Shown: positions 1 to 42,869 of the stretch, one piece after another | How the letters are laid out: each line of letters opens with the position of its first letter | Numbering within the stretch: the first letter of the stretch is position 1 | IMG/VR virus record: IMGVR_UViG_3300045988_027679 | Coordinates: 1 to 42,869 of that record | Reading direction: 5' to 3' (one strand) | DNA length: 42,869 nucleotides | Origin: a virus | Notes under the pieces: generated by a model | Database searches by the model: none | What the model saw: the letters and a program-made list of their open reading frames with translations, nothing else | What the model was told of the DNA's origin: nothing | Translations under genes and position numbers: made by a program

Positions 1-222
1 AGTAACTTTACTAGTGTCCCAAGAGGATAAGTCTAAACTCTGCAAGGCACTGCATCCTTGGAAACAATAAGTCAAATCAGTAACTTTACTAGTGTCCCAA
101 GAGGATATAAACTTACTATACGAATTATTTATAGATGGATGAAATCGTAAAATCTTACCCAATAATTCGTACATATCATTTTTTCTGCTACTTACCATTA
201 ATTTTCTTCTATCTGTTCTCAT
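1..222 (-). CDS. BspA/DUF285-type 26-residue-repeat (LRR-like) protein, 5' part; ORF open to the left window edge
   Basis: My own minus-strand translation from ATG at 222-220 gives MRTDRRKLMVSSRKNDMYELLGKILRFHPSINNSYSKFISSWDTSKVTDLTYCFQGCSALQSLDLSSWDTSKVT with no stop down to nt 1. It is in the same frame and carries the same repeat as 41914..42855 when the 59-nt overlap is merged. It is absent from the ORF track because it has no in-window stop. Confidence 0.7.
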   Translation of the reverse strand, partial: MRTDRRKLMVSSRKNDMYELLGKILRFHPSINNSYSKFISSWDTSKVTDLTYCFQGCSALQSLDLSSWDTSKVT

Positions 223-233
223 ACGTTTTCCTC

Positions 234-1013
234 CTATGTATTAATATTCCACTCTTGCACAAGTCCATAGTACTTGCCGCCTATGTATCTGATGTTGAAC
301 TCGTAATGTGTATTTGCCTCCACCGATGGTGTTTCTGCCCATATCACATCAGCAGGAAAAGTTACAGTGGGTGCAGTAGCTCCTGTATCAAAACTTCCTT
401 GATACTCATTTGTCACCGTCAAGTCTGTAGGAGCATTGAGGGTTAGGGTAAGGGATTCACCAATAGTAATGTCATACACCTTGTTAGCATCCATAGCCAA
501 TGTCGTTTCGGATGCAGGTGTTTCCACAACAGGGAGCTTTACAATATCCAAGTACTTATTCAGTTCATTTGCTGCATCGGTAGCAGGCTTCTTTAAGCTC
601 TCAATCTCTTCGGAAGTAAAATCGTCGTAAGTGAATGGGTCACCCTTGTCGCCCTTAGGACCAGTTGCGCCAGTTGCACCAGTGTCGCCCTTCAAGCCTT
701 GCACGCCTTGTAGTCCTTGCTCTCCTTGTGCACCTTGACTACCCTTGCTTCCGTTGCGTACAACAAAGATTTTCTTATCTCCATTGACCTGCTCTATAGT
801 CACAACGTTTTCGCCGCCATCCTCGCTTGACTGCTTTGTTTCAATGTTCTTGATACTCTTGCTCACAGAATCGCTAATGCTTAACGCTGCTTCTTTAGTA
901 AACTCTGCCACATCGACAAGAACACTACCGACACGGTCGGCAGTGTTCGCTCTTGGCTTTACCTCATTCTTGATACCCTCGGCACGCTCAATGATTTCCT
1001 CTATATTGCTCAT
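234..1013 (-). CDS. Collagen-like (Gly-X-Y) tail fibre protein
   Basis: Has 13 uninterrupted G-X-Y triplets ([39 protein letters not shown]) between an N-terminal helical part and a beta-rich C-terminal domain. It sits at the start of the fibre locus. Confidence 0.8.
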
Positions 1014-1032
1014 GTCTGTAAAATTTTATCGA

Positions 1033-1605
1033 TTAGTTTCCAATAACGTGAAATTTCAGCCTGCTTCCTCGCACGCTCCTTATCTGTTTGTCCTTTGCAT
1101 GATATTTGCAATATGCCATGCACTCGGAAATGTATCTCTCTGCCATATCCATGGTGTCGTTGTACTGGTTAAGTTTCGGGTCATTGTCGTGGTTAGCATA
1201 GTCGTCATTGTGCCGCATAGCCCCCGAACGTGTCAGTATCGAACCGTCGGCACGAATCATCCTTGCATAAACGAAATAGGCCAATGCCTTCCTCATCCCA
1301 TTGCAGTAATTAACTAGCACTTCGTCACTGCACCCGCATTTTCCGTGCTTGTCGTCCTCCCACTCGCCACCGTCAAGAAGCAGCGTTGCGCTGAAGGTAT
1401 CGTCGAATGTCTCATCCCATACGCTAACGATACCTTCAGCAGCAGCCTTGAAATTTTTATAGCCAAGGAACGGAATAATGTACTTGTCCTCGCTTTCACG
1501 AATGTATGCGTTCACTTCATTCTCATCTAGGTGTGCGCTGGTCGGTCGTGCCAGTTCCCGGAACTGATCAACCGTTATAAGTTGTTTTCTAGTCTTGTCT
1601 CCCAT
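1033..1605 (-). CDS. Hypothetical virion-module protein (possible head-tail connector)
   Basis: 190-aa ORF packed 7 nt from the portal-like gene. The N-terminal pattern ITVDQFRELARPTS..DENEVNAYIRESEDKYIIPFLG loosely resembles gp6-like connector proteins. The function is a guess. Confidence 0.6.
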   Translation of the reverse strand: MGDKTRKQLITVDQFRELARPTSAHLDENEVNAYIRESEDKYIIPFLGYKNFKAAAEGIVSVWDETFDDTFSATLLLDGGEWEDDKHGKCGCSDEVLVNYCNGMRKALAYFVYARMIRADGSILTRSGAMRHNDDYANHDNDPKLNQYNDTMDMAERYISECMAYCKYHAKDKQIRSVRGSRLKFHVIGN

Positions 1606-1612
1606 AGGCTCA

Positions 1613-2791
1613 TTAATCTATCGTATTGTTCCCTGCCGCTTCGCTGCTGATATACTTCAACGGCTGTAGCTTCGGGTCTAGGTTCTGAATGGCTGGGTCG
1701 TGCCAATTCTCGAAAATCTTCTTGAAGGCACGCTCGATGAAACGCTGCTCGGTCGTCACTTCGCCTGCATAGTACTCGTAGGCATCCTGCATAACTTGTC
1801 CGCTGAATCCAAGCTTGCCCATACGGATGGCATAGAAGAGTTCTTGGTGGAACTGTGCATAGATGCGTTCAATAACGCTGCTGTCGGTCACGCTGAACTC
1901 CTTGTCGAAGTTCTTTGTCGGGAAAGCAACAACCTTCGGTTCGTCTTCCTCGTTCTCAACTTCGACAGCAAGAATCTTCGCTGTGTTCTCGTCCCCTTGG
2001 AACTGCAGAAGGTCTTCATCGGAAATCATCTGTCCGCTCTCCACCTCTTCGCCTTCCTCGTTGAACTTAGGCACGCCCTTCTTGGTTACGAGCATACACG
2101 ATACAAGGAAGTTGTTTCTCACGTTTCTCATCTTCACGTTGGACAGTCCCTCATCGGTCGAAATCTCCGTGATGGCAGAATCGTAGCTGGCTGTCGGATA
2201 GATGAATTTTCCGTCTAGGCTCTGCCACAGAATCTGCCCCTTATAGCTGTCGATGCCTCCAGCGTTCTCAATCTGTTCAAGAACGATGTCGGGGTCGGGG
2301 TTGAAGACGTTGATGCGCTCAATAGTCTTCTCGTTCACAAACAACCGCTTTCCGTTCCTCGTTTTCTTCTGCTCCCAGTCGGGATGCAACAAGACGTGCT
2401 CCACGTTCCCCTTGTCGTCCGTCTCTTCAAGGCGGCAATTCTCGAAGGGTACGTGGCTCACGCTCGACACCTGCCCAAAAACGTTGTAGTTAACATGAAG
2501 GGCAAATCCCCCATAGCGTGCGAGGTCTTGCGCAACGTTCCGAAGCAAATCGTCTGCCGTGTCCCCTTGCCAGTTCATCGCTAACGCTGCGATAACATCG
2601 CTGTCGAAGCCGTAGCCCTCAATGAATCGGGCGTAGCGGTTAAGGCAGAGCATTGCCGTTCCGCTGGCTTCCGTGATGCGTGCGAGGTTCTGCGGATATA
2701 GATTATCATATCCGTATGCCTGCATCTTGAATCGGCTGACGTAGCCAATATCAACCCTTCGCTTTGGCTTTTTAACTGTCTTAACGTTCAT
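1613..2791 (-). CDS. Putative portal protein
   Basis: 392 aa in the head module, and the only portal-sized unassigned ORF. I cannot verify any diagnostic motif by eye. Confidence 0.5.
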   Translation of the reverse strand: MNVKTVKKPKRRVDIGYVSRFKMQAYGYDNLYPQNLARITEASGTAMLCLNRYARFIEGYGFDSDVIAALAMNWQGDTADDLLRNVAQDLARYGGFALHVNYNVFGQVSSVSHVPFENCRLEETDDKGNVEHVLLHPDWEQKKTRNGKRLFVNEKTIERINVFNPDPDIVLEQIENAGGIDSYKGQILWQSLDGKFIYPTASYDSAITEISTDEGLSNVKMRNVRNNFLVSCMLVTKKGVPKFNEEGEEVESGQMISDEDLLQFQGDENTAKILAVEVENEEDEPKVVAFPTKNFDKEFSVTDSSVIERIYAQFHQELFYAIRMGKLGFSGQVMQDAYEYYAGEVTTEQRFIERAFKKIFENWHDPAIQNLDPKLQPLKYISSEAAGNNTID

Positions 2792-2818
2792 GCTTGTGTC
2801 GTTTTACTTGTTGTTTTG

Positions 2819-3268
2819 TTACTCTTCCTTGCCTGCTTTTTCGGCTTGGTCGATGTCTTCCTTCTTGTCGCTGCCTGCTGGCTGCTTGTTCTCGATGAGT
2901 TCATCGCTGGGTATCTTCTGAAAGTAGCTCTCCATGTGTGGGTACTTCGTCAGATATTCATGCGCTACCTTGTCGGTCAGGTTCTCATTCGTAAAAATCT
3001 TACCATGGTAGAAATCCGGGCAGGAAATGATGAAGCCTGCCTTCATTGCGTAATTACATGTTTTTGGCATTGCCTTTTCTTTTTTGAGTTTTAGATAAAT
3101 TTCTATCAAAGCATCGTGGTAACACTGCTGGCAGGTCGTTGGCACGAACCGCTTGCGTGTTACCTCGAAATAGAGAGTTTCAATAACTGCCTTGTCGGTT
3201 GCATCAAAGGGACTGTCAAAACGTGCCTTCAACTCTCCGACCTTGGCTGTCGCTTCCTCGTAGGTCAT
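2819..3268 (-). CDS. Hypothetical head-module protein
   Basis: 149-aa ORF tightly packed between structural genes, with an acidic/lysine-rich C-terminus. Confidence 0.7.
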   Translation of the reverse strand: MTYEEATAKVGELKARFDSPFDATDKAVIETLYFEVTRKRFVPTTCQQCYHDALIEIYLKLKKEKAMPKTCNYAMKAGFIISCPDFYHGKIFTNENLTDKVAHEYLTKYPHMESYFQKIPSDELIENKQPAGSDKKEDIDQAEKAGKEE

Positions 3269-3271
3269 GGC

Positions 3272-3865
3272 TTAACCTCCTACGGCTGCTGTTGTCAGAC
3301 TGGCGTACTTGGCTGCCGTGGTCTCGCTGTCTGTGTCGAAGAAGAAATAAGCTGCCTTCGGTACGCTCTCCTCTTCCAGCGTGATAAGCCAGCCACCCTC
3401 GGTGTCGTCTGAGTACTTGTCGTTCTCGCCTGCGCTTGCCTTCAGTGCCTGCGCATATCCGAATACCTGGTACTCTGCACTTCCGTCCGCTCCCTTTGAA
3501 AGGTTGCGCAGGATGATAACATACTTTCCGTTCGCCAAGCCGTCAATGATATTTGCGCAAACCTCGGGTGTGTTCGCAAGCACCACGATTGCCACGGTGT
3601 TCTTCCAGCTGTTGCGATACGTTCCAACGGTCAGCTCGGTCTTGGTTCCAGTGAATGGCTTGCTGCCCTCCTGCCGGATGGCGTATGCTTTCTTTCCAGT
3701 CTTCAATACCAATGATTTAATCGTATTGCCTTCGACAACGGACTTGGTGAAGTCGATGTCGTCTCGGTTGATGATAAGTCCATCGCCCTCCAGTCCCTTC
3801 GTTACTTGGTCTTCGCAAGGGATGATGATGTCCTGGGCGATAAGGCTCTCGCAAGTTGTTGCCAT
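3272..3865 (-). CDS. Hypothetical structural protein (possible major tail/tube or decoration protein)
   Basis: 197-aa beta-rich ORF directly downstream of the capsid gene and its hairpin. The function is inferred from position only. Confidence 0.6.
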   Translation of the reverse strand: MATTCESLIAQDIIIPCEDQVTKGLEGDGLIINRDDIDFTKSVVEGNTIKSLVLKTGKKAYAIRQEGSKPFTGTKTELTVGTYRNSWKNTVAIVVLANTPEVCANIIDGLANGKYVIILRNLSKGADGSAEYQVFGYAQALKASAGENDKYSDDTEGGWLITLEEESVPKAAYFFFDTDSETTAAKYASLTTAAVGG

Positions 3866-3890
3866 ATTAATTCGTTTTTAATTGTTATAT

Positions 3891-3918
3891 CCCCAACACC
3901 GTTTTGTGGGTGTTGAGG
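3891..3918 (-). terminator. Hairpin just downstream of the capsid gene (possible attenuating terminator)
   Basis: The minus-sense sequence CCUCAACACC-CACAAAAC-GGUGUUGGGG forms a 10-bp stem including one G-U pair, 38 nt after the capsid stop. It has only a weak U tail. Confidence 0.4.
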
Positions 3919-3955
3919 ATTTGTAAACTTAATACTTGATGAAGATTTGGAGCGA

Positions 3956-5020
3956 TTAGTAAGCTGCATGGATCATGTTCTCTTCGAGGAGAGCCGTGCC
4001 AATCTTACCTGTAGCATAGAGATAGTTCCTGCGCTCCTTCTTGTCGAACCAGACGTCGAGGTCGCTAATGAGTGAATCAGCGTCAGTACCAATCATGAGG
4101 TGCTTAGGATTACAGAATACCGCACGGTGTGGAAGGTTAACTGTCGTTGTGCCCTTCTCGTATGCTTTTATCATTCTGTCCCAAATGCCGACACGTGCAA
4201 TCTTCACTCCGTTGTAGGTCGCTACTTCGAAGCCATCGAACAACTTCTCCCATGGCATAATGTCGTGGTAGGTCTTCTTGAGGTCGTATGTAAGTGCGTC
4301 AGCAAGCGATCGTGTCATGAGCAATACGGCATCACTGTCGTCAACGATACGTGTGTCTGTATCAAAGAGGATGGTATCTACAAGTGTAGTAGCCGCACCA
4401 CTCTTGCGTAATGCAGTAATCTGCGCTGCTGCCGTGGTCTCGCTGTTGGCTGCGATGGCGGTATGGTTGGTCGCTGTGGCTTCAAAGATGCGCTTGAACA
4501 GGCCATCGCAGACGTTGAAATTACTGACATCTAAGCCTGCTGTCAGCTTGCCGCCACCTGCACCTGCCAATGCTGCCGCCTTGTCACCAAACCAGCCGAA
4601 ACGCCAAATCATCTGCTGTATAGCTCGCAGGAGAGCATCGGTGTAGATGGTCATGAAGTCGGTGTTGTTAAGGTCGCCAATCTCTGTTCCAGTCTTCAAT
4701 GAATACTCAGCGATGGTTCCCTTCAATGCCTCGTAGCAAATCTTAATAGGGATTTCCCACTGTCCGAGTTCCCAACGCTTCTGAGAGTTGGCGATTCCCT
4801 TCTCTTCATAGGTAGGGTCGCAACCTCCACCCTTCTTGCCGACCATTTCCATCTCTCCGAGCAGAGCGATAGGGTCTTTTTCTTTGACCTTCTGAATGTT
4901 CACGAATGAAGAGAAATCTTCATCGTTGTAGAAGGTTTCCTGTATTGCATCCTTGATGCTTGCGAGGTTTTCTGGCTGGAGTTTAAGGTTCTCCAGTTGC
5001 TGTTTTGTAAATCCTGCCAT
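3956..5020 (-). CDS. Major capsid protein (HK97-fold type)
   Basis: 354 aa immediately downstream of the ClpP-like prohead protease. Size, composition and position are typical of a major capsid protein. Confidence 0.75.
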   Translation of the reverse strand: MAGFTKQQLENLKLQPENLASIKDAIQETFYNDEDFSSFVNIQKVKEKDPIALLGEMEMVGKKGGGCDPTYEEKGIANSQKRWELGQWEIPIKICYEALKGTIAEYSLKTGTEIGDLNNTDFMTIYTDALLRAIQQMIWRFGWFGDKAAALAGAGGGKLTAGLDVSNFNVCDGLFKRIFEATATNHTAIAANSETTAAAQITALRKSGAATTLVDTILFDTDTRIVDDSDAVLLMTRSLADALTYDLKKTYHDIMPWEKLFDGFEVATYNGVKIARVGIWDRMIKAYEKGTTTVNLPHRAVFCNPKHLMIGTDADSLISDLDVWFDKKERRNYLYATGKIGTALLEENMIHAAY

Positions 5021-5052
5021 TATTTTCTTCTGATTTAATGGGTTAATACTTG

Positions 5053-6315
5053 TTACTTCTTGCCCTTTTTGTGGAGCTTTGCAAGTCTCTCCTTGATGGC
5101 GTTCTTACCTTCCTCGACAGCGTTCACGTTGTCGCCTGCGCCCTTGCCGCTTGGCTGTCGCTGTGCTGGCTGGTAGTGGCTGCTGTAGCCTGCCAACACC
5201 TTCTCAGCACCGCCTGCCATCTTCACGGCATTCAGAATGCGCATGTCTTCCTTGCTCTTCGCAAGTTTCTGTGCGCCTGCCAGCTGTGCCTTGGTGTCGC
5301 TCAACTGCTGCTTGAGTGCTGCTACCTGCTGCTGCAACTTTGCTACGGTGTCGTCTGTGCTTGATGCGCTGCCGCCTTCACCGCCTTCACCGCCCTCACC
5401 ACCGGTGTCGTCTGCTGTCTTAATGTCGGTAATTACACCGTCCTCGACAACGATTGTCTTGCCATCGGGCATTTCAAATGTTCCGTCCGGACTTGCCTTG
5501 TCGCCAACTTGCGGATCTCCCTCTTCACGCTCAACGGTCAGTGTCTGTCCGTCCGCTGTGTTGAGTTCCATAGCCTTTGGCTCTACCTTGGCTTGTGGCT
5601 CTGCCACCGCCTGCTCTGCTTCTTCCAGTGACTTCACGCCCAACTTGGCGAGAATCTTGTCAAGGAGAGAAGCCTTTACTTCTGTTTTCTTCTCCATTGC
5701 TTTTGGATTTTGTTGTTTTGAATTAATGAATTGCTCTATGTTGCGCTTTGATGCGCTTGCGCTGATTGGTGCAACGGTGCTGCTGATAAGCCCTAGGCGC
5801 AAAGCCTCGCTGGTACTGATGAAGATGTCCTTATCCATCAAGGCTTGAATCTCTTCACGGTCGCACTCGCACCGCTCTACGTATGCGTCCACCATCTTAT
5901 CCTGCCACATCTGCATTTCCTCGCTCTGGTTCTTCAAGTCCTTTGCGTTCAGCTGGTCGCCCAGACACCAGCCAGGAACCCACGGATTGTGCAGGAGGAA
6001 GGAAGCGTTCTCGTATGCCTTTCGGCTCTCCTTTGGTGCTGCGAGCATGATGATTGTGGCCATAGACGCAGCCTTGCCCTCAACGGTGCAGGTTATCTTC
6101 TTGCCGCTCTGTCTCAGTCGGTCGTAAATCGCCCAACCTTCGACAACAGAGCCGCCATTGCAGAAGATGCGCATATCGATGGTATCATCGTCTTTCGGTA
6201 TGCTTGCCGCAAAAACATCTATATCTTGAAAACACACGCAGTCACCACCCCACCATTGATACCAAAACTTGTTGTCTTGGCTGTCGATGTCGTTGTATAT
6301 TCTGAGTTTTGCCAT
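5053..6315 (-). CDS. ClpP/S14-family prohead protease fused to a scaffold-like C-terminal region
   Basis: The N-terminal 190 aa carry Clp-protease motifs (GKAASMATIIMLA with the catalytic Ser context, LLHNPW His context). The C-terminal half is coiled-coil/low-complexity (GGEGGEGGEGG, AKLQQQVAALKQQL). Confidence 0.85.
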   Translation of the reverse strand: MAKLRIYNDIDSQDNKFWYQWWGGDCVCFQDIDVFAASIPKDDDTIDMRIFCNGGSVVEGWAIYDRLRQSGKKITCTVEGKAASMATIIMLAAPKESRKAYENASFLLHNPWVPGWCLGDQLNAKDLKNQSEEMQMWQDKMVDAYVERCECDREEIQALMDKDIFISTSEALRLGLISSTVAPISASASKRNIEQFINSKQQNPKAMEKKTEVKASLLDKILAKLGVKSLEEAEQAVAEPQAKVEPKAMELNTADGQTLTVEREEGDPQVGDKASPDGTFEMPDGKTIVVEDGVITDIKTADDTGGEGGEGGEGGSASSTDDTVAKLQQQVAALKQQLSDTKAQLAGAQKLAKSKEDMRILNAVKMAGGAEKVLAGYSSHYQPAQRQPSGKGAGDNVNAVEEGKNAIKERLAKLHKKGKK

Positions 6316-6346
6316 TGAAACGTGATTTTTAAGTTTTAAAACGCTG

Positions 6347-6354
6347 CAAAGATA
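6347..6354 (-). promoter_or_regulatory. -7 box TAtcTTTG of the head-operon promoter
   Basis: The minus-sense sequence AAAATATCGTATCTTTGCAGCG lies 32 nt upstream of the protease ATG. There is no -33 TTTG at the usual spacing. Instead three CGATAT half-sites occur at 6355-6380. Confidence 0.5.
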
Positions 6355-6412
6355 CGATATTTTCCGATATGCTTATATCGTAAACAGTTAATTTTTCCAA
6401 ACAAGCCAAAAT

Positions 6413-6489
6413 TTTGCGTTCTAAGCGGCTTTTACTTCCTTGGGTGTATAACTTCACCACCTTCGACTAAAAACCGCTCAGAACGCAAA
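6413..6489. repeat. 16-bp inverted repeat (1 mismatch) with a 45-nt spacer, between the tail and head operons
   Basis: TTTGCGTTCTAAGCGG (6413-6428) pairs with CCGCTCAGAACGCAAA (6474-6489). On the minus-sense RNA this gives a long hairpin followed by AUUUUGG. Confidence 0.75.
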
Positions 6490-6511
6490 TCTTGATGAAA
6501 TAACAACACCA

Positions 6512-9500
6512 TTAGAGCCTGCTGATGTTCTCTATCGTCTGCACTCTCCGCTGTGTTCTGTTTATCTCCTCAACGCTCACTACTGGCTGGGGAGCCATCT
6601 GATACCCTCTGGCTACAGCTGCCGCCAGCATATCCATTCCGATGTTGCTGCCTCCGTTGTTTGCTACGATAGGCACGCCACCGCCCAGCTGGTTGAATGC
6701 CGAGAGAATAGGGCTGAACATAGAGGTCGCCTTGGCGGTCATTACACTCTCGCCATTGGATAGCCTTGCCGGGATGCTGTCGCTCGTTCCAGTGCCTGCT
6801 CCCTGAACATATCCACCAGTGGAGAAGCCCTTGACGAGTGCTTTCGCTCCTGCAAACGCTGCCTTGACAAGTGCCATCAATGCTGCTGCACTCGCAACAC
6901 CTCCCCACGACTTGCTTGCAATCTCCTTGGCGAGTATCTGCGCAAAGTAAGCGTTAACCGCAATTTCGATTGCGTCCAGTATTGATGTCAGCATAGATTT
7001 GAGGAATGAGTGCAGCGATTTATCCTCGCTCTCGAAGAACTCGGACAGACCGTCTCCCATGGTCTGTATCATATCGCTCATCATTTTCAGCTGGTCTTCC
7101 TGCAAAGCTGCCTTCTTCTTGTTGGCTTCCTCTTGCTCCTTGACTTCTGAATCGCTCAAATCCTTCTGTAGCTGCTCCTGCACGGCTGCATAGTCCTTGT
7201 AGGCGTCCATCTTGCTCTGAAGGAAAGCCTTGTATCTCTCCAGCTTTGCTGCATCGTCTTCCTCTCCAGTGCCACCGTTCATGATGTCAGCATCCCTGCG
7301 CTTCTTCTCTGCTTCCTCGAACTCCTTGTTGATTTCGTCCACAATCTCCTTTGCTTGATTCTTGATGTCCGCTTTCGCCTTTATCATGATGTCGAGAAGT
7401 TTTGCCTGCATTTCCTGCGCTTTTTCCGCTCCGATTTTCCCTGCCGCCACGTATGCGTCAATGCTTCTTGCAACCATGTTCTTCTCCAGCTGTTCGAGGT
7501 CGTTGCTGTAGTCTCTCTCGTTGTCGTACATGCCTGCGAGGTATCGCTTCTTTGCGTCCATTACTTGCTCGTTGTACTGGAACTGGATAAGAGCAATCTG
7601 TGCCTGCAATTCCTTTTCCAGCTTCTTCCTGCGCTCTGCTTCTGCCTTGGCTTCCGCTTCCTCCTTGGCTTTCTGTGCCTTGGTCTTGGTGGTGCTGCCC
7701 TTGGCTGCCGCTGGTGTCGTTCCCTTGTTTCCGTTCGTTGGCTCGCTGCTGGTCGCTCCACCGTCAAGGTTTGCAAGTTTCAGGTGGTTCAGTCTTCCGT
7801 TCACGGTGTTCTCGTATCCGTCAGCGAATGCGTTTCCAAAGTCTATGCCAGTCTGTTTTATATCCTTCCATCCTTCCTTGATGAACTTTGAAAGGTCGAA
7901 TATCTCCTTGAATCCCTGCTGTGCCTTGGAAAGGTCGAACGTTACGATACCCTCCAATATATCGAGCGCACCCTTTAGGCTTCTGCCAACTTGCTTCATT
8001 GAATCGATGATAAGGTTTGCCACGCCTTTAACTACAGACCAAACGCCACGGAAAGCCGCCCCCAATGTCTGAATAACCCCACGCAAAAGAAGGCTTTCAT
8101 TGTACCAGTCGATGAAGTAGTTGATGGTATTGAATAGCCCCTTCATTATCTGAATGAGAACCTTCGTGCCGAACATCTTACCCTTCTCGATCATCTCCTC
8201 GAATCCGTGCTGGCTCATATCGAACATTGACGAAAGGTAGCTATTGAGTTCCTTGTGTAGCTTGATGTTCTCCAGCTGGGTCTCTCCCCACTCTCCAGTC
8301 TGCTTCTTCACCTCTTCGATGTCGGTTGTCATCGTGTCGAGCTGTTCGATAAGCTGAATACCTGCTTGTGCTCCCTGCTTACCGAAGACGTTTTTCAGAA
8401 CATCGCCCACCTGCTGGCTGTCCGCTCCGAAGTCCTTCATCTTAGAAGCCACCAGCTGGATGATGTCGAAGGTGTTCTTCGTGCCGTTGGCTAGGTCTTG
8501 CTGCACCTGCTTGCTGGATATGCCGATAGCATCAAGGCTTGCAGATGTTGCTGTGCTCATTTCACGGATTTTCTTACTAGCCATCGTGATAATGTCTAGA
8601 CCCTTGTCGCTGAAAATGCCGCTTCGTGTCTGCTGGATGATAGCCACCATCTGGTCTGCCGATATTCCTGCATCGTGGAAGGTAGGCGCATATTGCTGTA
8701 TCTTGTTGAGCATGTCGCCAGACAGGTCTGCACCGCTCGCAAAGCCATCGTTGATAACTTTCATCGCTTCCTCGCCCGATAGGTGGTAGTTCGCCATGAG
8801 GTTGTCAGCTGTGGCGAGAACGTCATTGAAATCCTTTCCCATCGAGTCCGCTGTGGCTGTGATGCTGTTCCTCATCGTCTCCAATGCTTCCCCGGTGTAG
8901 CCAGTGAATTCCTTTGTCAGTCGTGTGGCTTCCATCAATCCCTTGTTGTAGTCATAGAACCACTTGAATGTCATACCAACGCCGACAACGCCAGCGAGTG
9001 CAGCAAAATATGGATTCATAACCAAGCCGATCGCTGTCTTACCGAACGCCTTCAGCTTGTCTGTCAGTCCATCCATATTCTGCGCCAGTTTGATGATGTT
9101 GCTAACCTCGGTATCATTGACAATATCCATACCAAAGAACTCCGTCCCCTGCAGGTCATCTGCTGCTTGCATCATCGAGTTGTAGTAATTGCCAACGTTG
9201 CGATAATATCGTTGCGTCTCCTCCTCAGCCAACTTCAACTTGTCAGTTATCTCGTTGATATGCTGGGCTAGGGCTTGCCCCTTCGCTCCCTCACGCTCTG
9301 CCTTCGCCATTTCATCGTATTTCTTGGTGGCATTTGAAAGCTGGGCACGCAGCTGCTTCAAGCTGCCCTCCTGCTCGTTTTCGGTGCGCACGTTGTTCTG
9401 TATCTCCTTCTGCAAGGCACGCACGTTGTACTGGTACTCCTTGATGGTTGCATTGATGGCTTCCGTCTGCACCTTCATTTCGTTGGTCGTGATGGTCTTG

Positions 9501-9637
9501 TCTTTCTCCTGCTGCTGCAAGTCCTTGATGCTTGCCTTCAACTGGTCTATCTTCTCCTTGTATCTGATGATGCCATAGATTGCATCCTCGTACTTGACCT
9601 TGATGTCAAGAATCTGCTGTTTGTCTTCACTTACCAT
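6512..9637 (-). CDS. Tail tape measure protein
   Basis: 1041 aa with long coiled coils and a central hydrophobic Gly-rich segment (FAALAGVVGVGMTF). The C-terminal motif GGYVQGAGTGTSDSIPARLSNGESVM is typical of tape measure C-termini. Confidence 0.85.
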   Translation of the reverse strand: MVSEDKQQILDIKVKYEDAIYGIIRYKEKIDQLKASIKDLQQQEKDKTITTNEMKVQTEAINATIKEYQYNVRALQKEIQNNVRTENEQEGSLKQLRAQLSNATKKYDEMAKAEREGAKGQALAQHINEITDKLKLAEEETQRYYRNVGNYYNSMMQAADDLQGTEFFGMDIVNDTEVSNIIKLAQNMDGLTDKLKAFGKTAIGLVMNPYFAALAGVVGVGMTFKWFYDYNKGLMEATRLTKEFTGYTGEALETMRNSITATADSMGKDFNDVLATADNLMANYHLSGEEAMKVINDGFASGADLSGDMLNKIQQYAPTFHDAGISADQMVAIIQQTRSGIFSDKGLDIITMASKKIREMSTATSASLDAIGISSKQVQQDLANGTKNTFDIIQLVASKMKDFGADSQQVGDVLKNVFGKQGAQAGIQLIEQLDTMTTDIEEVKKQTGEWGETQLENIKLHKELNSYLSSMFDMSQHGFEEMIEKGKMFGTKVLIQIMKGLFNTINYFIDWYNESLLLRGVIQTLGAAFRGVWSVVKGVANLIIDSMKQVGRSLKGALDILEGIVTFDLSKAQQGFKEIFDLSKFIKEGWKDIKQTGIDFGNAFADGYENTVNGRLNHLKLANLDGGATSSEPTNGNKGTTPAAAKGSTTKTKAQKAKEEAEAKAEAERRKKLEKELQAQIALIQFQYNEQVMDAKKRYLAGMYDNERDYSNDLEQLEKNMVARSIDAYVAAGKIGAEKAQEMQAKLLDIMIKAKADIKNQAKEIVDEINKEFEEAEKKRRDADIMNGGTGEEDDAAKLERYKAFLQSKMDAYKDYAAVQEQLQKDLSDSEVKEQEEANKKKAALQEDQLKMMSDMIQTMGDGLSEFFESEDKSLHSFLKSMLTSILDAIEIAVNAYFAQILAKEIASKSWGGVASAAALMALVKAAFAGAKALVKGFSTGGYVQGAGTGTSDSIPARLSNGESVMTAKATSMFSPILSAFNQLGGGVPIVANNGGSNIGMDMLAAAVARGYQMAPQPVVSVEEINRTQRRVQTIENISRL

Positions 9638-9649
9638 AGTTCTTTCTTT

Positions 9650-12475
9650 TTAGTTGTTCAACTCTATCATTGTAACCTCGCAATATCCGCTGCTTGTGGT
9701 CTTGATTTCGAGAACCGCAAAATACGCTCCGTACTGGGCAAGGTACACTGGCTTCGTTTCATCAAATTCCAGGATCTCCAAATCTGAGAGGTTGAAACGC
9801 TCCGTTATCTGATGAGGGTTCGCCACCGTCTTTCTCAACTTCTCCAGCCTGCTGTCGAAGATACCTTGCAGGTCGATGTTGAAAGCCAATTCCGCATATC
9901 CGGCATCGTTCTTCGTCAGGTTCACGATGCGGTCTTTGCACGCCTTGTATTTGGTCGGAGTCTGTACCGTTTTCGTAGTTCTGCCAAAGGTGTATTGATG
10001 GTTCTCCCACTCGTATATCGGTATGCGGTTTCCGTCCGTGGCTGCGAATGGCAGCGTACAGACGTCCTGCGTATATTCCAGCGTCTTGTTGTCTATCGTC
10101 ATATCCGCATCGTGCTGCTGATATACGGTATCGTCTTCCTTCCACTTGTAGATATTGTGCTGGCAGTAGCCCTCTACGCTGAAATCGGTCTGCCTTGGAT
10201 GGTTGCTGGCTTCGCTCGGGATGAGCTTCTTCGTCCAGTCCACCGCTTGCGCCTTGGCTTCCCAAAGGCTCACGATGTCGGCAAACGTAAGTGTTCCACC
10301 GATAAACCGCTGGCTTGGAAACGTTGATGTCAGAATGCAGATACACTTCAAGAAGTCCGTTACCTTGATGTCGGGAAGGTTCTTGCCGATAGGGAAATTA
10401 CCTCCGTAGGGCACTTCATCGCTCTGCTTGATGCTGGCAGACAACCGTCCGTTGTAACACTTCAATCCAATTAATGCCTGATTTTTCGGGTGCTTCATTT
10501 CGAAGGTTACGATGTCGCCCTCTTCCAAATCTATCTCCCCTCGTCCTGCTACAAGGTGTATGAATCTGCCGTTTAACTTATCCGATTCATAATCGGTCAC
10601 ATATTTTCCAGAAGTTTCATCCTGCTGCAACCCTGCAATATATGGAGTTTCCGTCCAAGTTCCGTCACCGTTATTGTGCTTAACCTTCATTTCGATGTAA
10701 TTCGGTGGATATGAGTAGAAAGCCTGCGACTCAGTGCTCCCCTCGCCAAAACTCCATGATTTGTGTCCGCTGGGAGTAACCTTCGATGCGTCCCACGACC
10801 AGTTCATCTGAACATCAAAAATCATCTTGCAGGCAATCTTAACATTCAGCTGGCTGTATCTGTGTCCAATCTCCAGCCCATCGAATACCTCCGATAGGCT
10901 CGTTGGTTGGAAGTCGAGAATACCTAGGCTCTCTGTTTGGAAAAAAGTGCCCTCTAAGCTACCTACAACCGTCTGCGCATCTGCCTTCCTTGTAATCAGG
11001 GGAACAGCGAGCCCATTGATAGTTTCTTTCGCTCGATTGCTCCAGCCGAATGCAACACCAGTCTGTACCGTGATGAGGTCTAGAACATACTGTGCCGTAA
11101 CGCTTGGCTGGATTGTTCCTTCACTCTTGAAAGTACCACCACCGCTATTGCCAAAAGAGCCGCCAAACGTGCCACGGCTCGCTTTCGCATTGCTCTCCGT
11201 CTCGCTTTTGCTCTTAACGAGAATAGTCGTGCCAGTGCTGTATGCTTTGATGGCGTTGATGATAAGCCATTCCGCTGTTGCTGGTGCTTGCAGATCTACA
11301 TCTACAGGCATACTCTCGCTCGTATATTTAACGCTGTACGCTCCGATTGAATGCACTTTGGATAACTTGCCGCCCGAGAGATAATAAGCCACCACACCCT
11401 TCGTGCTTAACGACATATTTATCATCTTATCTACAGAAGGCTTGATGTATATCAGAATGCCGGAAGGTTTACGCTTTACTACACTGAACTCTGTTTTTCC
11501 GGCTGCAACCTCATACGTTCCCCATGTTGTTGTCTCCCCGGTGTCCTTATTCAGTGCTCCGTATTCGACAGAGCCAGCCTTCTCTGCCCGAACTCTGATG
11601 GATATTGTCTCCATGGCAACACTCGTTTTGATGTTGGCGATGCACGCTCCAGCACTAACGAACATTCCGAGAATAGGATCAGGTGGTGGCAATACCGGAT
11701 CGGTTTCCGATTCCGTTTTTCCTGCATCATCGGCAAGGCTGACAACATTCTTGTTTGTGTCGAGTATCGCCCAGGTTCTGAATTGTCCCTTGCCTAAAAC
11801 CTTGCTGATGGTGGCTCTCATTCCAGCCTCGAAAGGTATGATTGCGCACCGGTATGTCTCATCGGTCAAAACCTCGCCCGATACATACTTTCCGATTTCT
11901 GTTCCAGTTCTTATCTTACCGTCAACGAGTGAATATGTCGTGTCGCTGTTCCCTCCAACGTTGCGGTCATAGCCCTGCCACTCCTCGCTTGATGTCTTGA
12001 GCACTGCCGTTTCGTATCTCCCATAGAATACTCCCTCCGATATCGCCTTCTCGTAGGTGTCAGAGGTGTTGTTTTTGGCGAACCGCAGATACTTCGTGCA
12101 ATTCAACTCGTTCAGCTTCAGATCGGACGATTGCAGCGTTGCCAATGCCTGGAACAATCCCCAATAAATCGAAATTTCGATGGTTTCCTTGACGCTCAGG
12201 ACGCTTGCCCTTCCGTTGCGGATAATCTCCAGTCCGTTACGGAAATAACGTGCTGTGTGGAAAATATAGGGGTACTTGCTGCTTGTACTCGGTTTCCCTG
12301 CGAACTCCAGCACCGCCATATTGTGCGCTGTCTTGGGCAGGTTGATGGTGTATGTCGTGTTGGCGGTCATTTTCGTGATGTCACGGAAAAGGTTGCTCTT
12401 GATGTCGAGCGTGATTGCCGTTTCCTCGCTCATATCCATCAAGATGCCATCGATGTAAAGTTGATGGTCTGTCAT
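9650..12475 (-). CDS. Large tail/baseplate protein (possible tail-tip or receptor-binding protein)
   Basis: 941-aa beta-rich ORF with an ATGA-type overlap to the upstream gene, adjacent to the tape measure gene. Confidence 0.7.
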   Translation of the reverse strand: MTDHQLYIDGILMDMSEETAITLDIKSNLFRDITKMTANTTYTINLPKTAHNMAVLEFAGKPSTSSKYPYIFHTARYFRNGLEIIRNGRASVLSVKETIEISIYWGLFQALATLQSSDLKLNELNCTKYLRFAKNNTSDTYEKAISEGVFYGRYETAVLKTSSEEWQGYDRNVGGNSDTTYSLVDGKIRTGTEIGKYVSGEVLTDETYRCAIIPFEAGMRATISKVLGKGQFRTWAILDTNKNVVSLADDAGKTESETDPVLPPPDPILGMFVSAGACIANIKTSVAMETISIRVRAEKAGSVEYGALNKDTGETTTWGTYEVAAGKTEFSVVKRKPSGILIYIKPSVDKMINMSLSTKGVVAYYLSGGKLSKVHSIGAYSVKYTSESMPVDVDLQAPATAEWLIINAIKAYSTGTTILVKSKSETESNAKASRGTFGGSFGNSGGGTFKSEGTIQPSVTAQYVLDLITVQTGVAFGWSNRAKETINGLAVPLITRKADAQTVVGSLEGTFFQTESLGILDFQPTSLSEVFDGLEIGHRYSQLNVKIACKMIFDVQMNWSWDASKVTPSGHKSWSFGEGSTESQAFYSYPPNYIEMKVKHNNGDGTWTETPYIAGLQQDETSGKYVTDYESDKLNGRFIHLVAGRGEIDLEEGDIVTFEMKHPKNQALIGLKCYNGRLSASIKQSDEVPYGGNFPIGKNLPDIKVTDFLKCICILTSTFPSQRFIGGTLTFADIVSLWEAKAQAVDWTKKLIPSEASNHPRQTDFSVEGYCQHNIYKWKEDDTVYQQHDADMTIDNKTLEYTQDVCTLPFAATDGNRIPIYEWENHQYTFGRTTKTVQTPTKYKACKDRIVNLTKNDAGYAELAFNIDLQGIFDSRLEKLRKTVANPHQITERFNLSDLEILEFDETKPVYLAQYGAYFAVLEIKTTSSGYCEVTMIELNN

Positions 12476-13557
12476 AGCTGCTGAATCTGTGTATTGTTAA
12501 TAACTAGGTTGCAGACGAAATCCTGCAACTCTGCCGTTGTCTTGTTGTAGGTTCCTGCCTTAATGGTCACGCTGTGCCACTTGTTACTGCCGAGGTACAT
12601 GTCAACGACTGGACTGCTGGCTAGGTCTTGCAGTAAATCGAACGTCTCGCTGTCCACCAATGGTGCGCAAAGCGGTATGGTGTCCTCTCTGCCGTAGCCC
12701 TGCCTTCTTCCATTCGCTCCGAGGTAGCCGAATATTGTATCGTCATACCCTCCGAGGTTATTGCGCACGAAGCTGGTGTCGCTGCTTACCGCTCTGCTCT
12801 CAGCACCTTGCGTGAAGAGCCAATAGCGATAAAAGCCGTGGCGGTCAACCCACCGCAGATAAATGCCCTTCTCTGTGTCGTTCCTTTCTATCCTTACAAG
12901 GAGAGACTGCTTTCCACCGCTCGCCATCGCAAAGGTTAGGTCGAAAACGTCCGTGAACGTTCCATGCTCTATCTTGCCATCGTAGTCGTAGATATTCCAG
13001 TACCTAGCATTGCTAGGCAGGACGCTGGCGCTAATGTCAACGATGCCATCGATGCTAGGCTTAACTAACTTGTTTGGTGCTCCCTCGTAGCCGACGAGAA
13101 TCTGGGAAGCCTCATTGATATAAAGACCAAAGGAGAATGGGAAATTCGTGAACCATGTCAGTTTCTTGCATCCGTTCCACGTCTCGCCTGCCTTCATAGC
13201 TCCCCAAACGTAGAATGTTGTATAACTGAATGTCGCAAGGTCGCTCCCCTCGCTGTTCTTGACCTTCACGGAAACATCGAACACTGCCCCGAGGTTGCTC
13301 TTATGGCTCTCCCTGCTGTAGTCGAGGTTTCCGAAGCTGATGCCATCGAAGAGTGCCTGCACATATTCCCGATAGTCCATGATGCAATTTTCCGCAAACG
13401 CTTCCACGCTGTATGTGTACGTCTTTGTCTCCCTGCTGATGGTTGCCTCGATGCTCGCAATACCCGAGCCGCTCGCCTTGATGATGCAGGGAAGGAATGC
13501 GAAGCCTACAGCGTCCGGGTATTGAATCGTGATATTGTTTGTTGTTGTCTGTCTCAT
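12472..13557 (-). CDS. Hypothetical tail-module protein
   Basis: 361-aa ORF with 4-nt start/stop overlaps on both sides, suggesting translational coupling. Confidence 0.7.
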   Translation of the reverse strand: MRQTTTNNITIQYPDAVGFAFLPCIIKASGSGIASIEATISRETKTYTYSVEAFAENCIMDYREYVQALFDGISFGNLDYSRESHKSNLGAVFDVSVKVKNSEGSDLATFSYTTFYVWGAMKAGETWNGCKKLTWFTNFPFSFGLYINEASQILVGYEGAPNKLVKPSIDGIVDISASVLPSNARYWNIYDYDGKIEHGTFTDVFDLTFAMASGGKQSLLVRIERNDTEKGIYLRWVDRHGFYRYWLFTQGAESRAVSSDTSFVRNNLGGYDDTIFGYLGANGRRQGYGREDTIPLCAPLVDSETFDLLQDLASSPVVDMYLGSNKWHSVTIKAGTYNKTTAELQDFVCNLVINNTQIQQL

Positions 13558-14087
13558 ACCGTCTCATTGTTAAGTTTGATACTTCCCACCGAAAGATGGA
13601 TTAATGAAATAAGTCTCTGCCCCAGCCGTTTCATAGTGTCGGGCACAACGTTGCTGTACACGTCAGCCCTGCCGCCAGTCCGGTGCAGCTTAGAACCCTT
13701 GCTGGCGATGGTGTGTGCGATGGCTCCTGCCATGCTCATATCTCCACGCTCTTGTGGTGTGTACTTGTGTGCCCGGTCGGTCTTGTAGGGTATAGGCGTG
13801 CCGTGCAGCCCTTTGTCTTTCATCCACTGCCGGATGATGCCACGGAAGCCGTATGGTATCTTTCCTGCCCTTCGTCCGGTCTCGAGAACTCCGAATGGCT
13901 TGTGTCCCCATAGGATGGTTTCGTCCTCGCTGGGCTGCTCCACCTTTAGGCTCGCTATCGTTCGCCCTGATGCGTTCTGTCCGTTGATACGAATGTGGTT
14001 GATGATAAGCTGCCGTGCTCTCTCCACTTCCTCACGCATGATGAGCGATGCCGCCTTTGGGTCGAATTGAATGCCTCCCTTGCTCAT
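13554..14087 (-). CDS. Hypothetical virion protein (possible neck/tail-completion protein)
   Basis: 177-aa ORF with 4-nt overlaps to both neighbours. Placement between terminase and tail genes is the only basis for the function. Confidence 0.65.
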   Translation of the reverse strand: MSKGGIQFDPKAASLIMREEVERARQLIINHIRINGQNASGRTIASLKVEQPSEDETILWGHKPFGVLETGRRAGKIPYGFRGIIRQWMKDKGLHGTPIPYKTDRAHKYTPQERGDMSMAGAIAHTIASKGSKLHRTGGRADVYSNVVPDTMKRLGQRLISLIHLSVGSIKLNNETV

Positions 14088-14515
14088 ACCTCACACCCTC
14101 CTATGCTCTGTGTCAGTTGCAGGGAGTACATCACGCCCGAAACGATCGTGCTCAGCCGCTCGATGATGGTCTCGTAGTATTGCTGCCCTTCCAATGGCTC
14201 GAACTGGTGCGACTGGTTGATGGCTCGTATCATCCTTGCCCCTGCCAACTTCATTCGGTCGATGCACTCTCCGTTGTCTTCTCCTTCCGCTCCCCTCGGT
14301 ACGATGTCGAGATAAGCCAGGGCAACGTTCACGGTGTCGTAAACCCTGCCGTTGCGTATCTCTGTCGTACCACTGGCTGGGATGATGCACACGATGGCTG
14401 GATAGTTCAGTTTCTCCAGCTTGGTGTCCGCTGTGTCCCAGTCCTCGAATAGGTAGGTGTAGTCTGGTAGCGTGTCTGCTGCCAGCTGTTTCAATGTTTC
14501 TCTGATTGTTGCCAT
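14084..14515 (-). CDS. Hypothetical virion protein (possible neck/terminator-like protein)
   Basis: 143-aa tightly packed ORF. Confidence 0.65.
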   Translation of the reverse strand: MATIRETLKQLAADTLPDYTYLFEDWDTADTKLEKLNYPAIVCIIPASGTTEIRNGRVYDTVNVALAYLDIVPRGAEGEDNGECIDRMKLAGARMIRAINQSHQFEPLEGQQYYETIIERLSTIVSGVMYSLQLTQSIGGCEV

Positions 14516-14517
14516 AA

Positions 14518-15066
14518 TTATCTAGATTTACGTTTCATTTCCTCTGCCTGCAACTTCTGCAGGTTCCGCTCGTACACGCTTCTCTTGTTGTCCATTTCCA
14601 TGCACTTGTAGATGCGAAGCCATGGTGTCTTCAACACTTGGTCGTGGTCGCTGATGCCCATCCTCACTGCGTACCAGTCCAGCATGCCGAACAGTCCGAA
14701 CCGCAGGGTGTCGATGCCTGCCTCCTTCTCCAGTCTCGTTGGCTTCGCTGTGTCGGTGCTCTCGAAGAGCTTGTTGATGCGCTCCACCTCTGATGTTACC
14801 CAGCCGATGAGCATAACGACATCAACCGCCCTTGCCTGCTCCACTTCCTTGTGGCTCAGACCGAGGACGGTTGTCACTATCTGATACAGACTTTCCTCGC
14901 TGTCTGATAGCTGGGAGAGGTCTATTAGCTGCCCGATGGATAGCTGGTTGAGATTGTCGGGCACTTTCTTATCTCCGACAAACGCTGGTCGTGGCTGCTT
15001 GCCGATTTTGTAGCTGGTGTGCCTTGCCACTGCCAGCCAATACTTGAATGTAGTGTTATTATCCAT
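14518..15066 (-). CDS. Hypothetical protein downstream of the large terminase
   Basis: 182-aa ORF starting 22 nt after the TerL stop. Confidence 0.65.
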   Translation of the reverse strand: MDNNTTFKYWLAVARHTSYKIGKQPRPAFVGDKKVPDNLNQLSIGQLIDLSQLSDSEESLYQIVTTVLGLSHKEVEQARAVDVVMLIGWVTSEVERINKLFESTDTAKPTRLEKEAGIDTLRFGLFGMLDWYAVRMGISDHDQVLKTPWLRIYKCMEMDNKRSVYERNLQKLQAEEMKRKSR

Positions 15067-15088
15067 ACGCTTTATAATTTTGTCGTAG

Positions 15089-16279
15089 TTATTGTCTCAA
15101 TACGTGCGCCCTAGCCGTTCCGTGGCTCGCTACGGATAGCTTCTTCAAGGCCACGTATCGTATTGCGTCTATGCCGTGGTTGAATGCGTCTATAGGCTGG
15201 TTCGTGGTCTCTCCATCCCTTGACTTCTTCCACTTGTATTGCTGCATGTTATCGATGATGCCGTTGCTTCGTCTGGTTATGTTGATGCGGAAACGCTTCA
15301 AAATGTCGATGCCGTTGTTGATACTGTCCTTGCCCTTTGTGCTTGGTATTATCCACAGACCTTGGTTGTGGATTTCCCGAATGCTCTTTGGCTCTGCCGA
15401 GTCCGCAATGATGAGGTCTCGTTTTGTCAGTCCGTTTTCCTTGCATCGGTCTGCGATGTCTTGGTTCGTCAGCCCCGGCTGGTAGATTTCTTCGTCCACC
15501 CACAACTCTCCGTGCGCCAATATAAGGTGCTCCACTGCTGTCGGGTCGTTGGTAAATCCGAAGTCCATACCCCTGCATTCCATCTTCCACTCCTCCCTTG
15601 GTGGCAGCTTGTCAACGATGCCCCAGTTGGTGAAGATAAGCCCGGTAATCTTTCCGGTCAGTCCTCTGGCGTACACTCGCCAAAGTTCGGGGTCGTCAAT
15701 CTCTTCAATTTTCTTGTGCTCCTGCTCCGTCAGGAATCGGTTGTTTCTGTGGTCGCTCAGGATCAAGCGGCAGTCATCCCTGCCGATGATGTTGTTGTGC
15801 ACCCAGAACCTTGCGCTTGGGTTGTAGTCGATGAACACCTGCTTTCGGGTTCGGATTGCAAGCTGCCAGAACACTTCGTAGGGCACACCGTTCGCCTCGT
15901 TCACGAACAGGTAGTCACGCTTTCCGTTCTTTGCATCCTGCGCATCCTGGTAACTCTTAAACTCGATGATAGAGCCGTTCTTTCCTTTGTAGCTGCTTTC
16001 GCTCTTGTTGTTCTTGAACCAGTCCAGCAGCTCTGCCCTTGTGTTCAGGATGTTGTCGAGGTCTCGCATGGCTCCCACCTTCAAGTTCGGGAGGTCTTGA
16101 CCGCACACCGTGATGATTGCCATGGGGTGTTCAAAAGAAAGCACTATAAGACGCTGCATGATGGTGTATGTCTTCCCCGAGGACGTACCTCCTTGGTTTA
16201 CGAGAAACCTTGGCTTCACGTCCGCATTCGGGGCATACAGTTCACCAATAACGTCAAATAGTGCCATTCTTTCAAACAA
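15089..16279 (-). CDS. terL: Terminase large subunit
   Basis: Walker A NQGGTSSGKT, Walker B-like DYLFVNEA, and a C-terminal nuclease-like region GMDFGFTNDPTA; 396 aa. Confidence 0.85.
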   Translation of the reverse strand: MFERMALFDVIGELYAPNADVKPRFLVNQGGTSSGKTYTIMQRLIVLSFEHPMAIITVCGQDLPNLKVGAMRDLDNILNTRAELLDWFKNNKSESSYKGKNGSIIEFKSYQDAQDAKNGKRDYLFVNEANGVPYEVFWQLAIRTRKQVFIDYNPSARFWVHNNIIGRDDCRLILSDHRNNRFLTEQEHKKIEEIDDPELWRVYARGLTGKITGLIFTNWGIVDKLPPREEWKMECRGMDFGFTNDPTAVEHLILAHGELWVDEEIYQPGLTNQDIADRCKENGLTKRDLIIADSAEPKSIREIHNQGLWIIPSTKGKDSINNGIDILKRFRINITRRSNGIIDNMQQYKWKKSRDGETTNQPIDAFNHGIDAIRYVALKKLSVASHGTARAHVLRQ

Positions 16280-16310
16280 TAAAAACTTAAAACAAAATTA
16301 TGGTAAAAAA

Positions 16311-16916
16311 TTATTCTTCGTTCAATCCCTCACGCTCGATTACTTCCTGCTCGCTGGATGCACACTGGTGTCCGGAGTTGATGTAGCGTACCTCGATGCC
16401 GCCTTGGAAGCCTGCGTTCAAATCAAGAACGACCTTATCCAGTCCGAGCAGCTTGCAGATTTGCGTCTCAGCCTTTAAAATGATGTCAAGGTAGCGTGGG
16501 TCTCCGAGTCCTCGCTTCTCAGCATCGTACATTATCGCCTTGACGGTCTCCATCGTTACCTGCCCAGTTGAAGGATTCTCGTTTGGCAGTCCGACTTGCG
16601 TCTGTGTCTTGCCGTGGTAGTCTTCCTTGGATTTCTCCCATGCTTCCCAGGCTTCACGTATTACAAGCTTCAACCTTGCCACCTCGCTGGTTATCTTTTC
16701 GTCCGTGTCGGTCAGTCTCTCTTCCCTCCACTCCTTCAATAGCCGCTGAATGTCGCAGTGCGCTTGATTGTATTTCGGTCTGTCGAGACGCTTGCGAACC
16801 TCTGCCGTGATTTCCCGCTCCGTCCATCCCTTGCGGTATAGGGGTGCGATAATCTGCAGGCGGTTCTCGATGTCGATTTTCTGCGCTCGATGTTTGTTGT
16901 TATTACCTTGTGGCAT
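16311..16916 (-). CDS. Putative terminase small subunit / DNA-binding packaging protein
   Basis: 201 aa immediately upstream of terL, with an N-terminal HTH-like segment (YRKGWTEREITAEVRKRL) followed by helical/coiled regions. Confidence 0.45.
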   Translation of the reverse strand: MPQGNNNKHRAQKIDIENRLQIIAPLYRKGWTEREITAEVRKRLDRPKYNQAHCDIQRLLKEWREERLTDTDEKITSEVARLKLVIREAWEAWEKSKEDYHGKTQTQVGLPNENPSTGQVTMETVKAIMYDAEKRGLGDPRYLDIILKAETQICKLLGLDKVVLDLNAGFQGGIEVRYINSGHQCASSEQEVIEREGLNEE

Positions 16917-16927
16917 ACGATTCTGAT

Positions 16928-18172
16928 TTAAAATTTCGCTCCGTTGTACTTGTATACGATGTTTCCCTCGCTGTCTCGTTCGTCAGCTGGTACCATTGCC
17001 CCTTCGAACATCTTGTATGGCGAGTGCGCTGCCTGCGGATTGTTCCAGCACCACTTCATGTAGTCGGCTGCGCTCATCGTGTAATACTTCGAACTCTTCT
17101 CTCTTGTTCCCATGTTCATCGCCTTATCCAGTTTCGCCCTCAAGAAAATCTCTGCATCCAGCTTGATGTCGCTCCACCTCACGTACCCTTTACGCTTGCA
17201 AATGTTCAAAGCTTCGCAGAACTGTCCCCTGCTGTAGTTCCATGTTGGCGGCAATCCGCAGCAACTTCCATTGTGGCAAAGTTCCTTGAAGTGTGCGTCC
17301 GATACGTAAAAGCGCATTCCCAGCTGGTCGCACAGTTCCTTCATGTTATGGAAGAACGGTTCTTTGACCTTGCGGTTCAGTCTAAGATAGCCGGATTGTA
17401 CGCTGTACTTCTTGTAGAATGCGAGAATGTCGAAACCTGCCATCTCGCTGATGGTAGGCAACAACTCCTTCAATGTCGGGCTTCTCGTCTCGAGACAGAA
17501 AAATTCGGTGCTCAAAGCGGTAGCCCCTCTGTTGAATGCTTCCTTGATAAGGTCGAGGTACGTTGGAGTGCTAACTCCGATGATGAAGGGTCTAAGTCTC
17601 AGCGTTGCCCCTCCTGCCCCTGCATTGGCGATGCGCTCGATGGCTTCCAGTCTTGCTTGTGGGCTTTCCACCCCTCGCTCTATTACTCTAGCCTTCTCGG
17701 CATCGCTGGTGATGATTGAGAACTTGAAGTTCCAGTTCTTCTGCCCTCTGATCAAGTCCATGTATCGTTCATCTTTGGTGAACCATGCTCCCTTGGTCGA
17801 GAAGCAAAGCGGATAGTCTATATCCTTGAAGAAACGCAAAAGCTCCAGTGTCGTTCCGTACTTCCGTTCGAAGTTGTCGAACTGGTCGCTCATGCTTCCC
17901 CACTGCATGACCTTGCGAGCCTTGATGTATGGAGCAAAGTCTCCACCGTGCTTGTCGGGGTCAATGAACATTCGCTTGATGCGCTCAACGCTCACGTCCT
18001 TAACCTCCTTGTGCAGGTATTCCTTCTTCTTGCTGCCAATACCTCGCTGGTTCTGAGCAAAACAATACATACAGCCAAAGCTGCAATTATTGTAAGTGTC
18101 AAAAGCCATTGGCATTGAGCAGTCGGGAAACTCGTATGTTATTCTTGGCGTGTTGCCATAATGTTCTGCCAT
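16928..18172 (-). CDS. Radical SAM enzyme (SPL/COG1533-like or other; substrate unknown)
   Basis: CxxxCxxC cluster motif C30-S-F-G-C34-M-Y-C37 (YNNCSFGCMYCFAQ), plus a second Cys-rich patch CHNGSCCG in the C-terminal third; 414 aa. Confidence 0.8.
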   Translation of the reverse strand: MAEHYGNTPRITYEFPDCSMPMAFDTYNNCSFGCMYCFAQNQRGIGSKKKEYLHKEVKDVSVERIKRMFIDPDKHGGDFAPYIKARKVMQWGSMSDQFDNFERKYGTTLELLRFFKDIDYPLCFSTKGAWFTKDERYMDLIRGQKNWNFKFSIITSDAEKARVIERGVESPQARLEAIERIANAGAGGATLRLRPFIIGVSTPTYLDLIKEAFNRGATALSTEFFCLETRSPTLKELLPTISEMAGFDILAFYKKYSVQSGYLRLNRKVKEPFFHNMKELCDQLGMRFYVSDAHFKELCHNGSCCGLPPTWNYSRGQFCEALNICKRKGYVRWSDIKLDAEIFLRAKLDKAMNMGTREKSSKYYTMSAADYMKWCWNNPQAAHSPYKMFEGAMVPADERDSEGNIVYKYNGAKF

Positions 18173-18176
18173 ATCC

Positions 18177-18707
18177 TCATGAATTTATTTTGTTGATGAT
18201 AAAGTCTTTGATTTGGTCGGGTGTCTGCTTCGTGGTGTCTATCGCTACAACGTCACACCCCGCAGTTTGCCATTTCTTTGCCGAGTGTGCCGATTCTCGC
18301 TGTCCCCGGATAATATCCTTGCTCAACGTTCCGTTCGACCGTTCTGTGAGCCTTTTTTGGATTTCTTGCAGTGGTGCGTATAAGAAGATTACAATCTGTC
18401 TGTCCGAATTGAACATTGCGTGCGTCAAGTTCGGACCCCAGTTTTTAAGTCTCATGCCCTCGCAAATAATGCAGTCGGTGCTTTCAAGGGCTTTCTTCAC
18501 GATATCACGCAGTATGGTCGTACCGTTCAGATTGTCAACACCTCCGTACTTAACATCGTATCGCCCTGCAAATGCAACTCCATCCCTGGTGCTGCTTATT
18601 CCGTCCTTGTAGCTTTCAACGCCACCAAAGCTTTCTATCAGCTTTCGGGCGACGGTGCTCTTTCCGCTGGCGTTGGTTCCAATTATGAAAACACAAGTCT
18701 TTCTCAT
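18177..18707 (-). CDS. P-loop NTPase, small nucleotide/nucleoside-kinase-like
   Basis: N-terminal Walker A IIGTNASGKST. At 176 aa its size is typical of NMP/dNMP kinases. Its stop lies 4 nt before the radical SAM start. Confidence 0.7.
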   Translation of the reverse strand: MRKTCVFIIGTNASGKSTVARKLIESFGGVESYKDGISSTRDGVAFAGRYDVKYGGVDNLNGTTILRDIVKKALESTDCIICEGMRLKNWGPNLTHAMFNSDRQIVIFLYAPLQEIQKRLTERSNGTLSKDIIRGQRESAHSAKKWQTAGCDVVAIDTTKQTPDQIKDFIINKINS

Positions 18708-18812
18708 ATTCGAGTTATTTTTGTTAAATTTCGTCTCTGCCGGATTGAATTGTTCCGAGCGGATAGTTTATCCATTCCAAGCGTTTCTCCGACTTAAACG
18801 CAAAAATTCCGA

Positions 18813-19454
18813 CTATTCGGTTTTTTCCTTGAGTTCTTCCACGTCAAAGTTGCGCTTTTCGATTGCGTCAAGTCCCAGCATATCTGCCACGGCTTGTGCG
18901 TCCTCGCTGCGATATACGATGATGATGCGCTGCTCTTCGTCCTCTGCTGGCTCGTAGGTCGTGGCTTCCTGCTGGATTTCCCAGGGGTTCAATCCCCATC
19001 GCTGCATATCGTCCACGTCAAATGCTCCCTTTAGCTTCTCTTCATCCCAACTTCCAAAATAGACGTTATCCTTGATGATGAACTCGTCCGTCTCTTCTTC
19101 GGATAGGCTGTCAGCAATAACGACCTCGACCTTTGGTTCTGCCTTCCACTTCTCCCAGTGGCTGCAAAGCTGCTGCTTCTCTCCATCGGTCAGTTTCACG
19201 GCCACGGCTTCAATAGCTCCCTTGATTGCTTCGTCTTCCATCTGCTCGATGTTGAGCAGGGCACGGAAGCGCATGTTACCTCCGAGGATAACTCGGTTCT
19301 CATTGCAGACGATAGGTCTCATCTGTAACATCTTCGGAAACGTCAGAATGCTCTCAACGAGTTTCTGCATCTGCTGTGGCTCTATGGTTCGTGGGTTGTC
19401 TTGGTTCTCCACAAGGTCGTGCAGGTTGATGTTCTCGATTCTATTCTTCTCCAT
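18813..19454 (-). CDS. ParB/Srx N-terminal-domain protein (paralogue B)
   Basis: Contains HDLVENQDNPRTI ... RPIVCNENRVILGGNMRFRAL, i.e. an NPR box and a GxxR box analogous to ParB GERRxRA. It has an acidic C-terminal half and no obvious HTH. Confidence 0.7.
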   Translation of the reverse strand: MEKNRIENINLHDLVENQDNPRTIEPQQMQKLVESILTFPKMLQMRPIVCNENRVILGGNMRFRALLNIEQMEDEAIKGAIEAVAVKLTDGEKQQLCSHWEKWKAEPKVEVVIADSLSEEETDEFIIKDNVYFGSWDEEKLKGAFDVDDMQRWGLNPWEIQQEATTYEPAEDEEQRIIIVYRSEDAQAVADMLGLDAIEKRNFDVEELKEKTE

Positions 19455-20217
19455 TGTCTTCCTCCTTTCCTTCTTTTTGTCTTGGTTTCAGTTCGTCAAA
19501 GTTCCAGACGATGCGGTCAATATGATCAACTCCCAACAGCTTGGCAAGAAATGGCTCATCGGCTGGCTTGTAGTGAATGATTACGTTCTCACGTGGCAAA
19601 ACGCCATCGCCCATTATCGTTGGCAAGTCGTCAGGGGTCAAGTCCTGCCCTTCGATTTCAGGAGGTAGTTCCCCTGCGAATGGGTCGCCCTCTTGGTCGT
19701 CCTTGTCTTTCTTCTTGCACTTGCTTGTGCTGCTGGCTTCCGCTGGTGCTGGGTTCCAGACTGGCATACCCCAGTTCTGAAGCTGTGCGCTGTCCCATCG
19801 GTTCGCCAGGTCGTTGAAGTACCAGTTGCCGAAGGATAGGTTGTCTTTAATCATAAACTCCTGCTTCTGTGCTTCCGTCAAGTCTGATGCGCTCACAACG
19901 GTAACTGTTGGCTGCTGCTGCCATCCCTGCCAGTACTCCATCAATGCGGCTTGTTCCTCATCGGACAGACGCTGCTCTGCATCCAACTTCACTTGAATGC
20001 TTGTTTCATCCATCGTGACAATGTGCTGCAAAGCTTTCAGTCTCATATTTCCACCCAATGCGTGGAATGTCTCATCAACAACAATCGGGCGCAGGGTCAA
20101 CATTCGTGGGAACACGATGATGCTCTGCACCAGCTTCTGAAAGTTCGCTTGACTTATCTCCCTCGGGTTCGCTTCGTTCTCGCTGACCCTCGATAGTGCG
20201 ATTTCTTCTGTTTTCAT
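19441..20217 (-). CDS. ParB/Srx N-terminal-domain protein (paralogue A)
   Basis: Contains VSENEANPREI ... RPIVVDETFHALGGNMRLKAL, the same architecture as the downstream paralogue, with a 14-nt overlap to it. Confidence 0.7.
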   Translation of the reverse strand: MKTEEIALSRVSENEANPREISQANFQKLVQSIIVFPRMLTLRPIVVDETFHALGGNMRLKALQHIVTMDETSIQVKLDAEQRLSDEEQAALMEYWQGWQQQPTVTVVSASDLTEAQKQEFMIKDNLSFGNWYFNDLANRWDSAQLQNWGMPVWNPAPAEASSTSKCKKKDKDDQEGDPFAGELPPEIEGQDLTPDDLPTIMGDGVLPRENVIIHYKPADEPFLAKLLGVDHIDRIVWNFDELKPRQKEGKEEDNGEE

Positions 20218-20268
20218 TTTCTTCTTGTTTTAAGTTTGAAATTCGTGTTTATTTGGTAAACATTGCCG

Positions 20269-20276
20269 CAAAGATA
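20269..20276 (-). promoter_or_regulatory. -7 box TAtcTTTG upstream of the ParB-like/terminase/tail operon
   Basis: The minus-sense sequence AAAAAGTCGTATCTTTGCGGCA lies 52 nt upstream of the ATG at 20217. It shares the extended sequence TCGTATCTTTGC with the head promoter at 6347-6354 and has no -33 TTTG. Confidence 0.5.
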
Positions 20277-20342
20277 CGACTTTTTCGCTTTAGTTGTTCG
20301 TTCTTCGTTCGATTTTAACTTTTCGCAACTCTTCGTTTTTTC

Positions 20343-20885
20343 TCATCCATCAAAGGCTATGATGGTCTTCTGCAGGGTTGTCTGTGGCTTCTTTGGCTTG
20401 ACCTTGACCTTGTATCCGGCACACACCCATGCCAGTAGAAGTGCGTCTCTCTGGTCTTGGTTCATTCTCGGCATCTTTCCGTCTGAACTCATGAAGTAGG
20501 CGATTTCGTCTTGGGTTATTTTTCCGTCCTTGCCCTTCCAGCACTTCTTTAATGGCTTGATTATCTCGTAGGGTATATTGTAATGCTTGCAGCACTCAAC
20601 GATGAGAATTCCGGTCTGATGGTTCATTCCAGTGGATCGTCCGATGGCTGCTGCCTTGACTGCTGTCATGAACCGATTAAGCACATGCCAGTTGCTCTTA
20701 TTGAGCCAGCCGCCTTCAATAACGACCTTTACCTTCTTGCAGCTCTCGTTCATTGCCTTGAGGTATTCTATCAAAGCTGGGAAGTTCATCTTGTAAGCTA
20801 AGAATCTTCTATCATAGAAGACTGCACCGACACCGCTTTCGTTGTTGTCTGGGTCGATTCCGATTATAACTGTTCCTTTTTCCAT
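20343..20885 (-). CDS. RuvC-like Holliday junction resolvase
   Basis: VIIGIDPDNNESG (first catalytic Asp), VVIEGGW (Glu) and QDQRDALLLAW (C-terminal Asp pair) match the RuvC/RNase H-fold pattern. Confidence 0.7.
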   Translation of the reverse strand: MEKGTVIIGIDPDNNESGVGAVFYDRRFLAYKMNFPALIEYLKAMNESCKKVKVVIEGGWLNKSNWHVLNRFMTAVKAAAIGRSTGMNHQTGILIVECCKHYNIPYEIIKPLKKCWKGKDGKITQDEIAYFMSSDGKMPRMNQDQRDALLLAWVCAGYKVKVKPKKPQTTLQKTIIAFDG

Positions 20886-21100
20886 TTTGTTTTATTTTTG
20901 ATTTTCTTTTTATTTTGTTATTTTCTTAAAATTTTCGTTCTAAGCCGTTATATCTGTGTCTGTGGGTAGTTGTTCGGGTTGCGGAATCCTACGTGCGTGT
21001 GTGCGCTTGTGTGCGCTTGTGCGCTAGCTCCCTACTATTCCTATCCTCTACCCTATAGTCCCTTCTCCTTTCCGTCTTGCTGGCTTGAAACAGAAAAATC

Positions 21101-21174
21101 GAGGGAGTGCCTGTCGATTTGCAAATAGATGAATATCTTATAACGGAACGAGTTTATTATGCAAGCACTCCCTC
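21101..21174. repeat. 10-bp perfect inverted repeat with a 54-nt spacer in a noncoding gap
   Basis: GAGGGAGTGC (21101-21110) pairs with GCACTCCCTC (21165-21174). On the minus-sense RNA the hairpin is followed by GAUUUUUCUGUUUC. Confidence 0.7.
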
Positions 21175-21257
21175 TTTGGATCTGTTACTTCATGTTCCAC
21201 CTCGCTTTCTTTGTTTAGAGTGGGTAGCGTTGATGGTCTGCCCAGCTGGTTAAATAC

Positions 21258-21410
21258 TTATTTTCTGTGATTCAAGGATTGCTCCTTCTTTTTCTTCCCA
21301 TTGCATTCCTTGATGTTTTTGTGTTCTACATATTGCCTGCGAGGTGGGCAGTACCTGCCGTTGATGCAGTTCCGCCCTTCCTCGCAAGCCTTGCACAGTT
21401 CGCTCGCCAT
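21258..21410 (-). CDS. Small Cys-rich protein (50 aa), not in the ORF track
   Basis: My own translation gives MASELCKACEEGRNCINGRYCPPRRQYVEHKNIKECNGKKKKEQSLNHRK. The ATG lies 5 nt after the upstream stop, and CxxC plus 3 more Cys suggest a zinc-ribbon-like fold. Confidence 0.5.
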   Translation of the reverse strand: MASELCKACEEGRNCINGRYCPPRRQYVEHKNIKECNGKKKKEQSLNHRK

Positions 21411-21415
21411 ACGTC

Positions 21416-22399
21416 CTAGAATGGCATGTAGTCGTGGTCAGTAAAGGCGATGTCCTCGTTCCCCTCGAATGGGATGCAGCTGGTGAAGCTATCTGACTTT
21501 CCGCTGTTGATAAGCAGGACTTCGTATCTCCACGTAGAACTCTCTCCACGGTCACGGGAAATGAACGCTGGTTGCCACTTGTTATTATCTCCATTCCTTA
21601 CCAGCACCTTGTCGAAAGGCTTGAAGACTGGCTGCTCCTTCGCTCTCATCGCTTTCTTCTCTTTCTCCAGCCATTGGGTGTAAGCTTTCTGAAAAACTGT
21701 TGTTTCGCTCTCTGTTGCTTCTCTCAGTTCCTCGTGTACGCTGATTTGTAGGTCGAAATCATGGTCGGTCACGAACTTCTCGTTCTCGATTTCGTACTGG
21801 TTGCCGAATGTCAGCGTGTCCTTGCTTTCGTTCTTTCCGATGAGCTTGCCAATAACGGTTACATTGCCATCCTCGTCTTCCTCATCAAAAACGTAGAGCT
21901 TTCCGATTTTAAACGCTGGCTGCTCAATCTTCAATGTCTCTAGGTTGAGCTTGCCACCTAATTTTTCCTCAATACATTTGATAAAAGATTTCGCCTCCTT
22001 TTCTGATGCTAAAGTATGTAAATTGGTATCAAAAAAAGCATCTTCTACCAAATTAATTGTCTTTGCATAGAAACTAGTATAGTTGTCATTTGCCAATCTA
22101 TCGAAGAGTATCTTTAAACCTCTGCTATTTACCAACACATCGCCCTTCTTCCAGGCGAACTTGTGCCAGTCACGCATTTGCTTTGATGGAAAAAGCAGGA
22201 CTTCTCCTCCCTTCATCCATTTGCCGTGCTTGTCGAAGGAGTAAGCTCCGTTCTTATTCTCAGTCCAGATTGCTCTCGATTTCTCCTTGTCTGCTTCAAC
22301 TGAAATGAACTCAACATTTCCGCACATTGGCGTGTAAAGTGGGGTGCCATCTGGCATGCCCTTCAAAATCTCATAAATATCAATATCTTTCTGTTCCAT
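21416..22399 (-). CDS. Hypothetical early protein
   Basis: 327-aa ORF with an internal duplication of a W/K-rich motif (WHKFAWKKGDVLV and FDKVLVRNGDNNKWQPAFI). It is preceded by the AAACATTCAG leader motif. Confidence 0.75.
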   Translation of the reverse strand: MEQKDIDIYEILKGMPDGTPLYTPMCGNVEFISVEADKEKSRAIWTENKNGAYSFDKHGKWMKGGEVLLFPSKQMRDWHKFAWKKGDVLVNSRGLKILFDRLANDNYTSFYAKTINLVEDAFFDTNLHTLASEKEAKSFIKCIEEKLGGKLNLETLKIEQPAFKIGKLYVFDEEDEDGNVTVIGKLIGKNESKDTLTFGNQYEIENEKFVTDHDFDLQISVHEELREATESETTVFQKAYTQWLEKEKKAMRAKEQPVFKPFDKVLVRNGDNNKWQPAFISRDRGESSTWRYEVLLINSGKSDSFTSCIPFEGNEDIAFTDHDYMPF

Positions 22400-22445
22400 A
22401 ATCTGAATGTTTTTTATTGTTTATTACTCTTGTTTCTTTTGTCTG

Positions 22446-22571
22446 TTACAGCTTGACGTGTCCGAGTTTCTTGTATAGTTCCACCAGTTCTTGGGTATCG
22501 AGCCAGAAGTCGGTGTCGCCAACGTAAACGTGATGTCGGTGTTCGTCTGTGATGATTTCTATCTTTTTCAT
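22446..22571 (-). CDS. Small hypothetical protein (41 aa), not in the ORF track
   Basis: My own translation gives MKKIEIITDEHRHHVYVGDTDFWLDTQELVELYKKLGHVKL. It fits the gap better than the Arg-rich track ORF 22414..22611. Confidence 0.45.
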   Translation of the reverse strand: MKKIEIITDEHRHHVYVGDTDFWLDTQELVELYKKLGHVKL

Positions 22572-22635
22572 ATTTTCTTCTTTTTACGATGATTTCATTG
22601 CTCAATCTCAATGCTACCTACTTGTTTACTCATTG

Positions 22636-22932
22636 TTATGTATGTTTAATTAAAAATTCTTTTGCTCTACCAGCAAACCCCTTGATGGCTGCTTTCTTGT
22701 GAGCCACATTGCCAGTAGTCAGCTCATCAGCCATATCCTCGATGGTTGAGAAGTACTTGACTAGCTTGTCTTTGATGCCTGGCAATGATTCAACCTTACA
22801 ATTACCACCAATAGATTCGTTATTGCAGCCAAGTTCAAGATAATCTTCAACAATATCTTTTATCTCATCTTGTGTACTTTCATCCCCATCTTCGAGAGTG
22901 ATGGTTATATTGAATTTATATTCTGTAATCAT
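22636..22932 (-). CDS. Hypothetical early protein
   Basis: 98-aa acidic ORF in the packed early operon. Confidence 0.65.
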   Translation of the reverse strand: MITEYKFNITITLEDGDESTQDEIKDIVEDYLELGCNNESIGGNCKVESLPGIKDKLVKYFSTIEDMADELTTGNVAHKKAAIKGFAGRAKEFLIKHT

Positions 22933-22959
22933 ATTTTCTTCTTTTTACTATATTTTTCG

Positions 22960-23442
22960 CTATTTAAAAAGTTCCAGCTGTGGATGAATGATGTCTGCCC
23001 TCTTCTTCTTCGCTGCCCAGAGAAGGAGGTTGGTGTTCTTGGTTCCAGCATTGTCCTCGAGGTATCTGATGATGTAGGTCAAAGCGTCTTGAGCCGCTTC
23101 TTTCTCGTTACCACAGAAGATGGCGACAGCGTCATATCTACTCGGGTAGCCTGCCGGACTGTCGTGTCCGTTCCCTCCATTCCGAATGCTGTAGCCCCAT
23201 ATCCAGCCGAACTGGGTTTTAGCGGTCATTACCTTCCATCCCCAGTTGTCTGCATCCTCTACGGAATACTCGATTACGTGCGGATTGATGCAAACATCAT
23301 TGATGTTGTACTTGAAGCCTTCATGCTCTGCAACTGGCTTCTTGATGTCATAGCTGTTATCGGTAAGCCATTTGAACCAATCGTCCGATGTCTTGAATAC
23401 AAGCCCTGCGGCTCTGCATTCGTGGAAAAACAACTCATTCAT
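22960..23442 (-). CDS. Hypothetical early protein
   Basis: 160-aa ORF in the packed early operon. Confidence 0.7.
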   Translation of the reverse strand: MNELFFHECRAAGLVFKTSDDWFKWLTDNSYDIKKPVAEHEGFKYNINDVCINPHVIEYSVEDADNWGWKVMTAKTQFGWIWGYSIRNGGNGHDSPAGYPSRYDAVAIFCGNEKEAAQDALTYIIRYLEDNAGTKNTNLLLWAAKKKRADIIHPQLELFK

Positions 23443-23467
23443 AATCTTTATTGGAATTTAATTATAT

Positions 23468-23965
23468 CTACACATTCATTTCGTGATTAATTCCAAGACC
23501 ATAGAGAAGGTGCTGGAGTTGATGTATGTACCTTATAGGTGTTTCTGAGATTTCTTGTGCATAAAGAAATAGAAAAAACGCCTCTTCTTCTTGGTAGAAT
23601 CTTAGGCTAATATTTGTTTCTGCTGGTTTATGATAACTACTCCAAGAAACATCATCATAACTATTTCTTTCATGATGTTTATGAAGCTTCCAGCCATTCT
23701 TCTCTAGAATCTCTGGAGTGAGAGGGATTGGAACAATGTTACCGACCCAAGCATAGCAGTCACAAAAGAGATAACCTTTATCTCCTATTTCTGTCCCTTC
23801 TATGTTCTCTAAGCAGACAACACCTTTCGGAACCGTTCCATATTCTAAATTTAAAGTCTTTGATGGATCCGACGAAGTTACTCGATAAACGACATCTTTG
23901 GCAGTATCTAAAGGTACTCCGTTTGTCATTACCAAATCTCCTGGAATGTATTCTAACTTATCCAT
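23468..23965 (-). CDS. Hypothetical early protein
   Basis: 165-aa ORF whose composition is more AT-rich than its neighbours. Confidence 0.7.
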   Translation of the reverse strand: MDKLEYIPGDLVMTNGVPLDTAKDVVYRVTSSDPSKTLNLEYGTVPKGVVCLENIEGTEIGDKGYLFCDCYAWVGNIVPIPLTPEILEKNGWKLHKHHERNSYDDVSWSSYHKPAETNISLRFYQEEEAFFLFLYAQEISETPIRYIHQLQHLLYGLGINHEMNV

Positions 23966-24052
23966 ACGCTTTACTTTTTACGATGATTAAACTTCTTGAT
24001 AGCATCCTTCTTAGAAGCTGCCATAATTTTAACTCCCTTGATGTCCAATTCG

Positions 24053-25105
24053 TTATTTTTCGGGCTTCCAGTCGATGCCCAACCGCTGCAGAACTCCCTG
24101 CTCGTAGAATCTCGCCAGCGAATCCTTGGCTGGCTTGTTCCGTGGATTCTTCTTCAAGTCGTCCAGGTTCTGCTGTATTATCCATCTGAACTTGTCGTCT
24201 TGACTCTGCTGATGTGCTGGCTGCTGGTGCTTGGCTTGCTCGTAGCGTTCCCCGATGCTCGGTCTTGCCGTTGCCGCAGGATCCTGCGCCTTGGCTGCTG
24301 CCGATTGCGGCTGCTGGCTTCCTGCTGGCTGCTCGTTGTCGTAGTTGCCTTCAAGAACCTTAGGGAAATTGGAAGGGCACATCATCCAGTCGAAGCTGGC
24401 AACCCATCCCTTTCCGTTCTTGCCGTTCATGAAGTCGCTTGCCATCGCCTTGTCGATTGCCTTATAGACCATCTGAACGTCCCCTCCGTATTCTCTTATC
24501 CTTGAACGGACGTTACACTTGCGCTGGTCGCTCATCAAGGTCAACCTTCGCATTACGCTGCCCGACTGGTCATGCTTGGTGTTCCAGTATTCCTTGATAG
24601 CAGCGAAATCAATCTTGGCGCATCGTTTGGCTGGGTCAACTTTCGGATTTTCCGAAATTGACAAACCTTCTTTAGAAGGTATATTATTATCTGTTTCTTT
24701 AGAAACATCATTATCATCTACATATTCATTTACATATACATTATCATTATCATATACATTATCATTATGCAATGCAATTTCTGCATTTGCATCCATTTGC
24801 ATACTTTTGTATGCTTTTGTATGCTTTTGCTGCGGCTCTTCTGCATTTGCATCCAATTGCTTTTTTTGCCAACGTTTCTGTGCATTTGCACGCAGCTTTT
24901 CTCGCTTTTCATTGTACTTGGCTTGGTTTCGCTCCATATCATCCTTGATAAAGGCGAAAGCCATACGTAATGTTGGCTCCAGGTTGATTACCTCGCCATC
25001 CCTTGCGTAGATGAAAATCGCCCTCATAAGTTTTCCGAGTTGCTCATCAGTAAGCCCCTCGATGATTGCGTAATATGATGTGTATAATATAAATGAATCG
25101 TTCAT
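24053..25105 (-). CDS. Replisome-organiser / DnaD-like replication protein
   Basis: The N-terminus FILYTSYYAIIEGLTDEQLGKLMRAIFIYARDGE..AFAFIKDDMERNQAKYNEKREKLRANAQKRW resembles Lin1244/DUF6291-type N-domains. The C-terminal segment RIREYGGDVQMVYKAIDKAMASDFMNGKNGKGWVASFDWMMCPSNFPKVLEGNY resembles the conserved phage C-terminal replication domain. Both matches are from memory. Confidence 0.6.
   Translation of the reverse strand: MNDSFILYTSYYAIIEGLTDEQLGKLMRAIFIYARDGEVINLEPTLRMAFAFIKDDMERNQAKYNEKREKLRANAQKRWQKKQLDANAEEPQQKHTKAYKSMQMDANAEIALHNDNVYDNDNVYVNEYVDDNDVSKETDNNIPSKEGLSISENPKVDPAKRCAKIDFAAIKEYWNTKHDQSGSVMRRLTLMSDQRKCNVRSRIREYGGDVQMVYKAIDKAMASDFMNGKNGKGWVASFDWMMCPSNFPKVLEGNYDNEQPAGSQQPQSAAAKAQDPAATARPSIGERYEQAKHQQPAHQQSQDDKFRWIIQQNLDDLKKNPRNKPAKDSLARFYEQGVLQRLGIDWKPEK
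24733..24855. repeat. AT-rich iteron-like repeats inside the replication gene (candidate origin)
   Basis: CATATACATTATCATTAT occurs twice in tandem (24733-24768). TTCTGCATTTGCATCCA occurs twice, 60 nt apart (24779-24795 and 24839-24855). ATGCTTTTGT occurs twice in tandem (24811-24830). Confidence 0.6.
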
Positions 25106-25109
25106 GATT

Positions 25110-25286
25110 TTATTCCGATAATGATAATTTCTTTTCCAGCTTGCGTTTGAGCACGGTAGCCATCCGGATTCTGTTCCGCTGGCTTGTGTCGGTCGGTGCT
25201 GTCACTTTCCCACCTAGGGAAATATAATTCTCCAGTTGGGAAATTATATTCCTTAGGTCGGTTTTTGATATAGGAACGTTAGCCAT
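25110..25286 (-). CDS. Small hypothetical protein (58 aa; internal ATG of track ORF 25110..25352)
   Basis: Starting at MANVPISKTDL removes a 55-nt overlap with the exonuclease gene and leaves an 11-nt spacer. Confidence 0.5.
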   Translation of the reverse strand: MANVPISKTDLRNIISQLENYISLGGKVTAPTDTSQRNRIRMATVLKRKLEKKLSLSE

Positions 25287-25297
25287 AAGCCCTGCCT

Positions 25298-26239
25298 TTA
25301 CTTGATGAGTAATCTCCGTGCTCCCTGCACCTGCTTGATGTACTTGGCGCACGCTTTAGGATGGTCTGCCTGAAAAGCCTTGGCATCGAACTTCTCGCTT
25401 GCCTTCGGTGCTTTCCACGTTGCCAGCATCTTTCCGTTTCCGTCCACGATGCTTTCTGCGTCCCCGAAGAACAGCTTCAAGTTGTCCTCAATCTCATCCT
25501 GCTCGGTCTCCAGTTTCTTGTTCTTAACCTTGAGTTCCTTGAGCCTAGCAATCTGTTCGAGTATCTCCTTCGTTGCGGTCACTTCCTTGCCAGCTACATG
25601 TAGAGGAGACTTTAGGAGAACGTCTTGTGCGCTGTAGGCTGGCGGCTCTTGGTTGCCAACGATGTAGTCAAGCCAGAACTTGGTTATCTCATCCCTCATC
25701 CATCCGAAGAATTCGGGGTCAAAGTCGATGTCACGGTAGCCGAACTCCCTTCCTGCTGTCAGCCAGGCCAGTGCTCCGTCCTTGTATTCTCCCACTCCGA
25801 GGTTCATCTGAAGCTGGCAGAACCAATGCTTCGGAATGTCGTTTGCATCTATCTGCATCTGCGTTGTCTTGCACTCGAGGATGCTCTTGCTCGCTTCGTT
25901 GTGCGTTGCCCCGACTCTCCAGAAGGTGCGGTCAGGAGATACACGCAGATATGGCGCATCGGTGTTAGTGATGGTGTAGTCGTCCGTGCTCGCCTTGATG
26001 ATGTGGCAGTGGCTCTCTCGCTTAAAGAACTGTGCCACGGCATCCTCCAGCAGGTGTCCTGCAACCATCGCAAAGTTCTCCACCTTTGGTGGGTCGATGC
26101 CCTTCTTGCGTCTCCACAACTGGTATGGGGTCTCCCATGGGTTCAGTCCCAGTACCGTGCCTGCCTCTGATGCACCTATTCCGTTCGAGCGGTTCTGCAA
26201 CCACTCCTCTCTGTTCTTGTACTTGATAATCTGTTTCAT
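25298..26239 (-). CDS. YqaJ-like (lambda Exo-type, PD-(D/E)XK) recombination exonuclease
   Basis: The N-terminal segment EWLQNRSNGIGASEAGTVLGLNPWETPYQLWRRKKG ... MVAGHLLEDAV is the characteristic YqaJ-domain pattern. Confidence 0.8.
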   Translation of the reverse strand: MKQIIKYKNREEWLQNRSNGIGASEAGTVLGLNPWETPYQLWRRKKGIDPPKVENFAMVAGHLLEDAVAQFFKRESHCHIIKASTDDYTITNTDAPYLRVSPDRTFWRVGATHNEASKSILECKTTQMQIDANDIPKHWFCQLQMNLGVGEYKDGALAWLTAGREFGYRDIDFDPEFFGWMRDEITKFWLDYIVGNQEPPAYSAQDVLLKSPLHVAGKEVTATKEILEQIARLKELKVKNKKLETEQDEIEDNLKLFFGDAESIVDGNGKMLATWKAPKASEKFDAKAFQADHPKACAKYIKQVQGARRLLIK

Positions 26240-26252
26240 TGTCTGAATGTTT

Positions 26253-26561
26253 TTATTTATTCATTAAAAATGTTCTAGCTGCCGTAAGAATAATCGAGCG
26301 AACGAATTCATCCCTTTCCATTGCTTGAGCAATTCCGCTTGCGAAGACACTGCTATTGCCGGAGCAAGCAATATGGAAGTCGTAACCTTGGTTTCCTTCT
26401 TTGTCCGTATCTCCATTTGTCTCAGTTGCTATCTGCAAAAAGTTTCTGCCTTCCTCGTCTTCCTCAGCCCATGCCTTGTAACCGTCTGCGGTTCTATCGA
26501 AGTACTTGTCGATGGTGCTCTCGTGTCTCTGATTGTTTTCTTTTTCTGCCATAATTTTCAC
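26253..26561 (-). CDS. Hypothetical early protein
   Basis: 102-aa acidic ORF. Confidence 0.65.
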   Translation of the reverse strand: MKIMAEKENNQRHESTIDKYFDRTADGYKAWAEEDEEGRNFLQIATETNGDTDKEGNQGYDFHIACSGNSSVFASGIAQAMERDEFVRSIILTAARTFLMNK

Positions 26562-26573
26562 GCTTATAAAGTT

Positions 26574-26738
26574 CTACATCGGATTGTCTGTCTTGAGCTG
26601 TAATCTGCCATCCTTCTTTGATGCAGATTCTACTGGCATGTGCCACGTTGACCCAGCCTTGCCTGCTGGCATAACAACCTCTACATAAATGTCTCCTTTG
26701 AGACCTTTAATTGCTTCTCTTAATTGTTTTACTGTCAT
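26574..26738 (-). CDS. Small hypothetical protein (54 aa), not in the ORF track
   Basis: My own translation gives MTVKQLREAIKGLKGDIYVEVVMPAGKAGSTWHMPVESASKKDGRLQLKTDNPM. It is preceded by the TTTAAACATTCAG leader motif. Confidence 0.5.
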   Translation of the reverse strand: MTVKQLREAIKGLKGDIYVEVVMPAGKAGSTWHMPVESASKKDGRLQLKTDNPM

Positions 26739-26839
26739 ATTACTGAATGTTTAAAAGTTGCCACGGCTTCCCTTTGTCTCGATGTGACCCCACCCCATAG
26801 GTTGCACCGTGGCGGTTCGGGATATTATAATAAAATGGC

Positions 26840-27700
26840 TTATTTCTTCGCTGCCGTACCAGTCTTGCCCTGACTGCGGCTCATTGCCTGCTGCGCCTTA
26901 TTCTTTGCATCGTCGGCTGCTGCCTGCGCCTGCTTTGCGATTGCTTCCTGCTGCTTTGGCTTCTTGAAGGTCTCCTCTACGGTGGTCGTGCCTTCCTTGA
27001 TGGCGTTGTACACACCGCCCAGCTTCTGAATGTCCTCTGCCGTGACTTCCTCGGCTGATTTTCCGCCAAGGTAATCAAGCAGAATAAGGTCTGTTACCTG
27101 GTAGGCTTGGAAGCAGGTTACGCAGCTTTTCCACTGGCTCTTAACGCCAATCTGCTTGATGTGCTCGAGAGCCTTCGCCTGCACTTCCTTCACTACGCTT
27201 GATATTAAGACCTGTGGCACGACCTTGCAGATTGCGTTACGCTGTGCGATTGCCACAGCTGCATTGCCAACTACCACCTGCATGTCCTGCGAATAGGTGT
27301 AGCCTTTCGACGTCAGAATGCTGCGCTTAACTTCTACAGAGTAGGCAACGTTGCTCTCGAGGTCATGGCAGACGCCTTGTGCCGTGATGGTCTTGCCATC
27401 GTTTGCGATGATGCGACCTGCGATGCGCAGGTTCTTCCAGCAGGCAGAAATGATTTCCGTGAATCTCACGCTCGGACCCTCAATAATCGATACATGACCA
27501 TCCTTGTCCTTGCGCTCAAGATGATAAAAGCAGTTGTAGGCTACATCATCGTCCATAGCTGCCAATGCTACCATGTTCTGCTTGCATTGCGTGATGTCTC
27601 TCGGGAACTTGTGCGCTGTTGCAATCTGTCCGTCAATCTCCGAGCGGTTGATAGCTTCCAGCATTTCGCCACCGCTTACTTGGATAATTTCATTTTCCAT
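26840..27700 (-). CDS. Putative single-strand annealing/recombination protein
   Basis: 286 aa in the same operon as the YqaJ-like exonuclease, with a basic low-complexity C-tail. I could not assign a family (RecT, Erf or Rad52-like) by eye. Confidence 0.4.
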   Translation of the reverse strand: MENEIIQVSGGEMLEAINRSEIDGQIATAHKFPRDITQCKQNMVALAAMDDDVAYNCFYHLERKDKDGHVSIIEGPSVRFTEIISACWKNLRIAGRIIANDGKTITAQGVCHDLESNVAYSVEVKRSILTSKGYTYSQDMQVVVGNAAVAIAQRNAICKVVPQVLISSVVKEVQAKALEHIKQIGVKSQWKSCVTCFQAYQVTDLILLDYLGGKSAEEVTAEDIQKLGGVYNAIKEGTTTVEETFKKPKQQEAIAKQAQAAADDAKNKAQQAMSRSQGKTGTAAKK

Positions 27701-27745
27701 AATTCGTTCTTTTTACTGTTCAACTTATTGTTCATTAAACTATAG

Positions 27746-27822
27746 TGGAAGGCTGGGGATTCGAACCCCAGTTGACTGCCAAAACTTACCCCCCCTTGCC
27801 AGCTGCCGAGGGATGCCCTTCC
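27746..27822 (-). ncRNA. tRNA-like element: canonical T-arm and acceptor stem, no canonical D or anticodon arm
   Basis: The minus-sense sequence is GGAAGGG...UGGGG-UUCGAAU-CCCCA-GCCUUCC-A. It has a perfect T-stem/loop and 6 of 7 acceptor pairs. The intervening 45 nt do not fold into a cloverleaf in my hands. Confidence 0.4.
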
Positions 27823-27827
27823 GTTGT

Positions 27828-27922
27828 AGGGCGCACGCTGTCAAATTTCCGCATATCTTGAATAAACACTAACCGTTCCAACTTGTATGATTCTTTGCGT
27901 GCGCCCTGCCCACCGCTGTGGG
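27828..27922 (-). other. Structured noncoding segment upstream of the tRNA-like element
   Basis: An 11-bp perfect GC-rich inverted repeat, AGGGCGCACGC (27828-27838) and GCGTGCGCCCT (27897-27907), has a 58-nt spacer. A second hairpin CCCAC-CGCT-GTGGG lies at 27909-27922. Confidence 0.6.
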
Positions 27923-27966
27923 GATTTTAGTTTCAAATAACCGTTATAACTATTCATCTATGGAGC

Positions 27967-28311
27967 CTAATAAACAAGTTGATCCATAAGAATGTCGAGC
28001 CTGCTTTCGTTAAAAGCGTCCATCTGGTCTTGGTCTGCGTACTGGCTGTTCCCCTCCAACCAGTCGTCCATCACGTCTTGATAGTTAACGCAGCCCTCGA
28101 TGGCTTCCTCAAGACGCTCGCTTTCGTTGTTGCTATTCTTGTGCGTCACGACAGCTACGTTCCCGGTTCTGTCGCACCATACGCAGATGTCGCCTGCCTT
28201 GGTCTTGATGTCTATCCGTGCAACCGCTGGTTGCTGTGGTTCACGGTCTATCTCCAGCCAGATGGCATCGTACATCTTCTTCCTGCACTCTTCGATAATA
28301 TTCGGTCTCAT
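27967..28311 (-). CDS. Hypothetical early protein
   Basis: 114-aa ORF with a 4-nt overlap to the upstream gene. Confidence 0.7.
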   Translation of the reverse strand: MRPNIIEECRKKMYDAIWLEIDREPQQPAVARIDIKTKAGDICVWCDRTGNVAVVTHKNSNNESERLEEAIEGCVNYQDVMDDWLEGNSQYADQDQMDAFNESRLDILMDQLVY

Positions 28312-28685
28312 TTGTTGCCTCCTTCCTTTGGGAACAAATCATCAATATACAACCAGCTTTCTATTCCGTAATGATCGTCAAAGTTACGCAAATGCTCTAC
28401 AACAAAACCAGAGTTGAACAAAGAAAGATTACCATTAATCTTAACAAGTACTCTTTTGCCAAGTTTTGGTTCTTCATCAGCAGAATGCCACAAGTCCTTT
28501 AAAAACTCATTAATAGCCCACTTAGCACCATCCTTAAACAACTCTGCGCCAAACTCTTGGCAGAAATGATGCTGACCATCAGCCTCTGTATCTTCATTAT
28601 AAGACATTATAGGTAAGTCTTGCTCATACAAGTCTGCTGCTCCTTGTGCAGCTTCTTCTATTTTCTTTTCGTCAATCATGTTCAT
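28308..28685 (-). CDS. Hypothetical early protein (C-terminal DUF551-like pattern)
   Basis: I placed the start at MNMIDEKK, an ATGA overlap with the upstream stop. LWHSADEEPKLGKRVLVKING resembles the DUF551 W..ee.P..g..VLv motif, from memory. Confidence 0.6.
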   Translation of the reverse strand: MNMIDEKKIEEAAQGAADLYEQDLPIMSYNEDTEADGQHHFCQEFGAELFKDGAKWAINEFLKDLWHSADEEPKLGKRVLVKINGNLSLFNSGFVVEHLRNFDDHYGIESWLYIDDLFPKEGGNK

Positions 28686-28918
28686 CCTTTGTTTAAATAG
28701 TTGAAGAATGTCAGACGTGCGTCCGCAAGCGTCTGCTTGTTGAACTCGCTCATCGGGAGCACCGGTATTCCGTCCAGAGACAAACAAAGCATGTTGTCGA
28801 ACTCCCTAACCTGGATGCGTCTTTCAGCTTCCTTCATAGTTGCCAGTCGCTTGCTGTCCTTTCGCTCCTGCTCCCACTTGGCGGTAAGCTGCTTCGCTTT
28901 TTCGTAGGCATTCATCAT
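28682..28918 (-). CDS. Hypothetical early protein
   Basis: 78-aa ORF with coupled overlaps on both sides. Confidence 0.65.
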   Translation of the reverse strand: MMNAYEKAKQLTAKWEQERKDSKRLATMKEAERRIQVREFDNMLCLSLDGIPVLPMSEFNKQTLADARLTFFNYLNKG

Positions 28919-29112
28919 AGGGCAATCCTCCAGACTTTTTTAATCTCGCTGCCCTCGAAAACCTTGCGGTTGTCGATTCTGCGGAACTTGACCTTAATCT
29001 TTCCAGCCTGCAACCATCTGCGCAGGGTGTTGCGATGGATGCCCAGTACCTTGCAGGTCTCTGTCATTGTGTATCTGCCTGCATCAGCTACCTTTGGTTC
29101 TTCGTTCGTCAT
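28915..29112 (-). CDS. Excisionase-family/MerR-type HTH protein
   Basis: YTMTETCKVLGIHRNTLRRWLQAGKIKVKF is the classic excisionase-type winged-helix pattern; 65 aa. Confidence 0.7.
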   Translation of the reverse strand: MTNEEPKVADAGRYTMTETCKVLGIHRNTLRRWLQAGKIKVKFRRIDNRKVFEGSEIKKVWRIAL

Positions 29113-29113
29113 A

Positions 29114-29206
29114 CTAAGCCCTCCAAAAGATTAAAGTTAGTAACATGGTGACAAATACCAGGGATAACACTTCGTCACTTGTGATAATCTCGATAAACTT
29201 CTTCAT
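29114..29206 (-). CDS. Small membrane peptide (30 aa; internal ATG of track ORF 29114..29323)
   Basis: MKKFIEIITSDEVLSLVFVTMLLTLIFWRA has one transmembrane segment. Its ATG is preceded by TTTAAACATTCAG at a 5-nt distance. The longer track ORF overlaps the Cro-like gene. Confidence 0.45.
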   Translation of the reverse strand: MKKFIEIITSDEVLSLVFVTMLLTLIFWRA

Positions 29207-29238
29207 ACGCTCTGAATGTTTAAATTGGTTCGACTTGA

Positions 29239-29481
29239 TTACTTGCGCACGGCTGCACGTCTCTTCTTTGGTGTAATCACTCCAGCCTTGATAAGACATA
29301 CACGCACGTTCTGCTGGGTGCAACCAACATGCTGCGACACTGCGAGCATTATTCTGCTGTCCGATGTCTCGGCAGGTGCCTTTGCTCGGAAATCTGCAAA
29401 CATCGCTATGATGTTTTTCTTTCGTTCGTCCTGCTGCTTCTGCAACGGTGTTCGAAAATCGTAATTGAAATTTTCTCCCAT
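29239..29481 (-). CDS. Cro-like HTH regulator, first gene of the leftward lytic operon
   Basis: 80 aa, divergent from the repressor gene, with an HTH-like segment IMLAVSQHVGCTQQNVRVCLIKAG and a basic tail. Confidence 0.6.
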   Translation of the reverse strand: MGENFNYDFRTPLQKQQDERKKNIIAMFADFRAKAPAETSDSRIMLAVSQHVGCTQQNVRVCLIKAGVITPKKRRAAVRK

Positions 29482-29486
29482 TTTTA

Positions 29487-29517
29487 TTTGTATTTTAAAT
29501 TATTTTCTTTATCTTTG
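29487..29517 (+). promoter_or_regulatory. Rightward (lysogenic) promoter
   Basis: -33 TTTG at 29487-29490 and -7 TAtcTTTG at 29510-29517, with 19 nt between them. Confidence 0.6.
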
Positions 29518-29553
29518 CAAATGAGTTTTTAAACTCGTTCTGTAATTCGGTTG

Positions 29554-29585
29554 CAAAAATACAATAAAATATTTATATCCACAAA
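29554..29585 (-). promoter_or_regulatory. Leftward (lytic) promoter
   Basis: On the minus strand, -33 TTTG lies at 29585-29582 and -7 TAttTTTG at 29561-29554, with 20 nt between them. Confidence 0.6.
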
Positions 29586-29593
29586 CATTTGTG
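29580..29593. promoter_or_regulatory. Palindromic operator candidate
   Basis: CACAAA-CA-TTTGTG is a perfect 6-bp inverted repeat overlapping the -33 element of the leftward promoter. Confidence 0.45.
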
Positions 29594-29643
29594 TTTATAT
29601 TTATAAATTGTTTACTTTAGTTTTAATTTATTTAGAATTAACT

Positions 29644-30000
29644 ATGACTGGTGAAGAAATGAAAACATATTTGAGGCAGAGAGGGTTATCTCTTGCTTCT
29701 GTTGCTGAAGAACTGGGCACAAGCCCACAAAATCTGAATGGCAAGTTAAAGGCTAAAAGTCTGAAATCGGACTTTATATCTGCAATAAAGGCAATCATCG
29801 ACAGATGCGCCCCTCCCCTACCAGCCGAGATGGAAGAGGCTGTCATGGGATCAAATATCAATGGCTCGAACAGTTCCAACGTTTCCCAGTCAATAGGTAG
29901 TGATGCTGCCTTGGCTGCTGAAAACAAGCTGCTGCGAGAACAGAATGAGTTCCTGCAAAGTCAAGTAAAAACGTTGCTTGCCATTGTCGGGAAGAGATAA
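29644..30000 (+). CDS. CI-like repressor (XRE-type HTH)
   Basis: HTH segment LSLASVAEELGTSPQNLNGKLK and a C-terminal zipper-like helix LLREQNEFLQSQVKTLLAIV. I chose the ATG at 29644 because the track start 29551 lies in the AT-rich promoter region. Confidence 0.7.
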   Translation: MTGEEMKTYLRQRGLSLASVAEELGTSPQNLNGKLKAKSLKSDFISAIKAIIDRCAPPLPAEMEEAVMGSNINGSNSSNVSQSIGSDAALAAENKLLREQNEFLQSQVKTLLAIVGKR

Positions 30001-30024
30001 CAAAATAACTCAATTATAATTAAT

Positions 30025-30471
30025 ATGAAAGATGAGGATTTCATTGAGCGGAAGGAGAAGGTTCTTCTTGCCGCCCTCGGGAAAAGCTGGCTATGGAAAG
30101 CCAGCAGGTTGATAATAGGTATCATCCCTCCAGTGGGTGCGCTTGTAATGCTGATTCACTGTTCCCTGCTCTCGTTCGGCTATCGTGTAAAGCTCACGGA
30201 GTGGATATTCGACTGCTCGCTGTTCGGGTTCATCGCCTGGATCATCGTCAGCCTAGCCTATGGCTTCTGCTGGGTGCATCGAGCGTTCGCTACCTACGGA
30301 GTGCTGATCTCCTTCTGCATCGACTTCCAGCGTTCCTTCGGGTTCGGTGTCTTGCGCCATCCGCTGCACCTGCTGATGGTCGCCCTAGGGCTGCTGCTCT
30401 TCTTCGTCTTCATCAAGAAAAAGGCTTGGAATGAGTTCTACGATAGAAATATTAATCATTTAAACAATTAG
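30025..30471 (+). CDS. Polytopic inner-membrane protein (lysogen-expressed cargo)
   Basis: 148 aa with about 4 hydrophobic helices (LIIGIIPPVGALVMLIHCSLL, CSLFGFIAWIIVSLAYGFCWV, GVLISFCIDF, LLMVALGLLLFFVFI), in an operon with the repressor. Confidence 0.7.
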   Translation: MKDEDFIERKEKVLLAALGKSWLWKASRLIIGIIPPVGALVMLIHCSLLSFGYRVKLTEWIFDCSLFGFIAWIIVSLAYGFCWVHRAFATYGVLISFCIDFQRSFGFGVLRHPLHLLMVALGLLLFFVFIKKKAWNEFYDRNINHLNN

Positions 30472-30476
30472 GCTAT

Positions 30477-30995
30477 ATGAAAAAGATAATAATTTTATTC
30501 GTGCTTGCGCTTGCGTGCGTGGGTGTGCGTGCGCAAACACTTCTTTCAAGGAGTTTCGAGCTATCACCATCGGTTAGCTATACTGTGTTTGAACCTAAAA
30601 AAGATACCGTTTATTATTGCAGGATAGTACGTGTTGTCACTACAAAAGTTACGGATAGCTTCTATCTAAAATTTGACGGATGGAACAAACTTGTTGGTGC
30701 GTTGAATTTTATGCTGTCGCTTGAGGGACAGGAAAAAGGGAGAAAATACCAAATCGGCTCTTCATTGAACAAGAATACCGTAACGACTGGAAAGCAGGAT
30801 GGGTTTCTCTTTATACCTTCGGAAGAAGGACTGACTATCTCCAACGGTGACGAGGTTCCTAGTCAATTCGCCTTTTATAGTTATTCTGATATAGCTTACA
30901 TCCTCAAAGGTTTAAATATCGAAGCTAGGTTGAAAAAGCAAAAGAAACGTGATGCTCGGAACAGTAGCGATATAGACGATGCCTACAAATATTGA
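30477..30995 (+). CDS. Secreted/periplasmic protein with a signal peptide (lysogen-expressed cargo)
   Basis: The N-terminus MKKIIILFVLALACVGVRAQ looks like a signal peptide; 172 aa. Confidence 0.7.
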   Translation: MKKIIILFVLALACVGVRAQTLLSRSFELSPSVSYTVFEPKKDTVYYCRIVRVVTTKVTDSFYLKFDGWNKLVGALNFMLSLEGQEKGRKYQIGSSLNKNTVTTGKQDGFLFIPSEEGLTISNGDEVPSQFAFYSYSDIAYILKGLNIEARLKKQKKRDARNSSDIDDAYKY

Positions 30996-31170
30996 TTACC
31001 TTCTCACCTACGAGGAATACCTGCCAGTGCTCACCCCTTCCGAGGTGGATGGACTGCTGGCTTCTCGCCCCTCGCTGGCTCAGTTGCAGGACTGGTCACA
31101 AAGATTGAATAACCATCGGGCAAGGCTGGATAGCGTTTTCAGTCGTGCCTACAAAAAGTTAAATGAATAA
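30979..31170 (+). CDS. Small hypothetical protein
   Basis: 63-aa ORF overlapping both neighbours (17 nt and 8 nt). Confidence 0.5.
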   Translation: MPTNIDYLLTYEEYLPVLTPSEVDGLLASRPSLAQLQDWSQRLNNHRARLDSVFSRAYKKLNE

Positions 31171-31507
31171 TATGGAAGATAAAAATCTGATGTCCGCTGA
31201 TGTGGATATAGCCGTGCGCTTCTTTGATGCCCTCGACCGATTGAAGGCTGACGGCTGCATAGGCGGTCTTAAGGCGATAACGGACCGGTACGGTCTCAAC
31301 CGCTGGAACGCCATATCCCTTCGAGACAAGCCTGCCGAGTGCTACGGTCGCTTCCGTCCGTCCTGGGTTCAGTTCCTGGTCCGTGATTACCATGTCAACC
31401 CATACTGGCTGCTCCTTGGAGAAGGTGATTTCTATTCGGCTGGTTTCAATGCTGAAATAGTAAAAAAACTGCAAGCCGCCTGCAAAAGCAAGAAGAAGCC
31501 TGCGTAA
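31163..31507 (+). CDS. HTH-type DNA-binding protein
   Basis: The segment VNPYWLLLGEGDFY resembles the end of XRE-type HTH domains common in Bacteroidota regulators; 114 aa with a basic tail. Confidence 0.5.
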   Translation: MNNMEDKNLMSADVDIAVRFFDALDRLKADGCIGGLKAITDRYGLNRWNAISLRDKPAECYGRFRPSWVQFLVRDYHVNPYWLLLGEGDFYSAGFNAEIVKKLQAACKSKKKPA

Positions 31508-31542
31508 CTTTCATATTCTCAACTCGTTGCAAATACTTCTTG

Positions 31543-31550
31543 TATTTTTG
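31543..31550 (+). promoter_or_regulatory. Possible -7 box TAttTTTG upstream of the integrase
   Basis: It sits inside the hairpin GCAAATAC-TTCTT-GTATTTTTGC, about 145 nt upstream of the int ATG. There is no clear -33 element. Confidence 0.3.
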
Positions 31551-31695
31551 CCATAAATTGAGGATATTTAATACTTTCGCCCTTTCCCTGCTGGGCTTGG
31601 GCTAGTTAATAACCAATCGCAGCCGCTTGGAAGATTGCACTATCTTGCTGCATTCTGCTCCTTGCGGCTGCATATAAACTGCATATAAACTGAAT

Positions 31696-32865
31696 ATGGC
31701 TACACTAAGGTTATATCTTGATACTCGCTCCAAGCGTGCCGATGGTACGTCTGCGATTAGGCTCGCCGTAAACAACCACGGCAAAACCGCATACATCTCC
31801 CTAGGGCAATACGTGAGGGCTGATGAATGGGATAAGCGTCTGTGTCGTGTGCGCAAGCGTTCCGATAAGGATGCACTCAACGACTTCCTGCTGGACCGTC
31901 AGAACTTCTACAACCGAATCTTGATGCAGGTGCAAAGCAAGCAGACCTATCGTGGCAATATGACCGCCATCGCACTTCGTGATTTGCTCCTGCGTGAGGC
32001 TGACCCAAACGCAGGCATTATAACCCTGCGAGAAATGTTCCAGCGGTATACCTCAAAGGAAATGCGACAAAGCACCAAAAACAACTATCTTGCCACTTGG
32101 CGGACCATCGAGCAATTCGATAAGGCTGCTTCCTCGCTCACTTTGGAAGATATTAACCGTGATTGGGTCGAGCGGTACAATCTGTATCTGCTAGGTCTTG
32201 GACGCTCCCACAATACCCGAACGGTGCGAATACGTCATATTGCAGCCGTCTTTAATTACGCAATAGATAACGAGCTAACGAATAACTTTCCTTTCCGCAG
32301 GCTCAATCTATCGCTGGATAGCACTCGGAACAGAGATTTGTCGGTCGAGGAGATACGAGATATTTTCACGGCTGATGTTCCGGAACGTAGAAGATGTCTG
32401 CTGGACGCATTCAAGGCGATGTTTTTCTTGATCGGTATAAATCTACACGATATGTACGACCTCACGCCTGCCAACGTCATAGATGGGCGCATTGAGTACG
32501 TAAGACTAAAGACTGGGAAAAGGTACTCCATACTTATCCAGCCCGAACTACTGGAGATAATGAAGAAGTACCAAGGTACTCGCCATCTGTTTTCATTCTG
32601 CGAGAAGTATAAGAATGCTAATTCGTTCAGCATCTCAATGAACAATGCGCTGCGTTCCCTGCGTGATGGTCTTACGACCTATTACGGACGGCATACGTGG
32701 GCAACACTCGCCTTCAACCTTGGAATACCAAAGGACGTGGTGTCGCTTGCGCTGGGTCACTCGTTCGGTGTCCGGGTAACTGATACATACATCAATGCAG
32801 ACCTATCGAGAGTAGATGAAGCAAACCGCAGGGTTATTGATTACGTGCTATACAACAAGAAATAG
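31696..32865 (+). CDS. int: Tyrosine recombinase / phage integrase
   Basis: The N-terminus MATLRLYLDTRSKRADGTSAIRLAV fits the Bacteroidota Arm-type DNA-binding pattern. The C-terminus carries GRHTWATLA (HxxR), LGHS and TDTYI (catalytic Tyr region). Confidence 0.85.
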   Translation: MATLRLYLDTRSKRADGTSAIRLAVNNHGKTAYISLGQYVRADEWDKRLCRVRKRSDKDALNDFLLDRQNFYNRILMQVQSKQTYRGNMTAIALRDLLLREADPNAGIITLREMFQRYTSKEMRQSTKNNYLATWRTIEQFDKAASSLTLEDINRDWVERYNLYLLGLGRSHNTRTVRIRHIAAVFNYAIDNELTNNFPFRRLNLSLDSTRNRDLSVEEIRDIFTADVPERRRCLLDAFKAMFFLIGINLHDMYDLTPANVIDGRIEYVRLKTGKRYSILIQPELLEIMKKYQGTRHLFSFCEKYKNANSFSISMNNALRSLRDGLTTYYGRHTWATLAFNLGIPKDVVSLALGHSFGVRVTDTYINADLSRVDEANRRVIDYVLYNKK

Positions 32866-32984
32866 CCCTTATTTCTTGCGAATTTGCCGCAGAAACGGCT
32901 CAAATTGTTTTCGGGGATAGTTTTACGTGCTTACCACGTAAGCGGCTCAGAACGCAAATTTCTGGGCAAATCGAAAAAAGAGTA

Positions 32985-33059
32985 CAAAAAAATACCCCAG
33001 CGGTGAAAAAGTCGAGCCGCTGGGGTAATAAGTGGAGACCACTTTAAACATTCAGTGAT
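32985..33059 (-). ncRNA. Candidate ~75-nt sRNA (own promoter, 5' seed, intrinsic terminator)
   Basis: The predicted RNA is AUCACUGAAUGUUUAAAGUGGUCUCCACUUAUUACCCCAGCGGCUCGACUUUUUCACCGGCUGGGGUAUUUUUUU. It starts just downstream of a consensus promoter and ends at a GC-rich hairpin plus U-run. Confidence 0.45.
32994..33025 (-). terminator. Intrinsic terminator ending the accessory operon / the sRNA
   Basis: The minus-sense sequence CCCCAGC-GG...CC-G-GCUGGGG forms 7 + 2 bp with one bulge, followed by UAUUUUUUUG. Confidence 0.7.
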
Positions 33060-33060
33060 G

Positions 33061-33092
33061 CAAAGGTACGCTTTTCCTTTGAAACCACCAAA
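33061..33092 (-). promoter_or_regulatory. Consensus Bacteroides-type promoter immediately after the RHH gene stop
   Basis: On the minus strand, -33 TTTG lies at 33092-33089 and -7 TAccTTTG at 33068-33061, with 20 nt between them. Confidence 0.5.
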
Positions 33093-33248
33093 TTATTTAC
33101 CGAAAAATTTCTTTCTCAACAAATCATTGATGAATCGTGACTTGTTGGGTAATGCGTTGAGGAAAGGCAGCAGGTCGTTGTCTATCTGTATGCCTACGAG
33201 GGTAACCGTCTTGCCTGCCCCCTTCTTGGTACTCTTAATCTTTGCCAT
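33093..33248 (-). CDS. Ribbon-helix-helix (CopG/Arc-like) DNA-binding protein, 51 aa, not in the ORF track
   Basis: My own translation gives MAKIKSTKKGAGKTVTLVGIQIDNDLLPFLNALPNKSRFINDLLRKKFFGK. It shows a beta-strand then two helices, and the ATG lies 3 nt after the upstream stop. Confidence 0.6.
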   Translation of the reverse strand: MAKIKSTKKGAGKTVTLVGIQIDNDLLPFLNALPNKSRFINDLLRKKFFGK

Positions 33249-33251
33249 ACA

Positions 33252-33527
33252 TCAATCCTCCTCTGAATAATCGAGAATGACCGCATCGCCAGCGATATAA
33301 TCACCCTGCAAGCACCCTCTTTGTTGCAAACAAACAGTTGCCGCAATATTGCGCTTCATCTGCATCGCCTTGCCATCCTCATTGATATACATCGCCTTTC
33401 CGTTCTGCAGGTCTATGCGCTCGATAAAACCGCTCACGAATCCTTGAAGTTCCTCCAAGGTAAATTTGCCACCGCTGGCAGGCTTAACGGTCATCTGCTC
33501 GCCAGTCGCTCTAATAAGTGTTGCCAT
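33252..33527 (-). CDS. DUF3846-like protein
   Basis: IRATGEQMTVKP...TLEELQGFVSGFIERIDLQNGKAMYINEDGK matches my memory of the DUF3846 pattern, which is common in phage/plasmid early regions. Confidence 0.55.
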   Translation of the reverse strand: MATLIRATGEQMTVKPASGGKFTLEELQGFVSGFIERIDLQNGKAMYINEDGKAMQMKRNIAATVCLQQRGCLQGDYIAGDAVILDYSEED

Positions 33528-33733
33528 AATCTAATAATTATATTATTGTTTAATACTCTTTCTTTGAAGGATTCATAATCCTCTTCTGTGTAAATAGTAA
33601 CGGTGTCACCATTAAAAGGTGCATCAAGCTTTATAACTGTCCCATTTTGGCTTTCTCGGAAAAACAAAATGTGTTCTTTGTTTACTAGAATCTCACGATA
33701 TGCGTTAGATTTCACTTTGATAAACTTTGCCAT
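33491..33733 (-). CDS. Hypothetical small protein
   Basis: 80-aa AT-rich ORF with a 37-nt overlap to the downstream gene. Confidence 0.55.
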   Translation of the reverse strand: MAKFIKVKSNAYREILVNKEHILFFRESQNGTVIKLDAPFNGDTVTIYTEEDYESFKERVLNNNIIIRLWQHLLERLASR

Positions 33734-33737
33734 ATTC

Positions 33738-34202
33738 TTAATGTCTGTCTTTTTTCCATTGTCTATCCAACTTGGTTTTCATTCTGTTCATCTTGTGTTC
33801 CAGCTTGCCAATCTGCTTATAAGATAACCACTCCGGCTTGATGTTCAGCGACATCCAGTACTGGCGCATTTCCTTGCAGTGTCGGGCGATGCTTTGGAAA
33901 TAGAGGTGTCGCTCGTATGGGTTGCGAAGGAAGTACTCGCAATCGGATAGCATACGATTAAGCATCATGTATTTATGCTTTTGCCCTTCTCCGAGACTTA
34001 CAAGCCTTCCGTTGTCCCCGATCCACAGCATTGCGCCCTCTCCCTTCCATTCAAAGTTGAAAGCCTTGCTTACTGGATAATAATAGCCATTGAGCACCGT
34101 GCCTTCCTTGAGGTCTCGCCCAATCTCTCGCAGGCAGGTTCTTCCCCAGCTGGTCGTTACCTCGACCACTGCTTGTGCTGGTATCTTGTCGTATTCCTTC
34201 AT
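33738..34202 (-). CDS. Hypothetical protein
   Basis: 154-aa ORF. The segment YMMLNRMLSDCEYFLRNPYERHLYF resembles small domains seen in polyvalent/anti-restriction-associated proteins, a low-confidence recollection. Confidence 0.65.
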   Translation of the reverse strand: MKEYDKIPAQAVVEVTTSWGRTCLREIGRDLKEGTVLNGYYYPVSKAFNFEWKGEGAMLWIGDNGRLVSLGEGQKHKYMMLNRMLSDCEYFLRNPYERHLYFQSIARHCKEMRQYWMSLNIKPEWLSYKQIGKLEHKMNRMKTKLDRQWKKDRH

Positions 34203-34238
34203 ATCTTGATATATTGTGCAGGGCTTGCGCCCTGCTGG

Positions 34239-34469
34239 TTAATACTTTTCAATCCAATACTCTGTTGCCATCTTGCCAGCCATGGTAAACTCCTCAATCT
34301 TGAAGTATCCCATTCTTCTGTCTGTGATGTTCTCGCTTCCCTTTTCGAGTCTGTTGAAGAATCGCTCTGTATAAGCTTTTCTTGTAGAGCTGAAAACTTC
34401 TCTAATCTCTTCTTTCTCGGTGTCTCTCCAAGTTGTCTGTTCCTTAATGTAATACTTTGCTCTTGCCAT
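34239..34469 (-). CDS. Hypothetical small protein
   Basis: 76-aa ORF preceded by AGGAGG at a 7-nt spacing. Confidence 0.6.
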   Translation of the reverse strand: MARAKYYIKEQTTWRDTEKEEIREVFSSTRKAYTERFFNRLEKGSENITDRRMGYFKIEEFTMAGKMATEYWIEKY

Positions 34470-34480
34470 TGTCTTGCCTC

Positions 34481-34615
34481 CTATCTTTGAATTATAAATT
34501 GAATACCTGCCCAGTCTGAAATGTTGTTGCTCTGCTGCAATCTCTTATTCTCCATATCGATCAATATTGCTTCTGTCTCGGATATCTGTTTTCCGTTTAC
34601 AAAATACTTCTTCAT
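34481..34615 (-). CDS. Small hypothetical protein (44 aa), not in the ORF track
   Basis: My own translation gives MKKYFVNGKQISETEAILIDMENKRLQQSNNISDWAGIQFIIQR. It fills the gap between neighbouring genes. Confidence 0.4.
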   Translation of the reverse strand: MKKYFVNGKQISETEAILIDMENKRLQQSNNISDWAGIQFIIQR

Positions 34616-34633
34616 AGCTTTACCCTCCCTTGA

Positions 34634-34882
34634 TTACTTAGCATACAATGTTACAACCAATCCTCTTCTGAGTGCGCAGCGGCAAGCGTCCAGACCAGCT
34701 TTCAAAGCTCGCTTGATGAACTTGTTGAAAAGTTCCGCTCCGATGAGCTTCAAAATTCCGCTTACTCCTACGAGTGTGTTTATCTTCTTGCCATCCTCTG
34801 TGCGTCCGAATACCTTGATGCGGAAGTTTGAGTTGATGAACTTTGTTGTGAACTCTAAAACGTTTGAATTTGACTTTTTCAT
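34634..34882 (-). CDS. Hypothetical small protein, first gene of the accessory operon
   Basis: 82-aa basic ORF. Confidence 0.6.
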   Translation of the reverse strand: MKKSNSNVLEFTTKFINSNFRIKVFGRTEDGKKINTLVGVSGILKLIGAELFNKFIKRALKAGLDACRCALRRGLVVTLYAK

Positions 34883-34956
34883 TTTTCTTTGGCTTAACCG
34901 TGCTGCCTAGGGCTTAGTTACTGAATGTTTCAAGTGCTTATCTTCTAAACACGATG

Positions 34957-34988
34957 CAAAGATATTAATATTTTTCGGTTCCACCAAA
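34957..34988 (-). promoter_or_regulatory. Consensus Bacteroides-type promoter of the accessory operon
   Basis: On the minus strand, -33 TTTG lies at 34988-34985 and -7 TAtcTTTG at 34964-34957, with 20 nt between them and about 70 nt of leader to the ATG at 34882. Confidence 0.6.
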
Positions 34989-35048
34989 ACTTTTCCCGAA
35001 AGATATTAATATTTTAACTTTTATTTGCTGTTTATGTCGTAAGCACGT

Positions 35049-35193
35049 CTGTTTTCGGTACATTTTCGGTCGTTTTCGGTCGTTTTCGGTACGTTTTCGG
35101 TCGTTTTCGGTACGTTTTCGGTCGTTTTCGGTACGTTTTCGGTACGTTTTCGGTCGTTTTCGGTACGTTTTCGGTCGTTTTCGGTACGTTTTC
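35049..35193. repeat. Array of 13 perfect TTTTCGGT iterons (plus one partial) with alternating 10/11-nt spacing
   Basis: Copies start at 35052, 35063, 35073, 35083, 35094, 35104, 35115, 35125, 35136, 35147, 35157, 35168 and 35178. Twelve intervals sum to 126 nt, a mean of 10.5 nt. Confidence 0.95.
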
Positions 35194-35295
35194 TACGCTC
35201 TATATGATAATAACCTGCACGCATTAGTTTGAATGAATATATAATCTAACTCTCATATCCCATACCCCTTTTCTCTCAATGAAAAGTGTTCTTCC

Positions 35296-35339
35296 ACAAA
35301 AAATAGGGCAGGAAAACGCTCTCCTGCGCTCCCTGCCCT
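35296..35339 (-). terminator. Intrinsic terminator after the lysis cassette
   Basis: The minus-sense sequence AGGGCAGG-(19 nt)-CCUGCCCU is followed by AUUUUUUGUGG, 28 nt after the spanin stop. Confidence 0.6.
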
Positions 35340-35366
35340 TTCTAACAAATGATATTATGATTGAAC

Positions 35367-35888
35367 CTATTGAACTCTCTTCTTGATGCGCTCCTTTATC
35401 CAGTTAACCGCAAGAAGGAACAGAAACAGAATCACGCAATCGCCAATGAATAATCTTATCTTGTGCCATGTGCTCGCTGGCTTCTCTACCTCCTTGGTCT
35501 TGTATCGGTTCACGTAACACTTTACCTTTACGGTGTCGGTCACGAATTTGTAAATGTCGCCCACGATGGTGTCCGTCTTGGTCGATGTCTTCCATCTGGT
35601 GGTCGTAAGATTATGCCACCGCTCCTTGATTACGGTGTCGCCCTTGATATAGACAAGCACGCTGTCCTGCCTGAATACGCTGTCGTGCTGCTGGGTGTCC
35701 TGCCAGTGGATCTGTCGCTGGTTCACGCTGTCACGTCTTGCACTGGTGTGTGCGCTGTCGTGATAAACCGTGTTATTTTGCGCTGTTTTGGCGCAGGAAC
35801 AGCCCAAAAACAAAAGTGGGGTAATTATAAGCATGGCGAAAAATAACGCCACAGAACGCAAATTTCGCCCTTTTCTTGAATTTTCCAT
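35367..35888 (-). CDS. Unimolecular spanin (u-spanin) candidate
   Basis: It has an N-terminal lipoprotein signal with a lipobox (LLFLGC at about residue 30) and a single C-terminal transmembrane helix (LFIGDCVILFLFLLAVNWI) with a basic tail. It is the last gene of the lysis cassette. Confidence 0.5.
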   Translation of the reverse strand: MENSRKGRNLRSVALFFAMLIITPLLFLGCSCAKTAQNNTVYHDSAHTSARRDSVNQRQIHWQDTQQHDSVFRQDSVLVYIKGDTVIKERWHNLTTTRWKTSTKTDTIVGDIYKFVTDTVKVKCYVNRYKTKEVEKPASTWHKIRLFIGDCVILFLFLLAVNWIKERIKKRVQ

Positions 35889-35917
35889 ACTTTATAAACG
35901 CTAGATTGATATGTTTA

Positions 35918-36454
35918 TTATGCAAGCACCTTGATTTCCAAGGCTTCCTTGGCTCGCTTCAAATACTTCTCGCAGGCTGTCAGTCCATTGTACCCTCCGT
36001 TTATCTTCCTACGGATAGCCTTCAAGTTGTCTTGGTCTGCCAGCTCATTGCAGCCGAAAGTGTCGAATACCCACATTGAGGATTTCGTTGCACCCAGAGG
36101 ACGCTCCAGCAGTTCGGGTGTCCCAACAACATCGAAGCCGCAATAATTGGCATACTTTCTGTAGTTGGCTCTTCCAGTTATATGCATAAGACCTCTGCCC
36201 TTATACTTCACGCCATCGCCCTGCTGGGTGTTGCCAAGGTCTTTCCTGCCCTCGTAGGCTCTGCCGCTTGCCAGTTCCCTGGTGTATCTCAACTCTCCGC
36301 TTTCGTGGGCAATCTGTGCGAGGTAGTGCGCCATCCTTAGTGCGGTGTTGATGTGGAAATGCTCTGCCCATCCGTTGATGATTGGAAGATAGGTGTCTGC
36401 CCTGCTGCCTGCATTCGGCATTACCTTTAAAAGTTGCGCTCTAGTTATTCTCAT
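35918..36454 (-). CDS. Endolysin, glycoside hydrolase family 19 (chitinase-like lysozyme)
   Basis: AHYLAQIAHESGELRYTRE...YEGRKDLGNTQQGDGVKYKGRGLMHITGRANY is the GH19/phage lysozyme signature. Confidence 0.85.
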   Translation of the reverse strand: MRITRAQLLKVMPNAGSRADTYLPIINGWAEHFHINTALRMAHYLAQIAHESGELRYTRELASGRAYEGRKDLGNTQQGDGVKYKGRGLMHITGRANYRKYANYCGFDVVGTPELLERPLGATKSSMWVFDTFGCNELADQDNLKAIRRKINGGYNGLTACEKYLKRAKEALEIKVLA

Positions 36455-36896
36455 TATCTCCTCCTTTCTTCCGCTCTTCTTTCATTATCTCGACAAACGC
36501 CTTCGCAATTTCGTCCTTGTTCTCAAGTATTACCTGCATTGTGCGGTCTTGCTTGCGTATCTCAGCCTTCTCGTATGCCTTCTCCCGGATGCTCTTAAAC
36601 TCGCACAAAAGCAGATACACCGTCCATGCTATAGCGAACATAGGGAAGGGAGAGATAATACACGTAGCCACGTCCATAAGCGAAGCAATACCGAATGTCG
36701 GGAAATACTTCTTCGCCTTGTCGCATGTCTTCTTCAACCCGGTTGAAGTTCTTGCAACATGCAGTTCCTTCGCCTTCTGTATGCCTGCTATCAGGTCAAT
36801 TGTCATCGCTATCAGAATTGTAGCGAAACAGATAAAAATTACTAGGGCGCACAGATATAGGTGGTGCACCTGAAAATCGTGAAATACTTCGCTCAT
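36441..36896 (-). CDS. Holin
   Basis: It has three hydrophobic segments (LYLCALVIFICFATILIAMTIDLIAG, FPTFGIASLMDVATCII, FPMFAIAWTVYLLLC) and a charged C-tail. It overlaps the endolysin start by 14 nt. Confidence 0.7.
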   Translation of the reverse strand: MSEVFHDFQVHHLYLCALVIFICFATILIAMTIDLIAGIQKAKELHVARTSTGLKKTCDKAKKYFPTFGIASLMDVATCIISPFPMFAIAWTVYLLLCEFKSIREKAYEKAEIRKQDRTMQVILENKDEIAKAFVEIMKEERKKGGDNENN

Positions 36897-36916
36897 ATCA
36901 ATTTATTTTTTTTGGT

Positions 36917-37408
36917 TTATTCCAATTTTTCCCAGTCAATGGTCACACCCTTTCCGATGATGTCTGCCGTCCACCTGCAGAATGCCATACCCTCGTATCC
37001 GTCTGGATCGCTGGCTACGGCAATAGCATACTGTACGCAGTCGCTCTCGGTCTTGATTACCTTCGGGTAGAAGTCCGCATAAGCCATATTTGCCAAATAG
37101 AGAATATCCCCGATGGTCGTGCCCTTGGAGATTATCTCGTTGTTTGTTGCCAGGCGGATTTCGTCAACCGTCCATCGGTGGCTCGTTCCGTCCACGTTCT
37201 TCATCTGCTCGCTCGCCTTGATGGCTAGCTGCTTCGTGAAGTGGTAGCCGTGCTTGGCAACGTAGGCTGCATATCCGCTGGCTCCCATCAGTGCCTTTGC
37301 TGCCTTCTCGTATGGCAAGCCGTGGATGATGCCGCTCTCGCTCTCTTGGTGCTGGTGTTGCTCTTCCTCGCTATCGCAGGAATGGCGCAAAACGATGATT
37401 TTCTTCAT
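36917..37408 (-). CDS. Hypothetical protein upstream of the holin
   Basis: 163-aa ORF. Confidence 0.7.
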   Translation of the reverse strand: MKKIIVLRHSCDSEEEQHQHQESESGIIHGLPYEKAAKALMGASGYAAYVAKHGYHFTKQLAIKASEQMKNVDGTSHRWTVDEIRLATNNEIISKGTTIGDILYLANMAYADFYPKVIKTESDCVQYAIAVASDPDGYEGMAFCRWTADIIGKGVTIDWEKLE

Positions 37409-37419
37409 TGTGCGCCCTC

Positions 37420-37890
37420 CTATCCTAGTTTGTCGAGTAATTGCTTAACCATACCACGAATGCCGCTTATATCGCCCTCAAGTGCCTTGAAACGCTTTTC
37501 GGTTTCCTGCTTCTCCTTGATGGCAGGGTTCAAAGCTGCAAGCAGTTCCTCGCCCTTGGCTTTCCGCTCCTTGCTTGGCTCGTATGCCTTGATTACCTCA
37601 TCGGCTTCATTTACCAATTTCCCGACTTCGGGCAAAAGGTCTGCCTTGTCGGTTGCCAGTACGATGTCGCCTGCAAAAGTGACTCCGAGGTGTTCGGGGA
37701 TGGTGTAGATGGTCTGCTTTCCCTCCACCTCGATCGTTACGTCTCGCATTGGCTGTCCGCTGCTGGAAATGGTTGCGATGCCAGTGTTGATGTGCGGCTG
37801 GTTGTCCACGACCTTTCCTTCCTTAACTTCCACCGTCTGCTTGTCCAGCAGATAGACCGGGTGATTTCTTTGTATATTCTTAAACTCCAT
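37420..37890 (-). CDS. Hypothetical protein
   Basis: 156-aa ORF with a C-terminal coiled-coil-like segment. Confidence 0.7.
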   Translation of the reverse strand: MEFKNIQRNHPVYLLDKQTVEVKEGKVVDNQPHINTGIATISSSGQPMRDVTIEVEGKQTIYTIPEHLGVTFAGDIVLATDKADLLPEVGKLVNEADEVIKAYEPSKERKAKGEELLAALNPAIKEKQETEKRFKALEGDISGIRGMVKQLLDKLG

Positions 37891-37920
37891 AATGCGCTCT
37901 TTTTAAATAATTCGATAAAT

Positions 37921-37963
37921 AGACAAAAAGGGGTCTCACTGATAACACAGCGAGTTGCCCCTT
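37921..37963 (-). terminator. Intrinsic terminator after the 276-aa gene
   Basis: The minus-sense sequence AAGGGG-CAA-CUCGCUG-UGUUAU-CAGUGAG-A-CCCCUU is followed by UUUGUCUAUUUAU. Confidence 0.55.
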
Positions 37964-37984
37964 GATAGATTTTGCTTAGACCTC

Positions 37985-38815
37985 CTACGCTCCAGTGGTG
38001 GTTGTGGTAGTCTTCAGCTGCTGGATAATGAAACCAGTCTGCTCTCTGCGCTTGCTGTCCTCCAGCTGGATGCGAAGGTCTTGCTCCCAGTGGTTGTTCA
38101 GAACATCAACGATGCGCTGAGTATTCTCCTTGCCCGAGGTCTTCAAGTCGCAAACGACCGACTGGATAAGGTTTCCAATGTTACTGAAACCTCGCTCCAG
38201 CCCAGTATTGGTGTAGCAGAACCCCTGCTGCATTGCGTTGATGATGTCCTTCTGTCCCAACTGGTTCTCGTAGCCCATACGGGTGATGTTCTGCTGGGTG
38301 GTGCAGCAACAGTCCTTCAACTGCTGGATGATGTTGAGGTTCCCGAGGTTCGCTGCGTTGATTACTCGCTCTGCAGAATAACCAACCTTGCCGCCTACAT
38401 CTTGGATTGCTGCCTGAATGCCGCAAACAGAAGACTGCAAGGCGTTGAAGTCGCAGTTCAAGTTAGCTGCAAGCGTCTTCAAGTCTTGGTTGTTGCCCTG
38501 GATTGCGCCCATCAACAAGTCGCTGTTGTGGTTGTCGCTCATCTGATTGCGAAGGCTGTCAATCTGAGACTGGATTTCGGCACGCTGAACGTTTCCGTTC
38601 TGTCCGTTGTTCCAGCCATCGCCATACATAAAGCGGAACATTCCCAACATCATCATATAGGCGAACGGGTTGTTCCAACCTCCACCCATACCACCGTTCA
38701 TTGCTGCCAGCATAGTCGCTGGATCATTGTCTCTACCTCTAGCGAGCAAAGCTGCTGCCAGGTTGTCATTGCCACCGTCCCCAGTGCAATAAACTTTCTC
38801 GATTGTGTCTGCCAT
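37985..38815 (-). CDS. Gly/Asn/Met-rich, Cys-containing protein of unknown function (276 aa)
   Basis: I placed the start at ATG 38815 (MADTIEKVY), because the track start 38866 is a TTG. The N-terminus is MNGGMGGGWNNPFAYMMMLGMFRFMYGDGWNNGQNGN, followed by a Q/N-rich helical region with 9 Cys including CCC. Confidence 0.75.
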   Translation of the reverse strand: MADTIEKVYCTGDGGNDNLAAALLARGRDNDPATMLAAMNGGMGGGWNNPFAYMMMLGMFRFMYGDGWNNGQNGNVQRAEIQSQIDSLRNQMSDNHNSDLLMGAIQGNNQDLKTLAANLNCDFNALQSSVCGIQAAIQDVGGKVGYSAERVINAANLGNLNIIQQLKDCCCTTQQNITRMGYENQLGQKDIINAMQQGFCYTNTGLERGFSNIGNLIQSVVCDLKTSGKENTQRIVDVLNNHWEQDLRIQLEDSKRREQTGFIIQQLKTTTTTTGA

Positions 38816-38863
38816 AAATTTTGAGTTAATTACGTTATGGAAACCAAATACTGGAATCCGCCG

Positions 38864-38895
38864 CAAATTTACTCTGATTTTTGGCTCACTACAAA
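38864..38895 (-). promoter_or_regulatory. Consensus Bacteroides-type promoter of the 276-aa gene
   Basis: On the minus strand, -33 TTTG lies at 38895-38892 and -7 TAaaTTTG at 38871-38864, with 20 nt between them. Confidence 0.6.
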
Positions 38896-38974
38896 AAGTT
38901 AGTGCAGGTGTATTTATCGAATTATTGTCAAAGAACGCTTTTTGTTATTTTCTTTTTTGTTTCCTTCTGAATGA

Positions 38975-39313
38975 TTAAACACAAATCGGCTCTACGTCCT
39001 TGTTTAGCAAGGTCGCTTGTGCCGTGGCAAGTCGATAAACTCGAGACGTGCTGATATAGGTGTAAGCCATCTTGCAAAGATGTCTCACAGCTGGAACGGT
39101 TCGGTTTAATACGGTCGCAGTGGTCGTTACGCTGAATCCTGCGTGTATCATCTGCTCAACGACCATACATCGTGTCATTACGAGGTTCTCTGCTCTCGAC
39201 TTGCCGAGAACGTCTTCTCTCGTAATACTTAATTCTCCGTTCGGCAGCTCAATAGCGCAACATTTGATTACGTTGTCTATAACTCGCCATAGTTCTTTCT
39301 CCTTGTCATTCAT
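38975..39313 (-). CDS. Small DnaA-domain-IV-like HTH protein
   Basis: ITREDVLGKSRAENLVMTRCMVVEQMIHAGFSVTTTATVLNRTVPAVRHLCKM parallels the DnaA C-terminal DNA-binding domain pattern (S+...v.aR.iamyL....g.S...IG..f.rdHstV.ha..k). Confidence 0.55.
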   Translation of the reverse strand: MNDKEKELWRVIDNVIKCCAIELPNGELSITREDVLGKSRAENLVMTRCMVVEQMIHAGFSVTTTATVLNRTVPAVRHLCKMAYTYISTSRVYRLATAQATLLNKDVEPICV

Positions 39314-39324
39314 AATAAAATGTT

Positions 39325-39627
39325 TTAATCGTTTCCCAACATCGAATCAATCATTCCTTCGATGGCTTCATCGGTCATTCTCTCTTTGATGGAGGCATCA
39401 CCGCCAATCGATTTCATCAACATACCTATCCAAGGATTGTCACTTTCCATGGTGGAATGTATCTGTTCCTTGTATGCTTCGTGAAGCTCGCCCGATTCCT
39501 TGAAATGCAAAAGAACAGTGCGCAAGGCTTTCACCACGTAGTTATCCATCAGCAAGGGATTGTCTCTTGCCGATGAAAGTTTGGTAAGAAGCACTGCCAG
39601 TGCTTCATGTAATGGTTTCTTTTTCAT
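39325..39627 (-). CDS. Hypothetical protein
   Basis: 100-aa helical ORF. Confidence 0.65.
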   Translation of the reverse strand: MKKKPLHEALAVLLTKLSSARDNPLLMDNYVVKALRTVLLHFKESGELHEAYKEQIHSTMESDNPWIGMLMKSIGGDASIKERMTDEAIEGMIDSMLGND

Positions 39628-39700
39628 ATTGTCTTATTTTTAATTTACAAAATCAACGACTTAAAGTTCATGTTTTTTCTCTTTATCATTCATAGTTTTA

Positions 39701-40852
39701 TTAGTTTATTGTAAATATTGTCATTGTAGCAACATTATTAAGATAAGAAGATATATAAAGATTATTATCTCCTTTAAACTTATATATTTGCTTAGGAATA
39801 GGATAAACATAATTATCAACTACTGCACCATATTTTTCAGGAGGATAAATATTTTTTTGTAAATAAGCATTCCAATGAGTATAAAGTTTATCATCCTTTT
39901 TAGCATAAAATATACCAGTAACAGTATCGAATACTATACTATTAGGATAATTTATAACATCATTGTAATTTATAGAGCCTGCTGCTCTAGTTATTTCACC
40001 TTCAACATATATAGCAGCATTTGAAAGCAGATTCAATACATCAATACGACCCCCATTAGTACTCCATACTTCATTTTTATTTGGATTAATTATTGAGTTA
40101 AACTTTTCAGCATTAACAGAAGATTCTTTTCCATCTATAATAGTAGATATTTTACCTTTACCATCTTCTGTGTATCTAAGTCTAATTCTACCTCCAGAAC
40201 CTTCTATATCAGAATCTCCTGAAATATTTAATATAGTATCACCATCATCAACATTATGTTCTGAATAAATATTTCCATTTTGAGAAGATACATATCCGCT
40301 TAAATTATCAATTTTACTTTCATCTATTTTACCATCAGCATTTAATGTAGGTATTCCGTTTGCTTTATTTAATGGAATAGAACTAGCATCAGTAGTCCAA
40401 ACTTCAGGAATAGAAAATTTATCTTGGTCTGTATGTGCTATACCTGCAACATTTACAATAGAAAGACCTTCATTAATAGAACCTTCAATACAAGATATAT
40501 ATAAAGTACCTGTCATTATTCCACCTGAAAGAGGCAGATATGTACTAGGTATATCATCAAGTTTAGTTTTATCTGAAATAGACATAAAACCTGCATTACC
40601 AGGAAAAGTAAAAGTACCTACTTTATAAGGTCCACTAGCTTCAGGAACGTTGACATATTTATGAGTTCCATCAGCAAGTTCAATTCTAATAGAAGTGTTA
40701 GAAGGAGTATCATCGTCATCATTAACAAAATTTGGATTATATACTTCTATATCCTTTACAGTTTCAGTCTTTTTGGAATAAGGAGTTAAATTAAACTTAT
40801 CACTAAGAGCTTGATGATAATATTTCAAACCATCTAAATCTAAAAATTTCAT
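39701..40852 (-). CDS. Tail fibre / receptor-binding protein encoded in a strongly AT-rich segment
   Basis: 383 aa. The motif GNAGFMSISDKTKLDDI matches the widespread fibre motif G.MS..DK.KLD.I. The protein is beta-rich, and its codon usage differs markedly from the rest of the genome. Confidence 0.75.
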   Translation of the reverse strand: MKFLDLDGLKYYHQALSDKFNLTPYSKKTETVKDIEVYNPNFVNDDDDTPSNTSIRIELADGTHKYVNVPEASGPYKVGTFTFPGNAGFMSISDKTKLDDIPSTYLPLSGGIMTGTLYISCIEGSINEGLSIVNVAGIAHTDQDKFSIPEVWTTDASSIPLNKANGIPTLNADGKIDESKIDNLSGYVSSQNGNIYSEHNVDDGDTILNISGDSDIEGSGGRIRLRYTEDGKGKISTIIDGKESSVNAEKFNSIINPNKNEVWSTNGGRIDVLNLLSNAAIYVEGEITRAAGSINYNDVINYPNSIVFDTVTGIFYAKKDDKLYTHWNAYLQKNIYPPEKYGAVVDNYVYPIPKQIYKFKGDNNLYISSYLNNVATMTIFTIN

Positions 40853-40876
40853 ATTAATTAATTTTTAAAATTATTA

Positions 40877-41380
40877 TTAAGCAAATAATGCATCTATTTC
40901 TTCTGTAGTTATTGCTGTAGGAAAGTCCTTTTTCAAGATTTCGGCCAATCTGTTTGCGATGTCCCTGTAGGTATCCGTTCTGATTTTTTCTGCTGTCACG
41001 CTGCCGTTTCTGATGTTTCCTTCCGATATACAGTTCTCGGTCAGATGGTCGTGTTTGACCGCTCTCGCCTGGATCTTGTCTCCGGTCACACAAATGGGTG
41101 CTAGGTTTCTGTTCTTTACAGAGCCGTAGGCAAGCTTCGCTCCCGTTATTGCCTCATCCGCAATTTGAGCACTCGTTATAGTTGTCTTGGCGAGTTCACT
41201 CTTGACAATCTTAACGACCGCATCGTTCTCCAGTTTATCGTCCATCATGACGAGCATCTTGCTTAACTCGACAACGATGTCGTAAATTTCCGTGCCGACA
41301 CGCACCGCCGTGTTCTCCCCAACCTCCGTAGCCTCCTTAATCTGTTGGGCTACCGCAAGCATTTCATGTATTGTTGCCAT
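40877..41380 (-). CDS. Fibre-associated protein (167 aa)
   Basis: I placed the start at ATG 41380 (MATIHEMLAV), 19 nt after the upstream stop. It has repetitive segments (ITSAQIADEAITGAKLAYGSV, VTGDKIQARAVKHDHLTENCISEGNIRNGSVTAEKI) typical of fibre shafts. Confidence 0.65.
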   Translation of the reverse strand: MATIHEMLAVAQQIKEATEVGENTAVRVGTEIYDIVVELSKMLVMMDDKLENDAVVKIVKSELAKTTITSAQIADEAITGAKLAYGSVKNRNLAPICVTGDKIQARAVKHDHLTENCISEGNIRNGSVTAEKIRTDTYRDIANRLAEILKKDFPTAITTEEIDALFA

Positions 41381-41399
41381 GGCTATATATATTAAAAAA

Positions 41400-41912
41400 T
41401 TAGTAATCAACTTTTCTTGGATAGCCAGCCGTAACGTCAAAGTTGCGCACTTCTTCAATGTCAGACAGCCAATCGACTGTAAGCATGTGCTCATGCGTTA
41501 CGTTGTTTGTTGTCTTGGCGTAAATTTCTAGAGTGTCAAGCAATGAAATTGCATCGTCTATAGGAAGTACCACTTTGTCTGTGTCGAACCAAATAGTGAT
41601 GCTGTCATGCCCTTTCTCTTTGAGAATCTTTGCAGAGTAAGCAATGCTCTGTCGCTTGTCAAGGTTGAGCCAACGAGGAACACCATTAAGAATAAATGAG
41701 TTTACGGCCGATGATGTGTCGTAGGCTGTTATCTCGGCTATCTTATCAGCCTTTGCCTGCTCCAATTTTTCTTTTTCGGTAAGTGGAGGCTCAACATATT
41801 CCTCATAGCCAGCCTTAATCAGCATATCCTCTATTGGGTTACACACTATGCATCCGTTTAACTCTATGGTGTCGGATGCAAAGACACCGTTCTTAATCCA
41901 TCGTTTATTCAT
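41400..41912 (-). CDS. DUF4376-like protein (fibre assembly/accessory)
   Basis: 170 aa. KEKLEQAKADKIAEITAYDTSSAVNSF.LNG...WL....R.S matches my memory of DUF4376 found beside phage fibre genes. Confidence 0.5.
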   Translation of the reverse strand: MNKRWIKNGVFASDTIELNGCIVCNPIEDMLIKAGYEEYVEPPLTEKEKLEQAKADKIAEITAYDTSSAVNSFILNGVPRWLNLDKRQSIAYSAKILKEKGHDSITIWFDTDKVVLPIDDAISLLDTLEIYAKTTNNVTHEHMLTVDWLSDIEEVRNFDVTAGYPRKVDY

Positions 41913-41913
41913 A

Positions 41914-42869
41914 TTATACTAAATTAATTGTGTAACCTTTATTAGTTAAGGATTGAATTTGCTCTTCAGAAAATCCGTATGAAGTTTTTAGCTTCAACGT
42001 TACATTTGGCAAGCCATTAGCCTTTCTGTCGTATAGTGACATGAATGAAACCTTTGACTCTTCATCTAATGAGGCGAAACTGCTCATGTCAAACGTAGCT
42101 TCTTGTTTTATCTTGCCAAAACCTTCTCCCAAAACAAGATGTTTCAAATTTTGGTTTAATTCAAAGAATGAATTTACATTTGTAGCACTTGTCAAGTCGA
42201 ACCCTGATATATCGAGCCACTCTAATGCCGTACATATAGAAAATACCCATGCGTAATTTGTAACATTTTTTGTGTTAAACTTAGACAAATCCAGTTTTTG
42301 CAGATTTCTATTATTGTACCATGTACAATACATTTTTTTCAGATTATTACCCTCTCTCAATTCTGGAAGTTTTAGCTTTGTTACACTAGAACTACCCGAT
42401 CCACCACTGAAAGCATAAGTTAAATCTATCATACTGCTAAAATCATTCATGGTTAAATCTTGCAAGGCACTGCATCCTTCAAAGCAATGGAACAAAGAAG
42501 TAACTTTACTAGTGTCCCAAGAGGATAAGTCTAAACTCTGCAAGGCACTGCATCCTTGGAAACAATAAGTCAAATCAGTAACTTTACTAGTGTCCCAAGA
42601 GGATAAGTCTAAACTCTGCAAGGCACTGCATCCTTGGAAACAATAAGTCAAATCAGTAACTTTACTAGTGTCCCAAGAGGATAAGTCTAAACTCTGCAAG
42701 GCACTGCATCCTTCAAAGCAATGGAACAAAGAAGTAACTTTACTAGTGTCCCAAGAGGATAAGTCTAAACTCTGCAAGGCACTGCATCCTTCAAAGCAAT
42801 GGAACAAAGAAGTAACTTTACTAGTGTCCCAAGAGGATAAGTCTAAACTCTGCAAGGCACTGCATCCTT
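41914..42869 (-). CDS. BspA/DUF285-type 26-residue-repeat protein, 3' part (ORF open at the right window edge)
   Basis: It has five near-identical 26-aa units SLDLSSWDTSKVT(S/D)L(F/T)(H/Y)CF(E/Q)GCSALQ followed by degenerate units (LDLSKFNTKNVTNYAWVF, LDISGFDLTSATNVNSFF). It continues in frame with 222..1 across the window ends. Confidence 0.8.
   Translation of the reverse strand, partial: GCSALQSLDLSSWDTSKVTSLFHCFEGCSALQSLDLSSWDTSKVTSLFHCFEGCSALQSLDLSSWDTSKVTDLTYCFQGCSALQSLDLSSWDTSKVTDLTYCFQGCSALQSLDLSSWDTSKVTSLFHCFEGCSALQDLTMNDFSSMIDLTYAFSGGSGSSSVTKLKLPELREGNNLKKMYCTWYNNRNLQKLDLSKFNTKNVTNYAWVFSICTALEWLDISGFDLTSATNVNSFFELNQNLKHLVLGEGFGKIKQEATFDMSSFASLDEESKVSFMSLYDRKANGLPNVTLKLKTSYGFSEEQIQSLTNKGYTINLV
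42455..42869. repeat. 78-nt tandem repeat (about 5.3 units here, continuing at nt 1-108)
   Basis: Two alternating unit variants have long identical cores. nt 1-108 are identical to 42499-42606. Confidence 0.9.

What the first reader, a model, noticed from the sequence alone, without database searches (positions are those of the whole stretch)
16928..20217. Radical SAM enzyme + small P-loop kinase + two tandem ParB/Srx-like paralogues wedged directly upstream of the terminase genes
Four consecutive genes under one late-type promoter have no obvious morphogenetic role. Two are paralogous ParB N-terminal-domain proteins with NPR and GGNMR(F/L)(R/K)AL boxes, no visible HTH, and acidic tails. The third is a 176-aa Walker-A kinase-like protein. 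The fourth is a 414-aa radical SAM protein (C30xxxC34xxC37 plus a second Cys cluster). No ParA partner exists, so this is not a partition system. A radical SAM enzyme paired with a nucleotide kinase recalls nucleotide-modifying pairs such as viperin with CMPK2, or DNA-modification/repair enzymes of the SPL/COG1533 type. ParB/Srx domains recur in DNA-modification and packaging contexts. Co-transcription with terminase suggests action on DNA or the nucleotide pool at packaging time, for example a hypermodification or anti-defence function. I cannot assign the family by eye.
Basis: partly seen in the sequence, partly recalled or inferred. Interest (0 to 1): 0.65.

Follow-up and report, generated by a model that had tools for sequence, protein, structure and literature searches.

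The report
Radical-SAM DNA hypermodification cassette in gut phage
A Segatella (Prevotella) copri phage carries, just before its DNA-packaging genes, a four-gene set that most likely chemically modifies thymine in the phage DNA, apparently using an oxygen-independent radical SAM enzyme where related phages of aerobic bacteria use an oxygen-dependent TET/JBP enzyme.

Summary
The four genes are real, lie at the stated coordinates and are under purifying selection (pN/pS 0.07-0.20). They encode two paralogous ParB N-domain proteins without an HTH, a P-loop kinase and a 414-aa radical SAM (rSAM) enzyme. The kinase is a homologue of the proven 5-hmdU DNA kinase M6 gp54 (hhalign 97.8%). The closest solved fold to the rSAM is spore photoproduct lyase (Foldseek 2e-9), with viperin about 10^5-fold weaker. 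It is remotely related to M6 gp53, the one rSAM known to act in DNA hypermodification.

In 75 diverse viral loci the rSAM sits next to this ParB type (60 loci) and upstream of terminase. The genes between them are the known thymidine-hypermodification toolkit: 5-hmdU-type kinases, amino acid:DNA transferases, GNAT, GATase, TET-associated glycosyltransferases and MetK. Natural fusions join the rSAM to the glycosyltransferase and to the kinase. No TET/JBP dioxygenase or dUMP hydroxymethylase was found. All 58 genome hits come from gut, rumen or other anaerobe-type assemblies.

Best reading: a ParB-assisted, post-replicative thymine hypermodification cassette in which the rSAM replaces the O2-dependent thymine dioxygenase. 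No chemistry was shown. It is a new variant of a known kind.

The parts
19441..20217 (-). ParB1: 258-aa ParB/Srx N-terminal (nucleotide-binding) domain protein with an acidic disordered linker and a small C-terminal domain; no HTH. Proposed activator or DNA-loading partner of the rSAM.
   Evidence: ORF. PHROG 498/620/940 ParB-like. Family profile hits the Spo0J/ParB/Noc N-domain only. hhalign 97.3% to the TET/JBP-associated ParB gp1 of Rhodococcus phage Tonitrus. pN/pS 0.067.
18813..19454 (-). ParB2: 213-aa paralogue of ParB1 with a shorter linker. Possible heterodimer partner.
   Evidence: 33% identity to ParB1 over full length, E 2e-41. PHROG 498/620. Tandem ParBs also occur in L080, L218, L220 and L235. 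pN/pS 0.081.
18177..18707 (-). 176-aa P-loop kinase, homologue of phage 5-hmdU DNA kinases (5-HMUDK).
   Evidence: P-loop GTNASGKST. phrog_800, E 1e-13; M6 gp54 carries the same mis-label, which suggests phrog_800 is its family. hhalign 97.8%, E 1e-12, 141 columns to M6 gp54, the proven 5-hmdU DNA kinase. hhalign 95.9% to the Tonitrus gp7 kinase. Weak Pfam HMUD2 hit. Natural fusion kinase-rSAM-TAGT, P0130.
16928..18172 (-). 414-aa SPL-like radical SAM enzyme. It has the C30/C34/C37 cluster, conserved C18, a C304-C305 'CCG' motif and a W376-N377 'WNNP' motif. Proposed DNA thymine-methyl-activating enzyme.
   Evidence: PF04055. NCBIfam PA0069/Rv2578c rSAM families, far below cut-off. AF2 model pLDDT 94.3. 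Foldseek top five hits are all spore photoproduct lyase, E 2e-9 to 1e-8. hhalign 97.0% to M6 gp53. Fusions to TAGT. pN/pS 0.081.
20269..20276 (-). Candidate Bacteroidetes-type -7 promoter box (TATCTTTG) upstream of ParB1. Weak evidence.
   Evidence: The motif is not enriched in the window, so this is only a candidate.
16311..16916 (-). Context: 201-aa gene between the rSAM and TerL. Presumed small terminase by position only.
   Evidence: Its homologues (cluster c5) lie directly after the rSAM in 24 loci and were found in 27 of 75. Its only family hit is phrog_645, labelled 'Rnase E'. It shows no similarity to the BS-TP3 TerS.
15089..16279 (-). Context: large terminase subunit.
   Evidence: Terminase_3, Terminase_3C and Terminase_6N.

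Best explanation
The block is a post-replicative DNA hypermodification cassette of a temperate Segatella copri phage. It is expressed with the packaging genes, so that DNA would be modified before it is packaged.

Proposed mechanism:
1. The SPL-like radical SAM enzyme cleaves SAM to a 5'-deoxyadenosyl radical. This abstracts a hydrogen from the C5-methyl of thymine in duplex DNA, giving the same allylic thymine radical that spore photoproduct lyase handles.
2. The radical is oxidised and trapped by water, possibly through the conserved C18 and C304-C305. The product is 5-hydroxymethyluracil or an equivalent activated 5-methylene species. No O2 is needed.
3. The two ParB paralogues, probably as a dimer, load on DNA and activate the enzyme on double-stranded substrate, as published for ParB-dependent TET/JBP thymine dioxygenases.
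4. The P-loop kinase phosphorylates the 5-hydroxymethyl group, as the 5-hmdU DNA kinases do.

This phage has no transferase, so 5-phosphomethyl-dU (or 5-hmdU) may be the final base. In relatives, amino acid:DNA transferases, GNATs, GATases or TET-associated glycosyltransferases carry the chemistry further.

What is shown: gene identity, fold, homologies, conserved linkage, fusions, and absence of TET/JBP. What is inferred: every chemical step, the substrate base, the ParB role and the timing.
For: (1) The kinase family aligns with M6 gp54, the experimentally proven 5-hmdU DNA kinase (Prob 97.8%, E 1e-12; function from PMC8989533). It also aligns with the kinase of the Tonitrus TET/JBP cluster (95.9%).

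(2) The rSAM model (pLDDT 94.3) is closest to spore photoproduct lyase, a DNA-acting rSAM that works through a thymine-methyl radical (E 2e-9, next family 4e-6). It is remotely homologous to M6 gp53 (97.0%).

(3) Census of 75 diverse viral loci with rSAMs of mostly 36-42% identity to the reference sequence. ParB lies upstream in 60. Between ParB and the rSAM lie ADDT/AADT (29 loci; 21 of 24 members hit PF18724, best 1e-18), 5-hmdU-type kinases (23+7+4 loci), GNAT (19), TAGT (19+6 and more), GATase, HAD-APH kinase, cytidylyltransferase and MetK (12).

(4) Rosetta-stone fusions: TAGT-rSAM, rSAM-TAGT and kinase-rSAM-TAGT.

(5) Control with an aerobe's phage, Rhodococcus phage Tonitrus, which has ParB, TET/JBP, AADT and kinase. 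Its AADT finds the AADT genes next to the rSAM (to E 2.5e-39). Its ParB matches the window's ParB family (97.3%). Its TET/JBP finds nothing (best E 3.6) in the window plus 299 rSAM loci.

(6) No TET_JBP, thymidylate-synthase-like or DNA methyltransferase family was detected in the window. No recurrent TET_JBP appeared among 99 unidentified neighbour clusters.

(7) The published ParB-dependent thymine dioxygenases have the same ParB architecture and the same partners: P-loop kinases, AADTs, GATases, GTs and terminases (PMC13229309).

(8) Hosts: the window's rSAM is 97% identical to one in the Segatella copri HDE04 chromosome. The other genome hits carry gut, rumen or other anaerobe-type labels, apart from a few oddly named MAG bins. 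This fits an O2-sensitive enzyme replacing an O2-requiring one.

(9) The rSAM is the best-conserved gene of the cassette (70% identity where ParB is 42%, kinase 31-37% and TerS 38%). All four genes are under purifying selection.
Against: - No chemistry was observed. The substrate base and the product are inferred from neighbours only.
- As far as I know, trapping by water after rSAM hydrogen abstraction from a thymine methyl has no direct enzymatic precedent.
- The window has a kinase but no transferase, so the end product is unclear.
- Some ParB+TAGT loci have neither an rSAM nor a recognisable dioxygenase (L303, L319, L358). TAGT is therefore not strict proof of a hydroxymethyl-pyrimidine made by the adjacent gene.
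- The kinase scores below Pfam's cut-off for HMUD2 (18.3 vs 25).
- The test for TET/JBP absence used one query sequence, plus Pfam on cluster representatives with only the top 25 of 67 families displayed.
- The anaerobe bias comes from a pattern search seeded on the window's relatives.
- The only characterised relative, M6 gp53, is an isomerase acting late in a pathway, not an initiating enzyme.
Confidence: 0.55

Rival explanations
1. The cassette modifies DNA, but the rSAM does different chemistry or acts on a different base. Examples are a C-C or C-S adduct on thymine, modification of cytosine or a purine, or formation of an electrophile that is trapped directly by a nucleophile. The kinase and the glycosyl or amino-acid transferases of relatives would then act on that product rather than on 5-hmU.
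For: The fold and context show only a DNA-directed, SPL-like rSAM. Family-specific conserved cysteines (C18, C304-C305) and a C-terminal domain not shared with SPL or gp53 allow novel chemistry. Some cassettes hold a second rSAM-SPASM enzyme or a 280-aa rSAM paralogue. ParB+TAGT pairs exist without any known hydroxylase.
Against: The kinase and AADT families are the ones shown experimentally to use 5-hmdU and 5-PmdU. TAGT is defined by its association with TET/JBP products. No C5-methyltransferase is present to supply 5mC. SPL chemistry centres on the thymine methyl.
Confidence: 0.2
2. The rSAM is a late tailoring enzyme like M6 gp53 (N-alpha-glycinylthymine isomerase). The hydroxymethyl precursor would come from an unrecognised phage or host enzyme.
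For: hhalign 97.0% to M6 gp53 over 237 columns. gp53 also sits next to a 5-hmdU DNA kinase. 29 of 75 loci have an AADT that could make the gp53-type substrate.
Against: The window and several other loci (L180, L184, L185, L190, L196) have no AADT, so no glycinyl-thymine substrate. The rSAM is equally present in TAGT-only and ParB-only cassettes. Identity to gp53 is 18%, and the C-terminal ~120 residues with the conserved CCG and WNNP motifs are not shared. No thymidylate-synthase-like hydroxymethylase, DNA polymerase or TET/JBP is present, whereas M6 has both a thymidylate synthase homologue and a polymerase.
Confidence: 0.12
3. The ParB proteins are packaging or partition accessories (pac-site recognition, or plasmid-prophage segregation). 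The rSAM would be an SPL-type DNA repair enzyme and the kinase an unrelated moron.
For: The position is directly upstream of the terminase. The source annotation of the rSAM family is 'DNA repair photolyase'. The closest fold is SPL.
Against: There is no HTH, no ParA, and an integrase is present. No repeat array suggestive of parS or pac lies in the block. The ParB-rSAM linkage persists across three different TerL families. The hosts are gut anaerobes, not UV-exposed spores. No SPL family model is matched, and PA0069 scores 56 bits against a 360-bit cut-off. The genes in between are DNA-modification enzymes.
Confidence: 0.05
4. A nucleotide-pool system like viperin plus CMPK2. The kinase would make an NTP and the rSAM would convert it to a chain terminator or modified nucleotide, for anti-defence or host takeover.
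For: An rSAM next to a small nucleotide-kinase-like protein. There are weak kinase hits to cytidylate, adenylate and shikimate kinase models.
Against: Viperin structures match at only 1e-4 to 9e-4 against 2e-9 for SPL. No viperin family hit appeared. The kinase is closest to a kinase that acts on DNA. The ParB partner, the TAGT/AADT neighbours and the fusions all point to DNA as the substrate.
Confidence: 0.04

Closest known systems
ParB-dependent phage thymine dioxygenase (5mYOX, TET/JBP) hypermodification clusters (O'Toole et al., PNAS 2026, PMC13229309), e.g. Rhodococcus phage Tonitrus gp1-gp7
   Same: A short ParB with a nucleotide-binding domain, disordered linker and small C-terminal domain, and no DNA-binding domain. 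ParB homology is 97.3% and kinase homology 95.9%. The accessory set is the same: P-loop 5-hmdU kinases, AADTs, GATases and glycosyltransferases. The location is near the terminase. The logic is post-replicative.
   Different: No TET/JBP protein is present. An unrelated SPL-like radical SAM enzyme occupies that place. The hosts are anaerobes, and the cofactor logic differs (SAM and an Fe-S cluster instead of O2, Fe(II) and 2-oxoglutarate). The paper does not mention radical SAM enzymes.
Pseudomonas phage M6 gp51-gp54 thymidine hypermodification cluster (Lee et al., NAR 2021/2022, PMC8989533)
   Same: An SPL-like rSAM (gp53) sits adjacent to a 5-hmdU DNA kinase (gp54). Both are homologous to the window proteins (97.0% and 97.8%).
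   Different: gp53 is a glycinyl-thymine isomerase that needs AADT gp51 and PLP enzyme gp52. M6 has its own thymidylate synthase homologue and DNA polymerase and, per PMC8989533, its hypermodified bases derive from 5-hmdU; supply as a nucleotide before replication is my reading of that pathway. M6 has no ParB next to its cluster. The window has no AADT, PLP enzyme, polymerase or hydroxymethylase. Identity is 18%, and the C-terminal domain is not shared.
Spore photoproduct lyase (SplB; PDB 4FHC and others)
   Same: It is the best structural match (E 2e-9, TM 0.55-0.58 on the target, ~300 columns). It is an rSAM acting on duplex DNA whose catalytic cycle passes through a thymine C5-methyl (allylic) radical (established knowledge; PMC3467042 listed, not read).
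   Different: No sequence-level match. There is an extra ~120-residue C-terminal region with CCG and WNNP motifs. The position after the third cluster cysteine is Phe (F38), whereas I recall SPL having a relay tyrosine (Y98) there (my recollection; not checked by alignment here). The biological setting (gut phage, modification gene neighbours) excludes spore photoproduct repair as the role.
ParB-N/DNA methyltransferase fusions and ParB+Mom or ParB+TAGT pairs upstream of phage terminases
   Same: The same ParB N-domain family and the same genomic slot. Examples are the PHROG 498 match, Bacteroides phage BS-TP3 gp51-gp52, L300, L322 and L379 (MTase), L368 (Mom), and L303 and L319 (TAGT).
   Different: The partner enzyme there is a SAM methyltransferase, Mom or a glycosyltransferase, not an rSAM. 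Those loci have no kinase.
Viperin (RSAD2) with CMPK2, and prokaryotic viperins
   Same: An rSAM next to a small P-loop kinase.
   Different: A weak structural match only. There is no family hit, the kinase lineage is different, and the context is DNA-directed. This analogy is rejected.

Membership tests
Radical SAM superfamily | CxxxCxxC [4Fe-4S] motif and a partial TIM-barrel core | tested here: met
   C30/C34/C37 are invariant in 41 sequences. PF04055 scores 31.3 bits against a 29.5 cut-off. The AF2 model matches many rSAM structures.
Spore photoproduct lyase (SplB) family | Sequence membership in the SPL family models | tested here: not met
   No SPL model hit in NCBIfam. The best hits are the PA0069 (56 bits vs 360) and Rv2578c (40 vs 430) rSAM families. 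No phmmer or hmmsearch hit to SPL chains in the PDB.
Spore photoproduct lyase (SplB) family | SPL-like fold | tested here: met
   The top five Foldseek hits are SPL entries, E 1.8e-9 to 1e-8, about 1000-fold better than the next family.
Spore photoproduct lyase (SplB) family | Catalytic H-donor cysteine (C140/141) and tyrosine relay | not testable with these tools
   No model coordinates or residue-level structural alignment were available. The family has its own conserved C18 and C304-C305.
M6 gp53-type glycinyl-thymine isomerase | Homology to gp53 | tested here: inconclusive
   hhalign 97.0%, E 8.5e-11, 237 columns, 18% identity. The core barrel aligns; the C-terminal domain does not.
M6 gp53-type glycinyl-thymine isomerase | Co-occurrence with AADT and a PLP decarboxylase that supply and consume its substrate | tested here: not met
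   Neither is in the window. An AADT is present in only 29 of 75 related loci.
5-hmdU DNA kinase (5-HMUDK) | P-loop kinase homologous to experimentally characterised 5-HMUDKs | tested here: met
   hhalign 97.8%, E 1e-12, 141 columns to M6 gp54. phrog_800, E 1e-13. 95.9% to Tonitrus gp7.
5-hmdU DNA kinase (5-HMUDK) | Passing curated Pfam models HMUD1/HMUD2 | tested here: not met
   The window kinase scores 18.3 bits on HMUD2 against a 25 cut-off. Relatives in other cassettes score 25.2 against 27 on HMUDK_HMUD1 and 31.4 against 27 on Ploopntkinase3.
5-hmdU DNA kinase (5-HMUDK) | Phosphorylation of 5-hmdU in DNA | not testable with these tools
   Requires biochemistry.
ParB/Srx N-terminal domain proteins | ParB nucleotide-binding domain with a GxxR box | tested here: met
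   The family profile hits the Spo0J/ParB/Noc N-domains, E 1e-12 to 1e-10. NPR and GGNMR boxes are present. Pfam PF02195 itself gave no hit on the single sequences.
Chromosome/plasmid partition ParABS | ParA ATPase partner, HTH DNA-binding domain and parS sites | tested here: not met
   No ParA. Only the N-domain matches. No repeat array in the block.
ParB-dependent 5mYOX thymine hypermodification system | Activator ParB of NBD, linker and CTD architecture without a DNA-binding domain | tested here: met
   The architecture is seen in alignment A6 and compared with the description in PMC13229309. Homology to Tonitrus gp1 is 97.3%.
ParB-dependent 5mYOX thymine hypermodification system | A TET/JBP (PF12851) Fe(II)/2OG dioxygenase partner | tested here: not met
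   None within 10 kb of the block by precomputed Pfam, and no family hit of that kind on the other window ORFs scanned with Pfam or PHROGs. None recurrent in 75 related loci. The Tonitrus TET/JBP finds nothing in the window plus 299 loci.
Thymidine hypermodification pathway (Lee et al.) | A source of 5-hmdU (dUMP hydroxymethylase plus polymerase, or a DNA thymine oxidase) | tested here: inconclusive
   No known source is present. The rSAM is proposed as the source by elimination and context only.
Prokaryotic viperin | Viperin-type rSAM with an NTP-binding C-terminal extension | tested here: not met
   No family hit. Foldseek gives E 8e-5 to 1e-3 for viperin and viperin-like enzymes (9dfn, 5vsl, 5vsm, 9dfu), far behind SPL.

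The most novel reading that the evidence does not exclude
This rSAM family is the first O2-independent DNA thymine C5-methyl oxidase: a radical SAM '5-hmU synthase' activated by a ParB clamp. Phages of strict anaerobes would use it in place of TET/JBP dioxygenases to start thymidine hypermodification. In the Segatella copri phage, the kinase-only version would leave 5-phosphomethyl-deoxyuridine (or 5-hmdU) as the final virion base.
Probability: 0.38. Interest if true: 0.9.

Novelty: new variant of a known kind. Interest (0 to 1): 0.78.

Why it matters
If correct, it adds a second, mechanistically unrelated way to functionalise thymine in DNA after replication. It would explain how phages of strictly anaerobic gut and rumen bacteria can build hypermodified DNA when TET/JBP enzymes cannot work without O2.

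The family is large: 2217 clusters at 90% identity and 1188 at 50% identity in metagenome-scale protein sets. One close cluster alone holds 2823 member sequences. It sits in prophages of Segatella copri, a major human gut species. Modified DNA in these phages would affect restriction and CRISPR evasion, nanopore and PacBio base-calling, and virome library preparation.

An rSAM that installs a handle on thymine in duplex DNA, together with its ParB activator, would also interest enzymologists, and could serve as an O2-free tool for DNA labelling. It also broadens the role of HTH-less ParB proteins as general partners of DNA-modifying enzymes: methyltransferases, Mom, glycosyltransferases, dioxygenases and now rSAM.

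Tried and rejected
- **DNA and protein searches of the cultured-phage collection.** These found almost nothing: a TerS-side match of 16% coverage, one weak rSAM hit, and two ParB hits. The family is essentially absent from isolated, annotated phages.
- **Sequence searches of the PDB with the rSAM or its profile.** No real hit, even at E<=10. Only fold comparison worked.
- **AADT-like cluster c3.** Its profile found nothing in the PDB and was not significant against M6 gp51 (10%). It was identified instead through Pfam ADDT on all members and the Tonitrus AADT.
- **Alignment A2.** It was too divergent for the locus finder, and A1 failed on genome contigs. Re-ordered or smaller alignments solved this (A3, A7).
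- **Promoter claim.** The -7 motif is present but not enriched.
- **Repeats in the block.** Only chance-level matches, with no parS- or pac-like array.
- **TerS.** No similarity to the BS-TP3 TerS.
- **Viperin/CMPK2, SPL repair and partition readings.** Considered and rejected, as set out under the rival explanations.
- **Literature.** Seven full-text searches found no paper linking a radical SAM enzyme to 5-hmU formation, to TAGT or to ParB in phage DNA modification. Iyer et al. 2013 (the source of the TAGT, HMUD and aGPT-Pplase families) did not come up in those searches and I did not read it.

Full report
**1. Observation**

The window is a temperate tailed-phage genome. It has:
- an integrase at 31696-32865 (+);
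- a RecE/YqaJ-like exonuclease, a DnaD-like replication protein and a RuvC-like resolvase;
- a large terminase, structural and tail genes, and an endolysin.

Its rSAM gene is 97% identical at protein level to one in the Segatella copri HDE04 chromosome. The window is therefore an S. copri phage or prophage.

All stated motifs are present. ParB1 and ParB2 are true paralogues (33% identity, E 2e-41). Against dozens of close relatives, pN/pS is 0.07-0.20, the same range as TerS and TerL. These are functional genes. The single-promoter claim cannot be confirmed: one Bacteroidetes-type -7 box lies upstream of ParB1, but the motif occurs at chance frequency.

**2. What the proteins are**

*rSAM.*
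- It passes PF04055.
- Its best curated-family matches are the uncharacterised PA0069 and Rv2578c rSAM families, far below their cut-offs.
- An AlphaFold2 model built on 41 diverse relatives is confident (pLDDT 94.3).
- Its five best PDB matches are all spore photoproduct lyase (E 1.8e-9 to 1e-8). The next family is about 1000-fold weaker, and viperin is at 1e-4.
- In the viral structure library the best match is an unnamed 469-aa protein at 14% identity. No close relative is represented there.
- Family-wide invariant residues are D25, C30, C34, Y36, C37, K127, R192, P195 and W376. C18, C304-C305 (CCG) and N377 are near-invariant.

*Kinase.*
- It gives only weak generic kinase hits in Pfam and NCBIfam.
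- It matches phrog_800, labelled 'terminase small subunit', at 1e-13.
- RefSeq gives the same wrong name to Pseudomonas phage M6 gp54. M6 gp54 is the experimentally proven 5-hmdU DNA kinase (PMC8989533), which suggests the PHROG label is the same mis-annotation.
- A profile of the window's kinase family aligns with gp54 at 97.8% probability (E 1e-12, 141 columns).

*ParBs.*
- They give no Pfam hit singly.
- Their family profile matches the N-terminal CTP-binding domain of Spo0J/ParB/Noc (E 1e-12 to 1e-10) and nothing beyond it.
- The rest is an acidic, gap-rich linker and a small conserved C-terminal domain.

**3. Context in related sequences**

The rSAM family is large. It has 2217 clusters at 90% identity in one protein set and 1188 representatives at 50% identity in another. 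The few source names read 'DNA repair photolyase' or 'hypothetical'.

I fetched 78 diverse viral loci, called ORFs, clustered them and mapped them relative to the rSAM. In 75 loci with an rSAM:
- the ParB family lies 2-5 genes upstream in 60 loci;
- the TerS-like gene is directly downstream in 24 loci (found in 27 of 75);
- three different TerL families follow;
- the genes in between vary.

| Genes between ParB and the rSAM | Loci | Evidence |
|---|---|---|
| Amino acid:DNA transferase (PF18724) | 29 | 21 of 24 members hit, best 1e-18 |
| Kinase of the window's type | 23 | |
| Ploopntkinase3 type kinase | 7 | |
| HMUDK_HMUD1 type kinase | 4 | |
| GNAT acetyltransferase | 19 | |
| TET-associated glycosyltransferase (PF20691) | at least 25 | |
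| HAD + APH-like kinase | 11 | census and sequence inspection; Pfam found no family for it |
| Cytidylyltransferase | 7 | |
| SAM synthetase (MetK) | 12 | |
| GATase, rSAM-SPASM enzyme | a few | |

The window's arrangement (ParB, kinase, rSAM) recurs in distant loci: L180, L184, L185, L190 and L196. The rSAM is also the best-conserved gene. In relatives where it is 70% identical, ParB is 42%, the kinase 31-37% and TerS 38%.

Independent gene fusions join the rSAM to TAGT at either end, and to a kinase of the window's family plus TAGT in one 894-aa protein. Inteins interrupt some members.

**4. Link to what is published**

Lee et al. (PMC8989533) showed that thymidine hypermodifications are built on 5-hmdU in DNA. 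A P-loop kinase phosphorylates it. An amino acid:DNA transferase then replaces the phosphate, and tailoring enzymes follow. Those tailoring enzymes include acetyltransferases and one SPL-like rSAM, M6 gp53, an isomerase.

O'Toole et al. (PMC13229309) showed that many phages make 5-hmU after replication with TET/JBP-type thymine dioxygenases. One subclass needs a short ParB (NBD, linker, CTD, no DNA-binding domain) to act on duplex DNA. Its neighbourhoods hold P-loop kinases, AADTs, GATases and glycosyltransferases, and often terminases. That description fits the cassettes found here gene for gene, except for the dioxygenase.

I used Rhodococcus phage Tonitrus as a control. It carries ParB gp1, TET/JBP gp3, AADT gp6 and kinase gp7, with the terminase at gp13. 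Tested against the window's families and loci:

| Tonitrus protein | Result |
|---|---|
| ParB gp1 | 97.3% hhalign to the window's ParB family |
| Kinase gp7 | 95.9% hhalign to the window's kinase family |
| AADT gp6 | Detects the AADT genes beside the rSAM, down to E 2.5e-39 |
| TET/JBP gp3 | Detects nothing (best E 3.6) in the window plus 299 rSAM-bearing loci |

Further checks gave the same picture:
- Precomputed Pfam for all genes within 10 kb of the block, and my scans of other window ORFs, show no TET_JBP, thymidylate-synthase-like or DNA methyltransferase family.
- Among 99 unidentified neighbour clusters, the 25 families listed included no TET_JBP. There was one ThyX, one C5-methyltransferase cluster and two N6/N4 methylase clusters.

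**5. Inference**

The downstream enzymes need a hydroxymethyl (or similarly activated) pyrimidine in DNA. No known source of one is encoded. The only invariant partners of the ParB are this rSAM and, downstream, the terminase. The nearest structural relative of the rSAM works on duplex DNA through a thymine C5-methyl radical.

The most economical reading is non-orthologous replacement: the rSAM does the job of the TET/JBP thymine dioxygenase without O2. Two observations fit this:
- The host range fits. Among the 58 genome loci, the labels are Segatella, Prevotella, other Bacteroidales, Clostridia, Oscillospiraceae, Lachnospiraceae, Selenomonas, Victivallales and a few oddly named MAG bins. All come from gut, rumen or similar assemblies. 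That search was seeded on the window's relatives.
- SAM synthetase genes occur frequently in the cassettes. An rSAM that uses SAM as a co-substrate would consume one SAM per modified base (inference).

The chemistry after hydrogen abstraction is my inference and has no direct precedent that I know of. The proposed steps are one-electron oxidation and capture by water or a cysteine, with a possible role for C18 and C304-C305. With a kinase but no transferase, the window phage may stop at 5-phosphomethyl-dU or 5-hmdU. This is speculative.

**6. Cautions**

- Nothing here measures a modified base.
- TAGT also occurs with a ParB alone, without the rSAM or a recognisable dioxygenase (L303, L319, L358). 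Its presence is therefore suggestive rather than conclusive.
- The same ParB type precedes methyltransferases (fused or separate), Mom, and a 473-aa methyltransferase in Bacteroides phage BS-TP3. ParB marks a 'DNA modifier', not thymine oxidation specifically.
- The only characterised homologue, gp53, acts late in a pathway. That role is excluded for the window only because its substrate-forming partners are absent.
- TerS is assigned by position only.

**7. Verdict**

The viperin/CMPK2 analogy is rejected.

The system belongs to a known kind, ParB-assisted post-replicative thymidine hypermodification. It differs in having an unrelated, O2-independent enzyme in the initiating position, which I did not find described in the searchable literature.

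| Claim | Confidence |
|---|---|
| It is a DNA hypermodification cassette | about 0.8 |
| The rSAM is the initiating enzyme | about 0.55 |
| The rSAM makes 5-hmU from thymine | about 0.4 |

Noticed in passing
window 39001-41000 (ORF 39701-40852, minus strand): A sharp GC drop to 0.30-0.37 against about 0.48 elsewhere. It contains a 383-aa ORF with no Pfam or PHROG hit, next to tail-fibre-like ORFs at 40877-42855. It looks like a recently acquired receptor-binding or moron gene.
   Followed up: no
window 33738-34202 (minus strand): A 154-aa protein with an LPD11 domain ('large polyvalent protein-associated domain 11', E 4e-18). It lies in the early or lysogeny region near the integrase.
   Followed up: no
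L240 (Pseudomonas phage M6) 16686-17249; PHROG 800: RefSeq annotates M6 gp54, the experimentally proven 5-hmdU DNA kinase, as 'terminase small subunit'. PHROG 800 carries the same label. This mis-annotation can hide hypermodification kinases in phage genomes.
   Followed up: partly
P0125, P0133, P0136 (rSAM family representatives): Inteins (Intein_splicing, LAGLIDADG and HNH-like DUF559 domains) are inserted in some members of this rSAM family.
   Followed up: no
L300, L301, L307, L322, L379 (MTase); L368 (Mom); L303, L319, L358, L366 (TAGT); L241 (Bacteroides phage BS-TP3 gp51-gp52): Short HTH-less ParB proteins just upstream of terminase genes pair with many different DNA modifiers. These include N6/N4 methyltransferases (often fused), Mom (PF25680, E 4e-55), TET-associated glycosyltransferases without any recognisable hydroxylase, and a 473-aa methyltransferase. 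This suggests a general ParB 'modifier-loading' role.
   Followed up: partly
L160-L166, L184, L190, L177, L304, L311, L332, L373: A second, short (278-297 aa) rSAM paralogue (CGCxHxCxYC motif) lies near the ParB in some cassettes, sometimes without the long rSAM. Four loci (L168, L192, L209, L213) instead have an rSAM-SPASM enzyme directly before the long rSAM.
   Followed up: no
window 21089-21113 / 21162-21186: An imperfect 25-nt inverted repeat (76% complementary, 48-nt loop) in the gap upstream of the RuvC-like gene. It may be a regulatory or terminator element.
   Followed up: no
window 16311-16916 (minus strand): The presumed small terminase matches only phrog_645, labelled 'Rnase E', and no TerS family. 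Homologues lie directly after the rSAM in 24 loci (27 of 75 carry one). The assignment is positional.
   Followed up: partly
L001-L077 (close relatives), rSAM gene: 2 of 73 full-length ungapped rSAM copies carry an internal stop codon. These are either assembly errors or occasional pseudogenes.
   Followed up: no
L242 (Segatella copri HDE04 chromosome NZ_CP152346.1, 1932306-1949547): A near-identical copy of the cassette sits in a complete genome of a cultured strain (rSAM 97% identical). This gives a tractable lysogen for experiments.
   Followed up: partly

What the first reader, a model, noticed from the sequence alone, without database searches (positions are those of the whole stretch)
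32985..33059. Candidate trans-acting sRNA whose 5' seed is the exact complement of a leader motif placed 3-5 nt upstream of four early start codons
The 10-mer CTGAATGTTT occurs five times on the plus strand: 22403-22412, 26243-26252, 26743-26752, 29212-29221 and 34921-34930. It occurs once in the opposite orientation (AAACATTCAG at 33046-33055). About 0.08 occurrences would be expected by chance.
In the minus-sense mRNAs the five copies read AAACAUUCAG. Four of them lie 3, 3, 4 and 5 nt upstream of the ATGs of the 327-aa gene, the YqaJ-like exonuclease, a 54-aa ORF and a 30-aa membrane peptide. The fifth lies in the leader of the accessory operon.
The sixth copy lies 6-10 nt downstream of a full consensus promoter (-33 TTTG, 20 nt, -7 TAccTTTG; 33092-33061). 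It lies about 20 nt upstream of a GC-rich hairpin plus U7 terminator (33025-32985). Minus-strand transcription would therefore give a ~75-nt RNA starting (A)UCACUGAAUGUUUAAAG, then a small hairpin AGUGG-UCU-CCACU and the terminator. This is the classic sRNA layout.
Its seed can pair with 14 nt (26738 gene), 13 nt (29206 gene), 10 nt (22399 and 26239 genes) and 16 of 17 nt (operon leader), in the first four cases occluding the translation initiation region.
I know of no described phage-encoded sRNA regulon of this kind in Bacteroidota phages. An alternative is that the motif is simply a shared translation-initiation/leader element, and that the plus-strand copy serves the plus-strand ORF 33058..33270.
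Basis: partly seen in the sequence, partly recalled or inferred. Interest (0 to 1): 0.8.

Follow-up and report, generated by a model that had tools for sequence, protein, structure and literature searches.

The report
Conserved small RNA in Segatella phage
A temperate phage of the gut bacterium Segatella (Prevotella) copri carries a highly conserved, roughly 71-nt small RNA gene whose free 5' end is the exact complement of a 10-base motif placed just before the start codons of several of the phage's own early genes, which suggests RNA-based control of phage genes in a bacterial group where almost none is known.

Summary
CTGAATGTTT occurs 5 times on the + strand and once on the - strand (0.17 expected).

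The sixth copy lies at the unpaired 5' end of a compact unit on the minus strand. The unit has a Bacteroidota promoter (33092-33061), a seed (33055-33046), a small hairpin and a terminator, giving about 71 nt (33056-32986).

Three independent selectors (promoter only, RNA body, terminator only) recover the same ~95 viral contigs and S. copri prophages. The seed is exact in 68 of 69 terminator-selected contexts. Its diversity is about 65-fold lower than at neighbouring third codon positions.

In relatives, 291 of 296 motif copies lie 1-9 nt before an ORF start. The motif is an island of conservation in variable flanks. The seed orientation never occurs outside the sRNA. Most motif substitutions keep G.U pairing.

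The rival plus-strand ORF is not conserved.

Weak points: duplex energies are modest, no seed variants exist for covariation, and there are no expression data.

Best reading (confidence about 0.6): a trans-acting, phage-encoded sRNA that represses translation of its own early genes. It works like P1 c4, CTnDOT RteR or Bacteroides GibS but is not homologous to them.

The parts
33061..33092 (-). Promoter of the candidate sRNA (-33 TTTG, 20-nt spacer, -7 TACCTTTG); abuts the stop codon of the upstream 51-aa gene
   Evidence: Pattern scan. The same 32-nt pattern sits in front of ordinary host genes in Prevotella MAGs (L158, L160, L161). It matches the sigma-ABfr consensus (PMC7366714) and the S. 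copri dRNA-seq motifs (10.1101/2024.04.05.588293).
32986..33056 (-). Predicted 71-nt sRNA: ACUGAAUGUUUAAAGUGGUCUCCACUUAUUACCCCAGCGGCUCGACUUUUUCACCGCUGGGGUAUUUUUUU
   Evidence: Fold z = -5.0. The TSS is inferred: the 4 nt after the -7 box vary and invariance starts at A33056. The RNA is nearly invariant in ~95 contigs. There is no Rfam match. The internal AUG frame is not conserved.
33046..33055 (-). Seed CUGAAUGUUU, unpaired, at positions 2-11 of the predicted RNA
   Evidence: Exact in 74/75 promoter-selected loci and 68/69 terminator-selected contexts. Diversity pi is 0.0026, against 0.17 at third codon positions of the adjacent gene. It is identical in the divergent L001 lineage.
33030..33044 (-). 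Small hairpin SL1 (AAGUGG-UCU-CCACUU)
   Evidence: Folds. The loop varies freely (UCU/UUA/UUC/UUU/UCA/UAU) while the stem is kept. L001 has a different hairpin at the same place.
32986..33027 (-). Intrinsic terminator: 11-bp G+C-rich stem, unusually large 13-nt loop, U7
   Evidence: The L001 lineage has a different stem sequence with the same architecture and the same loop core UCGACUUUUUC. Sequence diverges into unrelated groups right after the U-run.
33004..33013 (-). Terminator-loop segment GACUUUUUCA: possible second pairing site
   Evidence: Perfect 10-nt complement of UGAAAAAGUC at the start codon of the leader operon's first ORF. Only 6 of 20000 shuffled loops do as well, and it is the only one of 149 ORF starts with >=9 nt. 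The finding is post hoc and has no covariation.
29212..29221 (-). Target site D: AAACAUUCAG, 5 nt before the AUG of a conserved 30-aa hydrophobic peptide (29206-29114)
   Evidence: Invariant in 36 unique relatives. The ORF length and hydrophobic character are conserved. Complementarity is 13 nt.
26743..26752 (-). Target site C: 4 nt before the AUG of the 54-aa ORF (26738-26574)
   Evidence: Complementarity is 14 nt and this is the best duplex in the window (-17.0 kcal/mol). In relatives the motif is kept in front of a different gene.
26243..26252 (-). Target site B: 3 nt before the AUG of the YqaJ/RecE-like exonuclease (26239-25298)
   Evidence: The site is mosaic: about 23 relatives have a motif-less junction.
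22403..22412 (-). Target site A: 3 nt before the AUG of the 327-aa gene (22399-21416)
   Evidence: Invariant in 43 unique relatives while the flanks and the spacer vary.
34921..34930 (-). Target site E: motif in the 5' leader of the accessory operon, single-stranded, 38 nt before the AUG
   Evidence: In the consensus fold it is unpaired between a covarying 5' hairpin and a 3' stem. Complementarity is 16 of 17 nt. The variants in relatives are mostly G.U-compatible.
34957..34988 (-). Promoter of the leader cassette (AAAGTTTTGG ... TATCTTTG), similar to the sRNA promoter
   Evidence: It is a repeated promoter-leader cassette, 1-3 per phage, in front of different genes.
34872..34881 (-). UGAAAAAGUC at the start codon of the operon's first ORF: complement of the sRNA terminator loop
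33093..34882 (-). Accessory operon (82, 44, 76, 154 [LPD11], 80, 91 [DUF3846] and 51 aa). There is no terminator before the sRNA, so its mRNA should end at the sRNA terminator and carry both target and anti-target
   Evidence: ORFs. Pfam. No strong terminator in between.
33093..33248 (-). 51-aa gene coupled to the sRNA promoter (beta-alpha-alpha, ribbon-helix-helix-like; not confirmed)
   Evidence: 56 homolog clusters, all >=73% identical. The codon-position diversity pattern shows this strand is coding. The AF2 model has pLDDT 61, with secondary structure E-E-H-H. No Pfam or PDB hit.

Best explanation
The locus is a gene for a roughly 71-nt trans-acting small RNA of a temperate Segatella copri phage.

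It is transcribed from a strong host-type promoter. It also forms the 3' end of the upstream operon's mRNA, because there is no terminator in between.

Its unpaired 5' end (ACUGAAUGUUUAAA) base-pairs with the motif AAACAUUCAG. That motif sits 3-5 nt upstream of the start codons of at least four early genes: a 30-aa hydrophobic peptide, a 54-aa protein, the RecE/YqaJ exonuclease and a 327-aa protein. Pairing there lies inside the ribosome footprint and would block translation initiation, possibly followed by mRNA decay.

A fifth site lies in the single-stranded part of the 5' leader of the operon that ends in the sRNA itself. There the sRNA would act as feedback, perhaps helped by a second contact between its large terminator loop and the operon's first start codon.

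The likely biological role is to keep early or potentially harmful phage functions silent in the lysogen or to time them after infection, and possibly to act on incoming related phages.

Shown: the sequence architecture, the conservation and the positional statistics.
Inferred: transcription, pairing in vivo, and the direction of regulation (repression).
For: 1. Architecture. The promoter matches the Bacteroidota consensus and is identical in pattern to host housekeeping promoters. The 5' 16 nt are unpaired, followed by SL1 and a terminator, with z = -5.

2. Conservation with unbiased sampling.
- Promoter-only selection gave 74/75 viral loci with the exact seed.
- Terminator-only selection gave 68/69.
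- Seed pi is 0.0026, against 0.17 at adjacent third codon positions.
- The RNA is unchanged where the upstream protein is only 76-80% identical and the -33 region differs.
- The second lineage (L001, L168, L170) keeps the seed and the loop but has different stems.

3. Boundaries. Variation is confined to the 4 nt before the predicted TSS, the loops, and everything after the U-run.

4. Targets.
- 291/296 copies in relatives lie 1-9 nt before an ATG that opens an ORF of at least 25 codons.
- The motif is invariant at sites A and D while the flanks vary.
- It is kept when the downstream gene is swapped.
- It is not the phage's general RBS: 4 of ~58 genes carry it, and the others use A-rich or GGAGG start regions.

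5. Orientation. In more than 1.8 Mb of related sequence the seed orientation occurs only at the sRNA.

6. Substitutions. 7 of 9 distinct substitution types in targets keep a G.U or U.G pair with the seed. These occur in 22 unique contexts, against 2 for disruptive changes.

7. Accessibility. The leader site is single-stranded in the consensus fold. Sites rank in the 67th-88th percentile of accessibility.

8. Precedent. GibS shows that a 5' single-stranded seed can repress at start regions in Shine-Dalgarno-less Bacteroidota (PMC7366714). RteR shows a constitutive element-encoded sRNA repressing its own element's operon (PMC3809561).
Against: - There is no expression evidence. The sequence is absent from the supplementary tables of the S. 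copri dRNA-seq study.
- Duplex energies are modest: -17.0, -15.1 and -14.7 kcal/mol, and roughly -10 kcal/mol (my nearest-neighbour estimate, not a tool result) for the two 10-bp sites, which do not reach the top 12. They are no better than for shuffled seeds.
- S. copri lacks Hfq, ProQ, CsrA and RbpB-type proteins (10.1101/2024.04.05.588293).
- No seed variants exist, so there is no seed-target covariation. The single seed variant (L007, U2C) is not compensated in its visible target.
- Structural covariation is weak because only two lineages exist.
- All targets carry the identical 10-mer with sharp edges. This is more uniform than typical sRNA regulons and could reflect an intrinsic function of the motif, or spread by cassette copying.
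- The substitution test is only suggestive (P = 0.011 or 0.09 depending on the null).
- Site B is dispensable in about 23 relatives.
- One contig (L212) has a leader motif but no operon or sRNA, though it may be an assembly collapse.
Confidence: 0.6

Rival explanations
1. The 10-mer is primarily a protein-recognised element of the start region. It would be a translational operator or a processing site for a phage or host RNA-binding protein or RNase, in the manner of T4 RegA or RegB acting on early mRNAs. The small RNA is then either an anti-operator that competes with that protein or is functionally unrelated.
For: - The 10-mer is identical, with sharp edges, at every site, which is typical of protein recognition.
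- Its spacing to the AUG is fixed and close.
- It marks a minority class of genes.
- Duplex energies are unremarkable.
- The host has no known RNA chaperone (10.1101/2024.04.05.588293).
- Tolerance of transitions is also compatible with some protein recognition.
Against: - An RNA-binding protein would not recognise the complement, so the conserved reverse copy at the free 5' end of a promoter-terminator unit would be an unexplained coincidence (about 0.04 expected per window, and it is conserved in ~95 contigs).
- No candidate RNA-binding protein was identified.
- The sharp 3' edge of the motif coincides with the predicted 5' end of the sRNA, and the 5' edge with the start of SL1. Pairing alone explains both edges.
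Confidence: 0.15
2. The motif copies are DNA-level features. They would be junction or linker sequences at which gene cassettes are exchanged, or sites for a DNA-binding protein such as the adjacent RHH-like protein. The inverted copy is simply one more such site.
For: - Cassette gain and loss occurs exactly at motifs. Three loci join the upstream flank of site C to the downstream flank of site B.
- Different genes follow the same motif.
- Tandem motifs occur.
- The promoter-leader cassettes are repeated and mobile.
- L212 looks like a deletion between two cassettes.
- The sRNA lies at a mosaic boundary.
Against: - 10 bp is too short to drive homologous exchange.
- A DNA site has no reason to sit 1-9 nt before start codons in 291/296 cases, or to be strictly strand-specific relative to transcription.
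- The sites are not at promoters (except the sRNA copy) and are not palindromic or paired as RHH operators usually are.
- The G.U-compatible substitution pattern is an RNA-pairing signature.
Confidence: 0.1
3. There is no separate sRNA. The hairpin plus U-run is just the terminator and 3' UTR of the RHH operon (and a barrier against the convergent integrase gene). The promoter match is fortuitous. The reverse motif is a relic, for example of a former plus-strand gene start (ORF 33058-33270).
For: - The unit directly follows the last gene of an operon and faces the integrase gene.
- The plus-strand copy is followed by ATG 2 nt later in the window.
- There are no expression data.
Against: - The plus-strand ATG is lost in L001 (TGGTAC) and in the CAGCAC, CAACAC and CACGCAC variants.
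- That ORF is antisense to a conserved coding gene.
- A relic would not be ~65-fold less diverse than synonymous sites, nor survive replacement of both hairpins.
- The promoter is conserved and matches experimentally derived host motifs.
- Even without its own promoter, a 3'-UTR-derived sRNA with the same seed would result.
Confidence: 0.07

Closest known systems
c4 antisense RNA of phages P1/P7 (and the related CI RNA of satellite phage P4)
   Same: A ~70-77-nt phage-encoded RNA acts in trans on the phage's own mRNA (review table in PMC12197685). From my own knowledge: c4 uses two short separated complementary segments, one covering a ribosome-binding site, and is made from the same transcript that carries its targets. 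Here the operon mRNA likewise carries a target in its leader and the sRNA at its 3' end. A second loop/start-codon complementarity is also possible.
   Different: There is no sequence or structure homology (no Rfam hit). The targets here are at least four dispersed start regions plus a leader, not one antirepressor operon. The seed is a free 5' end rather than hairpin loops. The RNA has its own promoter. The host phylum is different.
[quoted passage not shown]
   Same: It is a mobile-element-encoded ~90-nt sRNA in Bacteroidota. It has an independent constitutive promoter, lies next to the excision/integration module, and represses the element's own operon (PMC3809561).
   Different: RteR is thought to cause premature termination within tra, and its pairing site is undefined. 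It has no repeated operator-like motif, and it is on an ICE, not a phage. Sequence similarity was not tested.
GibS of Bacteroides thetaiotaomicron
   Same: It is a trans-encoded Bacteroidota sRNA whose conserved, single-stranded 5' portion pairs with translation initiation regions lacking Shine-Dalgarno sequences and represses them (PMC7366714).
   Different: GibS is chromosomal, metabolic and longer, with an extended 30-50-nt seed region and imperfect, target-specific pairings. Here a 10-nt core is identical at all sites.
P22 sar RNA
   Same: It is a small phage RNA that blocks translation initiation of a phage gene (ant) by pairing at its start region (PMC12197685).
   Different: From my own knowledge, sar is a cis-encoded, fully complementary antisense transcript of one gene (the review's table labels it 'trans'). 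It is not a trans-acting RNA with a multi-gene regulon.
Type I toxin-antitoxin pairs with trans-encoded antitoxin RNAs (TisB/IstR-1, ZorO/OrzO, ShoB/OhsC; from my own knowledge)
   Same: One target is a conserved 30-aa hydrophobic peptide whose start region pairs with the sRNA over 13 nt.
   Different: The RNA gene is 3.8 kb away rather than adjacent. Toxicity is unknown. The RNA has several other targets.
3'-UTR sRNAs with their own promoter (DapZ or MicL type; from my own knowledge)
   Same: The sRNA shares its terminator with the upstream mRNA, and its promoter lies at the end of the last coding sequence.
   Different: Those are chromosomal and Hfq-dependent in Enterobacteria. They are not self-targeting.
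T4 RegA/RegB control of early mRNAs (PMC3014915, listed but not read; details from my own knowledge)
   Same: A short shared sequence at the start regions of many early phage genes serves as a handle for post-transcriptional shut-off.
   Different: In T4 the effector is a protein. Here a complementary RNA is the obvious candidate effector.

Membership tests
Trans-encoded base-pairing sRNA (generic class) | Independent small transcription unit: own promoter and intrinsic terminator, non-coding | tested here: met
   Consensus promoter. Terminator and fold z = -5. The internal AUG frame is broken by A-run length variants. This is sequence-level evidence only. Transcription itself was not observed.
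Trans-encoded base-pairing sRNA (generic class) | Conserved, structurally accessible seed | tested here: met
   The 5' 16 nt are unpaired. The seed is exact in 74/75 and 68/69 unbiased samples. Seed pi is 0.0026.
Trans-encoded base-pairing sRNA (generic class) | Complementarity to unlinked mRNAs at functionally sensible positions | tested here: met
   10-16 nt at 3-5 nt before four AUGs and in one leader. In relatives, 291/296 copies lie 1-9 nt before ORF starts.
Trans-encoded base-pairing sRNA (generic class) | Seed-target covariation or compensatory change | tested here: inconclusive
   No alternative seeds exist in any collection. Target variants are mostly G.U-compatible (7/9 types, P 0.011-0.09). 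The single seed variant is not compensated.
Trans-encoded base-pairing sRNA (generic class) | Measured effect on target translation or stability | not testable with these tools
   Needs reporter fusions, toeprinting and RNA-seq of a deletion mutant.
C4 antisense RNA family (P1/P7 c4, P4 CI) | Sequence/structure homology to the curated family model | tested here: not met
   No Rfam match at gathering threshold in the whole window. At E<=1 there were only chance hits at about 20 bits to unrelated families.
C4 antisense RNA family (P1/P7 c4, P4 CI) | RNA produced from the same transcript that carries its target sites | tested here: inconclusive
   There is no terminator between the operon and the sRNA, so read-through is expected. 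The sRNA also has its own promoter. Processing was not tested.
C4 antisense RNA family (P1/P7 c4, P4 CI) | Two separate short complementary segments, one covering the start region | tested here: inconclusive
   Seed/motif pairing plus a terminator-loop/start-codon 10-mer (P about 3e-4 by shuffling). This was found post hoc, and U-run length variants are not compensated.
Type I toxin-antitoxin | Small hydrophobic peptide whose mRNA start region pairs with an antitoxin RNA | tested here: met
   The 30-aa ORF is conserved in length and hydrophobicity. A 13-nt complementarity ends 5 nt before its AUG.
Type I toxin-antitoxin | Toxin and antitoxin genes adjacent or overlapping; peptide toxic when expressed | tested here: not met
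   The genes are 3.8 kb apart (29206 vs 33056). Toxicity is not testable here.
Ribbon-helix-helix protein (the 51-aa neighbour) | beta-alpha-alpha fold with a family or structure match | tested here: inconclusive
   The secondary structure of the AF2 model is E-E-H-H but pLDDT is 61. There is no Pfam, PHROG or PDB sequence match.

The most novel reading that the evidence does not exclude
This sRNA may be an RNA repressor that defines a phage regulon through an identical 10-nt 'RNA operator' placed at the start codons of early genes. It would also feed back on its own operon through two contacts: 5' seed to leader motif, and terminator loop to start codon. Expressed constitutively from one end of the prophage in a host with no known RNA chaperone, it would form an RNA-based layer of lysogeny maintenance and superinfection immunity in Bacteroidota phages. 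That would be a functional analogue of P1 c4 / P4 CI immunity that arose independently, and the first phage sRNA regulon described in this phylum.
Probability: 0.25. Interest if true: 0.85.

Novelty: new variant of a known kind. Interest (0 to 1): 0.65.

Why it matters
- Segatella copri is one of the most abundant and health-associated human gut bacteria, yet it is genetically hard to work with. Its RNA biology has barely been opened: there is one dRNA-seq study and no known RNA chaperones.
- A 2025 review's table of phage-derived sRNAs lists only phages of Proteobacteria, Staphylococcus and cyanobacteria (PMC12197685).
- This phage group is common. About 95 viral contigs carry the sRNA, 225 carry the related exonuclease, and the prophage is found in cultured S. 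copri strains.
- If the RNA works as proposed, it gives a compact, experimentally tractable case of chaperone-independent sRNA regulation in Bacteroidota. The parts are a 71-nt RNA, a 10-nt operator and four or five targets.
- It would be a new example of RNA-based control of lysogeny.
- It could also serve as a portable repression module (operator plus sRNA) for synthetic control of translation in organisms that do not use Shine-Dalgarno sequences.

Tried and rejected
1. GenBank phage collection: no relatives.

2. Seed-target covariation. I searched via the integrase, the RHH family, a metagenome scan that excluded the dominant type and three viral scans. Only two sRNA lineages exist, and both have the same seed.

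3. Structural covariation. MAFFT/RNAalifold found 1 compensatory pair, because L001 cannot be aligned in register. I rely instead on separate folds.

4. Hybridisation energy as a discriminator. The proposed sites are not better than those of shuffled seeds.

5. A suspected second motif family (CATAAAAATAAAAGA) turned out to be an ordinary A-rich junction in mosaic variants.

6. attP between int and the sRNA was rejected. S. copri chromosomal copies keep the sRNA-int arrangement, and contig ends map upstream of int.

7. The test of 'relatives with motifs but no sRNA'. Contigs lacking the sRNA are truncated at mosaic junctions or at the repeated leader. L212 is ambiguous. Two large contigs (037651, 3300029391_000005) were not resolved.

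8. One viral scan was wasted on a wrong gap length.

9. RHH assignment. The model confidence was too low to justify a fold search, and there was no PDB sequence hit.

10. One look-up failed for lack of a slot.

11. The S. copri dRNA-seq supplements do not contain the sequence.

12. Loop/start-codon covariation: none.
Full report

The 10-mer CTGAATGTTT occurs five times on the plus strand (22403, 26243, 26743, 29212, 34921) and once on the minus strand (33046-33055). Dinucleotide shuffles predict 0.17, and no shuffle reached six.

Read as minus-sense RNA, four copies (AAACAUUCAG) end 3, 3, 4 and 5 nt before the ATGs of the 327-aa gene, the YqaJ/RecE-type exonuclease, a 54-aa ORF and a 30-aa ORF. 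The fifth lies in a 5' leader, 38 nt before an ATG.

The sixth copy, in the opposite orientation, follows a Bacteroidota-type promoter (TTTG-N20-TACCTTTG, 33092-33061) by 5 nt. After it come a 6-bp hairpin and an 11-bp G+C-rich hairpin with U7. The 81-nt stretch folds with the first 16 nt unpaired (MFE -27.3 kcal/mol, z = -5.0).

**Context**

The window is a temperate phage of Segatella (Prevotella) copri. The same module is present in the S. copri HDE04 chromosome and in strain HF1825.

The 389-aa gene convergent with the candidate is a tyrosine integrase. Prophage-form contigs end at the position equivalent to window 31510-31695, so attP lies upstream of int. In a lysogen the candidate sits about 1.3 kb inside one prophage end.

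Upstream on the same strand is an operon of small genes (LPD11 and DUF3846 domains among them). Its last gene is a 51-aa protein with a beta-alpha-alpha prediction (low confidence), and it stops exactly where the candidate's promoter begins. No terminator intervenes. The operon mRNA should therefore end at the candidate's terminator and carry both the leader motif and its complement.

**Is it a gene? Conservation with unbiased sampling**

- A pattern built only from the promoter found 75 viral loci. What follows the promoter is nearly invariant from the predicted start to the U-run, and 74 of 75 have the exact seed. Variation is concentrated in the SL1 loop, and sequences split into unrelated groups immediately after the U-run.
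- A pattern built only from the terminator recovered the same contigs. 68 of 69 distinct contexts have the exact seed. A body pattern gave the same set.
- Nucleotide diversity in the seed is 0.0026. It is 0.17 at third codon positions and 0.039 at first and second positions of the adjacent gene (that script's locus choice required the seed, so the unbiased figures are the two above).
- Where the 51-aa protein has diverged to 76-80% identity and the -33 region differs, the RNA is unchanged.
- A second lineage (L001, L168, L170) has the same promoter, seed and terminator-loop core. Its SL1 and terminator stem have different sequences and fold equivalently.
- The 4 nt after the -7 box vary, and invariance begins at the fifth nt (A33056). 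The leader promoter behaves the same way: invariance begins at the first base of its 5' hairpin. This places the predicted 5' end one base before the seed and gives a 71-nt RNA.
- The same 32-nt promoter pattern precedes ordinary host genes in Prevotella MAGs. It agrees with the published sigma-ABfr consensus (PMC7366714) and with the S. copri dRNA-seq motifs (10.1101/2024.04.05.588293).
- The AUG inside the seed does not open a conserved frame.
- Rfam has no match.

**Are the motifs functional?**

- In 80 relatives anchored on the exonuclease, every locus has 2-6 copies in the target orientation. The seed orientation appears only at the sRNA.
- Of 296 exact copies, 291 lie 1-9 nt before an ATG that opens an ORF of at least 25 codons. 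The other five are leader-type.
- At sites A and D the motif columns are invariant in 43 and 36 unique sequences, while the upstream flank and the spacer to the ATG vary.
- The motif persists when the downstream gene is replaced, and it can be tandem.
- It is not the phage's general ribosome-binding sequence. Only 4 of about 58 minus-strand genes carry it. The others have A-rich or GGAGG start regions.
- In the leader the motif lies in a single-stranded stretch between a 7-bp 5' hairpin and a 3-bp stem, both with covariation. The sites are moderately accessible.
- The substitutions seen in positionally homologous sites are mostly A-to-G or C-to-U. These keep a G.U pair with the seed: 7 of 9 distinct types, in 22 unique contexts against 2 for disruptive ones. 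P is 0.011 or 0.09 depending on the null.
- The 30-aa ORF behind site D is a real gene for a small hydrophobic peptide.

**What weakens the case**

- No transcript has been observed. The sequence is not in the supplements of the S. copri transcriptome study.
- The seed is A/U-rich. Duplexes are -17.0, -15.1 and -14.7 kcal/mol for sites C, D and the leader. The two 10-bp sites A and B are weaker, about -10 kcal/mol by my own nearest-neighbour estimate. Shuffled seeds find equally good partners in the window. S. copri has no known RNA chaperone.
- No lineage with a different seed exists in any collection searched, so covariation cannot be tested. The one seed variant (L007) is not compensated.
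- Formal structural covariation is weak.
- The motif is more uniform than sRNA regulons usually are. I think the predicted 5' end of the RNA and the start of SL1 explain its sharp edges, but an intrinsic function of the motif cannot be excluded.
- Site B is replaced by a motif-less junction in about 23 relatives.
- Contigs with motifs but no detectable sRNA proved to be truncated at mosaic junctions or at the repeated leader cassette. One contig (L212) lacks the operon and the sRNA through a join between two leader copies. That could be a real deletion or an assembly collapse.

The rival (the plus-strand copy serves ORF 33058-33270) is rejected. The ATG is absent in L001 and in several window-type variants. 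The ORF is also antisense to a gene whose codon-position pattern and 56 homolog clusters show it is the coding strand.

**A new lead, found post hoc**

The terminator loop is unusually large (13 nt), and its core is conserved in both lineages. GACUUUUUCA (33013-33004) is a perfect complement of UGAAAAAGUC at the start codon of the first ORF of the leader operon (34881-34872). Six of 20000 shuffled loops do as well, and no other of 149 ORF starts reaches 9 nt.

This would explain how a site 38 nt upstream could be coupled to translational control, and it recalls the two-segment pairing of P1 c4. However, U-run length variants in the loop are not matched by changes in the target, so I treat it as a hypothesis.

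**Mechanism and comparison**

The most likely reading is a trans-acting repressor RNA acting on the phage's own early genes. It would occlude start regions and feed back on the operon that contains it. Confidence is about 0.6.

It works like P1/P7 c4, P22 sar (PMC12197685), CTnDOT RteR (PMC3809561) and B. thetaiotaomicron GibS (PMC7366714). It is not a member of any curated family. The 30-aa peptide target gives it a type I antitoxin flavour, but the genes are not adjacent.

I rate it a new variant of a known kind: a phage-encoded sRNA regulon defined by an identical operator-like 10-mer, in a phylum and host where none has been described.

Noticed in passing
window 34891-34988 (minus strand); also L001:5140-5240 and 6780-6890, L159, L170: The promoter plus leader is a repeated, portable cassette of about 150 bp, present 1-3 times per phage in front of different genes. 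It consists of an AAAGTTTTGG/TATCTTTG promoter, a 5' hairpin GUGUUUA-GAAGA-UAAGCAC (GGAGA loop in most relatives), the motif, and then the conserved element AAGCCCUAGGCAnCACGGUUAAGCC just before the AUG. The last element shows G-C to C-G covariation (TAGGCA..AAGCC vs TACGCA..AAGCG) and also occurs without a promoter between genes (L063, L064). Its function is unknown.
   Followed up: partly
window 29114-29206 (minus strand): There is a conserved 30-aa hydrophobic peptide (MKKFIEIITSDEVLSLVFVTMLLTLIFWRA), the second gene of the early leftward operon. The gene caller behind the L165 table did not call it. It looks like a type I toxin or a small membrane protein.
   Followed up: partly
window 31508-31695: This is the likely attP region. 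Many prophage-form contigs end about 130 nt beyond the position equivalent to 31511, between the 114-aa gene and the integrase start. The integrase allele of this window is rare: only one relative (60% identity) was found by protein patterns.
   Followed up: partly
window 29487-29585: Divergent Bacteroidota promoters lie back to back. The leftward one drives the 80-aa gene and the early operon. The rightward one faces the 148-aa and 172-aa genes. This is probably the lysis-lysogeny switch. A relative (L165) has an HTH_3 (XRE-type) 143-aa repressor at the equivalent place, whereas the window's 148-aa protein has no family match.
   Followed up: no
L078-L147 junction before the exonuclease; L-series site B/C: There is mosaicism exactly at the motifs. 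Three loci join the upstream flank of site C to the exonuclease start, losing two small ORFs. About 23 loci have an unrelated A-rich junction (CATAAAAATAAAAGAcaATG) instead of the motif.
   Followed up: partly
L212 (IMGVR_UViG_3300045988_041925): The leader is joined to a two-gene moron, a terminator and the integrase. The whole accessory operon, the 51-aa gene and the sRNA are missing. This is consistent with a deletion between two leader repeats, or with an assembly artefact.
   Followed up: partly
relatives: contig ends at positions equivalent to window ~33744 and within ~60 nt of leaders: Metagenome assemblies of this phage group break systematically after the LPD11 gene, at the leader cassette, and just downstream of the sRNA terminator. 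This marks hypervariable or repeated junctions.
   Followed up: yes
window 33738-34202 and 33252-33527: The accessory operon encodes LPD11 and DUF3846 domain proteins. As I recall, these domains are typical of polyvalent or anti-defence proteins of mobile elements, which suggests early counter-defence cargo under the leader promoter.
   Followed up: no
L158, L160, L161 (Prevotella MAGs): Host housekeeping genes (one begins MAKIVTLGEIMLRLSPQGNDRF, which I take to be a KdgK-like sugar kinase; family not tested) carry the same extended promoter TTTGGTGGTTTCAA-N3-AAAA-N-CGTACCTTTG. This implies a longer conserved promoter consensus in Prevotella than the short -33/-7 boxes.
   Followed up: no
window 23964-24044: This 81-nt stretch is the only part of the 16.5-kb query (window 21000-37500) with a megablast match in GenBank phages: 91.5% to an unannotated 'Bacteriophage sp.' from human faeces (MT835597.1).
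   Followed up: no
window 32866-32985: The 120-bp spacer between the integrase stop and the sRNA terminator is recognisably conserved even in L001 (integrase 60% identical). It contains small hairpins (GCCG-N6-CGGC, ACGTG-N5-CACGT). There is no convincing plus-strand terminator for int, so int read-through would be antisense to the sRNA.
   Followed up: no

What the first reader, a model, noticed from the sequence alone, without database searches (positions are those of the whole stretch)
35049..35193. Thirteen perfect TTTTCGGT iterons phased at exactly 10.5 bp, just upstream of the accessory-operon promoter
The units alternate CGTTTTCGGT (10 nt) and ACGTTTTCGGT (11 nt), forming a 21-nt higher-order repeat. 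Twelve intervals sum to 126 nt. Every T4 tract and every CGG therefore lies on the same face of the helix over about 14 turns. Helically phased T/A-tracts are the classic cause of strong intrinsic DNA curvature. Arrays of 10-11-bp direct repeats are also how ribbon-helix-helix proteins such as ParR (R1 parC) build cooperative filaments. The array lies 60-235 bp upstream of the -33 box at 34988, between two terminator/promoter-delimited units. Candidate binders are the RHH protein (33093..33248), the two HTH-less ParB/Srx-like proteins, and the DnaA-domain-IV-like protein. It could act as an upstream activating or silencing element, a centromere-like or nucleation site, or a packaging/replication signal.
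Basis: partly seen in the sequence, partly recalled or inferred. Interest (0 to 1): 0.65.

Follow-up and report, generated by a model that had tools for sequence, protein, structure and literature searches.

The report
Hypervariable helically phased repeat upstream of promoter
The thirteen perfectly phased 10/11-bp repeats are real, but they are the largest allele of a fast-evolving tandem repeat upstream of an early promoter in a common Segatella (Prevotella) copri gut prophage, so they most likely act as a bent-DNA tuning element or do nothing, and are not a conserved protein-binding iteron array.

Summary
**Observation.** It is confirmed. There are 13 perfect TTTTCGGT cores at 35052-35185 plus one degenerate unit. 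Spacings are 10 or 11 bp and sum to 126 bp, but they do not strictly alternate.

**Context.** The window is a temperate siphophage of Segatella copri. The array lies between the lysis-operon terminator and a Bacteroidetes-type promoter (-33 TTTG, -7 TATCTTTG). That promoter drives a small-gene operon (34882->33093, minus strand).

**Key result.** About 90 related phage and prophage contigs carry an array at the same site, and it is hypervariable:
- There are 62 alleles in 78 loci.
- The segment measures 46-164 bp, in steps of about 10.5 bp.
- The flanks stay 90-95% identical.
- The window allele is the longest and by far the most homogeneous.

Wedge models predict extreme planar curvature for it (helical repeat 10.51 bp). 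Ordinary alleles are predicted to be only mildly curved.

**Rejected readings.** attP maps next to int, about 3.4 kb away. Probable ori repeats lie inside the replication gene, and the terminase genes are about 16 kb away. Centromere, replication, packaging and arm-site roles are therefore not supported. The "RHH" candidate is unproven.

**Best reading (about 0.4).** It is a copy-number-variable stretch of curved DNA upstream of the promoter that tunes its activity. A neutral tandem repeat (about 0.33) and a protein-binding array (about 0.17) remain open.

The parts
35052..35185 (.). Thirteen perfect TTTTCGGT cores (ACCGAAAA in the sense of the downstream operon) with 2-3 nt spacers (CG/ACG). 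The period is 10 or 11 bp, mean 10.5.
35186..35197 (.). Degenerate 14th, promoter-distal unit (acgTTTTCtacg). It corresponds to the conserved distal unit GTGGAAA(A/G)CG of relatives.
35295..35339 (-). Intrinsic terminator ending the late (holin-endolysin-173 aa) operon: stem AGGGCAGG/CCTGCCCT followed by a U-run.
   Evidence: -24.1 kcal/mol, z -4.8
35198..35294 (.). Non-repetitive spacer between the terminator and the array. It is about 93% conserved among relatives, the same as coding DNA. No promoter, ORF or Rfam family was found in it.
34985..34988 (-). -33 TTTG box of the sigma-ABfr-type promoter.
   Evidence: consensus from PMC7366714; homologous promoter in lytic relatives
34957..34964 (-). 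-7 box TATCTTTG (TAnnTTTG), 20 nt downstream of the -33 box. The inferred TSS is near 34950, which places the array at about -102 to -247.
34959..34978 (.). Proximal arm of a 57-bp palindrome (core ATATTAATAT), a putative operator that overlaps the -7 box. It contains the isolated TTTTCGGT copy at 34972.
34996..35015 (.). Distal arm of the palindrome, a putative operator just upstream of the -33 box.
34634..34882 (-). First gene of the operon: 82 aa, phrog_32997. Homologues head the early region of virulent Bacteroides, Parabacteroides and Alistipes siphophages.
33093..34615 (-). Rest of the small-gene operon. It includes an LPD11-domain protein (33738-34202), a DUF3846 protein (33252-33527) and the 51-aa beta-alpha-alpha protein (33093-33248), which is present in every relative with enough flanking sequence.

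Best explanation
SHOWN. The array is a tandem repeat whose copy number varies between strains. Its units are 10 or 11 bp and carry A-tracts. It lies in the non-coding spacer between the late (lysis) terminator and the sigma-ABfr-type promoter of the integrase-proximal early-left operon of a temperate Segatella copri siphophage. The window carries the longest and most homogeneous allele seen, which suggests a recent expansion.

INFERRED. The unit length equals the DNA helical repeat, so the A4 tracts add up to a planar bend. The array therefore acts in cis as a stretch of curved DNA upstream of the promoter, like a far-upstream activating sequence. The bend would help host RNA polymerase capture or wrap the promoter on incoming or induced phage DNA. 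Slippage or single-strand-annealing recombination adds or removes units without changing the helical face. This would create variants of different promoter strength, a kind of rheostat. With 14 units the bend is predicted to approach a closed circle, which is an extreme setting.
For: - Array geometry.
- Predicted shape: the Bolshoy-Trifonov wedge model gives a twist of 10.51 bp per turn over the array. The end-to-end/contour ratio is 0.245 for a 164-bp segment, against a background of 0.95 +/- 0.05. It is the lowest of 2136 segments tiled across the phage window, and an AA-wedge model gives 0.19. With 20-bp flanks added the ratio is 0.09.
- The same site in 78 IMG/VR relatives, plus further IMG/VR, genome and metagenome contigs, always keeps at least 2-3 units.
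- Across 382 units from 61 alleles, the AAA core is the best-conserved part (94-96%). 300 of 321 unit spacings are 10 or 11 bp, and those average 10.4 bp.
- T-tracts in the conserved proximal flank (35031-33, 35019-26, 35012-15) lie about 2.0, 3.0 and 3.8 helical turns from the first array tract, so the phasing runs on towards the promoter (read).
- Virulent relatives have the homologous promoter preceded by an A-tract-rich stretch, although not by an array.
- The promoter matches the published -33 TTTG / -7 TAnnTTTG consensus.
- The operon content (LPD11, DUF3846) and its position at the head of the early genes in lytic relatives fit an immediate-early promoter that must work with host polymerase alone.
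Against: - Copy number and unit sequence are barely constrained: 62 alleles in 78 loci.
- Typical alleles are predicted to be only mildly curved (ratio 0.7-0.9).
- Some alleles have units without A-tracts (CCCTAGAAC), or replace most of the array with an unrelated 45-bp insert.
- The array lies at about -102 to -247. That is beyond the classical UP-element position of -40 to -60, which I state from general knowledge.
- 21-bp higher-order duplications alone would produce the 10/11 balance.
- The wedge parameters were recalled from the literature, not read from a curated file.
- There are no expression or gel data.
Confidence: 0.4

Rival explanations
1. The array is a neutral passenger tandem repeat. 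It arose by duplication of a short A-rich motif in a non-essential spacer. Slippage and the phage's own RecE-type recombination system make it expand and contract. It is tolerated because 10/11-bp steps do not disturb anything, and it has no function of its own.
For: - There are 62 alleles in 78 loci, and lengths run from 46 to 164 bp.
- Units drift freely and spread as 21-, 31- and 42-bp higher-order blocks.
- Class B alleles lose most of the array.
- Lytic relatives manage without an array.
- The flanks are no more conserved than coding DNA.
- The phage encodes a RecE/YqaJ-like exonuclease.
Against: - A period exactly equal to the helical repeat, combined with an A-tract in each unit, is an unlikely coincidence. 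My rough estimate is a few per cent.
- The A-tract core is the most conserved part of the units.
- No relative has lost the repeats completely.
Confidence: 0.33
2. The array is a platform for protein binding. A phage regulator polymerises cooperatively on the same-face direct repeats and represses or activates the adjacent promoter, as ParR does on parC or omega on its heptads. Candidates are the conserved 51-aa beta-alpha-alpha protein at the operon's end and the weak-HTH protein at 29551-30000. A host protein that prefers bent DNA, such as HU, is another possibility.
For: - The direct repeats lie one helical turn apart on one face.
- GAAA(A)C is the conserved core of the units.
- A CCGAAAA copy forms the inner end of the proximal operator arm inside the promoter.
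- The 51-aa protein is present in every relative with enough flanking sequence, and its predicted topology is compatible with RHH.
Against: - Unit sequence and number are hypervariable while the candidate protein is nearly invariant, so there is no co-variation.
- The RHH fold is not verified: pLDDT is 64 and there is no Pfam, PDB or Foldseek hit.
- The inner CCGAAA of the operator arms is itself variable among relatives.
- A better operator candidate, the ATATTAATAT palindrome pair, already brackets the -33 box.
Confidence: 0.17
3. The array is a centromere-like partition site, a replication-origin iteron set, a pac/cos packaging signal or a set of integrase arm-type sites.
Against: - The phage is integrated in S. 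copri genomes, and the phage-host junction lies 158 bp upstream of int. That is about 3.4 kb from the array.
- No ParA or ParM gene is present.
- Probable ori repeats lie inside the replication-initiator gene at 24668-24830.
- The terminase genes at 15089-18707, and the ParB-N-like genes next to them, are at least 15 kb away.
- IMG/VR contig ends do not fall at the array.
Confidence: 0.04
4. The array is coding or is a structured RNA. It would be either the 67-aa ORF 35021-35224 (minus strand), encoding an RKRTEND-type repeat peptide, or a repeat-containing small RNA.
For: An ATG-initiated ORF spans the array in the window.
Against: - In the 78 loci scored (77 relatives plus the window) the start codon is AGG in 13, and the frame stops before crossing the array in 35. 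ORF length ranges from 7 to 75 aa.
- Neither strand folds better than shuffled sequence (z -0.49 and +0.73).
- There is no Rfam family above threshold.
- The array lies downstream of a strong terminator and upstream of the promoter.
Confidence: 0.02

Closest known systems
Curved DNA with phased A-tracts upstream of promoters. Examples from my own knowledge: the Clostridium perfringens plc promoter, the Bacillus phage SP82 Alu156 promoter, and UP-like elements of rrn promoters.
   Same: A-tracts repeat at the helical period upstream of a strong promoter read by host polymerase. A planar bend is predicted, and the orientation relative to the promoter is fixed.
   Different: This array has 14 tracts rather than 3-5. 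It begins at about -102 rather than abutting the -35/-33 box. It is a true tandem repeat with extreme copy-number polymorphism. The host uses sigma-ABfr promoters, for which I found no paper describing curvature effects (one search turned up none).
Promoter-associated tandem repeats that vary in copy number (contingency loci), such as the TAAA repeats upstream of Neisseria nadA (from my own knowledge).
   Same: A tandem repeat upstream of a promoter has a copy number that differs between close relatives and could modulate expression.
   Different: The unit equals one helical turn, so changes keep the helical face instead of shifting it. The element is in a phage, not a bacterial surface-antigen gene. 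No expression effect has been shown.
ParR/parC of plasmid R1 and pSK41, and the omega repressor heptad arrays of pSM19035 (RHH proteins on direct repeats).
   Same: There are ten or more direct repeats of about one helical turn next to a promoter. A small protein that may be RHH-like is encoded in the adjacent operon.
   Different: There is no partition NTPase and the element integrates. The repeats do not overlap the core promoter. Repeat sequence and number are not conserved, and the RHH fold is unverified.
Replication-origin iterons, such as lambda ori inside gene O and the iterons of plasmid Rep proteins.
   Same: Both are tandem direct repeats with intrinsic bending.
   Different: The units are 10-11 bp rather than 17-22 bp. 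The array is 10 kb from the initiator gene, and that gene contains its own repeat cluster at 24668-24830.

Membership tests
Tandem repeat that varies in copy number between strains (VNTR / minisatellite) | Head-to-tail tandem copies of a short unit | tested here: met
   TRF finds period 21 (10+11) with 6.8 copies and 95% matches. There are 13 perfect cores.
Tandem repeat that varies in copy number between strains (VNTR / minisatellite) | Copy-number polymorphism at the same locus among close relatives | tested here: met
   In 78 loci the anchor-to-anchor length is 46-164 bp in steps of about 10.5 bp. There are 62 alleles, and the flanks are 90-95% identical. Metagenome alleles have 7-8 units.
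Tandem repeat that varies in copy number between strains (VNTR / minisatellite) | Copy number changes expression of the adjacent gene (contingency function) | not testable with these tools
   This needs reporter fusions or transcript data.
Upstream curved DNA / phased A-tract activating sequence | A-tracts of at least 4 bp repeated in phase with the helical repeat | tested here: met
   Thirteen A4/T4 tracts are spaced at a mean of 10.50 bp, and the model twist is 10.51 bp per turn.
Upstream curved DNA / phased A-tract activating sequence | Predicted or measured intrinsic curvature well above background | tested here: met
   The end-to-end/contour ratio is 0.19-0.25, against a background of 0.95 +/- 0.05, and is the most extreme in the window. 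This is a model prediction only. Ordinary alleles give 0.7-0.9.
Upstream curved DNA / phased A-tract activating sequence | Located directly upstream of a promoter that it stimulates | tested here: inconclusive
   The array is upstream and in a fixed orientation, but it spans about -102 to -247 from the inferred TSS. Stimulation was not tested.
ParR/parC-type or omega-type centromere-operator | The adjacent operon encodes a partition NTPase (ParM/ParA) and an RHH adaptor | tested here: not met
   No ParA or ParM is found in the operon or elsewhere by Pfam or PHROGs. The RHH fold of the 51-aa protein is unverified.
ParR/parC-type or omega-type centromere-operator | The element is maintained extrachromosomally | tested here: not met
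   The phage has a tyrosine integrase with an arm-binding domain. Prophages are integrated in S. copri contigs, with a host junction next to int.
ParR/parC-type or omega-type centromere-operator | Repeat sequence is conserved as a specific binding site | tested here: not met
   Units are hypervariable, while the candidate binder is nearly invariant.
Replication-origin iterons | Repeats lie adjacent to or inside the initiator gene, with an AT-rich unwinding region | tested here: not met
   The initiator gene is at 24053-25105 and has its own repeats at 24668-24830. The array is 10 kb away.
attP arm-type sites of a tyrosine integrase | Sites lie within a few hundred bp of the crossover core | tested here: not met
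   The junction maps 158 bp upstream of int in L128/L129, which corresponds to window 31472-31695, about 3.4 kb from the array.
pac/cos packaging site | Site lies next to or inside the small-terminase gene, or at the genome termini | tested here: not met
   The terminase genes are at 15089-18707. Contig ends of relatives do not fall at the array. Virion termini were not mapped.

The most novel reading that the evidence does not exclude
The array is a true phage contingency locus. It would be a stretch of curved DNA that varies in copy number while keeping its helical phase. It might also nucleate a small phage protein or host HU. Its length would set the firing strength of the immediate-early, establishment-type operon in one of the commonest Segatella copri prophages of the human gut. 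Populations would then carry a spread of settings for early gene expression or for the lysis-lysogeny decision, and this genome would sit at the extreme.
Probability: 0.22. Interest if true: 0.6.

Novelty: new variant of a known kind. Interest (0 to 1): 0.4.

Why it matters
If the array tunes the promoter, it would be a clear natural example of a tandem repeat that acts through DNA shape rather than through spacing or frame. It would also be a case of heritable, rapidly mutable promoter strength in a phage. The phage lineage is abundant in human-gut Segatella/Prevotella copri, where promoter architecture is poorly understood, and the roughly 60 natural alleles form a ready-made allelic series for testing. 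If the array is neutral, it is still a useful high-resolution strain-typing marker for this prophage family. It also cautions against reading perfect, helically phased repeats as iterons without comparative data.

Tried and rejected
- **Close isolates.** Megablast of 33-37 kb against GenBank phages found no close isolate.
- **Known RNA.** The only Rfam hit is a sub-threshold PK-repZ match (22 bits against a 44-bit gathering score), which I treat as chance.
- **RNA structure.** Neither strand of the array folds better than shuffled sequence.
- **Coding ORF across the array.** The ORF is not conserved among relatives (one search used the wrong frame and was redone).
- **Arm-type sites / attP.** The prophage junction maps next to int, so this is rejected.
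- **Ori, pac or centromere.** These are rejected on gene context.
- **RHH fold of the 51-aa protein.** Pfam at E<=10, PDB sequence search, AlphaFold2 with a shallow 20-sequence alignment (pLDDT 64) and Foldseek against PDB all fail to confirm it.
- **Co-variation between the 51-aa protein and unit type.** There is none, because the protein is nearly invariant.
- **A shared operator at the immunity region.** Only a 1-mismatch match was found at 29568, which is not convincing.
- **ECF-sigma-like promoter in the repeats.** By inspection, the spacings possible in the array (0, 10 or 20 nt) do not fit the 16-17 nt spacing.
- **Other TTTTCGGT arrays in IMG/VR.** The 28 non-homologous hits are mostly 3-copy stretches. 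Of the 19 checked for open reading frames, most lie in likely coding sequence and the rest are unrelated non-coding repeats, so the motif is not general.
- **Equivalent arrays in virulent relatives** (PDS1 / C1_85S2P-like, 80 loci). None was found, only A-rich tracts next to the -33 box.
- **Literature.** Searches for S. copri prophages and for curved-DNA promoters gave nothing specific.

Full report
**1. The observation**

Reading 34700-35600 and scanning exactly shows 13 perfect TTTTCGGT cores. They start at 35052, 35063, 35073, 35083, 35094, 35104, 35115, 35125, 35136, 35147, 35157, 35168 and 35178. The spacers are CG or ACG, apart from one ACA. The spacings are 11,10,10,11,10,11,10,11,11,10,11,10, which sum to 126 bp and average 10.50 bp. 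A degenerate 14th unit (acgTTTTCtacg) follows at 35186-35197.

TRF reports the array at 35051-35193 with period 21 (6.8 copies, 95% matches) and period 53. The 8-mer is expected 1.68 times per window by chance and occurs 18 times. None of 100 shuffles reached 18.

Even so, the cumulative phase drift never exceeds half a base pair.

**2. What the window is**

Nearly all genes run on the minus strand. Reading along that strand, the order is as follows:
- Tail-fibre-like genes come first.
- The holin follows at 36441-36896.
- The endolysin is at 35918-36454.
- A 173-aa membrane-type protein is at 35367-35888.
- A strong intrinsic terminator is at 35295-35339 (-24.1 kcal/mol, z -4.8).
- A 97-bp unique spacer comes next, then the array.
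- About 60 bp further on is a Bacteroidetes-type promoter.
- An operon of small genes runs from 34882 to 33093. It encodes an 82-aa phrog_32997 protein, an LPD11-domain protein, a DUF3846 protein and a 51-aa protein.

This operon converges on a tyrosine integrase at 31696-32865 on the + strand, which has an Arm-DNA-bind_5 domain. Further on lie a RecE/YqaJ-like exonuclease, a DnaD/O-like initiator, two ParB-N-like proteins, the terminase and the structural genes.

The promoter has a -33 box TTTG at 34985-34988 and a -7 box TATCTTTG at 34957-34964, separated by a 20-nt spacer. This matches the published sigma-ABfr consensus, 'TAnnTTTG' at -7 and 'TTTG' around -33 (PMC7366714). The inferred TSS near 34950 puts the array at about -102 to -247. 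A 57-bp palindrome brackets the -33 box and overlaps the -7 box. Its arms are at 34959-34978 and 34996-35015, with core ATATTAATAT. It looks like a repressor operator pair. The isolated TTTTCGGT at 34972 is part of its proximal arm.

**3. Host and lifestyle**

An exact scan of one genome per species with the conserved flank hit two Segatella (Prevotella) copri records, and both are collinear with the window. A 172.6-kb ENA/NCBI contig carries two tandem copies of a related prophage. In one copy, int is followed by host genes (peptidase S9, RNase E/G, HU, pyruvate kinase). In the other copy it is followed by phage genes. The two sequences diverge 158 bp upstream of the int start. In the window this places attP at about 31472-31695, about 3.4 kb from the array. 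The element is therefore an integrating temperate siphophage. GenBank phages contain no close isolate.

The 82-aa first gene has 44-55% identical homologues in virulent Parabacteroides, Bacteroides and Alistipes siphophages. In those phages the same synteny holds (lysis genes, terminator, promoter, homologue), and the homologue opens the early region that leads to the exonuclease. The "accessory operon" is therefore more likely the early-left, establishment-type operon. Its promoter is one that host polymerase must recognise unaided.

**4. The comparative result that decides the interpretation**

A pattern scan of IMG/VR for three or more phased TTTTCGGT cores returned 43 loci. Fifteen of them share the window's flanks. 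A protein-guided scan with the 82-aa gene returned 80 loci with 96-100% identical protein. I anchored on the conserved sequences on either side and could measure the intervening segment in 77 of them.

- The segment is 46-161 bp in the relatives and 164 bp in the window. Lengths cluster at 46-48, 58-59, 67-69, 78-80, 89-90, 100-103, 110-114, 132, 143 and 161-164 bp, in steps of about 10.5 bp.
- There are 62 distinct alleles among the 78 loci, counting the window.
- Relatives have 0-7 perfect ACCGAAAA cores. The window has 13.
- Unit variants abound: ACAGAAAGCGT, GCCAAAAGCGT, ACTGAAAACG, ACCGAGAACG, ACCGAACACG, AACGAAAACG and CCCTAGAACT. They spread as higher-order blocks of 21, 31 and 42 bp.
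- A "class B" group replaces the distal units with an unrelated insert of about 45 bp and keeps only 2-3 units.
- A metagenome scan for the window's own 42-bp higher-order block found only two contigs, with 7 and 8 units.
- The non-repetitive flanks are 90-95% identical, the same as neighbouring coding DNA.

The array is therefore a fast-evolving tandem repeat. The window holds its longest and by far its most homogeneous allele, which suggests a recent expansion. Virulent relatives have no such array. They carry only an A-tract-rich stretch next to the -33 box.

**5. What is conserved within the variability**

I compared 382 units from 61 alleles.
- The AAA core is 94-96% conserved.
- G4 is 85% conserved, C9 81%, C2 78% and the fourth A 76%.
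- Of 321 unit-to-unit spacings, 181 are 10 bp and 119 are 11 bp, and those average 10.4 bp.
- No genome has lost the repeats entirely.
- T-tracts in the conserved proximal flank (35031-33, 35019-26, 35012-15) lie about 2.0, 3.0 and 3.8 helical turns from the first array tract, so the phasing continues towards the promoter (read).

**6. Curvature**

I used the Bolshoy-Trifonov dinucleotide wedge table, with values recalled from the literature. The total twist over the 126-bp array is 11.99 turns, or 10.51 bp per turn, so the bends add up in one plane.
- A 164-bp segment has an end-to-end/contour ratio of 0.245, against 0.95 +/- 0.05 for 2136 segments tiled across the phage window. It is the lowest of all of them.
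- An AA-only wedge model gives 0.19.
- Shuffled arrays give 0.93-0.94.
- With 20-bp flanks the ratio is 0.09, which is close to a closed circle. Ordinary alleles give 0.7-0.9, and the longer ones give 0.41-0.59.

However, strong curvature is not a conserved property of the locus.

**7. Candidate binders and alternative roles**

All of its database homologues are at least 73% identical and confined to this phage group. It has no Pfam or PDB sequence hit. AlphaFold2 on a shallow alignment gives a beta-alpha-alpha topology at pLDDT 64. Foldseek against PDB finds nothing significant. The RHH assignment is plausible but unproven, and the protein does not co-vary with unit type.

- The two ParB-N-like proteins lie next to the terminase, and no ParA or ParM gene exists.
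- Probable ori repeats (an 18-bp unit x3.4 and TGCTTTTGCA x4.9) lie inside the initiator gene at 24668-24830.
- The ORF across the array is not conserved. In the 78 loci scored (77 relatives plus the window) the start codon is AGG in 13, the frame stops before crossing the array in 35, and the length ranges from 7 to 75 aa.
- Neither strand folds better than shuffled sequence, and Rfam gives only a sub-threshold chance hit.
- Other TTTTCGGT arrays in IMG/VR are unrelated short repeats, and most of those checked lie in likely coding sequence.

**8. Interpretation**

What is shown is a real, helically phased tandem repeat that varies in copy number. It lies between a terminator and an early-type promoter of an integrating S. 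copri phage.

What is inferred, at about 0.4, is that it works through DNA shape. It would be an upstream curved element that modulates capture of the promoter by host polymerase. Unit gain and loss would keep the helical face and create variants of different promoter strength. Four observations support this: the exact helical period, the preferential conservation of the A-tract, the persistence of at least 2-3 units, and the A-rich upstream regions of the homologous promoter in virulent relatives.

Four observations weigh against it, and these support a neutral repeat at about 0.33:
- the near-absence of constraint on copy number and sequence
- the weak predicted curvature of typical alleles
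- the class B alleles
- the distance from the promoter

The same-face direct repeats, the GAAAC core and a conserved small protein of possible RHH fold fit it. The hypervariability, set against an invariant protein, argues against it. Centromere, ori, pac and arm-site roles together are at about 0.04 or less, and coding or RNA roles at about 0.02.

**9. Novelty and score**

Phased A-tract curved DNA upstream of promoters is a known kind of element, and so are promoter-associated tandem repeats of variable copy number. The combination found here appears not to have been described. It is a one-turn unit, extreme polymorphism (62 alleles in 78 genomes), a phage early promoter and a Bacteroidota sigma-ABfr context. 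I rate it a new variant of a known kind, with interest 0.4. The natural allelic series makes the functional question directly testable.

Noticed in passing
window 42461-42869 (ORF 41914-42855, minus strand): A 78-bp tandem repeat (x5.2, 94% matches) is coding. It encodes 26-aa BspA-type leucine-rich repeats (LQSLDLSSWDTSKVTSLFHCFEGCSA) in a tail-fibre-like protein that runs off the window end. It is probably a receptor-binding protein with a variable number of repeats.
   Followed up: partly
window 24668-24830, inside the replication-initiator gene 24053-25105 (minus strand): A cluster of repeats (an 18-bp unit x3.4 and TGCTTTTGCA x4.9 at 10-bp spacing) lies inside the DnaD/O-like initiator gene. 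This is the lambda-like arrangement of an origin within the initiator gene.
   Followed up: partly
window 31472-31695; L128 and L129 around locus position 12498: attP maps just upstream of int. A prophage-host junction (L128) and a phage-phage junction (L129) diverge 158 bp upstream of the int start. The 11-mer CTGCATATAAA x2.7 at 31668-31697 could be arm-type sites. The window's int N-terminus and att region differ from those of L128/L129, so it may use a different integration site.
   Followed up: partly
ENA ERZ24930477 NODE_58 (L128, L129): Two copies of the related prophage lie about 44.9 kb apart on one 172.6-kb contig. This is either a tandem double lysogen or an assembled concatemer. 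Both copies carry the same class B array allele.
   Followed up: no
window 34959-34978 and 34996-35015: A 57-bp palindrome with 20-nt arms (90% complementary, core ATATTAATAT) brackets the -33 box and overlaps the -7 box. It is probably a repressor operator pair. Relative L007 lacks one arm.
   Followed up: partly
L126 3971-4087 (S. copri HF1825): A second copy of the promoter module (about 90% identical to window 34995-34878) is inserted between the 51-aa gene and int. This suggests that the promoter/operator cassette is mobile or has been duplicated.
   Followed up: no
window 20917-20937 (minus strand); L044, upstream of its early promoter; L170: The 21-nt stretch CGAAAATTTTAAGAAAATAAC lies upstream of the resolvase-like gene 20343-20885. 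It is identical to a stretch upstream of the early promoter of Bacteroides phage C1_85S2P. It may be a shared regulatory motif, or the match may be chance in A-rich leader sequence.
   Followed up: partly
L049, L051, L063, L069, L074, L082, L090, L093, L100, L103, L118, L119, L128-L130 (array site): 'Class B' alleles replace the promoter-distal units with a unique insert of about 45 bp (CTAAGGCAACCGATTGGTAGCCATTGATATACG...) that contains short inverted repeats. Its origin and function are unknown.
   Followed up: no
window 18813-19454 and 19441-20217 (minus strand): Two tandem paralogous ParB-N-terminal-like proteins (phrog_620/498) lie immediately upstream of a kinase-like or small-terminase-like gene and the large terminase. 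They are more likely related to packaging or to a nuclease or methylase function than to partition.
   Followed up: no
window 20878-20935 and 20993-21025: T-rich repeats of 17-18 bp and a TGTGTGCGCT x2.4 repeat lie in the 360-bp intergenic region upstream of the resolvase-like gene that precedes the ParB-like and terminase genes. This could be a late-promoter or packaging region.
   Followed up: no
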